Of a DNA stretch of 64,000 bases, positions 1 through 64,000 are shown piece after piece. Below the pieces are notes generated by a model that searched no databases, had not been told where the DNA came from, and saw nothing but the letters and a program-made list of their open reading frames with translations. Every line of letters begins with the position of its first letter. Position 1 is the first letter of the stretch. The DNA is from Chrysomallon squamiferum (lineage: Eukaryota > Animalia > Mollusca): assembly GCA_012295275.1 (NCBI GenBank), contig CM022678.1, positions 20,147,144 through 20,211,143 on the forward strand, in the 5' to 3' direction. Position numbers and translations under genes: made by a program.

Positions 1-635
1 GGAATGTGGGTCAGGTTGCACCTACAGAGGTCAAGTTCGGTTTGACCCTTTGAGTTACTGACCACACGGAGTCGTATGTTTTTGTTTTGAGTTACGAAAC
101 CTGAACTGTTTGGTCGCCGCGATTTCGGGTTTGAACGTCCGTTCAACATTTTCATAGATTTCTGTCTTGTCTGAAGAGAAAAAGATTTATTAGTAGGTTT
201 ATATTTACATGAGTGAAAAAAATTATAATTTGTGTTGTTTTGTTTTTAGAAAAGCCAGTGTGTTAAAAACATGTTTTTGATTTTTTACAATTTAGCTTTA
301 ATGATAATTTCTGTAAGAAATGATAATAATTATAATACAGGTGTTGAAAACAATACTTCTTTTTAATTATTGTTAGAAAATACATCAAACATACCCACTT
401 ACAACAACTTGCCACCTCGTTAGAAAAATACACAGACACACACAAACACACACAGACAAACACATACAAACACAAGAACACACAAATACACAGAGTAATA
501 TTAGTGTTTCATTGTAATCAAAAACAAAGAAAAAACATAAAATTTATTTGAATATTATTACAGTTAATAAATCTGTTTCAGAATTATAGTATCTATATTA
601 TATGGACAATATATTAATAACTATTGAATTGTCTA

Positions 636-671
<36 letters not shown>

Positions 672-1234
672 TATATATATATATATATAAAATTTACCAT
701 CTCTACACCCATTGATTTCTTAATTATCAGTTGCATGACAATTGTGTTTAATAAGAAAACAAAACCTACCTAAGAATTTCTGTGTATTTGTACAAACATC
801 GTAGTTTTCATGCTAGCACTTACTCCAAGCTGTTGCCACTGGTGATGTTCAGGTGACCTGTGGTGGACAAAGTTAACTTGAGTTGGCAATCAACTCTTTA
901 TCAATAATGAATAAACTTTCCTTTCTCTTCTCACAAATCAATAATTTTCACCTGTTTACTTTATTTCTTGAGCAATATATTATTTATTATATACTGAAAG
1001 ATAAATGTCTGTGTGATGTATTGCTTATTGAATGTAATTATTTAATAATAACTCATACTGTGAACACTGTTTATTTTATATTGAATGATTATATTGTTTA
1101 TGGTTTATTTATTATTTTATAGTATTTCTTATGTGAACAGTATATTATTTATTGTATTAATTTGTTTATTATAATCTTTGTGAGTGGTGCTATTTATAAT
1201 ATATTCTTCTACATTACAGTTCTGCCTGAAATGA

Positions 1235-1267
<33 letters not shown>

Positions 1268-1310
1268 GATAGATAGATAGATAAGCAGATCTATATATAT
1301 ATATATATAA

Positions 1311-1353
<43 letters not shown>

Positions 1354-1841
1354 TAAAAATCTTAAATGTTTATAATTTGTATTGGTTTCTAACCACTGTA
1401 CATAATGACAGATATAATGCAATGGCAAAACTGTTTTCTTTTTCAATCTGTCTTCCAAAACTGATACAACACAGTCCACAGCATATATTGTTCCATATAC
1501 AAATAAACACACAGCAAAGTTCCTTGTGTCTAGAGATTAGTAAATGTCAGAAATATCAAATTAGTGACATCCAGTAACTGTAGATGAATGTTTGTTTTGT
1601 TAAACAGAACAAAGTCTATCTTTTTAATTAGTAACTTCATCAATAATACATCCACTGCATGCATGGAATCTACACAGAGCCATAATCAATACTATTATAC
1701 ACTGGTTACTTCTTGATTGTGCAGTATTTAGTTTTGTTATACATGTATCTGCTGGTTCTATCTTGTAGAACATGATACTAAAATAGCTTGTTGCAAATCC
1801 ATTTGTATATAAATGTGTGTTCACATATATGTGTGTGTGTT

Positions 1842-1886
<45 letters not shown>

Positions 1887-1950
1887 GCATGAATGAATGC
1901 AAGTGTATATGTATGTGTGTCTGTTGGTGTGTGCATGCAGGCAGGTGTGA

Positions 1951-1990
<40 letters not shown>

Positions 1991-2049
1991 AATTGTATAT
2001 TAATGTCAATATTAGGATTGTGAAATATAGGTGACAATACTGATATTTA

Positions 2050-2652
2050 TGTATATCTTTGACTTTCAGACCTAATATATATATATGTGTATAATTTAAT
2101 TTTGTATATTTAAACACAATTCAGATGCTAAGAAACAGTTACAAATGGCCAGCATTTTCAGATGCTTGTATAATTTAATATTAAATATTTAAACACAATT
2201 TCAGATGCTAAGAAGCAGTCTCAGATGATCATGTTGTATAATATATATAACAGTACTTGTATAATTTAAATAAATACTTAAAACAATTTCAGATGCTAAG
2301 AAACAGTTTCAAATGGCCATGATATAATGTTTAATACATATAACAGTACTTGTGTAATTTAAATAAATATTAAAAACAATTTCAGATGCTAAGAAGCAAT
2401 GGCAGCATTTTTTAATACATATAACAGTATTTGAGTAATTTAATATTAAATACTAAGAAACAGTTTCAGATGGTCATGTTGTATAATACATATAACAGTA
2501 CTTGTGTAATTTAATATTAATATTTTAAAAACAATTTCAGATGCTAAAAGCAGTTTCAGATGGTCATGTTGTATAATACATGTAACAGTACTTGTATATT
2601 TTAATATTAAATACTTACAACAATTTCAGATGCTAAGAAGCAGTCTCAGATG
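2050..2652 (+). repeat. Degenerate ~80-100 bp tandem repeat containing the SMCHD1 acceptor and exon start
   Basis: caatt(t)cagatgctaa recurs near 2117, 2197, 2284, 2378, 2532 and 2621. Confidence 0.85.
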
Positions 2653-2749
2653 GCAGCGCTGTCGAAGGAGAGAGACAACATACAAAGTGCAATACGAGTT
2701 TACAAGTCAATGTTTGAAACACAGGAACAACTCATCAATGAACTGCGGT
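2630..2749 (+). CDS. SMCHD1: SMCHD1 coiled-coil exon (DAKKQSQMAALSKERDNIQSAIRVYKSMFETQEQLINELR)
   Basis: ttcAG acceptor, GTAAG donor at 2750, open frame; resembles SMCHD1 DVKKQQQMAALTKEKD...YKSLFE. Confidence 0.88.
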
Positions 2750-3275
2750 GTAAGCTGAACATGTCTTAAACAGTTGTACACTTTCTCATCACTCTATCCA
2801 AATACCTGTGATAATTTGTGTGTGTGTGACTGTGTTTGTGTGTTCATAGGTCTGGATGTGTTTGTGGTTCTGTATGTTTTTCTGTGTTTGTGTTTGTGTG
2901 TCTTTTTATGTATGTTTAAGTGTGTGTATAATATGTAAGTGTTTTAGGATTATTAATGTGTTGGTTTGTTTTTATAAATATGATTTATAAATACTGTCAG
3001 TACATTATGAAAATGTTTCAGTGTATAACTGTTGTAAGTTTTATATTTTTGGATAACATCTGTGTGTGTGTGTGTCTGTTGTGTGTGTGTGTTTATATGT
3101 AAGTAAGTTATATCTGTAGAGCTTCTAGAATAATGATAGTTTGATGACCAAGTTTTACACTTGACAGTACAAATATCTGTTAAGCTACTGCTTCATGACA
3201 AGTCCAAAAAAATAAAATAATGAAGAGATGATTCCATAACAGAGAACTAAATACATTTTTAAATGTGATTTTCAG

Positions 3276-3361
3276 TGGCTCTCATTGAGGCTAGTAAAGC
3301 AGAACAGAAAATCCGAGCAGAGCTGAGAAAACAGAATATTCCAGGTTCCCAGCTCCAACAA
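3276..3361 (+). CDS. SMCHD1: SMCHD1 exon (LALIEASKAEQKIRAELRKQNIPGSQLQQ)
   Basis: ttttcAG...GTATG; phase matches the previous exon. Confidence 0.82.
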
Positions 3362-4166
3362 GTATGTAACACAAACAGCTACCTGTGATAATTACTTTAT
3401 TTATTTATTTTATTCTAGATCAACAAGTAAATGTCATAATGAGTATGTTGCTATTACAATAGCCTTTTAAGTTTCTAAGGATGATAATTCTTATTATTTA
3501 TTTGTTTATTTATTTTAGATAATCTTGTTAAGTATATAACACAAATAGTACAATGCCTTTATGACAAAGTCCCGAATTTCAAAATTTAAGCTTTTATTTT
3601 TTGTTGTTTTTTTAACCACATTAAGCTAATTTAATTTAAATATTGATGAAGTAAAAATTAAAGTTTAAATAACAATCTATGCTTGGAAATCATACATTTA
3701 GGAAGTTTATTCTTACATATTAATGAAGACAGATGGCTAAAACAAATATTTTCCTTATCTTATAATGTCAAATGTTCTAAGGGACATAAGTCCTAAGAAG
3801 AATGATAAATGGTAAGGGGAGTAATTCATGAACTAATATATTTATTTTATGTTAACAAATGCTTAAAGATGAGTGATAACCAGCCAATCATTTAATGAGA
3901 ATAATTCATGAAAGAGAATATTTTATTTTATGATGACAAGTTTTCAAAGAAAATAGCTTGGAAGAATGGCGATAACTAGCAAATAATATAAGGGGAGTAA
4001 CTCTTGAAAGACTATATTTTATTTTATGAAAAGTGTTTTAAGGGAAATAACTCCAGAAAAGGATGTTTCTAGAAATGTTTTAAAGAGTAATAGGTACAGT
4101 TTAAAAAAAAAAAAAAAAAAAAATAATAATAATAATTAAAAGAAAAAAGGAATAAATAAATAAACA

Positions 4167-4203
<37 letters not shown>

Positions 4204-4227
4204 TTTATGGGAAATAACTGAATAGGA

Positions 4228-4420
4228 TAATGGTTTAGGTGGAGACAGTAGAAAAGTTGATAGTTTTAAGGGAAATAACTCTGTTGAACTTGTTCTCATG
4301 TTTGAATATTGATGGTTTAGGTTGAGACAGTAGAAAAGTTGACAGTTTTAAGGGAAATAACTCTGTTGAACTTGTTCTCATGTTTGAATGTTTAGGTGGA
4401 GACAGTAGAAAAGTTGATTC
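4228..4420 (+). repeat. ~80 bp tandem repeat x3 containing acceptor plus exon start (tttAG|GTKGAGACAGTAGAAAAGTTGA)
   Basis: copies near 4234, 4316 and 4391. Confidence 0.85.
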
Positions 4421-4475
4421 AGGCGAGGATGAAGTGGACTGCAGCTGCCGATGCCAAAGGGACCAGATGTGTTGC
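4396..4475 (+). CDS. SMCHD1: SMCHD1 exon, damaged (VETVEKLIQARMK, frameshift, then GLQLPMPKGPDVL)
   Basis: tttAG acceptor; two frames each match part of the expected pre-hinge exon (…KGSGDVLGK); internal deletion and no clean donor; end coordinate approximate. Confidence 0.6.
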
Positions 4476-4496
4476 TGTGGAATTGTGTGTAAAGTG

Positions 4497-4556
<60 letters not shown>

Positions 4557-5250
4557 ATAATGTTTATGTCAGGAAAGGTAATTATATATTCTATTAAAGT
4601 GAATAAAACTGATTATTAAATTGATGTAATAGTAGTAGTTGTTGTAGTAATAGTAGTAGTAGTAGTAGGAAAGGTAATACTTTGTTGTATTTCAATGAAT
4701 TAAATTGACATAACAATAATAGTAAATGTAGTTGTAGTAGTAGTAGGAATAGCAGTAATAGTAGCAGTAATGATTGTGTTAGGAAAAAGGTAATTATATA
4801 TTGTATGTATGTGAATTAAATTGATAAAACTGAATGTGAAATTGATATAACAGTAGTAGTAGTAGTAGTAGAGCAGTAGTAGTGGTAGTATTAGTAATAA
4901 TGATTGTGTTTGGAAAAATAATTATTTATTGTATTTTAATTGAATAAAACTAAATATTAAATTGATATAATAGTAGCAGGTAAAACAGCAGCAGTAGTTG
5001 TGGTAGTAGTAGTAGTAGTAGTAATACTGTTTTTACTATTATTATTTTTAATATTTATATTAAATTTATTTATCTAAAATAATAATTTTAATAATAATCG
5101 TCATCATCATCAGAATTATCTCTGTTAAAAATAACACTAAAGAACAGCAACATTAAAAAAAAAAAATAAAAACATAAAAAAATTAAATAAGATAAAAATA
5201 ATAAAGAGAATATTAATAAAAAAATAACAGTGAAATGTGAAATATTTCAG

Positions 5251-5352
5251 ATTGCTCATCTCGCTATGGTAGAAGATGGGGACATCGCCAGAGTGTTATC
5301 CTGGCACATGTCAGCTGACATGGACTGTGTTGTTACCATGACAACCAAAAGG
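5251..5352 (+). CDS. SMCHD1: SMCHD1 hinge exon ([34 protein letters not shown])
   Basis: tttcAG...GTGTG, 102 nt, strong motif match. Confidence 0.93.
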
Positions 5353-5631
5353 GTGTGTAAAAAAAATATATGTCATAGATATATTGGTATAATATATAGT
5401 AAGACAATTTTAATTATAGTCAGTGTGCGCCTTTCATTGTGTAACTAATTTTCACATAATTAAGGTTTTGTTTTGTTTTGTTTTTTGGTTTATGGTTAAT
5501 TATGTAAATAAAATTACATAGTGTCAGAAAGATTTTCTTTTTCTTTATAATTTACTTTAGTTCTGTTGTAATTTGTTTTTCTCTCCTAATTTTTTAATAT
5601 TGTTATTTTATATATATATATATTGTTATTT

Positions 5632-5688
<57 letters not shown>

Positions 5689-5789
5689 AATTTGTTGTTT
5701 ATACTTTTTCATCTGGCATCCATAATTAACATCATGTTAAGCTTGTAGTTTCTATAAGTTTAATCAATGTTATTTTTCTTTTACAACAG

Positions 5790-5878
5790 GCGAAGGAAAT
5801 TTATCACCAGACGAATGGCAAACAACAAGTTTTACCTCTTGATTCTATTTATAGAAAAAATCTACCTGATTGGTCAAA
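5790..5878 (+). CDS. SMCHD1: SMCHD1 hinge exon ([29 protein letters not shown])
   Basis: caacAG...GTGAG, strong motif match. Confidence 0.93.
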
Positions 5879-6237
5879 GTGAGTGAAAGTGAAAGTAAAA
5901 GTCATCTGATAAATATAGACTTAATATTTTCCTTTCTATACTTTTATGATTATTATTATTATTATTATTATTATTATTTTTTTTTTTTTTTTTTTTTTTT
6001 TCACCCATTTAAAAAAAAAATATATATATATTATTATTAATAATTATGTTGAGTACAAACTATGCATCATTTTTATATAAAGTATATTTTTGTTTTGTTA
6101 AGCTGTTATTTTATGTTATTCTTTGTTTTATTATGTCAGTGTTAATTTGATCACAGTACACTACTTCATTAATTCATTTACTTGTTTATTTAATCTTCTG
6201 TCCAGTGTGTGCAAAAACGTTATTTACGTTAACTTGC

Positions 6238-6520
6238 AGAGTGTGAGAGAATCAAAAACTGTTTAATAAGACCACCTGTTTACTATTGCTGAGTGTGAGA
6301 GAATCAAAAACTGTTTAATACGACCACCTGTTTACTATTGCTGAGTGTGAGAGAATGAAAAACTGTTTATTCGCACCAACCTGGAAACCAGTGAGAGAAT
6401 CAAAAACTGTTTAATAATGAAACACCTGTTTCATATTTCCACAGGATGAAAATAATGTAAAACTGTTTACATCTTAGTATTCTGTTTTCTATTTCTTCTT
6501 GTGAGAGAATTAAAACTGTT
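6238..6520 (+). repeat. ~52 bp tandem repeat (gagtgtgagagaatcaaaaactgtttaata…)
   Basis: 3 near-perfect and 2 degenerate copies. Confidence 0.8.
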
Positions 6521-6985
6521 TGATGTATTATTATTTTTATTTTTTATGTGAGAAATTATTAAAATTGTTTATTATTATTGATATTATTTTTATTATGATT
6601 ATGATTATTGAGAGAATAAAATTGTTTATTGTTACCACCTGTTTATTATTATTATTATTATTAAAATTGTTTATTATTATTTTTATTATGTTTATAATTA
6701 GACCTCTCATATTTCCACAAGATGAAAATAACCTGAAAAATAGGTACATTTTAGTATTCTGAGAAACCTTCATATTTCCATAGGATGAAAATAACTATTA
6801 AAATTATTATTATTATTAGTCTTCAATTATGATTCTTCTTATTATTCTTTTCTTCTTTCTTCTTCTTCTTCTTCTTATTTAATTCTTTTGTTATTATTAT
6901 TTTTATTATTATTATTTTTTTTATATTATGATTATGATTATTATCATATTTCCACAGGACAAAAATAACTCTAAAATAGGTTCTT
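6371..6985 (+). other. SMCHD1: Fragmented remains of an SMCHD1 hinge exon (LIFPQDENN pieces repeated four times)
   Basis: catatttccac/tagga tgaaaataa-like motif near 6432, 6706, 6771 and 6945 at the position expected for LLTFPDNVEHC; no intact exon is present. Confidence 0.5.
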
Positions 6986-7557
6986 AGTATTATTCTTCTT
7001 CTTCTTCTTCTTCTTTTTTTATTATTATTATTATTATTTTTATTATGATTATTTTTTGTTTTTTTTTATTATTGTTATTGTTTTATGATTATTATTAGTC
7101 ATTGTTGTTATTGTTCTTATTATTTTTTATTATAATTATTTTTTTATTATTTTTTTATTATTATTTTGTTTTATCAAGATGATCATGATTATTATTATCC
7201 AATATTTTTTTAATTTAATAAAAAAAAAATTTTGATATAATTATTATCATCACTGTTATTGTTTTTATTACTGTTATTTATTTATTTTGTTTTCAGTTTG
7301 CCAATGTAGTCATTCTTGTTGGTGTTTTTGGATTAAGATTATTGTTAACATTATTATTATAAGGTTTTTATTATAATTATTAGACTTGTTTTTGGTGTTT
7401 TATCAGCAGTCATGATCATTATTATCCATTATTTTTCATAATTTAATAAAAAAGAAAAAAAAAAAAGAAAATTTCTTTTTTGATAGTATCTCACATACAG
7501 ACACACACACTGTGGTCAAACGTGTTTCTGTATACATATAGGGTATTTTGTTTTCAG

Positions 7558-7630
7558 TTTTGTAATGCAGGTGTAGAAAACACTTTGATTCTGGATTCTT
7601 TAGACTATAGTAAACATCTACAGACAAGAG
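7558..7630 (+). CDS. SMCHD1: SMCHD1 hinge exon, damaged (…TLILDSLD…NIYRQE)
   Basis: ttttcAG acceptor, GAG|GTTTG donor; matches DTIILDNLDAANHYRKE only across a frameshift. Confidence 0.6.
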
Positions 7631-7659
7631 GTTTGTCATTATTCTAGACTTGTTTTCAG

Positions 7660-7860
7660 ATGTAATACAGGGCATTATTCTGTAGTAAACACTTTATGTA
7701 ATACAGGGTATTATTCTGTAGTAAACACTTTATGTAATTCAGGGTATTATTCTGTAGTAAACACTTTATGTAATACAGGGTATTATTCTGTAGTAAACAC
7801 TTTATGTAAGACAGGGTATTATTCTGTAGTAAACACTTTATGTAATTCAGGGTATTCTGT
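7660..7860 (+). repeat. 36-bp minisatellite (gtaatacagggtattattctgtagtaaacactttat) x5-6
   Basis: direct reading. Confidence 0.9.
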
Positions 7861-8179
7861 ATTCAGCAGTATTCTGCAGTCAACAGTTTATATAATAAAG
7901 AATTTTCTACAATCAGGAATATTCTGTAGTTAGTGTTATATAAGAAGGAATATTCTATAATCATGGGGGATTCTATAGCCAACAATATTATAAGGAATCA
8001 TATTTATTCAGGATTATTCAGTAGTCAGCAATATTATATAATAAAGAATGAAATAAAACAAGACCCTGTAATTTATCTGTGTTGCTGTAATATATTATTA
8101 TTTCCTAAACTTGCTTTTGTTTCTTCTGCTCTTATTCTTCATATTATTATTATTATAACTAGATCATTATTGTTGTATT

Positions 8180-8428
8180 TGTTTTTAAAAGAAGATTTTT
8201 ATTACTGTGTGATGTTTTTAAAACCAGATTTTTATTACTGTGTGATGTTTTTAAAAGAAGATTTTTATTACTGTGTGATGTTTTTAAAACCAGATTTTTA
8301 TTACTGTGCGATGTTTTTAAAACCAGATTTTTATTACTGTGTGATGTTTTTAAAACCAGATTTTTATTACTGTGTGATGTTTTTAAAACCAGATTTTTAT
8401 TACTGTGTGATGTTTTTAAAACCAGATT
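8180..8428 (+). repeat. 33-bp minisatellite x7 ending in the SMCHD1 acceptor (…tttttaaaaccAG|att)
   Basis: direct reading; gives rise to the spurious repetitive ORFs 7933-8487 and 8159-8578. Confidence 0.92.
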
Positions 8429-8594
8429 GTCAAACACACCCACTGCCCCACCATCCTCACCCGAGATGGAGAAAGAATAAGAAGTAACGGAAAGTTCGGT
8501 GGAGCGATGAACCGAGCCCTGCCCATAGAGAAACTTCGTGGTGCTGTCTTTGGGGAACCTCTGCCTATGGCGTACCATGCACTGTGTACTCAGA

Positions 8595-8597
<3 letters not shown>
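8426..8597 (+). CDS. SMCHD1: SMCHD1 hinge exon ([57 protein letters not shown])
   Basis: accAG...GTGTG; signature [20 protein letters not shown] motif. Confidence 0.95.
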
Positions 8598-8648
<51 letters not shown>

Positions 8649-8825
8649 TGCGTGTGTGTGTGTATGTTATTACATGACTGACAGGTTTATAAATAAAATT
8701 TAGACGTTATTTAAATATTTCTTTTTTTCATTTTTCTGATTTCAGTCTCTTTTTCTTTTCTTATTTCATTCTTTGTATCTGTGTTTATTTATATTCCTAT
8801 TCTGTGTTTAATTATTGATTGATAT

Positions 8826-8871
<46 letters not shown>

Positions 8872-9217
8872 CTGTTTGTAAATAGGTAACACATTAAAAA
8901 ATTGATTTAAAAGTTACTAATTTAATTTATTAGTTTTAAATTTTAACAAACTTGTACCTGTATTAACTTTTTTGGTTAATGATTCTATTACCCAAAAATA
9001 CAAATACTTATTTATTTATTTATTTGATTAGTTATTTATTTACTTACCTGTTCATTTATTGACTTTTTTTTATTTATTTATTTACTTATTTATTTATTTA
9101 TATGTATATTTATTTAATTAGTTGTTTATTTATTTAATTGTCCATTTATTGATTTATTTACTTACTTACGTAATTACATATGTATTATCTTCTCACATAT
9201 TAATTATTTTTACACAG

Positions 9218-9376
9218 ATACTTTGCAGAATTACAAATCTGCTTTATCACAGCATGTCAAAGCTGAAGGAGACCTTCAGGAGCAGTTGATGCTGAGGAAG
9301 GAGCCAGAAATGGCTGCCAAATATAAGGAGTGCGAGGAGGCAGAGAAACAGTTGAAGGAAGTGGAACACAAACTTG
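9218..9376 (+). CDS. SMCHD1: SMCHD1 post-hinge coiled-coil exon (DTLQNYKSAL…EKQLKEVEHKL)
   Basis: cacAG...GTGCG; phase consistent; resembles DLLQQYRSA…NLKLIEEKLG. Confidence 0.9.
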
Positions 9377-9804
9377 GTGCGTGACTTTTTTTCATTTTTC
9401 ATTATTCCTCTTGGAATATTTATTAATCTGGTCGATCATCACTAATCCAGATCACTGGTACCTTCAGGATGCTGGATTAATGACTTTTGCAAGATAACTG
9501 AGCGGTTAGATTCGAATAAACTTAAATAAACAACTCTTCGAACCTTTCTAATATCTTTAAATATTAGTGATGGGACAAAGACTGGGTTTTTTAAGTGGGA
9601 CTTTGTTGGGTGTTGTTTAGCTGAATTTCTTTCTGTCTTCAGATGCAAGCCTCAGTTATGATGGGTGAGATGCTGTGGTGTTTGAACGAGACTTTTAATA
9701 TGTATGTGTGTGTGTGTGTATCTGACTATCTAATCTATCTATCTATCTATATATATATATATATATAAAATATATATATGTATATATGTATTTGTATATG
9801 TATG

Positions 9805-9839
<35 letters not shown>

Positions 9840-9927
9840 ATGTGTGTTTGGGTATATATATAAATATATATATATATGTATGTATGCATGTATGTCTGTA
9901 TGTGTATATATATAAAACTTTTTTCAG

Positions 9928-10178
9928 GGGTTGGTTTACAAACGCGGACGTCTCTGTCTACTCAAGCCCAGCCTCGAGCTCAGAGTCCACCACCAGCAAC
10001 CAAACGACCTCGTCTTTCTAGTGGAAAGTCAACACCAGCAGCAGCAGCCACAGCAGCAGCAACATCACCTCCAGCCAGTGCAGAGGCCGAAGAGACCCCA
10101 ACTCGTGCTAGCAAGCGAATTGCATCAATGACAACAGTCATTACAGATGACGGCAGGAAGAAGCTGAGAAAGACATGA
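9928..10178 (+). CDS. SMCHD1: SMCHD1 terminal exon, low-complexity tail with basic NLS-like motifs (PPPATKRPRL, GRKKLRKT*)
   Basis: ttttcAG acceptor; phase 1 continues into the frame of ORF 9876-10178; TGA stop. Confidence 0.8.
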
Positions 10179-12167
10179 AACAAAGGCTCTGATTGGTGGA
10201 TGGTTCAAGTTACAGTTAATTTGACTGGTCAGTTCGGTGCAGGCCTTTGATTGGTGGATTATTGTGTTTTATTAGATAAACTGGGGTAAAAAAAACTGAA
10301 ATTGCAGTGATTGTTTTTGTTTTGTGTGTTTTAATTTAAACAGAGGTTTTGTTTTTTTAGTTTTTTTTTAATGTCTACCACAACTGAAATTTATAGAGAA
10401 AAAAAATGTTTTTTTTTTTTTTTTTTTTCTTACTGTCTTTAGCAGTAATATTAACTGATGAATGAACATTAACAGTGTTTATTATTTTATTTTATTTTAT
10501 AACCATTTTTTTTTTTTTTAAAGGAAAATATGTCTGTTATTGTTGTTTATGTTATTTTGTTTCTGTGTTTTTATTTATTAACATCCTGCAAGAAATTGCA
10601 TTTTATATTGAGTAATTGTTCTGATACATGTTAAAAAAAGCAGACATATACTGGTTGCTTAGGTAACACTGAAATATGTGTGTATCTAAGAAAAATGCAT
10701 TAAAATGCAACTCATCTCCTTCTGCCATCAAATTCAGAATAAGAACTGAAGAATACATTCTGGAAACGATCAAAGTAAATTGTAAATAAAAAATCTAAAT
10801 AAATTACAAATAAAATCTAAATCCATTATTTATTTATATCAGGTAATTATGAATATTAATAAAAACAAACACTTCACATCTTGATTTATGCTGTGTTTGA
10901 ATTTTCGTTTGTCAGTGGAATTATTTTGAAGGTTATATTGTAAATGACCTAAAATACTGATCCATGTTAAATAAATAATTTATGAACTGTTAATGTCATA
11001 AGCACGCCATTCAGAGTTGCGTCTTGAGATCTACGATGATGCCATTTTCTTGTTCACTGTTCACGAGTAAAACACTTTTTGTACATAATTGTAACATAAA
11101 ATGCTTCCAGTCTGAATTCTGTTTTCAGATACCGTTCATCATAAAACACATTATGGCATGATTAAAGGGTTCATCTTCATTCTGTCATAATTCACTATTC
11201 AAATAAAATCATTGTGGTGTATTTAAGGCTTTCCATTGTATCATAATTCATTATTTCAGTAAAACTATTATTGTGACATCATAATTCATTATTTGAGTAA
11301 ACACATTCTGGTGTATTTAAAGTGTACAGGCCTAGTGTTACACAATTAATTCTTTGAATAAAAATATTGTAAATAATTCACTATTCAAACAGAAACATTG
11401 TGGTGTATGTAAAGCTTTCACATCAATTATGACAATTCATTATTTCAGTAAAAATACGGTAACATCATAATTCATTATTTGAATAAAAATACTTTTTTTT
11501 GTTTAATATGTCTCATCAGTTGTTATTAGAATAATAAAAAAAATTTGTAGTAAAAAATTAATCATCTTCATTCTAACAGTATCACAAACTTAGTTTGGTG
11601 TTCGAAAGTGACATCATTTTTTTTTGTAATCAGTTAAAACGGAATAAACACATTTTGATGTGAAAATGAAGCATTTTCATTTTATTGTTTTTTATACTGT
11701 CGTTTGTTAGAACACTTTTGTGTATGTTGTCCATATATAATGAAAATAAAATGCCAGCAGAGTTTGTGCAGGAAAATAAATAAAAACAAAAATAACATAT
11801 ATTTAAAAATTACTTAAGTGAGATGTGTTGGAAGTCTAAGGATTTGAATAGTTGGGAATTTTAAACACACCCAATGATGGTGGAGGTTAATATATAATGA
11901 AATATTGTGTACAGATCATTCGTGCAATAAAACAATAATTACATTGTCATAGTCACAGATAATAAACAGGTAAACAAAACTAGAATAACGTGAAGATGAT
12001 TTCAAAGTTGTTTTATAACTGGTTAAACGGATTTGCTACATTTATGCATAACTTGCATGCCTTAGTATTGAAAAAGAGTATTTTAAAATTTTATAAAACC
12101 CTGTGGAATGTAAAACATCAGATTGCTGTAAAAGATGTAAAATCAGTTCCTCCCTAAATGATGTTAT

Positions 12168-12410
12168 GTTTAGACCCTTTTTGAAAATATCTAGTTTAGA
12201 CCCTTTTTTTAAAAATATCTAGTTTAGTAGACCTTTTTAAAACTACCTAGTTTAGACCATTTTAAAAACATCCTGTTTAGATTCTTTTTTAAATATCTAG
12301 TTTAGACTCTTCTGAAAAGTTCTAGTTTAGACCCTTTTAAAAATGTCTAGTTTAGACCCTTTTAAAAATATCTAAGTTAGACCCTTTTTAGAAATGTGTA
12401 GATTAAACAC
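12168..12410 (+). repeat. ~26-bp degenerate minisatellite (tctagtttagacccttttaaaaata) x8-9
   Basis: direct reading. Confidence 0.8.
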
Positions 12411-13148
12411 TATTTAAAAATTTTTTAGGAAGTGCTTTTAAACATTATTTATAAATAATTTCCGGCAGAGATTTTTTTTATATATTTTGTCAGAACCTTT
12501 CACCTAAGTAAATTTTAGTGTAAGTTTAAAAAATAAAGAAAATGTGACTGTTTTCAAGGCATGTAGAGTGAGTTAATTGTTATATACTGATGAAGCCTAT
12601 TTCCAAAACAGTGCTTAAGTGTTTTATTTATTATCAATTTCAGGCACAAGTTTTTATTTTTATGTTTTGCTAGAACCTTTTAGCTCTAGATTTAATGTAG
12701 GTTTAAAAGGGAAACAAAACAAAAACCACCAGTAATTTTTTATGTTTGTGGTGAAACTCATTTTTAAAACAAATATCTTGGATGTTATATATATATATAT
12801 ATATTATTATTATTTTATTTTTTTTAGAAAGAAAAAAGAATAACATGGCTAAACAGTACAGCAAAACTGACATAGATAAAAATAAACTGGATTTAAAAAG
12901 AAATGTTCAACCACATACTCAAGACCATTTTTATATTTTAATCTTCTGCTGTTGTCTATTAGAGGTTACAAGAGCTGGAATACAATAAGATATAAATGAA
13001 ACTGCAAATGGGTTAATGTGTATCAAATATTTTTATATGTGTCTTCTCATTAGCTTAAACTGGAGCACTGGATATCTTGGGAAATTAGACCAGTGGACAG
13101 GTAGTGTCAGTTTATCAAGATCTAAGATTTTAAATTTAATTATTATTT

Positions 13149-13185
<37 letters not shown>

Positions 13186-13225
13186 GTATTAGTATTATTA
13201 TTATTACTATTATTGTTGTTATTAA

Positions 13226-13264
<39 letters not shown>

Positions 13265-13362
13265 TTGGCCATTATTACTATTAGTGTTATAAAATTATCA
13301 TTATCATTATTTTTATTATTTATATTATTAAATTATTATTACTACTACTACTACTATTATTA

Positions 13363-13414
<52 letters not shown>

Positions 13415-14101
13415 GCTTATTATTATTATTTAGTTTTGATGTTTTGGTAGAGGATGTTGATTTTCAACAACTAAACATATTGATAATAAATTTAAATTAA
13501 ATCTTCTTATTGGAAGTGTCAATTGCAACATGTTATTTAATACGTTTATCACTTCATCTGTAAATTTGATCATTTAGTTCATATATCTATGTTGAAGACA
13601 TACGTTTCATCATTTATAAATAGTTTCCAGTGCTTGTACATTTTGCATTTCTGTAGCGTTATGGTCAAATGGTTACTGTTTACTTCATTTGTGTCATTTC
13701 AGTAGGGTTTTTTTAAATTTATTTTTTTAAATCAGTCATTTGTAGTTTGTTATATTTGATGATCATAAAATATGAATAAAAAAAACAAAATGTCATTAAA
13801 AAGCTATTTTGTGTTCTGAAACTCTGTATAAGAGATAGAATTGTAGAAAAGATATAAATGATTTCAAAGACATTGGACATGAAATGGCTAGAATCGAGGA
13901 TTTTGTGTCTTTTGTGTTTTTGTCCCCTTAGTAACAGCCATTAAACACACACACACACACACACATACACACATTTATTTTCTTAAATTAACAATTTTAC
14001 AAGCAATTGCAAGATGAATGGCTAACACACAGCTTAAAAATATTGTTTGAAAGTTAATTAATGTGCAAACTCATGCCAGGTTTAACTTCCATTTCAGAGT
14101 T

Positions 14102-14278
14102 GAAAGAATGAAAGAAGGAACAGAATGTTTTATTTAATGACACTGTATGTTTTTGTATTTATGGTATTGGACACATGGTTAGGAACCACTGACATAATAA
14201 AAATAATCTCACTGCTGGAACTTCGTCAGTTATTCTTTTCACTTAGCAGCAAAGCAGTTTGTTCATGCACTGTCTGAT
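14102..14278. mobile_element. Decayed interspersed repeat (SINE-like relic)
   Basis: gaaggaa…atgttttatttaatgacact…catggttaggaaccac…cttttcacttagcagcaaag resembles a high-copy gastropod repeat as I recall it; unverified. Confidence 0.35.
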
Positions 14279-15004
14279 GTGTGGGTATATTACTCATGGC
14301 TGACTGAGCCCTATGTTGCATGTGGGGGTCAATAAATTGTTAAACTGAGGCACTTTTAACTGCTGGCATATATATATATATATATATATATATACTGAAA
14401 GAAAGACAAGATAAACTTCTTATGAATGTGTAAATTTTTAATACTAAATTGTAAGATAAATTTTAGTAACAATTTTCTGATTACAGGTGCACAAAGGTAA
14501 ATGAGAATGAAAATTATAACTTGTTTATAAATAATTAAGAAAAATAAAAAAACTCCAAATCCTGTTCCTTTATAAAGTAATAATATTCTATCAGATCATA
14601 GAAATTTACAGTTTGAATATGTAATAAACACTTTTCTTTTGGTATGTTTACTGTAGACATGAAAATACAAAGTTTTGTCCCTGACTGGAATTCTGTAACA
14701 GTTCAGCAACATGATTTTCAAAAAAAACAAATTGTCTGTATATTTATCTGCAATATTTTCCTGCTTCAGAACAATGATTGAAGTTTTGTTTTTCTTATAT
14801 ATATATATGTCTAAAGATAATATCTTCCCTAATTAACAATGCTGATTAGAATTTGGGTTCAAAACATATCAATATATGTGTATATAATATCTTTAGGTCC
14901 AAGTTTTCCTGCTTCAAAACACTCATTTGCGTATTTAATACAGATACACATATATGACATCTTATTTAATTCAAGGAGGATTTGAAATGTCCAGAAATGT
15001 GTGA

Positions 15005-15050
<46 letters not shown>

Positions 15051-16262
15051 ATCTTGTACATAAAAAACTGGCAAGATCAAAAACCTGTCCTTGAAATGCA
15101 GTTTGAACAGAAATAAAACTAAAATATAAAAATATATCTATATTTGCATCTCTCTCTCTCTATCTGTAAATAAAATCAAAAATGAGTAAATTTAAAAATA
15201 AAAATAATTCAAATTTAAGACTTGGGCAAAAATGCCACAAAGTTCATTTTGTTAAACTATTCTCTTACAAAAGCAGAAACAAAAACAAACCACACACTCT
15301 CTAAAAGGTAAAATACTTATGGCTAAAATGCAAAAGAAAGATTCTGAAATTAATAATAAAAGTTTCTTTGAAAATTCTGTTTACACATAATCCTCATTAA
15401 CACTGAGTTTCATCACCAACATTTACATTGTGAGGAAACAAAAAATGTTTTGTCAAATATTCCTCCATTTCTAAACATCTGAGATGTCTATCAACAGCAG
15501 CCAGAGAAAAAAAAATATGTTTTTGTTTCATAAACTAAATATTCTATTTTATATACTGTCTTTGTCTAAACAATAAAATATTTGGCTTCAACAAGTGTGC
15601 GTGCGTGTGTGTGTACATGTGCGTATTTTATAGAGAGCAACACACACACTCACAAAAACACACACACAGACATACAGACCAAATATAACCATATATATTA
15701 TATATGCTCTACATAGTTCTACATATAAAATTCTTAAGCACAATCATGTTATGTCCAATTTTCATCTTTTTTTAAAGAAAATCTCATCATTTCGGGTTCT
15801 TTGTGGTCACACTGTTGATTAACAGCACCGTCTACAAATCATGATAGATTTACATTCCAGTATTGTAACAGCAGACACTCATTCCACCAAACATCTCAAA
15901 ACTGAAATTCTTGGACATAACACGGTTGTTTCTTACACACTCAAAATTTGTTATCCAAGAACAAAATCAACCAAAATAAAGCAACAAAAATGAACAAACA
16001 ACCTACCTACCCGCAAAACAAAAGAAATGAAGATAAGACGATTAAAAATTGGTATATAAACTGTGAGAATTCAATGTAAGAGCTTCATAAGCCCATAAAC
16101 AGTCAGGAAATTGCCATGATTCGATGTTTTTTGCATTTCTGTTTTTTGTTAAAAATAATGCCCTAGATTACATCTAGACTCCTCTCAAATTAAGAGATTT
16201 TCATACAGTTCAATCTCCATAGAAACAGTAATCTTAATTTTCATTAAGAATGAATAATAATA

Positions 16263-16314
<52 letters not shown>

Positions 16315-16328
16315 TAATAATAATAATA

Positions 16329-16370
<42 letters not shown>

Positions 16371-16489
16371 TAATAATAAATAATTATAACAAAAACAATA
16401 ATGAAATAAACTCAAAGTCATGTGACTAATTAGAATATTAATATATATTTTTTCTTACTTACTTCAAACAGGCACATCATTGTTAAATT

Positions 16490-17385
16490 AGTCAGTTTTT
16501 TATTTAGTAACACTGTTATTATTTTAAACTTGTCTTTAACACTCAGTGATGTTCGCTGAGTGATAAATATAACTAATTTATCATATTATTATTATTATTA
16601 TTATTTTTTTAATTTTTAAACTTGTTTTTTACACTCATGTGTCAATGAGTATTTTTCATAACAGTCTTTGCTGACTGTTAAATATAACTAATTTATTATT
16701 ATTTATTTATTTATGAATTATTATTATTTTTAAATTTGTTTTAACACTCATGATCAGCTGGTAGTTTCACTACAGTTTTCACTGACTGATAAATATAACT
16801 AATTATTATTATTATATCTTTTAATTATTTTTATTTTTAAATTTCTTTTTAACACTCATGATCAAAGCATATTTTTCAAAATTATTTCAATGAGACCTGT
16901 AAACGTAACTAATTAATCATATTATTTATTTATATATTATTATTATTATTTTTAAACTTTGTTTTAACACTTATAATCAACTTGTATTTTTCACAAAAGT
17001 CTTCACTGACTGATACATATAAGTAATTATTATTATATATATATATTTTTTATTTATTATTATTTTTATTTTTAAACTTGTTTTTAACACTCATGGTCAA
17101 AGCGTATTTTTCAAAATTATTTCAGTGACTTATAAACATAAATAATTTAATATTATTATTATTTCATTATTTATTTATTATAATTCCTTTTAAACTTGGT
17201 TTTGACACTCATGATCAATGCATTTTTTTTTTCTCACAAAAGCTTCATTGACTAATAAATATAACTAATTATTATACTGTTATTATTTTATTTATTTATT
17301 ATTATTATTATTATTTTTCAACTTGTTTTTTTACACTCATGATCAGTGGGTTTTTTTCACAGAAGTCTTCGATGGTTGATGAAAA
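16490..17385 (-). repeat. ~120-bp degenerate tandem repeat x8 overlapping the SLC25A32 distal stop codon and 3' UTR
   Basis: aacttgtttttaacactcatgatca…tcaca.aagtcttc unit recurs near 16527, 16618, 16733, 16845, 16955, 17074, 17192 and 17320. Confidence 0.8.
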
Positions 17386-17486
17386 TCACCAGTTTCTCGT
17401 ACACTACAAAGGTGATGGCACAAGCTGGAGTAACCCGAAGAAGATTTGGACCCAGTCCTTTGTAGAAGCCATAATAACTTTCATAC
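17357..17486 (-). CDS. SLC25A32: SLC25A32 distal terminal exon 7b ([42 protein letters not shown])
   Basis: tttcAG acceptor, phase 2, canonical GFYKG…[17 protein letters not shown] helix 6. Confidence 0.9.
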
Positions 17487-17558
17487 CTGAAAAAATAAAA
17501 ATAAAAAATATAAATAATAATAACAATAATAACAGTAATAATAGTTATATTAGTATTA

Positions 17559-17589
<31 letters not shown>

Positions 17590-17591
17590 GA

Positions 17592-17631
<40 letters not shown>

Positions 17632-17911
17632 GAATAATTATAATAGTATTTATAATAATAAAAACACATAAATAATATATGTTCTGTAATAGTCTGAAAA
17701 TTTTAAAATAAAATTTTTTTAAAATAAAAAAAAATTAAAAATCAAAATGCCAGCCCACAACAACAAAAATATTTAAATAAATTAGATTTAAGATGTACTA
17801 ATGTTCACATCCCATTAGCACCTCTTAAATAAGTTAAACTAATTTATTTAAAATCATTTGTTATTGTATCTATAGATGTGCATTTTATATATATATATAT
17901 ATATATTTATT

Positions 17912-18262
17912 TCCGTTAATGGACTCTGCCCAATTTGAAATTTGGGTAAATCTACTACAGGTGTAACACAGAAAGTGTATTTAGGTTACCTTGTTCACTG
18001 ACTTTAAAAAAAAGAAAATGGAAAAAGCTGAAAGAAATGAGCTCACCTCATCATCATTTTGATCTTTAAAAATCAGTCGACCAAAATTCCAGCAGAGACG
18101 CAGCAAAAATCTTCAAAAGCATTTTCCATCATCTTTTCATAAAGTTTTTTCTCATTGGTGGGCTAGCCTAAGACACTTTCTGTGAACACCTCTCATTGGT
18201 TAATCAAACCAGGGTAAACAACCAATCAGATTTTAAATTGGGCAAAACGTTCTCCAATGGGA
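17912..18262. mobile_element. Possible decayed MITE in the intron between exons 7a and 7b
   Basis: imperfect inverted repeats tctgcccaatttgaaat (about 17925) and attttaaattgggcaaaa (about 18230). Confidence 0.35.
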
Positions 18263-19392
18263 TAGTTTTTTTTTTTTAAATATTTCAGTATGTGTTTTGA
18301 ACTGCTGGATGTATTATGTGTATTTTCTCTGTATTTTTGATGTGGGGGATGAGTGTGTGTTTGTATCAGCATGTATATATTTTATCTTATTTATGAATTA
18401 AAAACAATACACATAATTGATTTATATAAAATAATAACATGTTTACTGTATCCACATATAAGGGATATTTCATTAAAAAAAAAGAAAACAACTGGTTTAC
18501 ATTTTAATATTTATTTAACATAAAATATATGTAATAAGGCAGTTTGTTTTCTTCACACAAAAATCTCTCTCCTCAGAAACAGAAACACACACAAACACCC
18601 ACAAAAAGTTATCTAAACCAATAATCCTGTACCTCAAATAAAATAAAATAAAATAAAATAAAAATAAAAAATAATAACATTCAGTAAGAAACACTGAAAA
18701 GTTCATAAAATCCCCTCGAAAGGAAGACAACAACAAGATTTAAAATTTTAAAAACAAAAATTTAGATCTATGGCTATGCTATTTATTATACAAGTGCTTC
18801 AAAATAAACACTGAAGCTTTGAGTATTGGTCCCAGTTAAAACAACAAATAAAATACTCACCCCAGTGTTTGAGATTTTAAATAAATATTCTAATCATTAA
18901 AAAAAAGAAAAAAAAAGAAATGGTAATAAATAAAAAATAAACGAAACAATGGTCTCTAATTCTTGGAATTTTAAATGAGCATGTTAATCACTTATTTTAA
19001 TTTAAACATTAAAATATATATATATATATATTTTGAACATCTGATAAAAATTATGTTTTCTTATATGCCGTGATTGTAAATAAATGACTTAATTGATTAA
19101 AAGTTACATGACAGCACCATCCCAATAGACAATGTCCTAAGATAAAAAAAAAAAAAAAAAAAAAAAATAGTAATAATAATAATAGTAATAATAATAAATA
19201 AAATAAAAAATAAATAAATAAGTAAAAATTAAAATAATCATCTATTTTAAATACTTTCAGATTTTAAATAAAATTTATAACTACTTTCTTTATAATCTAA
19301 CAAACAACTGGTCCCATTTAAAAAAAAATAATAAAATAAAAAAATAAAAAAAAAAAAAAAAAAAAAAAATGATTATATTACTCCTTGTCAAC

Positions 19393-19425
<33 letters not shown>

Positions 19426-19849
19426 AAAGAATAAATAATAAAACATTAAAAATAGAAAAATAAAATCAAACAAACAAAACATACAAATATTTTTGCTTTA
19501 CATTTTACCGGAAGATTATAATGACTAAAATATGAATGTAAAATTTTTTTTTATAAGAACATCAAAATATTCTTGAATTAAATCTCAGTGGTAATGCATG
19601 TACAAATTATATAAATCAAAAATAAACATGATTTCCTAAAAACAACATAAATAAATGAACAATCTTTGTCTCAAAGATGAAAATGATTAATAATGAAAGA
19701 TGAAAGTTGGATTTTGATTTCTAGTTTGCAGAAATGCTAGCTTGAAATACAAAACAAAACAAGTGATTGTCAATATAATAACATGAGTGTAAAATTTCAA
19801 TTATCAAAAGAAATTAAAAAAAAAAAAAAAACCCACCTGTGTTTACAAA

Positions 19850-20250
19850 AATATTTTTCACATTGTATTTTACATAAAATGAACTGAAATTTTTTCACAT
19901 TATATTTTACATAAAATGAACTGAAATATTTTTCACCCTGTATTTTACATAAAATGAACTGAAATATTTTTCACACTGTATTTTACATAAAATGAACTGA
20001 AATATTTCTCACATTGTATTTTGCATAAAGCTTATTGAAATATTTCAAATAATGTGTTTTAAAATGTTTTTCATACTTCATTTTATGCAAGTATACTGGA
20101 ATGTTTTTCATACTATATTTTACATGAAGTGTCGAAAAGCAATTTTGTTTTTTAATTTTACTTATAGCATCTGGATGTAAACATTTTCTGTAATCGTATT
20201 TACATAAAATATATTTAGCAGATACTTTCATAGTGTATTTTACATATAAT
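19850..20250. repeat. 39-bp minisatellite (tatttttcacattgtattttacataaaatgaactgaaa), degrading rightwards
   Basis: 4-5 good copies, then degenerate ones. Confidence 0.85.
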
Positions 20251-23200
20251 ATATTAATACAAATTAAGTATATTGTCTTTTTATTTGCACACAAATGGTA
20301 TGCCTATTGTCTTCTTATTACAAATGTACACAAATGTTAATAACTATTCAAACAAAAATCTCAAGATTCAGCTTATGCAAATCAAAGCTAACCCAAACTT
20401 ACAAGTAGATTTTGTTTTGAACTGCTAAAACAAGAAAATATTAAAAAAAAAAAAATGTCTTAAATGTATAAATTTTGTGTAAGTCACCATACCCTCAGTC
20501 TAATTAAAATCTTTAAACATTTTCACAAGTATTCACCTACTTACTTATTTCCAACATAACCTGTATCAGAGTTGCAAATACCACAAAACATTTTTTCCCC
20601 TGTGTAAGCCAAGTCATTTATATAATGAAATGTAACTGAAATTAGATGCACAAATAACTCTTTGTATTTATCACAAAAAATTAAATTTCACAATTCATGA
20701 AACAACATTTTCTCCACATTATTAACTTAGTCATGAAATTAACTCAATTTTTTTTGGTATTTATTACAAAAGATATATTCAACATTTTCTCCACATATTA
20801 ATTGTCATGAAATTAACTCTTGTTTTTGTATTTATCGGAAAAGTTAAATTCCACAATTCATGAAACAACATTTTCTCCACATTATTAACTATGTCATGAA
20901 ATTAATTTTTTTTTGTCATGCATCACAAAAACATGAGCTATGCAGTTCATGAAATAACATTTTCATCTTTATGACATAGCTCCAATGCCACTTACTTATA
21001 AAACAGAACCCTATTACACATTAACACATACACAATAAAACCTCACTCACCATTTTGTTCACATACTGAAAAACCTTTCCCCAAAATTAACACACAGAAT
21101 TAGAGATGAGAAACAAACCCTTTTTTGGAAGTCATAACCAATCTTAAACACACAGTGCAACACATCCTCATACACATAACAGTTTTCACAAACTAACACA
21201 CACTTTACTCATGTGATTTACAACCATTTCCACAAATTAACAATCAGATTTTACATATATCATTTAAAACACAATGAATTTGATACATTTCCAGTTTAAT
21301 ATTTCCACAAATGAGATTGTCTTATGGACACAAATCATTTTAGTTTCCATAGCTGTATACACATATTTTACACATATCACAAAACACCTTTTCCAAAAGC
21401 ATGTGTTTTTGATATCTATCTATCTATCTATCTATATATATGAAAAACATTACCACAAACCAAAAAATACATACATCACTTCTCCACAAACAATCACAAA
21501 GTATCATACGCACACAAACTTGTAGTTACAAATTATATATATACTTCATGAGATATATTTTATTATTACTTTTATCTTATTTTTTTACCAACAGTATGAT
21601 TGTCACAATGGCAAGAAAACTACAACAAAACTATAATAATAATAATAATAATATAATAATAAAAGTATAATAATAATAATTATAATGATAATAATAGCGA
21701 GTAATAACAATAGCAGTAGTAATAATAACAGAAAAAATAATAAAATAATAATGATAAAAGTAAAGAGTAATAGCAGTAGTAGTAATAGTAATAATAATAT
21801 TAACAACAGTAACAACAATAATAATAATAATAATAATTAATTAACTCATAAAAAAAAGGTAATTTTCAAGTCTGATCTCTTATATATCTAACCTCTTTAA
21901 GAAAAGCACCTGCACAATGAAGTGCATCTCCAACACATTATACAAATGCACCAAAGATTCCACATCAATATTATTATATGCAAGAAAAGTAAAGGATTAT
22001 CTAACCTTTTTTTTTTTTTTCAGAAAGAAAGAACTTGATGAAGATATTATTTAATTAATGATGAAGTTTTAAATCAAGTTATCAGGACATCAAGATATTG
22101 AATGTATAAATGAGGTGTCATAATATCTTATTCTCTTATATTATAGATGACTGGGAGAATATTTATTTTTATTTTATTAATATTTTTTTTCCCCCCACAC
22201 AAGAATATATCATAGCTTTTATGGAGCAGGAATGGGTTTTTTTATTGACTGAAATTGTATTTCTAACTAGCTTTTTTTGTTCTTGAAAAAAAAAAAAAGA
22301 AAGAAAAAAAAGAAATATATACAAATAATAAATAAATATATAAAAGCAAATGTAAAACAGAATGTATAGACTATGACATCAAGTTGTCAGATTCTGAAGT
22401 TACTAAGGATATATATCGTAGTTATATTTGTCAACCATACACATCTGCAAGTTTATTTTTGTAAACTTTAATTAATCTAAATATTACTTTTTACAGTGAA
22501 AATGAAAAAAAACCCATCTGTTGTAATAAATTATTGCAGTATTTTACACATACTGAACATGGAGATGCTGATGTAGCAGTGAAATAAGATTGTAGATTGT
22601 TATAAAATGAACAAAAGAAAAAATAAAATGAAAAACAATTTCCGATTTAAGAATTTTTCTGTTTTTCATATGGCAGTGAAAGCCATTCATTACTTCATTT
22701 TCAACTAAAGAAAATGAAAATAAGATTTTTTTTTTAATTGTAGATACAGCCTCTTATATATATATATATTAACTGGTGATTCAGATATTTCTATTTTCAA
22801 AATTGTAGTGAAAGCCTGGTTGTATCAAATGATAACTTTTATTATTTTAGATTCATTAAAAATATATATATTTCAAAAAATTCTTTCGTTCATGATTTAA
22901 AATTTAATAAAACAATAATTTGAATTAGAAATATTTAGATAAGTAATTTCCAGGAATTATTAATGAGCAAGAATAGAAAAGCAAAATATTCAGTGGTACA
23001 AAATACCCATTGTCATTTGAAAACAAAGCAAAATATAAATATTACAGCTGAACTATGTTAAAAACTCAATCTGCATAAACAGCAAAACTATAAATAATTA
23101 AACACAAGTGAAAAAACTAAATACAAGTACACTGAACTAAAATAATATTACATTTACATAAAATTATTTTTTTTTATTTTTTTATTTTTTGAATATGTAA

Positions 23201-24089
23201 TTTCTTTGGCAATTTATTTCGAGGTATAATATTCAAAAAGAATAAAGAAAAGCTGTGGTATGATTAAAAATTAAAAATTAAACCAATTAAAATAGCTGCT
23301 TTTACAGTAAGGCTGGAAATAACAAAAATGTTTTAAAAAGATAAATTAAAATGAATGAAAACAAATAAGAAAGTAAAATCTTGAAGCAGCCACAGCAGCA
23401 AGTTTTAAACATCAGTGAAATAAGCAAGATTATCTGAAGTCAATGGAAGCTAGAAATACTTTAATAAAAGATAAGTATTAATTAATTAATTTAAAATATA
23501 TCATATGTTAGTCATCTCACATGATTTTGCATTCAAGATGAATGTTTTTAAACTTCAGTCAATTTCAGAATGGACTGATCAATGTAAAATCTCAAAAATA
23601 AGCTTTATAATTTCAAAATTTCCTTCTTTAATACTTTAACTGTTAAAAGAATCACAATCAGAAATTTAACACATGATTAGATTAAGAGATGTATTACTGA
23701 AAAGTGAAAAATAGTAACAGCAAACAACAAAAGAATTATGTAAGTTTATCAATTGCACAAAAAATAATTGGTCAAATCATACAAAATGACTGGATAAGAA
23801 TACCATAATCCAGTGAAATAAAATATACACACAACTGTATAATATTTATAATATTTATTAAATATTCATCAAAAAAAAAAAAAAAAATAACAACATTAAA
23901 AAAAATTAAATGTCTAACAATAATGCCAAAAGCACTGACTGACTGTAGCTAAGTGAGAAGTGATGTATAGATTGAAGATCTCTGACCATCAGTAAATTTA
24001 ACAGATCTGTTCCTTAGAGTTCCTTAGAGTTGAAAGAATTAAAAAAAAAATATCTTCAGAAATGTGTCGTGTGTTGTTTGTAGCTATCA

Positions 24090-24219
24090 TCAAACGTGCA
24101 TTTCATGTTTTCTCCAGTTTGTTACGAACTCGTAGAGTAAAAACACGATGCAAATATTGGGTGTGACGTGCCACACGTACACGCCCAAACCTTTGTAGAA
24201 ACCTCGCAGTCTTTCAAAC
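24090..24219 (-). CDS. SLC25A32: SLC25A32 proximal alternative terminal exon 7a (FERLRGFYKGLGVYVWHVTPNICIVFLLYEFVTNWRKHEMHV*)
   Basis: ggcAG acceptor; same phase and same 130-nt coding length as exon 7b; homologous GFYKGLG…VTP…YE. Confidence 0.85.
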
Positions 24220-24798
24220 CTGCCAATAAAACATTGTCATGAAGACAGAACTTTCCTTTATATGTGACAACCCACACACGTACAAGAACACAGTACATGA
24301 CCAAAAAATAATAAAAAAATAAGGAAATAAAATGAATAAATATTTCCAACTGTGCTTTCACATTTCATTTATTTATGATATAAAAATATATATCAACAAA
24401 AGAAGTAATAAAAACATATATAATGAAAAAAAGAAAAAGTGAAAATTAATTATTTACCATTTGTTTTTCTTAACACCTGTTGCAGTGTAAATAAAAGAAT
24501 GAGAGAGAGAGAGAGAGAGAGAGAGGTGTATCAGAGAGAAAAAGCTGACAGCAAAGAAAAAAAAAAATACAGCCTAAAAAATATTTTTCAAAAAAAGAGT
24601 AAAAACGAGAGGGCAAAGCAGAACAAAATTGAAAATAAAAATGGTGCCATGAAACAACTTTTAACCTAGCACAGCCCTACAAGCTTAAAAATATTTTTCA
24701 AAAAAAATGAGTCAAAAAAAAAAAAATAAATAAACGAAAAGCCACGCAACACAAATATCAACAAAAGTAAATATATTTTAAAAATCTGTACTACTTAC

Positions 24799-24943
24799 TT
24801 CCAGATTTGCTTCACCACGTCAATGACACCGTTGTATTTTCGATGCTGATCTTGAAGTCGCGAGCGACTACTTGGTATGGGTAGGTTGTGCCAGCAGCAA
24901 ACATTTTGGACAGGGCGGCAAAAGAGATGTATTCTAAAGAGCT
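24799..24943 (-). CDS. SLC25A32: SLC25A32 exon 6 (SSLEYISFAALSKMFAAGTTYPYQV[V]RSRLQDQHRKYNGVIDVVKQIW), with an apparent 1-nt deletion
   Basis: atttcAG…AA|GTAAG; frameshift near 24868. Confidence 0.85.
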
Positions 24944-25139
24944 CTGAAATGAGTGAATTTGTATGTTGACTCTGGGACTCTGTGTGTGTGTCTGTGCGTC
25001 TGTGTGTGTGTATGTGTGTGTGTGTGTGTGTGAATGTGTGTGTGTGAATGTGTGTGTGTGGATAGATGCCTGTATCTATGGACAACAAATATTAAATGAC
25101 ACCAGACAACAATCTCAATTTACGTAATAAATAACATAC

Positions 25140-25253
25140 CAGTTTGGAATCAAGTGGTTGATTTAAATATTTATTGTACAGAGTTTTCATTTCTTCATAG
25201 GCCATGAACTGCAAGGCACCATGGGAAATTCCAAACACACCTGGTATAAATCC
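25140..25253 (-). CDS. SLC25A32: SLC25A32 exon 5 ([38 protein letters not shown])
   Basis: tatAG…GTATG, 114 nt. Confidence 0.93.
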
Positions 25254-25749
25254 CTATAAAATAAAAAAAATAAATAAATAAATAAATAAACAACGATAAT
25301 GCTTCATTTTCATTTTTATATTTTTTTAAACAATAATATTAAATTTAAAACAATTATTTAAATTACACAACTATTACTACTACTAATAAATATTATTATT
25401 ATTATTATCAGTATATTTATTTTATGGTTATTTAAAACACCATTATAATGCTTCATCTTTATTTTTATTTTTGTATTTTTTAAACGATAAGGTTAAATTT
25501 AAAACAATTATTAAAATTACACCTACAACTATTACTACTACTAAATATTATTATTATTATATTTTATTTCTTAAATGATAATACTAAATTTAAAACAATT
25601 ATTAAAATTATACTACAGCTACTACTAATACTAAATATTATTATTATTATTATCATCATCATCACTATATCTATTATTATGGTTTTAGTTAAATAAAACA
25701 CTACTTTCAGTATCTCAGTCACTGATTCACTGTGTGTTACAGGGAAAAA

Positions 25750-25904
25750 AAGAGACCCTGAATGCCCTCCAGTTTGTAAATTTTCACCCAAGCCAACCAT
25801 TCGATACATGACTCCTGTGTGTTGCCCTGACGCATTCTTGTACTGAAGACAAAGGCGCGTTTTCGTAACCCATATCGGATTCGTCAACACCAAAGTCGCA
25901 AAAC
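25750..25904 (-). CDS. SLC25A32: SLC25A32 exon 4 (GFATLVLTNPIWVTKTRLCLQY…VKIYKLEGIQGL), 3' half corrupted
   Basis: ttttcAG acceptor; frame switch near 25790 and no clear donor; end coordinate approximate. Confidence 0.8.
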
Positions 25905-26687
25905 CTGAAAAATTATTAAAAATATAACAACAAAATAATAACAGTGAGAGTAATTAGATTATTATAGTTTTTATTTAATTTAAAGTGAAACGAATAGTAA
26001 TGATGATAATAATAATAATAATAATAATAAATAATAATAAATAATAATAATATATTTAATGTATAATAGCAATTAACATGGCCTGAAATAATTTTGTAAA
26101 TTCTGACACTAATTATTTTGTTTCTTAAGAGAATGTATGTTCGGTTGTTTGAATGTTGAAGGAACACAGATTTTTTTTATTTCCAAAATAATCATACTGT
26201 TGGAATTTAAAAGATTTGAGACTACTAAATTAAATATGTAATGTCACATTCCTATAAAGTGTAATTCTTTTTTTATTATTATTATTTTTAATATCATGTT
26301 TGAAAGTGTTTGTAAATGTAATTTTTGTTTTTAAATAAAAAATTAAAAAATAAATATTCATGTAAATAAATAAATCAGATAAAGCAGATTTGTAATTTCG
26401 ACAAAGTATCTGTGTTAAAACGATAAATAAGAAAATAAATAAACAAGTAAGAAAGCAAAAATAAATAAGTAAATAAAAAGAAATAAGTAAGAAAATAAAT
26501 ATACAAGTAAATAAATAAATAAATAAATAAATAAATACAATAAATAAATAAATAAATAAGCAAATAAATAACTAAAATAAATAAATAAGTAAGTAAATAA
26601 ATAAATGAAGAAAGAAATAAGCAAAACAATGAATAAACAAACTAACTAACTAAATAAATAAATAAATAAATAATATTGACACAAAAC

Positions 26688-26776
26688 CTGCTTCAGCTGC
26701 TACAGTGAGATGCATAACTGGACCCAAGTTTTTTGTTGAATCGCTGTCCTGCATCCAGCTTTTTATAGTACTGTAC
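26688..26776 (-). CDS. SLC25A32: SLC25A32 exon 3 (YSTIKSWMQDSDSTKNLGPVMHLTVAAEA)
   Basis: tttcAG…G|GTTTTG, phases 2/1 consistent. Confidence 0.9.
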
Positions 26777-28915
26777 CTGAAACAAGAACCAGAAACATTT
26801 CTTTACATTCAGTTTAATAATCAAACTTTTTATAGTACTGTACCTGAAACAAGAACCAGAAACATTTCTTTACATTCAGTTTAATAATCAAACTTTTTTT
26901 TATAGTACTGTACCTGAAACAAGAACCAGAAACATTTCTTTACATTCAGTTTAATAATCAAACTTTTTATAGTACTGTACCTGAAACAAGAACCAGAAAC
27001 ATTTCTTTACATTCAGTTTAATAATCAAACTTTTTATAGTACTGTACCTGAAACAAGAACCAGAAACATTTCTTTACATTCAGTTTAATAATCAAACTTT
27101 TTATAGTACTGTACCTGAAACAAGAACCAGAAACATTTCTTTACATTCAGTTTAATAATCAAATAATACTGTACCTGAAACAAGAACCAGAAACATTTCT
27201 TTACATTCAGTTTAATAATCAAACTTTTTATAATACTGTACCTGAAACAAGAACCAGAAACATTTCTTTACATTCAGTTTAATAATCAAACTTTTTATAA
27301 TACTGTACCTGAAACAAGAACCAGAAACATTTCTTTACATTCAGTTTAATAATCAAACTTTTTATAGTACTGTACCTGAAAAACAGACACCAAAAACATT
27401 TCTTTACATTAACTTTAATAATCAAACATTTTATAGTACTGTACCTGAAAAAACAGACATCAAAAACATTTCTTTACATTCAGTTTAATAATCAAACTTT
27501 TTATAGTACTGTACCTGAAACAAGAACCAGAAACATTTCTTTACATTCAGTTTAATAATCAAACTTTTTATAGTACTGTACCTGAAACAAGAACCAGAAA
27601 CATTTCTTTACATTCAGTTTAATAATCAAACTTTTTATAGTACTGTACCTGAAACAAGAACCAGAAACATTTCTTTACATTCAGTTTAATAATCAAACTT
27701 TTTATAGTACTGTACCTGAAACAAGAACCAGAAACATTTCTTTACATTCAGTTTAATAATCAAACTTTTTATAGTACTGTACCTGAAACAAGAACCAGAA
27801 ACATTTCTTTACATTCAGTTTAATAATCAAACTTTTTTTTTATAGTACTGTACCTGAAACAAGAACCAGAAACATTTCTTTACATTCAGTTTAATAATCA
27901 AACTTTTTATAGTACTGTACCTGAAACAAGAACCAGAAACATTTCTTTACATTCAGTTTAATAATCAAACTTTTTATAGTACTGTACCTGAAACAAGAAC
28001 CAGAAACATTTCTTTACATTCAGTTTAATAATCAAACTTTTTTATAGTAACCTGAAACAAGAACCAGAAACATTTCTTTACATTCAGTTTAATAATCAAA
28101 CTTTTTATAATACTGTACCTGAAACAAGAACCAGAAACATTTCTTTACATTCAGTTTAATAATCAAACTTTTTATAATACTGTACCTGAAACAAGAACCA
28201 GAAACATTTCTTTACATTCAGTTTAATAATCAAACTTTTTTATAATACTGTACCTGAAACAAGAACCAGAAACATTTCTTTACATTCAGTTTAATAATCA
28301 AACTTTTTATAATACTGTACCTGAAACAAGAACCAGAAACATTTCTTTACATTCAGTTTAATAATCAAACTTTTTATAATACTGTACCTGAAAAACAGAC
28401 ACCAAAAACATTTCTTTACATTCAGTTTAATAATCAAACATTTTATAGTACTGTACCTGAAACAAGAACCAGAAACATTTCTTTACATTCAGTTTAATAA
28501 TCAAACATTTTATAGTACTGTACCTGAAACAAGAACCAGAAACATTTCTTTACATTCAGTTTAATAATCAAACATTTTATAGTACTGTACCTGAAACAAG
28601 AACCAGAAACATTTCTTTACATTCAGTTTAATAATCAAACTTTTTATAATACTGTACCTGAAACAAGAACCAGAAACATTTCTTTACATTCAGTTTAATA
28701 ATCAAACTTTTTATAATACTGTACCTGAAAAACAGACACCAAAAACATTTCTTTACATTAACTTTAATAATCAAACATTTTATAGTACTGTACCTGAAAA
28801 ACAGACATCAAAAACATTTCTTTACATTAACTTTAATAATCAAATATTTTATAGTACTGTACCTGAAAAAACAGACATCAAAAACATTTCTTTACATTAA
28901 GTTTAATAATCAAAC
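26761..28915 (-). repeat. 67-bp tandem array, about 32 copies, each containing the exon-3 acceptor and the first ~16 exon nt
   Basis: plus-strand unit tagtactgtacctgaaacaagaaccagaaacatttctttacattcagtttaataatcaaacttttta; period 67 (26776 to 26843). Confidence 0.95.
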
Positions 28916-29247
28916 TATCTGATTACTTTTGCATAATTAATTTATTTGATCAATTATTAAAGTGAACTCTATATACTTCAAAGATTTATTTGTTTTATTA
29001 TGTGATCAATTTTTTTATTTGTGTCAGTGTATCACAATAACAGAGCACTGTGCCATAATCTGTTAAGTTGTTAATAATAATAATAATAATAATAAATATA
29101 AAAATTAAAATTATTAAAAATAATGAACAACACACACTGATAAAGAAGAAGTACTTATTAAAGATAACTCAACATACACATGTATCCAAAAAAAAAAAAA
29201 TAATAATAATAAAAAAATAAAAATTAGATTTAGATATTAAAACTTAC

Positions 29248-29404
29248 AGAAAAAAATACATGCCCCATGAAATGCCTGCCCCCCACACATTGGGTGTGAC
29301 TCCTTGGTAGAGACCAACGAAGCCATCACTTTTGGCAATGCTTGTTAAAGCATGAATAAGTCCTTTGTACTGAGGTCGTTTGGTAATTCCAATCCCTTCA
29401 TTCA
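29248..29404 (-). CDS. SLC25A32: SLC25A32 exon 2 ([20 protein letters not shown]…[22 protein letters not shown])
   Basis: tttcAG…CT|GTAAG. Confidence 0.95.
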
Positions 29405-31298
29405 CTGAAAAACAGAAGAGTTCACAGATATCATCAAGTTCAATGATCAAAATTCAGTCTGTGAAAAAAATAACTGTCTAATCAACCATTATAATCAGTT
29501 CACAGAAAAAGTTAGTCCACTCCTGCTTATTATCATCTAATTCAAACTAATTATCATAATGAATTCACACAAAGTTTTACAGTCAGTTCGCACAAATTAT
29601 CATAATCAACTCACACAAAGCATCAGAGTCAATTTACAACAGTTAGGAGTCAGGTCACACAAATCAGAAAAGTGACTACAGCTGGCTATCAAATAACATC
29701 ACAGTCAGTTCACACCTATCAGTTTACACTGAACATTGCAGTTAGATCATACCAATCACAAACATCATTAATGCTGACTTTAATAAACCACATCTGTCAA
29801 GTTACCTAAACCATGAGTTAATTCTAACAAATATTTAGGTTCTCTGGTTGTAGTGCAGCGTAAAATCTTCATATTCAAGTAACGTAAACCTCACTTCAGT
29901 TGTTTGTGGTTAAGGTAAATTTTGTTACAAAAACCATCATTGTGCTGCAGCAGAAGGTTTCCCTGCTTTTTGTGACGTGTTTTTGCATTCCTTGAAGACA
30001 GGGTTTCCTTATTCTCCTTTCTTTTTCATCATTATTTATACATATTTTCAAAAACAAGTAATATCATAATAGAGTATACATATTCAGCTTCATCATAATT
30101 TTTTTTGATTTTCTTTGATCAATGGAGAACATCAGTCATGTGACTAAGCTAAACTTGCTTGGGACTTGATATCACGAGCAAGCTCAAATTATGCATTTCT
30201 CTCATTATCTGCCAAATTTCATACATTTGTACCGAATGTGGGGTGTTTTCTGCAACTGACATGGCCAAAGTGATTGCTGTTGTTGCCAATGTTTAAAAAG
30301 TTTGATTTAGTAATTATGTAGCATAATATTCCAGTTTTAGTTAAAACTTTCTTTCTGATAAAGATGCTGATGACAAAGACAGTTCTTAGCTAGTTATATT
30401 TTTATGAATTTTTTTTGGTATCTACATAATGAAGGCTTAAGGCAAATGTTTGCTAATTAATGTTCAACTGAAAATGAGCAACATCCCTGAAAATGTAAAG
30501 GCCTCTACAACTCACTAGTCTTATAAAATGATGTTTTTATGTACTGGTTTAATTTCTGTGGAGTTTTTGAGAACTGCCTAATTAAAATGCAAGGTACATT
30601 TCAGCTAATTAGTGCAAATTCAAATGATTAACTAATTAATTAAAATTCATGAATGTTTGCAACATGTAAAAATACTGTATGGCACTAGAACTCATCTAAA
30701 GCTTTTTTTTATTATATATGTATTGGTTTGAATCTATATGAGATATTCAGAGTTTATGTTGCCACATGAACGAATCACAGTTTCTCCATAGATTCTGATG
30801 GAAAAATACCAGCACATTTTATTCAGATAAAAAATTGTATATTTTTTCATGCCAGTGATATCAAAGATACCTTGGTGTCATTTTAATCTGCTATTTTTTG
30901 CTCTTTCTGATATATAATTTTACAGGAAAATAATAACTCTGAAAAGTTCACACACCTAGCTAAAGCAACAGTAAAATAATAAAAATAAGTAATGATATAA
31001 TCGTTTCAAAATATGCTCTCTTCTCTTAACATCCAGTGATCCACATTAAACTTAATATTTAAGTTGTAAGATTCGCTTGTTTGTGGAACCAGAAAATGAA
31101 TAAATAAAGAAATAAAAATAAAAATGATGCAAGAATGAAGAAATTAAAATTTGTTTCGACACCTGGACGATTCAACTGAAGATGAAGACTGAATCCTGTT
31201 ACTTACTGTTAGTAAGTGTTACTTTATTAGTATTACATTACCTATACACGATACAGATAAAATATTAATGGCGAAAAGAGAAAATAACCTATAATTAC

Positions 31299-31455
31299 CT
31301 TGAAATCTAATTTTAACTAAATCCAGAGGATGGAGAATAAGCGTCGATACCACTCCTCCACTAATTCCGGCTAGAAGATGTTCCCATTTTATAGAACGCA
31401 ATAGCCCGTCCTTCACTGAAAGACCAGGTTTCTTTTTAATTGTGGAAGAATCCAT
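31299..31455 (-). CDS. SLC25A32: SLC25A32 exon 1 (MDSSTIKKK…[28 protein letters not shown])
   Basis: ATG at 31455, G|GTAAT donor. Confidence 0.93.
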
Positions 31456-31807
31456 TGTTGTACTGCTAGTATGTTTGTAGTCGTCAACTTATTAAACCAA
31501 ATAATCGTCTATTTGACAAAATATCTCTCATTTCAGTCATTTCTGGCAGAAAACCGCTAGGCGCTCGTAACCTATGAACACCTGACTACAGAAGGCACCA
31601 TATTGAAAAGGACTGATTATGCGATAACTGAATAAATCGTACATTAATCGAATTTTTGATATAATCGAATCAAACAACACAGTAAACCATATGAAATATT
31701 TTAGACATAAAACACACATTTTAGAAATAGTATCTCTTTACTTATTTTAGTATTTATAATTATTATATTTATCGGATGGTTGATATCCTTTAGCAGTATC
31801 AGCTGAC

Positions 31808-31845
31808 ATGACGGATGTTTTGAGAGACACAAATTATGGAACACC
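31808..31845 (+). CDS. ATP6V1H: Candidate first coding exon of ATP6V1H (MTDVLRDTNYGT…)
   Basis: ATG in gacATG context followed by GTACAG; the phase is off by 1 nt from the next exon, so this is uncertain. Confidence 0.35.
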
Positions 31846-32065
31846 GTACAGGCCTACTTTTATCATTATTATAATTTTATTAACAATAATCATAATTATA
31901 AGCTAAACATACTCTTATCTCGTTTTAAATTAGTAGAAAAATATAAAACACAATTTAAAAATAATACCTAAGGAAAGAAATGCATTCTCTGCTGACTAAA
32001 TATAACTTGCAAGTTGAAGTTACAGTTACGTCATTTCAAGAGAATCTGCAGAATATTTCATTTTA

Positions 32066-32113
<48 letters not shown>

Positions 32114-32712
32114 TTATATTATACTGATGTAGGGATTATTTATGTTGGGGGGTGATGATGAATGTTATTGACTTTTGCATTCGGCGTTTTGTTGGAATTG
32201 AAAGGGCAACGCTATAGAATTTTACCAATTTCTGAACATTTAAGGCCAGTTCAGGACTTGTGAAGTTCTGTCTAACAATTAGATGCCACCTAATACAACA
32301 AAAATATATTTGGGTAGTATGCTACCGTGTATACCTGTGTTTGTATAATAATAATAAAATTTCAAACATAAATGGGGAAGCAAATAAAAATAACAATAAC
32401 AACAAAAATGAAAAAAAGAAAAAGAAAAGGAAAAAACAGAAATAGTATATATCTGTCTCTTTAACATTTTGTTCAGTTTTATACTTCAGCCAGAATGCAA
32501 AGTGGATAATTTATTTCTTTATTATTTATTATTATTATTATTATTATACGTATATTTCACTTACTTACTGTTCTTCCGATTGTAATTATAGCAGTAGCAT
32601 TAATACTGATAATGGTAGATAAATATCATCACCATAATACTTTTGACACAAGCAATCCTTGGGTAAGTAATCCGAAAACGGGACGATCTTATAACCGTTT
32701 TCAACTCAAGAT

Positions 32713-32722
32713 GTCACATGAC
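32713..32722. promoter_or_regulatory. CLEAR/M-box-like E-box GTCACATGAC next to CCGGAA
   Basis: one mismatch to the MiT/TFE site GTCACGTGAC, at the 5' end of a V-ATPase subunit gene. Confidence 0.45.
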
Positions 32723-33494
32723 CCGGAATCAGAAGTGCTAAAATATGATACTTCTATATGCTTAATGTAAAGGTGTATTATAGGAGACTGTATACAATTT
32801 TGTTTTTAATATGACGAGCATTGAGAGGCTTGGTTCAGTAATATCAAATGCTGATGATTTGCAGAAAGGTAATACGTTGGTAGTTGCATGCTGTGCCGAC
32901 AGCTTATAAGGCAATACAATTGAATAAACATTTGTAGACGGCTAAGACGTAATTTATTAAAGTTCACTAGTGGTACATCATGCCTTTCATCACGCGCATA
33001 TCTGTTTGTTTTGAATAACATAATGACGAATATACAACAAAAGAGTAAAGTTTAAAGGACATATTCATTATAATATTAGTAATAAAAATTATAAAATATT
33101 TAGAAATAATGATAAACAATTGAAAACAAAAATGTCACAGGTCGATTCCTTCTCGGCACATGCTTTGAGCCATTTTCTGATCGGATGATCCTTCCTGTGC
33201 CTTCAAATAATGATAACAGAATTAAGTAGTTAAACCCCACAAATATTGAATAACTAAAATATGATCAAACCCACACCCCCAAAAAAAACCCCCAACAAAT
33301 AACTAAACAGACAAAATAAAATTAATAATAATAATAATAAAATTTTTAATTTAAAACAAAAATGGAATGAAACCCCCCAAAAATGAGAAAAAAGAAATAT
33401 TATATATTTGTCTCTTTAACGTTTTGTTCAGTTTTATACTTCAGCAAGGATTATTTCTTTATTATTATTATTATTATTATTTTATATTTTCCAG

Positions 33495-33576
33495 GAGCTC
33501 AGGTTGCTACAAGTTTGTTGCAGGAACGGGCAAACGATGTCCGAGCCAACAGAGTCAACTGGCAGTCATATCTGCA
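33495..33576 (+). CDS. ATP6V1H: ATP6V1H exon (AQVATSLLQERANDVRANRVNWQSYL)
   Basis: ccAG…CA|GTGAG. Confidence 0.9.
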
Positions 33577-33928
33577 GTGAGTTAGAATAGTGTTATAATG
33601 ATATACAGAAATATTGCCTTAGAATTAAAATACAGTCTTTTCACATTATGATTAACACCACTTTTGTCAAAATGACTAAATATCCAATAGCTGATGATAA
33701 AATATTAAACATATTTGATATCACTGAACACAATAATCTTTGAAATTTGCATAAATGAACTTTTATATACATATCTGGTGGTTGTAATGTCCAAATTCCT
33801 AGTTATCAAGGTCATTTGTGTGGACAAAAAAAAGTGGCTACACTAACATAAGGAAAATACTGGAATTAATATTTTTGTTAAGACTTTTCCATGAACAAAA
33901 TGAAACTTATAATTTAATATGTTTGCAG

Positions 33929-34028
33929 GGGACAGATGATAAACCAGGAAGTGTTTGAGTTCATTTCCAAGTTTGACAGCGGGAATGCTGATGTTCGCAC
34001 AGCCATGTTGAAGAATAACCCCAACCAG
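33929..34028 (+). CDS. ATP6V1H: ATP6V1H exon (GQMINQEVFEFISKFD…KNNPNQ)
   Basis: tgcAG…CAG|GTAAT. Confidence 0.92.
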
Positions 34029-34904
34029 GTAATACTATGTGAAACTTGTATTGTGTTTTTAATGTTTCTCTGTGTGTGTTTGTGTGTTTGTGACTATGAA
34101 TTTATGTGTACATATTTTGAGTGTATACAAGTCTATCTGTGTGTGTGCATTATCCTGAGTCTGTATGTCTGTGTATGTGTGTTACAGAAAAGATGGATTA
34201 TCAGGAAATAGGTATAATTCCTGAAAATTTCAGAAAAATGTATGTCATCAGTGAAAATAATGTGGTTTGAGTTTGTGATGGTCCGTGGAAAACCTACACA
34301 TCCACAGAGCCATGGGTCCAGTATAAAGACTTTGACATTAAGTACAGCTTATTTGTTTGTTAGCAGACAACAACAGAACTGAATGGTTTGTTTGTTAGCA
34401 GACAACAACAGAACTGAATGGTCTGTTGGATTCAAACAGCTACAGAACTGAATGGTCTGTTGGATTCAAATTTGTTCAGTTTCAGAAGAACGTCAGTCTT
34501 CACAGTGGAATTAAGGGTTCCCCATTTGCAGCACTGTTGTGTTCTGATGCTTGCATTGGCCTGTCATCTTCTAGAAATTCTCTTGAAATTCTCTACATTG
34601 ATTTCAGTGAGAGAATGATCTACTTACAGCAACTCCATTACCACTTTCCTGAGTGAATCGGGCATTATACATATTTCCTGTAATATATATATATATTATG
34701 GATATTTATGGGTGGGTTATGTGTATGAATATTTGAACATATTTGGTGCATAAATGTGAATCTGCATGTATCTGTGTGTGTGTGTGTGTGTGTGTGTGTC
34801 AGGTGTGTGAGTGCATGCTGTTTTGTTTTGTTTGCCTCTTTTTCTGTCTTAACAGACCTGAACAAAAATGTCGATCTGTCATTTCTTTTATTAATTTATT
34901 TCAG

Positions 34905-34994
34905 TTTGCTGGCACGTTCTTCACCCTGATTGGTCAGATTGCTAAAGATCAAACCCTGCAGTACATTCTTACCATGCTGGATGACGCTCTGCAG
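34905..34994 (+). CDS. ATP6V1H: ATP6V1H exon (FAGTFFTLIGQIAKDQTLQYILTMLDDALQ)
   Basis: ttcAG…GTAAA, 90 nt. Confidence 0.93.
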
Positions 34995-35221
34995 GTAAAT
35001 TGTCACAGACTGCTTTTCCACACATCACAGTTCCACACATCACAGTTCCACACTGACAGTAACAGATATCAGAAGAAAGAGAGATAGTAATGACTGTTGT
35101 GTCATAATTAGTCTGAAGATTCTCACTCAGTTATTTTTTTTTTTTTTTTTTATTTCTCTTGTAAGAATTTCTTTAATGATTTGTTGCTCTTTATGTTACA
35201 TTTATGTGAAATTGCTTGCAG

Positions 35222-35335
35222 GAAGACAAGACGAGGGTGGAGATTTTCAAGGACTTTGCTAAGAAACGCAAAGATTCTGTGTATGCCCCGTTTTTCCACT
35301 TGCTGGAGAGAGAGGACAAGTTTATTGTGTACCAG
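35222..35335 (+). CDS. ATP6V1H: ATP6V1H exon (EDKTRVEIFKDFAKKR…EDKFIVYQ)
   Basis: tgcAG…GTTAG, 114 nt. Confidence 0.93.
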
Positions 35336-35986
35336 GTTAGATTTGTGTTGGCTTGGAAGATATTTAACTTTTTATTTATTTATTTATTTAATGTGTAGGT
35401 GGGTAACATCATGTACCAAAAAAATTCTGTTTCATCTGATATTATTATTATTATTATTATTATTATTTTAAATAAAAATTTAAAAAAGTTTATTATATTA
35501 CATCTGTGGGAAATATCTGTAAGGTTGGATAAATTCCTTATCTCACTCATGTTATAAATCACTGGTCATGAATTTTTTGCGTACTTGCGTGAATGCTTGC
35601 ATGTCTGTATGTGTTATATGTGTGTGATCCTCATCACTGCTGTTTAAAATCTGTGTCAATAAATGGTATAGAAACATGCAAGATTCATAATTATTTATTA
35701 CGTAAAAATATACTACTCAGTCTTTGATGACGTTTTAAAATGTCTAAACAAAATTAAAAAATATAAACTAGTTATTATTACTTGTCTTCATACAGTATAT
35801 TATTAGCAAAGTTTTATTCTCTGTAAGAAGCAAAGAAATAATTTGGAAGTAAACGAAACCTTCGCCAGAGAGAATAGATCTAACACAGTAAATAAAAAAA
35901 ATGAAATTAGATGAAATATATTGTTGTTTGATTTGTCCTTGCACTGCAAAGATAAATAATTTTTTGTTGTTGTTTGTGTTTTGCAG

Positions 35987-36091
35987 TCGAGTCAGATAAT
36001 TAGTAAAATAGCCTGCTGGAGTAAAGAACCAATGGACAGAAAAAATCTTCACTTCTATCTCAACTGGTTGAAAGATCAGCTCAAACAACCC
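35987..36091 (+). CDS. ATP6V1H: ATP6V1H exon ([16 protein letters not shown]…[12 protein letters not shown])
   Basis: tgcAG…GTATG, 105 nt. Confidence 0.93.
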
Positions 36092-36289
36092 GTATGTTGT
36101 TTTTCTTACTTTTTTTAATAACATTTTTTTTTTTTTTTTCTTTTTTCTTTTTTTTTCTTTCTCATTATTCAGATTTTTCAAGTTAAAGAAAGTTTGGGTA
36201 GTTTTCAAAATTATGAATTTTTTTCATTTAATCTTTTTCAGAGTAATGGATATTGATATATGCTTTGTTTATGAATATTTACATAAACA

Positions 36290-36642
36290 CTTTGTTTCAG
36301 AATAACAAATACTTACATATATTCTGTTTCAAAATGATCTCTTTACATATACTACATTTTAAAATAACAAATATATATATATATGTATATATATATATAC
36401 TTTGTTTCAAAATAACAAACATTTACATGCATTTTTGATTCAGGAGAACAAAAATTTATATACACTCAGAATAATGTATATTTATACATTCTCTGTTTCA
36501 GAATAATGAATATTGACTCATAATTGGTTTCAGAATAATGAATATTTACAAATACTGTGTTTCAGAATAATATATATTTACAAATACTGTGTTTCAGAAT
36601 AATGTGTATTTACATACATTCTGTTTCAGAATAATGAATATC
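36290..36642 (+). repeat. 32-bp tandem repeat containing the acceptor tttcAG|AATAAT
   Basis: AG ends at 36501, 36533, 36565, 36597 and 36629 (true site), with degenerate copies upstream. Confidence 0.88.
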
Positions 36643-36727
36643 TTCAAACTGCTGCTCGCTGTCTTCAGATGATGCTTCGAGTAGAAATGTATCGACTGGC
36701 TTTCATGGAGGTTGAGGGCATTTCTGC
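36630..36727 (+). CDS. ATP6V1H: ATP6V1H exon ([32 protein letters not shown])
   Basis: ttcAG…GTAAG. Confidence 0.93.
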
Positions 36728-37399
36728 GTAAGCTAGTCCTTTGTGGAAAATTTCACCTGTGCTTAGAGAAAATAATTGATTATTATTTTTGTTTTTTAAT
36801 TCGTATTTATAATGTATTGTTAAAGTGCACCTATGGAGTGATGCAGAAATTATCTAAATATCTTCAGCGTCCTTTCAGGTTTTATTTTTGTTTGTTTATC
36901 TCTTAATTAGTAAATAAGTAAACAACAATAGAGTACTGTATTAAAATAGTCTCGGTACTGCTACGATTCTGTAGTCGTGACGTCATTGTGTAGGGATTTG
37001 CAGTTTGTCAGCTTTAAGTTGATACAGCTGTAAGTTTGCCATGTGTGCTGCTGTAATGACAGTTGTAAATGTTTAAAACAGTGGAAAAATATTCTGTAAC
37101 AGTATTGTTTTATTGTCATATTTATCATCATAGATCACCCCAAAAATACCAGTGAAAATAACAACATGGAAGTGTAAAGAATTTCAGGCAACCATTTATT
37201 CGCATTGGCCTCTACAGTCTAATTATGTATATAGGCTTGTTAGTTGGATACGCATTATGTGTGTCTATCCCTTATGCAAATATGTGTGTCTGATTGAGCT
37301 TGCCTGTGTGCATTTGTGGAAACAGACAGCTGAGTATGTGTGTTAAAAGTATTTTATTGAGAAATTGTGGGATGTTTATTTATGTTTAAGCATGAATAA

Positions 37400-37438
<39 letters not shown>

Positions 37439-37539
37439 AAGGAGGAGGGAAGGTGTGTGTGAGAAAGAGAGAGAGAAATGAACAGAAAACTTCAGAAATT
37501 TTAATTCTGTCAAAATGTATAAACTTATTTTTACTGCAG

Positions 37540-37650
37540 AATTGTGTCCGTGTTGGCAGGAAGTAAAGTTGGTTTTCAGATTCAGTATCAGCTGACTTTC
37601 TGTCTCTGGTGTCTTTCTTTCAACAGTGTCCTTGCAGAGAAAGTAAACAA
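37540..37650 (+). CDS. ATP6V1H: ATP6V1H exon ([36 protein letters not shown])
   Basis: tgcAG…GTAAG. Confidence 0.93.
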
Positions 37651-37808
37651 GTAAGTGAAACTGATAAGTACAGTGCACTGAACTGGGCATTAACAAGTAA
37701 GTCTAACTGATAAGTACAGTGCACTGAACTGGGCATTAACAAGTAAGTCTAACTGATAAGTACAGTGCACTGAACTGGGCATTAACAAGTAAGTCTAACT
37801 GATAAGTG
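37646..37808 (+). repeat. 46-bp tandem repeat containing the donor AACAA|GTAAGT
   Basis: copies at 37646, 37692, 37738 and 37784; degenerate continuation toward about 38650. Confidence 0.9.
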
Positions 37809-38804
37809 GAAAGTTTTCAGGAGTATGCAAAATTGAACATTAAGTAGTACGTCTAAACCTTTCTGGAATGTGCAAAACTGAATGAATAAGTGAAACTAAT
37901 AAGTTGAAAGTTTTTCATGAGTATTCAGAATAGAGTGTTAAGAAGTATGTCTGAACAGAATGTTAACAAATAAATCAAACTGATAAGTAAAAGCTTTTCT
38001 AAAGCATGCAGAACTGAACATTAACGAACGAAAACATTTCTAGGATATGTGAAACTTGAAGTTGGAAACGTTTCAGGAGTATGCAAGAATTTGGCATTAA
38101 GAAGGATGTTTAAACTTTTTTCTTAAAAAATTTGAATATTAAGAGTTATATCAAAGTGATAGGTCAAGCCTTTTCTGGAATATGCAGAAATGAAATTTGA
38201 ATAAGCAAGTCCAATTTATTTATAACAGAACTAAAGAGAAAATAAGTAGAAGCAATTTACAAATATTTAAGTTGTTAAGCATGTCACGTTTTCTAGTAAC
38301 ATATCAATTGATGTAAAACTGAATAATCAAGTTTAAACCTAGAACAGTGAGAACTGTACAGAGAATGAGTGAGTCTAAACTTATTTAGAAGTTGGCACTG
38401 AGCAAATAAATGAGTCTAAATTTGAGTATAGCAGTAATCAAGGCTCAACAATGAACAAGCAAGTCTAGGATTATTTAGAACAGTCAGCAGTGAGCAGTAA
38501 AATAATTGAGTAAACTCATCAGTTAGCACTGAGCAGTAAAATAAATAAACAAGTCTAAATCTATTTAGAACAGTCCTCAACACTGGAAAGTGAAGTTTAA
38601 ACTTATAAAGAAAGTCATAACTGTACAGAGAATATGAAAGTATAAACATTTAAAACAGCTGAAAATAAACAGCGAGTGATCAGGTGTCAATGTATTTAGG
38701 ATAGAACTGAAGAACAAATAGCCTGTTTAGAACAGAACTGAACAGTGAGTTTTTTCTGTACTTAACTGATGTACATCTGTATTGTTGCTGTGGTTTGTTT
38801 GTAG

Positions 38805-38889
38805 GTACAACATCATTCCCATACTAGCAGATATTCTTAGTGAGTCTGTGAAGGAGAAAGTAACAAGAATTATTCTGGCAACATTCAGG
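38805..38889 (+). CDS. ATP6V1H: ATP6V1H exon ([28 protein letters not shown])
   Basis: tgtAG…GTAAA. Confidence 0.94.
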
Positions 38890-39614
38890 GTAAATTGAAA
38901 TGGCACACCTTTCAAACTATTTTTATATTATTATCATTACTAATACTATTACTATTACTATTACTATTATTAGTATTAGTATTAGTATTAGTATTAGTAT
39001 TAGTATTAGTATTATTATTATTCTTATTCTTATTATTATTCTCTGTTATCCTTCAGTTCTGTATTTTATACACACTTACACAATTCTTTTTTTGCAATAC
39101 ACTGGTTAAATGTGTCATTTTGCAAACCTAAAAGTCACAAGTTAAGCATATAATGTATATATATATATATATATATATGAATATATATATTTATATATAT
39201 ATTTGTCATCCAATATCTATATTTACTCCTGTAGTGTCTTAATTCTGATATAGACCTCAAAAGACCGCTTTGAAAACAGTTTTCAATTAAAAAACAGCAA
39301 AATGAATTGTTATTTAAGGAACGATTTTGTTTTGACATTTGAATCTACTATTTATTTATTTTATTACTTTCTTTTTTTTAACCTGAAAAGACCACTTTGA
39401 AAACAGTTTTCAGTAAAAAGAAAAAACAAATAAACTGTTATTTAAGTTACTATTTCATTTTGATGTTTGAATCTACCATTTATTTATATTATTATAGTTT
39501 TATGGGTTTTTTTTTTTTTCAATTAATTAATTTATTTGCTTATCAAATTTATTTATTATTTATTCTATAAAACGTATTATTTTTTCTATATTTATTTCTT
39601 TGTGTATGTTTTAG

Positions 39615-39793
39615 AATTTGCTGGAGAAACCGGAGGAGAAGGAGTGTGTACAGGAGCACGCGTTGGCGATGGTGCAGTGCAAGGTTCTCAAGCAGCTGGA
39701 GTTGCTGGAAGGTCGAAAGTTCGACGACCCTGACATTGTCGATGACTTGAAGTTTGTTACTGAAAAGTTACTGTCCTCAGTGCAAGATCTTAG
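39615..39793 (+). CDS. ATP6V1H: ATP6V1H exon (NLLEKPEE…LLSSVQDL)
   Basis: tttAG…GTACA. Confidence 0.94.
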
Positions 39794-39803
39794 GTACATG
39801 TAT

Positions 39804-39842
<39 letters not shown>

Positions 39843-40145
39843 TTTTTTATTATTTTAATTATTTTAATTATTTTTTTATATATTTTGTTTGTATGATTTA
39901 GTTCATTGTACTGAATAATTGTGTGTGTGCGCGCATGTGTGTGTGTATTTATAGTTCATTCGTTATCATTGAAACCAAAGAAATTTATCACTTCTTTTAT
40001 CTGTTTGTTTATTTAAAATTTTGCTTTAGACAAAAGTCAGTTGTTTATAGCTGGTGAATACAGTTTTCAATTTTTATCTCTCTTTGGTTTACTTAAGAAG
40101 ATTTTTAAAAGGTCATTTTTTTAATTTAATTTTTATTTCATTCAG

Positions 40146-40271
40146 CTCATTTGATGAGTATTCTACTGAAGTGAAATCAGGCAGGTTGGAGTGGAGCCCT
40201 GTTCATAAATCTGACAGATTTTGGCGAGAAAATGCCCTTCGACTCAATGAGAAAAACTACGAATTACTCAA
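40146..40271 (+). CDS. ATP6V1H: ATP6V1H exon ([20 protein letters not shown]…NYELL)
   Basis: ttcAG…GTAGG. Confidence 0.95.
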
Positions 40272-40569
40272 GTAGGTTTTTAGTCTGCAACAAAGTAGCG
40301 TTATTGACCACTGTTATATTTTTGTCCTGTTTTTAATTTTATAAGAAAAAACAAAATGCAACATTAAATTTAAATTTAATATAATTTTACTTTCATTGAT
40401 TTGAATTTAAAATTTTTACAATTTGAACTGTTAAAGTTTTTGGTGGAGAATTTTGTTTCTTTTAAATGTTTAAACATGTGATAAATTGTTATCAAAATGT
40501 GTGGATAATCCAGTGTTTAAAATGATGTGATTATTTTTGTAAATAAATTTTGGTGTAAATCGTGTACAG

Positions 40570-40671
40570 GATTCTAGTTCGTCTGCTGGAAAGTAGCAGA
40601 GATCCACTGATTCTGTCTGTGGCTGCTCATGACATTGGTGAATATGTGCGATATTATCCAAGGGGCAAAAA
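40570..40671 (+). CDS. ATP6V1H: ATP6V1H exon ([33 protein letters not shown])
   Basis: tacAG…GTGAG. Confidence 0.95.
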
Positions 40672-41075
40672 GTGAGTAATCATGACATTGGTGAATACAT
40701 AGTATATTATCCAAGGTGTAAAAAAGTGAATAATCATGACATTGGTGAATACATAGTATATTATCCAAGGTGTAAAAAAGTGAATAATCATGACATTGGT
40801 GAATATGTTGGATATTATCCAAGTGGTAAAAAAAAGTGAGTAATTATGATGTAGGATATTATCAGAAGGGTAAAATGTGAAAACTTATAACACTGGTGAA
40901 TACATACGATATTACGCATGGGGTAAAATGTGAGTTGTTATGAAACTGATGAGTACATAAAACTATAATATTATCCATGGGTTGAAATTTCAGTAATTAT
41001 GACTTTGGTAAATATGTTGGACATTATCATTGTAAGTTGTGAAAGTGATGGTACATAAAAAAATATTATCCAGGC
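40628..41075 (+). repeat. 53-54-bp tandem repeat made of the last 44 exon nt plus the donor
   Basis: catgacattggtgaata…tattatccaag…aaaaGTGA at 40628, 40681, 40735 and 40789, then decaying copies. Confidence 0.9.
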
Positions 41076-41297
41076 ATTTCAGTAATTAAAACTGAGTAAT
41101 CAAAATATTATGAATAGATAAAATGAGTTAATCATTTTACTGTGAATAGATATGATAAGTTATTCGGTGCAATTTTTTCACATTAATATCTGATACAATT
41201 AAATATTCAGTCTGTTTTTTTTTTTTCACTGATGAGTTATTCATAATTCAGTGATGTTTTTCAGATATTAATAATGACTGATGTAGTTTTGGTTCAT

Positions 41298-41330
<33 letters not shown>

Positions 41331-41356
41331 CTAGTTTTCTTTAAATTTTCTTTCAG

Positions 41357-41470
41357 TATGATTGAACAGCTTGGAGCTAAGCAGCTGGTGATGCAGTACT
41401 TGAGTCATGAAGATCCAAATGTCCGATATGAGGCTCTCATAGCTGTTCAGAAGCTAATGGTTCATAACTG
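41357..41470 (+). CDS. ATP6V1H: ATP6V1H exon ([37 protein letters not shown])
   Basis: ttcAG…GTCAG. Confidence 0.95.
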
Positions 41471-41929
41471 GTCAGTTTGAACTCTCGTTTTTCAAGTTAC
41501 AACAGTTTTTTTCTTTTTTAATTGATTTTTTATTTTTTTTTTTTTTTGTTATTTCTTTCAATTGTTATTTGATTAATATTAATATATTTATTCATTTATT
41601 ATATATTGTACTTGACATTTTCTTCTTCTTTCATGTTATTTATTTTATTTATTTTTATGTTAATGTATTTTTTTAAATATATTATTGAATTATTAATGTT
41701 TGTAATAATGTCTTAGTTTTAATCTAGTCAGATTTGTTTAGTTATATTGACTAATTTTGATGGTTATTTATTTCTTTATTTCTTTATTGTTGTATTTTAA
41801 TAATTAATTTGTTGTAATTTGTAAAAAGGCAGTCCATTATCTCCTGATACGACAGATTGACTGTTTCTGTAATAAGTGTAGTGCTTACTTAAAAGATATT
41901 CTATTTTCTGTAAATTGATTCAAATTCAT

Positions 41930-42450
41930 GAACTGCTGTTGCATAGCAGATTGACTGAAGTCCATGAATTACTTCTGCATATAACAGAATGACTTGAGAA
42001 CATGAATAGTCTTTTTATAACAGCTTGACTCTAATCTGTAAAGAGTCAAGTCCATGAATTGTCCTTAAATAACAGAATGACTCTATTCCAAAAACAGTCA
42101 AATCCATGATCCTTCTTTTATGATAACAGATTGACTATTTTGTTTATGAGTCATGTCCATGAACTGTCCAGATATAACAGATTGAACATTCTATAAAGTC
42201 AGGTTCATGAACTGTCTTATGTAACAGTTTGACTATATTCTGTAAAGTCAGGTTTATGATATGCAACACATTGATTGACTATTTTGTAATTTATTCTCTA
42301 AAGCGTCAAGTCCATTAACTGTCCTTATATAACAGATTGACTATATTCTATAAAGTCAGGTTCGAGAACTGTCCTCATATAACAGACTGACTCTGTTTTG
42401 TAGTGAGTCAGTTCCATGATTCATTGTCCTTGAATACAAATTGACTGTGT
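41930..42450 (+). repeat. Degenerate ~50-60 bp intronic tandem repeat (taacagattgactat…agtcaagtccatgaactgtc)
   Basis: about 9 diverged copies. Confidence 0.7.
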
Positions 42451-42654
42451 AATCAACAAAACAGTGAAATCAAGTTTACGACGCTGTCCTATTTTGTCAG
42501 ATTCTCAACCAACAAAACCTGAAGGGTTAACACATTTATATTAACAGTGTTGCTCTACTGAGACTCGACTCACTGAGATCTCACACAGTGGATCTGCACT
42601 GCTCTGTATCTCCTTTGTTAAATGTTCACAGTGTTTGTTTGTTTTTAATGACAG

Positions 42655-42733
42655 GGAGTATTTGGGCAAGCAGCTCGAAGTTGGAGAGCCAGCAAAGAAG
42701 GAGATGCCAGGACTGACAGCTGCAAAAGCGTAG
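42655..42733 (+). CDS. ATP6V1H: ATP6V1H terminal exon (EYLGKQLEVGEPAKKEMPGLTAAKA*)
   Basis: gacAG acceptor, TAG stop. Confidence 0.92.
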
Positions 42734-42901
42734 TTGTGTCACCCCATTGGGCTCACTGAGTTAGTGCTGCCCATAGCCTGATGTTGTAATCAACTGTTAC
42801 ATTATGACGTGAATTTGGAGATTATCTAATTAAATAAATTCAACATATCATATCATATCAATTAAGTGAATTCAGATGTGTATGAGTTTAAGTGAATTGA
42901 A

Positions 42902-42952
<51 letters not shown>

Positions 42953-44362
42953 TGCATTTAAGTGATTTCAGACATACTGGATAAAATCAAATTAACTCGT
43001 ATATATTCAATGAACTCTGATATCAAGACAGCTGTACTGTCTTAAAATGTACATTAAAATATATGAATTCAGACATTGTATGTATTTCAGTCTGTTCTTT
43101 CATGTTGAATTTGCTTCACTGAACTTAGATATTACATCAGTTCATACATATTGTTTTAACATCAGAGAATTGATGTATTACATAAATTTCAGTGAATTGC
43201 AATATAATATAATTTAAATGAATTGAGACAAATATCTCTGAATAGCGGTATAATCTAATTTCAACAAATTGAGACAAATATCAGTGAATTGAGACCTTGT
43301 ACAGGTTCTAGTGAATTTGTATAGATAACAGTGTATTGTGTGAATTATTTAAGAGATAGTGTTTGAATTAAGAACATTTTTACAAACTAAGAGAACTAGA
43401 TCAGATCAGGTAGTCTGTATTAGTAAATTCAGGTTTAGAGGTTGATGTTGTGTATCAGGGATTGATTTTACAATAAACAGAAGACTATTGTATTCAAAAT
43501 TAAGAATTGTTTCTCAATACCATTCCTCCTTAAACACACACGCACATATATATAGTGAGCATATATATGGACACAAATTAATTTATATATTCACGATTTT
43601 ACAGGTATAAGTACACACTGATAAAAGCAAAGACAAGTAAATATATGAACATAAAAAGACAGACACACAGATATACTTTGGTATGTACAGACACATAGAC
43701 AACCATCTGTTTATATTCAATTGAACGTTAAATTCCTTGATATATTATATTTTATAACTTAAAAATGACTTTTAAAATCTTTCGTTTGTTCATTTATATA
43801 TTTATTTATTCATTAATTATTATTATTATTATTATTATTTGTTTTTTGTTCTCATTAAATATTAATACTAAAGACCAGTATTTGTTTTCTTATGAATTAC
43901 AGCTTTATGAAAAAGAATTCTTTGTACTGCTTATCAGAGTGAAAACACAGCCTTATGTTAAAACTTTTGTTGAAGCAGCATCTGAACTGTAAGCTAAAAG
44001 TTTATCTGCTCTGTTTTCTTTTTAGTTATTTTCATTGTTATATCAAGCAAACAGTAAAGTTTGTTTTCTTGAACGTTCTGTTTTCAAAATCTGTTTACAT
44101 TGTTCTTTTTTCTGTTAAATTAATTTTACATTCTTATTCAGTCAGCTCCCAGTTTATGATGATTGAGACAAATGCCAGGTTTGAAATTGAACGAAAATGA
44201 AAGGGAAGAAAAAAAAAAAAAAAAAAAAAATGTATATATATTAATAAATGAAAAAAGTAAAAATTATTATATTTTTAATTAAAGCGAATTTTTTAAATAT
44301 TAATTTTAGTGGTGAAAAAATTATTCTAACATCGTTTATTTAAATAAAAGCAATGTATTTTT

Positions 44363-44410
<48 letters not shown>

Positions 44411-44524
44411 TCAGTTTATAACACAATTGTGTAAAGTCTGTCATTGTATAAAGGCTGGCAGTATATATATAGTCATTTGAATCATAAAGAGTATTTCTGC
44501 ACAAAATAACCAATAATGATGATG

Positions 44525-44570
<46 letters not shown>

Positions 44571-44942
44571 TAAAAACAAAACAAAAAAAAAGTGTTAAAA
44601 TAAAATAAATAAATGGAAACTATGGTATCTCTCACAAACATAGAGTTCGGTGAGCTGCTGATTTTTAGAAACTAATTAATTTTCATTTGGGTAAACTAAC
44701 ACAATTAACATGTGACCAATAATACAGCGTTTGTTTATGATAACTACGGATTTGTTTGTTTGTTTGATTATTTTTATTTATTTATTTTACTTATTATTTT
44801 TTTTTCATTTTATTTACGTTTGTTTATTTATTTTCATTTTTAATTTAATATATTTTCTTAACAAAATTCTCTTTTAAAATTATGTATTTGAATTGTTTAT
44901 AACTAATCATTTAAATCTATTATTGTTATTAATTTACTTATT

Positions 44943-44981
<39 letters not shown>

Positions 44982-45689
44982 TTTATTTAATTACTAATTA
45001 TTATAACCTTACTTATTGATTTATTCATTATTTATTTATTTATTTTGTTTGTTTGTTTTTCAGTATAAATACAGACTATATAAGATTTAATCCTGGTTGT
45101 TATGATAAGAAGACAACATATTAAAAACATGTTTTTTTTTAATTTTAATTTTTTCTATATATATTTTTTTTTTTTTTATTATTATATATATATATTTTTT
45201 TTTTTTCAAAAGACTAAAAGAAAAAAAAAGTAATAATAATAAATAAATACATAAATAATAAAAAAAAAAAAAAATGGAAAAAATTAGAAACTCCATATGT
45301 CAGAGATATTTGCACGTAATTATAATATAAAAATTAAAATATCTGACAGGTAAAAGATCATGCAGAAACTTGTTATATATTAGTCTGTTATAGAATAAGA
45401 GAACTTTCATTTGTTAATCAATATAATGCATAGTGTGTTTGTTAGATGTTTGAATATGCGTTCGTTTCACAGTACTCTTTAGAAACCTTGATCCATTCAT
45501 TTAACTTTATTATCCTGGTCTTTCCTAAATAACGCAGTGAGTTTTTATTCACTTTAGATAATCCGATAACTAGTAACAAGGAATGATGATGATGATGATG
45601 ATGATGATAATAATAATCATTTGTTATCCAGTACCATTCTTATCTTTCTTCTTCGTGTAATTATTCTTTTCCTATCATTATTGTTTTAC

Positions 45690-45732
<43 letters not shown>

Positions 45733-48185
45733 ATAACTGGTGTGATAAAGCTACATAAAGATGATATTTATATACTACTGTGATCAGGGACACAATTCCA
45801 TTTTTGAATAGATCATGTTTTAAAATGAAATAAATATTACTGTCAAAATTCTGCTTTATTTTATTCCTTCATATTTAATTTCTAGAAAAAAAATCTCTAA
45901 TAAGAAAATGGCATTTAGCCTTTTGAAATCAACTATCACGTACTTCAGAAATGACAACATAACTCGTGATGCAGTTTTCACCAGGGGAGCATAAAAGAGG
46001 GATAGCTACCTCATGTAGCCTGAATAACATGCATACTGATTCAAAAATCGGTTAGTAGATTAAGAAAAGACGAGGAAGAAAAAAAATAAAACGTTTATTT
46101 TTTATTTTATTTTTGTAGTTACAATCGGTTTTCTTCACATCAAACAAGTCCTCACTTAAACTAAGCATTTTATCTAATTAACACTAAGGCTCGCAGTATT
46201 TATTTATTTATTTATTTATTTCGTTTTTCAGTTTAAATGCAGAACGTCTACACTTTTATTGCTAAAGAGCGAAATCACTCAGACGTATTTCTAAATGTTT
46301 CCGCTGATCGGAATATTTACCGTATTTTTCTAATTCGACTAAAATTAGTCATGAGTGCTTTCACTTTGTTTAATCACGTTCGTTATGTCACGTTTCTAAA
46401 TGTGTCTATTAATCCAGCATTCAGTTACACAAACCAAACAAGTTCATTGAATTACGTTTTTTGTTTGGTTTTTTATTATTATTTTGCTAATTCTACGAAA
46501 ATGACTAATTCGAGGTTTCAGTTTGTTTAATCGCTAAACAGGTAAATTTCATGGAAAATAATAATAGCATTAAAATATACCTCTGATTCACGAATTGTCT
46601 TTTGAGAGATAAGGGGCTATAATTAGAAGGAAGTAAAATGCACATACAGAAGCAGCACGTAAAACCAGACGTTGAATAGAAATTGAGCTTAGCTAAGAAA
46701 AGACAAGATCTCGTAAATCAACGGGAAAGAAGTTTTTCAGTCCAGTAAAATTTAGATGGTCTAAGTTTTACTTTTCTATAGGTCAGAACACTGGGAAGAA
46801 AAAGAAAGGAAAAAATAACAACACATATAATAATAATAACAAAATCCTTCATCAGTTTGATATTGCTTTCAAAATAAGAATATTGTTTTAAAAATATTAC
46901 CTTATTTGAAAACAATTCATACCAAGCTTTTACAATTTACCATCACTGAACAAGCTCATGAAAAGGAAATAAAAACAACACACTCTACACTTTTTATCAA
47001 AAACCTTTCTCTAAGCCATTCTTCACTAATAATAAGTAGAAATTACATAACCGTCTTTTATATACTATTCTTTATTAATAATAATGTAATAATTGCAGAA
47101 CCTTTCTATACCATAATTTAATAATAATAAAGTAATAACAAATTTCTTCCTCTGTAGACCATTCTTTATTAACACTAAAATATCTCATCTATGAAATCTA
47201 AATTAAGAAAAAAAAATAACAAACAAGTTCATACTAAACTTTCCATCAATATCAACACATTAACTTAAACTTCAGCTTAGGTTAAAAAAAATGTAAAACA
47301 CGTAAATCGACGGGAAAGGCTTTTGAAACCAGTAAAACTTTTATGGACAAATACAAATTATTATTATATAAAGCTGAGACAGAAATTTCCTCTTCTTTTT
47401 TATTCTGTATTTATTGAAATTTTGAAGCTGGTCATTTTGTTTCTTATTCTCTGGCGCAAGCACTACAGAGCTGTGATTCCTTAAATTTATACAAATACGG
47501 AAAGAAAACTTTATCACTTATTTATTTATTTATTTATTTGTTATTATTTATTTATTTATTTTATTTTTATTAATATTATTATCATTATTATTATTATTTC
47601 CTGCAAACCGTTTCACACAGTAGACATGATATTTCTCGATGTGTTCGTTGATCCGAATATTTGGCATATTTCTCAGTTTTTACAAGAATTAGTCATGTGT
47701 GCTTTGTCTTTGTTTAATCGCGTTCACGAAAATTAATAGTTGAATTATGTAGAAAATAAATATATAAAGTAGCTTTAAATTTTGTATTGGATATCACATT
47801 TCTGAATGGTTTGATTTACCCAGTATCTAGTTGCACAAACCAAATAACTTCGCTGAACGAACGTAAACCTTATACTTCTAATTGCACTAAATACGTTCAT
47901 TTATCCAGCATCTAGTTACACAAAACAGATAAGTTCGCTGAACGGACGCAAACCTTCTACTTCTATTACCACGAAAATTACTAACACATTGTTTCAGTGT
48001 GTTTAATCACGTTTACTAAATAACTAAATTTAGTGGAAAATACTGTTAAAGCAAAGGATTAAAAAAAAAATATCTTATTGACAAATTTTATTTAGTTTTA
48101 TTTTCTACAGATTACAACTGTGCAATAGAAAAACATCACAATAACAACAACAGTAACAACAACAACAACAATAACAACAATAACA

Positions 48186-48241
<56 letters not shown>

Positions 48242-48980
48242 CAATACTACTAATAATGTCCCTAAACAATTTGTCTGGCTTTCGAAATAATATTTTCTTT
48301 ACTATTTAAATCTGCACAGAATAATGCAGTATTACAAAGCATTTTTACACAGCTTTTACGACGATCATATCGTCTTTCTAAACGATTCGTGGAATTTAAA
48401 ACGAAAATAGAAAGAAGTCACTTATATAACACTGACAGTTAGTTTCGCAGTAAGGAACATCCAGAGAGAACGTGTAAGTTTGATTTAAAAAATATTTTTC
48501 CGATCATATACTTTATATTTAACTAAGAATTTATTCATTACTTATCCATTAAGTTATAACAATACTTCTCGAATAGTTAACTGATATAATAAGTTATATC
48601 TACAATTAAGTGCAATATACAAATACCCACGAAGCAAATAACAGAACAAATTAACTAAAAATTCAGCTTAGTTCAAAACCGTAAGAAAATGTAAATCGAT
48701 GATAAAATTTTGATAGCGTAATAAAAATTAGAATCTTTTAAAGGTAAAACAACTATTGGGTTGTCTTTCTTTTTCTCTTTTACATTTTATTTTTTTTAAA
48801 TTCTATTTTCATTTTTATGTAATTTAATTTAAAACTGTGAAGCAGGTCATTTTGTTTATTATTGTCTGGCCCAAACACTCAAATTAAAATAAATCGAGAA
48901 AGAAAACTAAGTAGAGCTGTGAGTTGTGTATAGGATAGTATTACTTCATCCTAACGACCGTGATATTCTTCTTCTTCTTC

Positions 48981-49011
<31 letters not shown>

Positions 49012-49523
49012 TGTTGTTGTTGTTGCTGCTGTTCTTGTTGTAGTTATTGAACTAAATGGAACAAGAAGAGACCACTCATATTTATTCATTGTTTTTCTTA
49101 CATGCTATTTCTAAAGGTGTTCATTGATCCGAATATATGTATATACCTTATTTTTCTACTTCCACGAAAATTAGTCACATGTGCTCTGTTTTTGTGTAAT
49201 CACGTTTGATAAAATTAATAGTTAAATTAGGTAGAAAATAATTATTTGGTAGAAAATATTTATTTGATATCATATTTCTAAATCGTGCATCCATCCAGTA
49301 TCTAGTTGCACAGACCAAATAAGTTCACTGAACGAACGTCTACCTTATACTTCTCTTTCCACGAAAATTACTAATGTATAGTTTCAGTTTGTTTAATCAC
49401 TTTTACTAAATAACTAAATTTAGTGGAAAATACTGCTCAAGTAAAGGATTAAAAGATATATCTTATTCACAAATTTTATTTAGTTTTACTTTCTGCAGAT
49501 TAGAACCCTGCTACAGAAAAACA

Positions 49524-49596
<73 letters not shown>

Positions 49597-49885
49597 TCCC
49601 ATGATCAATTTGTATGGCATTTCAAATAATACTGTCTTTAATATTTGAACCTAAACGTAATATTACCCTATTATAAAATATTTTTCACATAGCTTTTACA
49701 AGACTCATGTCGTCTTTCTGAACCAATTCGTGGAATTCAGAAACGTGGAATGTAGAAAGAAGTCATAGAGAAAGAAATATTAGGGACATATGAGTTTTGT
49801 ACAGGATAGTATTATTTGATCTGAACGAGCCTGACAGCAACTATAGGAATCGAAATATTTTATTTTATTTTATTTTTCGATATTA

Positions 49886-49932
<47 letters not shown>

Positions 49933-49992
49933 TAGTGGAAAATACTGTTCAAGTTAGAATTAAGAACTATCTTAAGAAAAAATTCTATTTAA

Positions 49993-50032
<40 letters not shown>

Positions 50033-50462
50033 TTGCTTCAAACGGTTTCACGCAGTACACATTATATTTGTCGATGAGTTCGTTGATCTGAATATTTGGC
50101 ATATGTTTCAAATTTCACGAAGATTAGTCCTGTGTATTTTGACTTTGATCACATTCACTGAAATTAATACTAAGTTACGTAGAAAATAAATATAAACTTC
50201 GTTTTAAATTTTGTATTTGATATCACACTTGTAAATATGTTGATTCATCCAGTATCTAGTTACACAAGTCACATAAATTCGCTGAACGAACGTACACCTT
50301 ATACTTCTATTTCCACGAAAATTACTAATGCGTGGTTTTAGTTTGTTTACTCACGTTTACTAAATATCTTGGTTTAAAGTTATAATTAAAAAATACATCT
50401 TATTAATGAACTTTATTTAGTTTCATTTCTCTGGAGGTCAGAACACCGCGAAAGACAAACAG

Positions 50463-50521
<59 letters not shown>

Positions 50522-51207
50522 GAAAATAATAATAGCAATGGTAATAATAATGCCTCATGAACAGTTTTTAAATCTGGTATTCCGATCATAGACTTTATCT
50601 TTAATTAATAGTTTACTCATTACTTGTCAATTAAATCATATGTATGATTTACGAATAATTAACTGATATATAAATTATAACTACAAGGAAGTGTAATATA
50701 CAAATACCCTTAAAGCAAGAAAAACAAAAATTAAGAAAGTTTAAGAACACGTATCGACGGAAATGTTTTTTTTTTTGTTTTTGTTTTTGGAACCAATAAG
50801 AATTTTAGAACCTGATAGAAATATGGTGTTTACAAAAAAGTAACACAAAGATTTCCTTGTTCATTTTTATTTATTTATTTATTTTTTATTTATTATTTTC
50901 TATTATCTATTTATTATTAATTCAATTATTGTTATTATTATTAAAATTATTATTATTATTATTAGTAGTAGTAGTATTATTATTGTTTGCTGTAAAGGGT
51001 TTTCACGCAGTAGATGTGTTCGTTGATCGTAATAGTTATCACTCTTCACAAAATAATATTTAAGTTAGCATTAAAGTACGTATCTGGTTAATAAATTGCA
51101 TTTTGATCTGTAACACTGTAAGGAAGTATAATAAACAAACACATAAAAAGCGAACAACACAAGACGTAAAATAAAATTCAACTTTGCTAAGAAAAGACAA
51201 TATGTTA

Positions 51208-51292
<85 letters not shown>

Positions 51293-51691
51293 ATCAATAT
51301 ATATATATAAAACAAGAAATAATAATAATAATAAATAGAAATAAAATTAGGAAGGCCTTGAGATCAGACTGATCTCGATATTCACATAAATAATTTTTTT
51401 ATAGATATTATGTAATTAAATTTTAATATTTAAAGCTACACACATTCTGTCAAAAGAACTCAGTATTTTATTGTAATAGTAACTTAATAATAAAATGAAC
51501 TAATAAAGTGTAAAGCACGTAGATATAATAAGGAGTCTTGGTCACGAATGTATTTATATTGTTGTCATGTCGCAAGTTCATAATATTACCTTATTAGGTG
51601 ACATCCCTTATATAGCTTTCTCATTGACTATATAGTTTTATTGTATCGACTTCTAGAATTTCAATAAGGAAACTAGACACCTGATTACATA

Positions 51692-51774
51692 TATATAAAA
51701 CTGAAAAGGTAAAGCTATCCCAGTCTTTAACTGTTCGTTTGAGAGTAAGGAAGAACCAGCGAGAACGTGTAAGT
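51692..51774 (+). promoter_or_regulatory. Putative TATA box and non-coding first exon (donor GTAAGT at 51769) of TPR-TIR copy 1
   Basis: TATATAAAA at 51692; the motif gtaaggaa…gagaa.gtGTAAGTttgatttaa is conserved at 48450-48490 and 61050-61090. Confidence 0.45.
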
Positions 51775-51824
51775 TTGATTTAAGTTTTGTTATTACGATC
51801 AGGTACTGGATATTTAAGTAATAT

Positions 51825-52016
51825 TTTATTCATTACTTGTGCATTAAAATATAACATTCTTTCATTACTTGTGCATTAAAATATAAAATTCATTCATTAC
51901 TTGTGCATTAAAATATAACATTCATTCATTACTTGTGCATTAAAATATAAAAGTCATTCATTACTTGTGCATTGCAGTATCAAATTCATTCATTACTTGT
52001 GCATTAAAATATAAAA
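51825..52016 (+). repeat. 32-bp minisatellite (ttcattacttgtgcattaaaatataacattca) x6
   Basis: direct reading; a single unit is present in the paralogous region near 61135. Confidence 0.88.
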
Positions 52017-52451
52017 TATGTAAATTATAACTACCACGAAATGGAATACACAAACAGACAAGTAGCAGATAACACAACACATTAAGTCAAATTTCATCTT
52101 AGTTCAGAAATAAAAGGATCACATAAATCGATGCGAATGTTTACTGAAACCAGAAGGATTTTGATGCCCTAAATAAAATTAAGATTTACAGAAGCCTGAG
52201 AGAAAAATATTTTTATTATTAATATTATTATTTTATTATTTTATTTTTATACATTTAAAACGTAGACGCAGGTGATTTCGTTGATTATTCTCTGAAGCAA
52301 ACAAGAAACGTGTGCTCCTGTAAAAAGAAAAAAAGAAAATTCCTGCTAAAACTGTTTAATAAATATTTCTTATACCTTACGGGTGTCTTTACTCGCTATA
52401 GTTATTTAGTTTCATTTCTCTGAAGATCAGAACCCTGCGAAGGAAAAACAG

Positions 52452-52499
<48 letters not shown>

Positions 52500-52500
52500 T

Positions 52501-52565
<65 letters not shown>

Positions 52566-52676
52566 CACAAAAAGAAAAGGAAGAAGAACAGATTGATTTT
52601 GGTACGTTCCAGAGAAAAGTACAGAGGAGCTAAAACACAATATTAATAAAATATTTTGTGACTTTATTTTAGGATA

Positions 52677-52740
52677 ATGGCTGCGAAAACAGAGCAAAAC
52701 ACAACGACATTAGAGAAAGATTTTGGAAGGATCAACATTG
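52677..52740 (+). CDS. TPR-TIR copy 1, short first coding exon (MAAKTEQNTTTLEKDFGRINI)
   Basis: tttAG at 52672, ATG at 52677, G|GTGAGA donor; phase 1 joins 53146; a homologous exon precedes copy 3. Confidence 0.8.
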
Positions 52741-52901
52741 GTGAGAAATACCAGTTACAATGATAGTGAAATATTTGTATTATGTTGCATGACACCTTCA
52801 GCTGACACTCTTCTGCTTATCTTAATAAATACAACATTCTCTCACAGATATCCAAACTGAAATCTACATAAAAAGCACATACACACAGATACATTTATAT
52901 A

Positions 52902-52902
<1 letters not shown>

Positions 52903-52985
<83 letters not shown>
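52903..52985. repeat. (AG)n microsatellite in the intron of TPR-TIR copy 1; also at the same position in copy 2 (56816-56909) and copy 3 (63124-63238)
   Basis: direct reading. Confidence 0.9.
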
Positions 52986-53145
52986 GCAGAAAACATAACA
53001 TTTTCTGATTACTTCTCATTAATTTAAAAAAAGAAAACAAAAGAAAAACAAAAATGAAAAATTTACACTACATATTTTAATGAACGGATTCTTTTCGATC
53101 CGTATTTCTTCACCAAATTCGAATTACTTACATTTTATTTTTCAG

Positions 53146-55265
53146 CTACAGATGAGGACATTTCCTTCGAAAAGAGATTGGAATCGTTTCCTCACTCCTT
53201 TCATCTTACAGATCTCATGTTCTGCTCAAAACAGCTTAGAGAAAAATTACTTGAAAAGTTTCAAGGAAAACCGAAAGAAGAGAAATCGGGTGACATGGAA
53301 GAATGTGAAAATGAAAAGAGAAGTTACAATCGCACCAACAATTTTGTCTCCTTCCTGCTGTTTGTGCTAGGAGATCGAGACAAGGCAATCGAGATAAATT
53401 TGAAAGTCTGTCGTCGAGACCCTACTAACATTGTAGCTCGTGCAAACCGTGTGCGATTTCTGTTAAAACAGGATAAGCATTCTGCTGAATCAGAATTAAT
53501 TGAACTGGAAAACGTGAACGGAGACCTGGACAGAATGCGTGCTGTAGCTGAAGCTGAACTTGCCTATTGCTACTCTGAACTAACACCAGCTTCTTATCCA
53601 AAGGCTCTGAAACTGTACAGAAAATTAAATGAGAATTATACTGAAGAATACGAGTGGAAATTTGGTGAGGGTCTAACTCTTAGACGATTTCTGTCCCCTC
53701 AGAGCTATTCAATTCAGTCAGGTATCGATGTGGTAGAATACGCTGTTAGATGCTATGAACTGCTAGACGAAGTCGGCAGGCAAGGACCTGAACCTCTGAA
53801 TGCGATGGCGTACGCAGAGCTTTTGGAATTAGCCAAGCGGCTTGAATCAAAAACAAGACCATTTGAAGAGGAACATGTTGTGGAAAGAATTAAGCAACAA
53901 ACAAATCTGCAGTCGTGTGAGAAATATTTCCAGACAGCTCTTGAATTAGACAACAACAGCAGTTTCGTACTGAAAAGGTTAGGCAAATATTTACTAAATG
54001 AAAATCAACTGGATGAGGCTGAGACAATGTTAGAACAGTCAGTCAGTCGTAATCCGACAGGAAAAGATTTCCATCACCTGGGAAAGGTTCTGCTGAAAAA
54101 AGAGAGAAAACAAAACAACAGCGAAACACTTAAGCGTGCGATTGAAAATCTAAAACTGGCCGTTGAAATGTCACACGGGGAAAATTACCCTGCAGCGCTT
54201 GACTTGGCTTCTGCTTACCTGAGAAGAAACCGCTTCGATGATGCCGAAAAGGTCTTAAAAGATATCATAGAAAGAGCTGAAAGTGATACCAATCAGTTCT
54301 GTTATATTAATGCTTTGAAAATGAAGAGTAGAATCTGTTGTGAGAAAAATTGGAGACTGAGTGAAGAGACATTAAACTACAAAATTCTTGCTATAGAAGC
54401 TTCTGCCTCAGAAGTGCTGTACAAATATCGCACTCATTTTAGAACGGTGACAGATTTGCTGAACCAAAAGGATGGTCCACGTGGGGTAAAAATACCGTGG
54501 GAAGTTAAAGAAGTTTACTGTATGATCAGTGAGTTCGCCCGATCTCTTCCGATTTATGAGAAGATTCAAAACCGTAATCTGGGATCACAAGACTGGATTG
54601 CAATTACAGAGGAATACCTCAATCGACAAGAATACGAAAATACTAGACTGTGTGTAAGTCTGCTGATGGGTACGCAACAAGCTGATTATATTCCTTTTCC
54701 TCTCGTCAGTCGAATTTATCTGAAAACAGCAGAGCACATGTTATCAAGAGGCCTGTCACCGAGTAAAGTTTCGCGATGTTTCAGAAGGATTTTTACGTTA
54801 TACTACAAAACGAAGAAAGAAGATGAAATAAATGGTGCTGATATCATGATTATCCATGACAAAGACGATTGTAACTCGTCTGAGATTTCAGTGAAGATTC
54901 AGAAAATTCTGGAAGACTATACAGGTCTTGAAGTCACGAGGAATGATGAACTTGCCTTTGAAGGAATGGATGATATCTCTTTTTATGAACAACTGATGCC
55001 TCTTATTCGCTGCATTGTTGTAGTTGTTAATTCGGATACCCCAAACACACACTGGAAACAGGTGATTGATTTGGCAATAGCAACTGCTACGAAAAATGAG
55101 AAGATGATGATTGTATGCTTGAAATCAGGAGAGACTCACCAAGTCACTGAACTCAATGATTTCAAAACAGGAAAAACTCCACCAGACGAAGCAGACGACA
55201 AAGCTGCTGTGGACTGGCTGCTGGAAACTTTTCCACTTCTTGTTAATGCTGACGTCAATTTGTAA
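53146..55265 (+). CDS. IFIT/TTC22-like tetratricopeptide-repeat protein with C-terminal TIR-like domain, copy 1 main exon (about 727 aa spliced)
   Basis: 2.1-kb open exon; TPR patterns (…LKRLGKYLLNENQLDEAETMLEQSV, …LASAYLRRNRFDDAEKVL); N-terminal LESFPHSFHL recalls TTC22/IFIT; C-terminal alternating beta/alpha pattern starting DIMIIHDKDD. Confidence 0.8.
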
Positions 55266-56036
55266 ATTTGAAAATTTACAGATCTTAACAATAATTTGAA
55301 TTGAACTTTATGGATTGTTCAAGTTTATTAATCGAAATAATTGTAATAATAATAATAATCACATGAAGATTAACAACAATAACAATTATGCTAATAATTA
55401 TATTTATATTCGGATTTCTTTTCGAAAATGCTTGAACTGGAAATGTTTTTGATTACTGATTTTTTTTAGTTTTAAGAACATGAAACGAAGGTAGGAAAAT
55501 ACGATGCCTTTTAAAAACCTAAATACTTATATAGGTGTCCTACAAATATATATATATAGCTTAACATTTTTATCTACGTATACAGGTTGTACAGACGATC
55601 TAGTTATATTAATATATTTTTCAATAACTTTATGGTTGAAATGAAATTTGTGTTATCTAAATTGTAATATAAGAATCATGGCTTATTTGTAATATAGAAT
55701 CAATAGAATCAATAATAGAAAATAATATAATATAATATAATATAATATATAATATAATATATGTTTTTGTGTATCTGTCTGTCTATATCTATATATAAAG
55801 TAATTATACCTGAATAAAATGCTGATTTAGAGAATCGTTTTCTGTTTTTATTGTTTTGTGTGTAATTGTGACTCCAGGTTAGTGAATTGTGTTAACGACA
55901 AAATCGTTGTATGTAAATAGATTTTGTTAATTTTGTAATTTAGAGCTTATTTTTATATAAAGAGCTTTGTGTGAGGTTACTGTCATCATGTGAAATGTCT
56001 ACACCAACCCTTTGACTTTTTCACCTTCAAGTGCTT

Positions 56037-56086
<50 letters not shown>

Positions 56087-56580
56087 TAATAACAATCACA
56101 ATAACAACAATAATAAAATATATTATTACAAAAATATAAAACTTAAGAAAAACCCAGTATTTTATTGTATTAGCAATTTGATTATAAAATGTCCGGGCAT
56201 GATAACCTAAGAAGCAAGTACATATTATAAGGAGGTGTTGTCGTGAATGTGTTTATACTGTTGTCAGGCGCCGAGGTCATACACACCTTATATAGATTGT
56301 TTATCTACTCTTACTGTGTTGACTGTTCTAATTTCAATAAGGAAAGAAGACACCAGATTTATATTTAAGTGCGCTATGTTTGCGTCACGTAGGCTGATAA
56401 ATGTAAAGAAGGGTACGGAGCTTTTCAGAATACCTGGAAAAAACCCAGACATACTTGATTTATTTATTTATTTATCATTCATTTTTGTTAGTGGAAAAAG
56501 AATATATATCCTTTTCTTCTTATTAGATTTTTTATTTATTTTGTTTTTTTATAAATGGCTTTTGCAAACGTAAGGTTTCA

Positions 56581-56664
<84 letters not shown>

Positions 56665-56813
56665 AAGAAGAAGAAGAAGAAGAAGAAAACTAATGACTCA
56701 GAACAGACAGATTTTTGTTAGGCCTAGAGAAATGTACAATTGAGCCATAACATGGAAACTGAGATCTACACAGAAAAAACAAAACTACAGACACACACAC
56801 ACATTTATATAAG

Positions 56814-56912
<99 letters not shown>

Positions 56913-57098
56913 TATATTTTGTAGAAAACAATATTTTTTCAGTGAAAGTTCCTTCACCAATTTTGTGATTATATATCATTAAAAAATAATAATAATAACA
57001 AAAGTAAAACTTCTTTCTTATATCAGATTTTAATAACTAATTGTTTTTCCGCCGATATTCCTTCCGCCTCTTCCCATTACTTATATTTTATTTTTCAG

Positions 57099-57730
57099 CA
57101 ACAGATGAGCACATTTTATTGTAAAATAGGTTGGAATCATTTCCTCACTTCCTTCTTCGTATATATTTCACGTTCTGGTAAAAACAGCATAGAGAAAAAT
57201 TACTTGCAAAGTTTCAAGAAAACCGAAAGAAGAGAAATCGGGCGAGATGGAAAAATATGAAAATAAAAAAACAAGCAACGATCGAGACAGGGTAATCGCG
57301 ATAAATTTGAAAGTCTGACGTTGAGACCTACAAACGTTGTAGCTCATGGAAACCGTGTGCGTTTTCTGCAGAAAGAGAACGACCGTTCTGCTGAATCAGA
57401 ATTAATCGAACTGGAAAACCCGGAGGGAGACCTCGACAGAATGCGTGCTGTAGCTGAAGCTGAACTTGCCTATTGCTATTCTGAACTAACACCAGCTTCT
57501 TATCCAAAGGCTCTCGAGCTGCACAGAAAAGTAAATGAAAAATATCCAGAAGAACACTACTGAAAATTTGAAGAAGGTCTAACAGTTAGACGATCTCTGT
57601 CCCTTCAAAGCTATTCGTTTCAGTCACGTACCGATATCGCTGAAATCGCTGTTAGATGCTAAGAACTGCTAGACGGAGTCGGCAGTAAGGGCCAGAACCA
57701 TTAAATACCATCGCTTATTCCGGGCTTGGG
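57099..57730 (+). pseudogene. TPR-TIR copy 2, truncated pseudogene
   Basis: homologous to 53146-53825; frameshifts, an internal deletion, stops (TGA at 57561, TAA near 57660), 3' truncated, first coding exon missing. Confidence 0.88.
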
Positions 57731-57929
57731 TCATTCTTACGTAATTTTATATCATATCATTTAACTGAGCGACAGTGATTGGCAGAAACTGCAGCACTAA
57801 CATTTAGTAAAAAGAATAAATAAATATTAATAATAATATAATAAAATAAAATAAATACACAAGCAAACAAACAAAAACAAAAAATCAAAAACAAAAAACA
57901 AACAAAAAAAATCAGTTAGGTGATCGTAG

Positions 57930-58123
57930 ATTCTAAATAGACTGCCTAACCAATCAGACACGACTATTTTCCTATGATCATGGTGATCACGTGACTTCGA
58001 CAATGCAGCAGTCTGGTCACTCGACACTCAGGTCATGAAATACATCTTGATAACGATAACACTTTTTACGGACAGACTGGTGGACCTTTAGTTCGGATTC
58101 AATAAAAAAAAAAAAAAAAAAAA
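57930..58123. mobile_element. Possible mobile-element fragment downstream of the copy 2 truncation
   Basis: CpG-richer segment unrelated to copy 1, ending …gactggtggaccttta…AATAAA plus poly(A). Confidence 0.3.
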
Positions 58124-58461
58124 GCACCCCCCCCCCCAGTTTATTCAAGTACACAGACACATCCACTGTTTATCTTATTCTTTTCCTAACTGCACAAAAT
58201 TAGTCATATTTACTTTCAGTTTGTTCCATCACGTTCGAGAAACAGTTAAATCTAATAAGCATATAAAGTTACCATTAAACTATAAATGTACATGGTCAGT
58301 GTATTGACATGCACTATTATAAAAATGTGCAAACGAAAAAACACATTCAAAATTATGCTTGGCACAAAAGAAAGAAATTTACGAAATTTGAACCTAAGAT
58401 TTATTTCAACCAGTTAAATTTGGATTTCATAATAAATGTTGGAATTAAATAATAATAATAA

Positions 58462-58502
<41 letters not shown>

Positions 58503-59791
58503 TAAAAAATAAAATAAAATAAAAGTCAAATATTAGCTAAATGTTTTTCTTATTCAGGCCAAACTAAACGTCCACCCGTCTCTCTGTATGAAGTATGTTC
58601 CTTGTTCAAATTTCGTTTCAGGGGTGGATTATTGCTTGGTTTTCATGTTCCACGGAGGCTTACCCCGGCTAAAAATAACAAGAACAAAAACAGCAGCAAC
58701 AACAACAACAACAACAACAATAATAATAACACCAATAACAAAAACAAGAACAATAAAAGCCTTATAAGCAATGTTTTTTTGTTAAAAAAAATTTTGTTAT
58801 AACATTATCGCATGAGAACAGTATAAACACAATAATGACTGTATGCCCTTATTACATATGTATACATTTACAAAGATGATGTGGCTACTCAAAAGTGAGT
58901 TATTTGGAAGGATACAGGCTGTATATAACCAAACACTATGAGAACAGCTGTAAACAACAATTCATTTCCGGTTTTCAAAGCATCTAATCTGGTGTCAGAC
59001 GGAATGCAAACTTGTGATAAGTACTGAATTTTTATGTTATAAAGTATACATTTTATATAATTATCACAAATAAAAAAAGTCATGTTTTCCAGTTTATTTA
59101 ATATAAAAATTATGTTCTGCCAGCATGAACGAGATACCATCACTTTCTAACGTAGAGCGACATTGATACGAACAAAGAATTCATTTTAATACAATTGTTC
59201 ACAATACATGTTAACTTATTATCAAATTAATAATTTTGAGTTCCCTACACGTATAACACTTATAACAAAATGAATGTCTTGCAGCGTTGAAAAGCTCACA
59301 TTTTTGGTGAAATTAAAACTAAAATTTTGAAATTCCATTTTGTTTTCTTTTTTTTCTTACTTCTAGGTTTGACGTGTTCTGTCGGGAGATAGATATTCAT
59401 ATTTTCTATATCTTGGTTTGTTTTCTTATTACTGTCGTCGTTGTCGTCGTTGTTGTTGTTGTTCTTATTATTATTATTACTACTACTACTACAACACTCA
59501 AGGGATATGATCATTACGGGTAGAACATTTCAGAAGTTTTTCTTAAAGAAGAACGTTATCAGATTAGGACGGACATAAAGTGCTAACTGATTTGCTCTGC
59601 GCAATAGCGAGAATGCCACACGTTTTACCGATTGTAAGAATTAGCACATCGGCAATTGTAGCGGAACACACACATCAGCAATTTATGTTTAGTTCTACAA
59701 GTTTAGTATTAAACGGCTAAGTTTTACTCATAGCAAATATATCTGTGTAAGCAAAATATCTGTTTCCTCATCGCTTAGTAAAAGTCATATA

Positions 59792-60600
59792 CCGTATATA
59801 CTTGTGTACAAGGCGACCTTATGTATAAGTCGATGTGTATTTTAAGACCAAAAATTGCGTCATTTTAGGTATTACTTGTGTATAAGTCGACTGTAGATTC
59901 CAGGCACCGTCACTATTTTTAGACCAGTGTGACAGTGCGACGAAGGCCTACATTGTACGCCTACTGTAACATAACTTGCACGAGCTGTAACTTGCACGAA
60001 CATACCATAATAACGTAAATGCATGTATTACACGAGCTATAGCCTAAATGTATCATAAATAGTATCTCTTTAATGTAATAGGTCTAACATGGAGACATAA
60101 CTTACCGTTATATTTAGCCCTTCTATGATTTACAAAATTTGTCGGTAGTGGATATTAATGACGATTGCAATATTATTTCACCAAATTCTTTACAATTAAA
60201 CAAGTGAGTTTTGTTTATGAAATTAGGACCGATATTTAGTGCAATTTGGTAGAGAAGTCTGCATTCCTAGATCATTGCAAGACGACGTAAGGCATAACGC
60301 CGTACTGACGGTTTTCTCGCTTTAAAATCTATTTTTATGTCATTAAACGGAAGAATATGATGTTTTACATTCATATTTGGTTTTGTTATTTAATTTTTCA
60401 AAATTGTTTATACGATAAAATTATATTTTTGAAAAGCTGAAAGACCGCGATTATTCTAGATGCATCCCGTAGCAAAAAATAGTCAAAATGGCGACTCTTC
60501 GGCAACAGTTACAAAAGCATTACCTATGTATAAGTCGACCCCCAAAATATTACCTTAATATAGTCTCCCAAAAATTCGACTTATACACAAGTATATACGG
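59792..60600. mobile_element. Non-autonomous Tc1/mariner-superfamily (Tc2/pogo-like) MITE, 809 bp
   Basis: TIRs CCGTATATACTTGTGTACAAGGCGA and the reverse complement of TCGACTTATACACAAGTATATACGG (23/25 match); TA on both flanks; subterminal GTATAAGTCGA repeats; no transposase. Confidence 0.9.
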
Positions 60601-61343
60601 TAATTAAGGGTGTACGCACGCAAGAAATCCACATGGAGACATACAAACATAAATATAAATAAATACACATAGAAACATATACACATAAATATATGAAAAT
60701 ATACACAGACCAAAAGATATAAAAAATACATACACACATAAATATGTATAAATACACACACACAAACACACACGCAGAGAGAATATATAGACATGCGCAA
60801 TCAGGCTCACGTACACACACACATGGATACACCTGCCAATGTATCAAAAAAGTACATAATGAGTTTATTTACGTCATAGTCATCTGAAAAGATCACACCA
60901 CATTTTTATCTTCTGATTTGACATTACTTATTTATCTACTATCTGTTACTAATGAACTGATTCGTGGAATATTTAAAAGGAAAGTAGACACCTGATTTAT
61001 ACAACACTTAAAAGATAGAGCTATCACAGTTTCTAACTGTTCGCTTGAGGGTAAGGAACATTCACAGAGAAAGTGTAAGTTTGATTTAAGTTTTGTTATT
61101 ACTATCATTATATTAGATATTTAAATAATGTTTCATTCATCACTTGTGCATTAAAACATATAATTATTTATTTATTTAATACAGTTTTCATTGTTATATT
61201 TTAACTGTTATTTTGTCATCTTCTGAAATATTTTTTTTGGTGAGTGTGTTTGTTTTAAAAAAAAGAAAGAAGATGACTGAATCAGTAACTAAGAATTTTA
61301 ATAAAACAATCATCTATATATAAGCGACTGAATCAACAACAAC

Positions 61344-61410
<67 letters not shown>

Positions 61411-62084
61411 TAATGATTTGAACTTATCACATTTAGTGTTTTCATCACACGCACATTATCTACATGTTATTAAGACTTTGACCGCTCAAAGTTTTATACA
61501 GATATACACTCGTTTGTTCTGGTTGTTGCACTTTGATCAATCTTGTTTGTAAATTTGAAATAAAATCGTAAAACGAAAAACACAATGAGAAATTTTTTAG
61601 ATATCTAACATTAAGTATTTATTAATAATAAAGGACAAAGTACGAAACTAGCTAACATTTAGTACCAGAGGCTGACCACGTCAAGCTTACTTATTTAACT
61701 CATGATATATCTCCGGAAAAACGGCGGCCCACTACTTTTTGCGCCACTCATGTTAGCAGCCTATCAACGGCGCGAAATCGTTGGTTTCCGGAAAAACGGA
61801 GCGAAATCGTTGGTTTCCGGAAAAACGTCGCGTAATGTAAAGTTCGTGTTCTGTTAAACAGTCGGGTTTTTCAGAGACCCAAAAGGTTAAACAACCATTG
61901 TGTGAGTCTTCATTTCCAAAAACAACGTGTTAAGTATAACCTGACACCAAAACAGACAAAACCAAATATTAATGTTACAAATATTGTTTTTAATTTTTTA
62001 ATTGTATTTTGTTCTGTTTTTTGTATATTGCTATCTCTCTGTATGTCTGTCTGTGTGTCAGTCTGTGTACCTATGTATATATCA

Positions 62085-62124
<40 letters not shown>

Positions 62125-62895
62125 ACATATATATATATGTATGAGATACTTTACTGTCCATTAAAATCAAGCTATAATTCACTAACAGTTTATTGACTAT
62201 TAAGAGGTATACACTACAAGGAACTGTAATATACAAACGCACAAGAAAGAAACTACTCGTAAATCCATGTAAATGTTTTGGGAACCAGGAAGATTTAGGT
62301 GGCATAATACAATTAGTATTTAGATAAGGGTAAAGCGAAACATTAAAGTGTTGCTTTTTTCTTTATTTCTTTTTAAGCATTTTATTATGTGACCCCAGCA
62401 TAGACAGCTACAATTGCTCAACATTACAGAAAAAAGAAAAAATCCAACTACAAACTAATCTATAAATAACTATTACTTCTCCCCGGTGTTCATACTCGCT
62501 ATCTTTCTTACATATTTCAGTGACCTAGATTCACACACCCGTTTGTGTTTCTGTAGTATCATACATCGGTTGATAACGCTCAAGATAGCTATTAAACATA
62601 ATTAAGAGTGTATAATCTGTAGATGTCGTTGTGTTTCTAGATAAAAAAAGAAATACAGTAATTCTCGTATTTATTTATTTATTTATTTTCTTATTACAAT
62701 ATATATTTTTTTAAATGTGTTCTTTCTATTTCTTTCTCTTTCGATTTCTTTCTTCGTTTTTTATTTATTTATTTTTAATTTTCTATTTATTACTAGTATT
62801 TACTTCTTATCCATGGGTTTTTAAATGCATGATGTTCAATACAGCTATAAGATTTATAATATTACTAAAACATTTTATTACATACTTTTAGGAAA

Positions 62896-62962
62896 ATGAC
62901 TGCGAGAAAAGAGCAAAGTACAACATCGATAGATACGGATTTTGCCAGGATAAATATTGGTA
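62896..62962 (+). CDS. TPR-TIR copy 3, first coding exon (MTARKEQSTTSIDTDFARINI[G])
   Basis: homologous to 52677-52740; tandem donors at 62960 and 62963, both phase 1. Confidence 0.78.
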
Positions 62963-63119
62963 GTGAGAAATATTAATCAGGATCCGTATTATGTAGAATT
63001 ACACGTTGATGTTACATTACTCTGATTACTTTTATAAACACGTTATTCTCTCTTTCACATATATCTACATCGAGATATCTGCTTAAAAATACTAGCAAAC
63101 AACCACACACACACATAAT

Positions 63120-63240
<121 letters not shown>

Positions 63241-63394
63241 CGGTAAAAACAATATATTATCATTGCTCATCGTGAGTTTAATAAAGAAAAAAAATGAAAA
63301 AATAAAGAAATCGAAATTATATTTTTAGAAAAGACTTTTACTTCAGAAAATTCACGTCACTTAATTTTATCTTATTATTATTTTTTTTTTTCAG

Positions 63395-64000
63395 GTGCGG
63401 ATGAGGATATCGCCTTCGAAAAGAGACTACAATCATTTCCTCACTCCTTTCATCTCACAGATCTCATGTTCTACACGAAACAGCGCAGAGAAGAACTGCT
63501 TAGAAAGTTAGAACAACGGGAAGAAGACATACCTACTTCAGTGGGAAATCAACCAAGTCAAAAGACACACACAAATCGTCACGACAATTTTTCTTCGTTC
63601 TTGCTTTTTTTGCTAGGAGATCGAGAGAAGGCAATCGAGATAAATTTAAAAGTCCGTGATCGCGACCCTACTAACATTGTAGCACGGGCAAATCGTGTGC
63701 GATTTCTGATAAAACAGGATAGGCGTTCTCCTGAGTCAGAATTAGAGGAATTGGAAAACTTGGAGGGAGACCTGGACAGAATGCGTACTGTAGCTGAAGC
63801 TGAACTTGCTTATTGCTACACTCGACTATCACCAGCTTCTTATCCAAAGGCTCTAAAGCTGTACAGAACATTAAATGAGAAATATCCAGACGAATTCGAG
63901 TGGAAATATCGAGAGGGTCTCACACTTAGACGATCTCTGTCCTTTCAGAGCTATTCAATTCAGTCAGGTATCGATGTGGTTGAATACGCTGTTGAATGCT
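63395..64000 (+). CDS. TPR-TIR copy 3, main exon, open to the window end
   Basis: ttcAG acceptor; ADEDIAFEKRLQSFPHSFHLTDLMF…GIDVVEYAVEC without stops; paralogous to copy 1. Confidence 0.88.

Follow-up and report, generated by a model that had tools for sequence, protein, structure and literature searches.

The gene at 52677..55265 (+) encodes a 727-aa protein in which a TPR solenoid homologous to IFIT is followed, in the same frame, by a domain predicted to fold as a TIR domain. This IFIT-TIR fusion is a family found across gastropods, bivalves, hemichordates, and amphioxus, and the family is widespread and apparently undescribed, joining known parts in a new combination. The window analysed is a 64,000-nt stretch of the Chrysomallon squamiferum genome (assembly GCA_012295275.1, CM022678.1, positions 20,147,144-20,211,143, forward strand), and all positions are relative to this window.

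Structure and transcription of the IFIT-TIR gene

The gene, hereafter copy 1, has two coding exons and a single terminal stop. Coding exon 1 (52677..52740, +) begins with the ATG at 52677, comprises 64 nt (21 codons plus 1 nt), and is immediately followed by a GT donor. The 405-nt intron (52741..53145, +) is a phase 1 GT..AG intron containing an (AG)n tract, and coding exon 2 (53146..55265, +, stop codon included) encodes solenoid and TIR in a single frame. With a GC of 0.20-0.34, the window is AT-rich, and 53058-55265 is its sole long ORF. The exon 2 product was designated P0001, and full-length numbering equals P0001 numbering + 22.

Five public runs (one organism, two studies) match part of the window, including three RNA runs (X1-X3) and one run whose kind is unrecorded (X5). 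Transcription was assessed from RNA contigs, which carry neither level nor strand. One X3 RNA contig omits exactly the intron 52741-53145. The intron bins 52756-53069 had zero depth in the three RNA runs; X5 showed depth in the first bin. X1 and X2 contigs stop at the acceptor of copy 1, and their loose ends resemble exon 1 of the third copy described below. As RNA contigs of X1, X2, and X3 (with 1, 1, and 19 other letters, respectively) span the TPR/TIR border (54670 to beyond 54920), the fusion in copy 1 is not an assembly join. Copy 1 is a real, spliced, and transcribed gene. The frame, the GT..AG intron, and the X3 contig agree with the initial annotation of this DNA, which had described a spliced protein of about 727 aa with a tiny first coding exon and one large exon, and all motifs quoted there were found in the translation of copy 1.

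Conservation suggests a non-coding exon upstream of copy 1. The candidate first exon, a block at 51690..51775 (+) that combines a TATA-like stretch with a GT donor, recurs near 48.4 kb as well as upstream of the third copy. No splice joint of this block was found in the run contigs, and X3 and X5 contigs continue upstream across the putative acceptor of copy 1. An exact GAAANNGAAA (the ISRE consensus) was absent between 48776 and 53306; across the window, the ISRE pattern matched 19 times where 6.3 matches were expected, for the most part in A-rich tracts and never upstream of copy 1. A 32-bp tandem repeat (5.9 copies, 90% matches) occupies 51828-52017, and one unit of it also lies upstream of the third copy.

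Distribution of the IFIT-TIR family

Relatives were taken from the best 150 of 685 matches obtained at E ≤ 0.001 by phmmer against 1.84 billion representatives, and the family was defined as the 118 of 154 proteins matching the family-specific N-terminal 240 aa, copy 1 and its paralogue included. Thirty relatives were looked up and gave 22 named clusters (12 gastropod, 6 bivalve, 2 hemichordate, and 2 amphioxus), and the nearest named relatives among the matches listed were three Gigantopelta aegis proteins. A strict TIR profile detected a TIR in 84 of the 118 listed relatives (two only partly), all four named deuterostome proteins included; of the 34 listed relatives in which it detected none, 27 are <650 aa and may be fragments. 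A looser C-terminal profile (89/118) extended into the helices preceding the TIR, and the stricter one was used instead. A survey of the architecture across Mollusca had been proposed in the initial annotation; the fusion proved to be mollusc-wide, and to reach beyond molluscs, with IFIT RNA-contact residues kept at the family level.

Pfam TIR_2 was among the five best families in one of 53 full-length members scanned and matched 8 of 25 isolated family C-termini (E up to 1). Since the TIR of most members escapes Pfam, these proteins are left as uncharacterised by annotation pipelines. The Atlas gave three clusters: two from molluscs (0.98), with 62 and 85 members, and one from echinoderms (0.97), in which TIR_2 occurs in 91% of 54. 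Word-index protein searches returned 3, 2, and 27 matches, among which only P0002 and P0006 belong to the family. Copy 1 grouped with P0009 and the Gigantopelta proteins in a FastTree tree, which is silent on the order of events because it is unrooted and contains no IFIT rows.

Two members have unusual lengths. P0010 (Batillaria, 1941 aa) gave TIR-like matches at 626-798 and near 1788-1887 and appears to contain more than one IFIT-TIR unit, either as a tandem fusion or as a merged gene model. P0002 (Gigantopelta, 499 aa) is TIR-less and of IFIT length, representing natural TIR loss or a truncated gene model; the contigs given for P0002 and for two paralogues with a TIR all measure 47,477,099 bases.

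Homology of the solenoid to IFIT

Pfam detected TPRs only in copy 1 and nothing in its C-terminal 153 aa. Alignment A3 was made from 111 of the 118 relatives, leaving out the seven longest, and its profile was compared with PDB sequences. An engineered TPR ranked first, followed by IFIT1 (1.7e-34) and IFIT5 (2.6e-32); lower matches included IFIT2 (2.4e-16) and IFIT3 (9.4e-14), and the best unrelated natural protein was OGT (8.5e-18). The match was colinear over IFIT1 residues 4-183 and 228-471, with the IFIT N-terminus included. A 22-row profile again had IFIT1 and IFIT5 leading the natural proteins, though more narrowly (IFIT1 1.4e-25, OGT 1e-20), and reproduced the K151 register used below. 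As single-sequence and 3-row searches of PDB sequences returned generic TPRs only and did not find IFIT, the IFIT signal requires a deep profile.

The AlphaFold2 model built with A3 (pLDDT 89.6, pTM 0.89) gave IFIT5 and IFIT1 at ranks 1-6 in Foldseek, with TM to target of ~0.6 and E-values near that of OGT, and IFIT1 and IFIT5 at ranks 1-12 in VIA (Z 20.4-22.6, rmsd 3.6-6.3), where BBS4 and OGT came next at 15.8. In a representative-only fold search, the IFIT chains listed were a half-length IFIT1 and IFIT2; at 13.5 and 12.7, they fell short of BBS4 (15.8). Model residues 1-554 aligned to IFIT5 3-481. The IFIT-like solenoid of the initial annotation is thereby upheld by two profiles, Foldseek, and VIA, all of which place IFIT1 and IFIT5 first among natural proteins, and the solenoid (53148..54809, +; residues 23-576) is homologous to IFIT, with an identity in copy 1 of only 12-15%. 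TRIF's N-terminal domain was not among the best 50-60 matches listed in the profile and fold searches, which excludes nothing. The solenoid of copy 1 has a pI of 6.4 and is not basic overall.

Predicted TIR fold of the C-terminus

The TIR of copy 1 was seen only through Atlas features, folds, and the family profile. The model predicts that residues 584-723 (54831..55250, +) fold as a TIR domain; the TIR-like region of the initial annotation began at 54837, which is codon 586. The five strands at P0001 566-676 in the full model matched solved TIRs, in support of the TIR claimed at the C-terminus: IL-1RAcPb (Z 13.6, rmsd 2.7 over 136 residues), IL-18Rbeta (13.3), SARM1 (12.3), MyD88 (12.2), oyster TIR-STING (12.0), and TRIF (11.8). 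A profile of 25 family C-termini gave weak matches to IL-1RAcP, TIR-STING, MyD88, and TLRs (E 0.005-0.02), and 30 of its 34 matches were TIR-bearing by name, though all TIR matches were weak, at E 0.005 or worse. The fold predicted from the C-terminus as a single sequence was weak (pLDDT 52.9); its top five matches were TIRs, with flavoproteins tied at Z 8.3, and TRAM scored Z 8.4.

The resemblance to TRIF/TRAM in particular, on which the initial annotation had laid weight, was not supported. TRIF scored below the IL-1R-family TIRs (11.8 vs 13.6 and 13.3), TRIF and TRAM were not among the 34 profile matches, and pLxIS and RHIM were not found in copy 1, in which the disordered linker is also missing and helices extend right up to the TIR. 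In these comparisons, the TIR of copy 1 appears no closer to TRIF/TRAM than it is to the remaining TIRs. Two PxExx[acidic] TRAF6-like motifs in copy 1 lie within folded regions and were not counted.

The catalytic position was set by alignments with MyD88 and TIR-STING and by the W-C-x-x-E pattern. At the three candidate positions for the catalytic glutamate, copy 1 has Val661, Ile662, and Asp663, and Glu occurs in none of the 84 TIR-bearing listed relatives at the first two columns and in 19-21 of 84 at the third. The available part of a preprint on catalytic TIRs across animals, one mollusc included, describes this glutamate as essential (bioRxiv 10.64898/2026.04.20.719644). In the BB loop, copy 1 has Glu627 at the proline position (Pro in 33/84 listed relatives) followed by Gly628 (Gly in 51/84). 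The proline is needed for TRAM filaments according to the available text of PMC11745336.

Conservation of IFIT RNA-contact residues

The RNA contacts of IFITs given in the accessible parts of PMC13197388 and PMC3950709 include K151, R187, K259, R262, and K296 (= IFIT5 R294), among which K151 is described as needed for binding. They were mapped by hand through the alignment of the A3 profile with IFIT1; the register of R187, which lies 4 residues beyond the end of the aligned part, was extrapolated, and for K257, R260, and R294 the offset from IFIT5 to IFIT1 was inferred. Among 453 well-filled IFIT-aligned columns of the 111-row alignment, eight are at least 75% K/R, and five of these eight most conserved basic columns correspond to K151 (90%), R187 (95%), K259 (76%), R262 (82%), and K296/R294 (88%). 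This overlap has p ~2e-5 against ~59 hand-counted K/R positions of IFIT1. Four or five of the five conserved basic contacts are retained in 85 of 100 gap-free rows, and P0009 and amphioxus P0139 are relatives that retain all five. Since the family was gathered without any IFIT, this conservation was not selected for. Five of the seven listed IFIT contacts are thus at least 75% K/R in the family, the others being R38 (49% basic) and R255 (8%); the cap-binding loop (L46, T48) is not conserved. With five of the eight top basic columns falling on RNA contacts of IFITs, binding of RNA 5′ ends by the family is likely.

Copy 1 departs from the family at these positions. Its residues at the K151, R187, K259, R262, and K296 sites are E, R, K, L, and K, so that three of five are kept, and it has Lys at the R38 and R255 sites. 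Glu166 (53577..53579, +) occupies the K151 site, at which 100 of the 111 rows have Arg or Lys and only copy 1 is acidic, while Arg202 (53685..53687, +) occupies the R187 site, the column in which basic residues are best conserved across the family. The Glu166 codon is present in X1 and X3 contigs (single other letter), a Lys codon in an X2 contig, and Arg in paralogous contigs. As the run contigs carry Glu, Lys, or Arg, Glu166 is real and the K151 site is variable within the species.

Tandem copies and genomic surroundings

The window contains two further copies downstream of copy 1. The second copy (57101..57824, +) is a truncated pseudogene with a frameshift near 57280, stops from 57561 on, and no TIR; it shares the Glu at the K151 site with the adjoining copy 1. 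The third copy (62896..64000, +), with exon 1 from 62896 and exon 2 from 63395, is open to the window edge and has Arg at the K151 site. It is 72% identical to copy 1 over 201 aa. Over 201 codons, dN/dS between the two comes to 0.58, and to 0.42 when the variable loop is excluded. Matching contigs numbered 66-77 per RNA run and 976 in X5, and the many at 90-95% identity indicate further paralogues. These tandem copies and the pseudogene, together with the numerous related contigs, are consistent with a birth-and-death family of immune receptors whose ligand pocket is varied.

Pieces at 47253-47386, 48435-48561, and 50413-50551 are 72-89% like the upstream region of copy 1 and are probably relics of an earlier duplication. 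Farther upstream, a multi-exon mitochondrial carrier gene (24093-31488, -), with Pfam Mito_carr in four exons and, we presume, resembling the folate/FAD carrier SLC25A32, lies head to head with exons of V-ATPase subunit H (33371-42730, +; Pfam V-ATPase_H_N in three). These upstream neighbours have no immune link. Exon-like ORFs at 2611-2766, 9118-9381, and 9864-10175 (+) encode coiled-coil/low-complexity protein with no Pfam match above the cut-off.

Possible function and alternative explanations

The joint reading that we favour, with little more than even confidence, is that an IFIT solenoid and a non-catalytic TIR make the family a one-piece cytosolic receptor for RNA ends, with a shifted or weakened ligand preference in copy 1. 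The family solenoid would grip foreign RNA by its 5′ end, in the manner of IFIT1 and IFIT5, and binding would be coupled to exposure or clustering of the TIR. The attached non-catalytic TIR could then nucleate TIR-TIR signalling and recruit TIR adaptors, with NF-kB/IRF output and an antiviral role downstream. In copy 1 itself, the ligand preference is likely shifted or weakened. Several observations count against this reading: copy 1 keeps three of five contacts with the charge reversed at the K151 site; the family conserves neither R38 and R255 nor the cap loop, and the copy 1 solenoid is not basic overall; the BB-loop proline of copy 1 is replaced by Glu and no strict ISRE core lies upstream; and half-length IFIT1 and IFIT2 ranked below BBS4 in the representative-only search, at identities of 12-15%.

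A changed ligand or a decoy role for copy 1 is a serious possibility. In the fuller form of the latter, the family senses RNA, and copy 1 is a non-sensing decoy, dampener, or relaxed paralogue occupying partners while neither binding RNA nor nucleating filaments, which we regard as rather unlikely. In favour of such a role, copy 1 is alone among 111 rows in its acidic K151 site, has Leu in place of R262, and carries Glu where the BB-loop proline would stand; the adjoining pseudogene shares the K151-site Glu, and dN/dS measured on the third copy is 0.58 (0.42 once the variable loop is removed). That ratio is nevertheless below 1, and the frame of 727 codons is unbroken and, with its Glu codon, spliced and transcribed; the R187, K259, and K296 equivalents are kept, Lys stands at the R255 and R38 sites, and the BB-loop proline is a family minority, so its loss in copy 1 is not special.

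A TRIF-like adaptor, whose solenoid binds proteins or holds the TIR inactive and which acts downstream of Toll-like receptors without RNA, is suggested by TRIF itself, which joins an IFIT-like N-terminal domain, thought to be autoinhibitory, to a TIR (available text of PMC5397763), by the proposal of other TIR proteins for this role in molluscs, which have no TRIF/TRAM (parts of PMC4346834 and PMC9334734), and by the pTM of 0.89, which suggests a fixed solenoid-TIR geometry. We hold it to be improbable, as the RNA-contact columns are the family's most conserved basic columns, the solenoid is a whole IFIT rather than a 153-aa piece, pLxIS, RHIM, and a disordered linker are missing, and the TIR of copy 1 does not appear nearest to TRIF/TRAM. 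Slightly less probable still is an IFIT-type effector that sequesters viral RNA ends and blocks translation, with the TIR serving only oligomerisation or localisation. Vertebrate IFITs act in this way (available parts of PMC13197388 and PMC3950709), and 34 of the 118 listed relatives had no TIR at the threshold used; 27 of these 34, however, are <650 aa and may be fragments, and members ranging from snails to amphioxus retain the TIR, in which beta-A and the BB-loop glycine are conserved. An enzymatic reading, in which the TIR cleaves NAD+ once the solenoid activates it, as many animal TIRs outside the TLRs do, is highly improbable. Although catalytic TIRs occur across animals including a mollusc (accessible part of bioRxiv 10.64898/2026.04.20.719644), and HMMER put the oyster TIR-STING glutamate at the next column, where 19-21 of 84 listed relatives have Glu, copy 1 has Val, Ile, and Asp at the candidate positions, none of the 84 relatives has Glu at the first two, and the same preprint calls this glutamate essential.

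Evolutionary implications

In the available part of PMC3688568, IFITs are confined to jawed vertebrates, invertebrate BLAST candidates being rejected, and their origin is placed with interferon in jawed vertebrates; PMC13030082 describes them as conserved across vertebrates. A family of protostomes and deuterostomes with the IFIT fold, RNA-contact residues, and a TIR moves the origin of IFIT to early bilaterians and suggests that IFITs began as sensors and not as effectors. IFIT-type sensing would predate interferon if RNA-end detection and direct signalling, both likely, hold. The family is also a candidate for cap/5′-end sensing in molluscs, in which TICAMs (TRIF/TRAM) are absent and other TIR proteins have been proposed as substitutes (available text of PMC4346834 and PMC9334734).

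A broader reading, which we put forward tentatively and with somewhat less than even confidence, is that IFIT-TIR proteins are bilaterian-wide receptors for the 5′ ends of non-self RNA, of which vertebrate IFITs are TIR-less descendants and TRIF a possible remnant, and whose pocket molluscs vary. Such receptors would signal through their own TIR and form a class so far unrecognised; interferon would later have taken over the TIR-less vertebrate IFITs as effectors, and the IFIT-like domain and TIR of TRIF may derive from the same ancestor. Molluscs would have expanded the family and come to vary the pocket between copies, the K151 site of this species being an example in that it can be Glu, Lys, or Arg.

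Our literature search, with most subscription papers outside its reach, found no paper on an invertebrate IFIT-TIR protein, and the available parts of PMC7075850, PMC6723221, PMC7848083, PMC6697025, and bioRxiv 10.1101/2025.07.21.665930 contain nothing on the family. An unnamed TPR protein is up 2.7-fold in OsHV-1-infected oysters in the accessible text of PMC7848083, with no tie to the IFIT-TIR family possible.

Comparison with known systems

IFIT1 and IFIT5 (5udl, 5w5h, 6c6k, 4hor, 3zgq) share with the family a colinear TPR solenoid over the whole IFIT length and basic residues at the K151, R187, K259, R262, and K296 sites, and IFIT genes share with copy 1 a tandem cluster and a small exon followed by a large exon. 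The exon layout proposed as IFIT-like in the initial annotation stands only in this order of sizes, since exon 1 of copy 1 has 21 codons plus 1 nt and a phase 1 intron, whereas IFIT exon 1 consists of ATG plus 2 nt (available part of PMC3688568). Unlike IFIT, the family has a C-terminal TIR, is invertebrate, shows 12-15% identity, and conserves neither the cap loop nor R255; copy 1 further differs in Glu at K151, Leu at R262, and the lack of a strict ISRE found upstream. Copy 1 is outside strict IFIT membership because of its extra domain and different exon 1.

TRIF, with an IFIT-like N-terminal helical domain thought to autoinhibit its TIR (available text of PMC5397763), resembles copy 1 in combining these domains in one protein, and the TIR folds match. 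In contrast to TRIF/TRAM, copy 1 has a full IFIT solenoid directly abutting the TIR, with no linker, pLxIS, or RHIM, and it is outside TICAM membership because these linker motifs are missing. An oyster TIR-TPR class, which appears in a figure legend of PMC4346834 and as an abbreviation in PMC9334734, is like copy 1 in being mollusc TPR plus TIR, in architecture only, and may well include the IFIT-TIR family; in the parts of these papers available it is a counted category with no IFIT link, mechanism, or test.

The TIRs of IL-1RAcPb (7fcc), IL-18Rbeta (7fch), MyD88 (7beq), and TIR-STING (6wt7) share the five-stranded fold with copy 1 at Z 12-13.6, and scaffold TIRs share with the family a D-V-x-P-G-type BB loop, present in the family consensus, and gave the best profile matches. 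Copy 1 differs from scaffold TIRs in that its TIR is fused to an IFIT-like solenoid, is Pfam-divergent, and has Glu for the BB-loop Pro, and from oyster TIR-STING in having no catalytic Glu. We assume that many invertebrate TIR proteins are annotated under a PANTHER family that takes its name from TTC22, and the IFIT-TIR family may carry that label. In its mode of action, copy 1 most likely resembles an IFIT coupled to a scaffold TIR.
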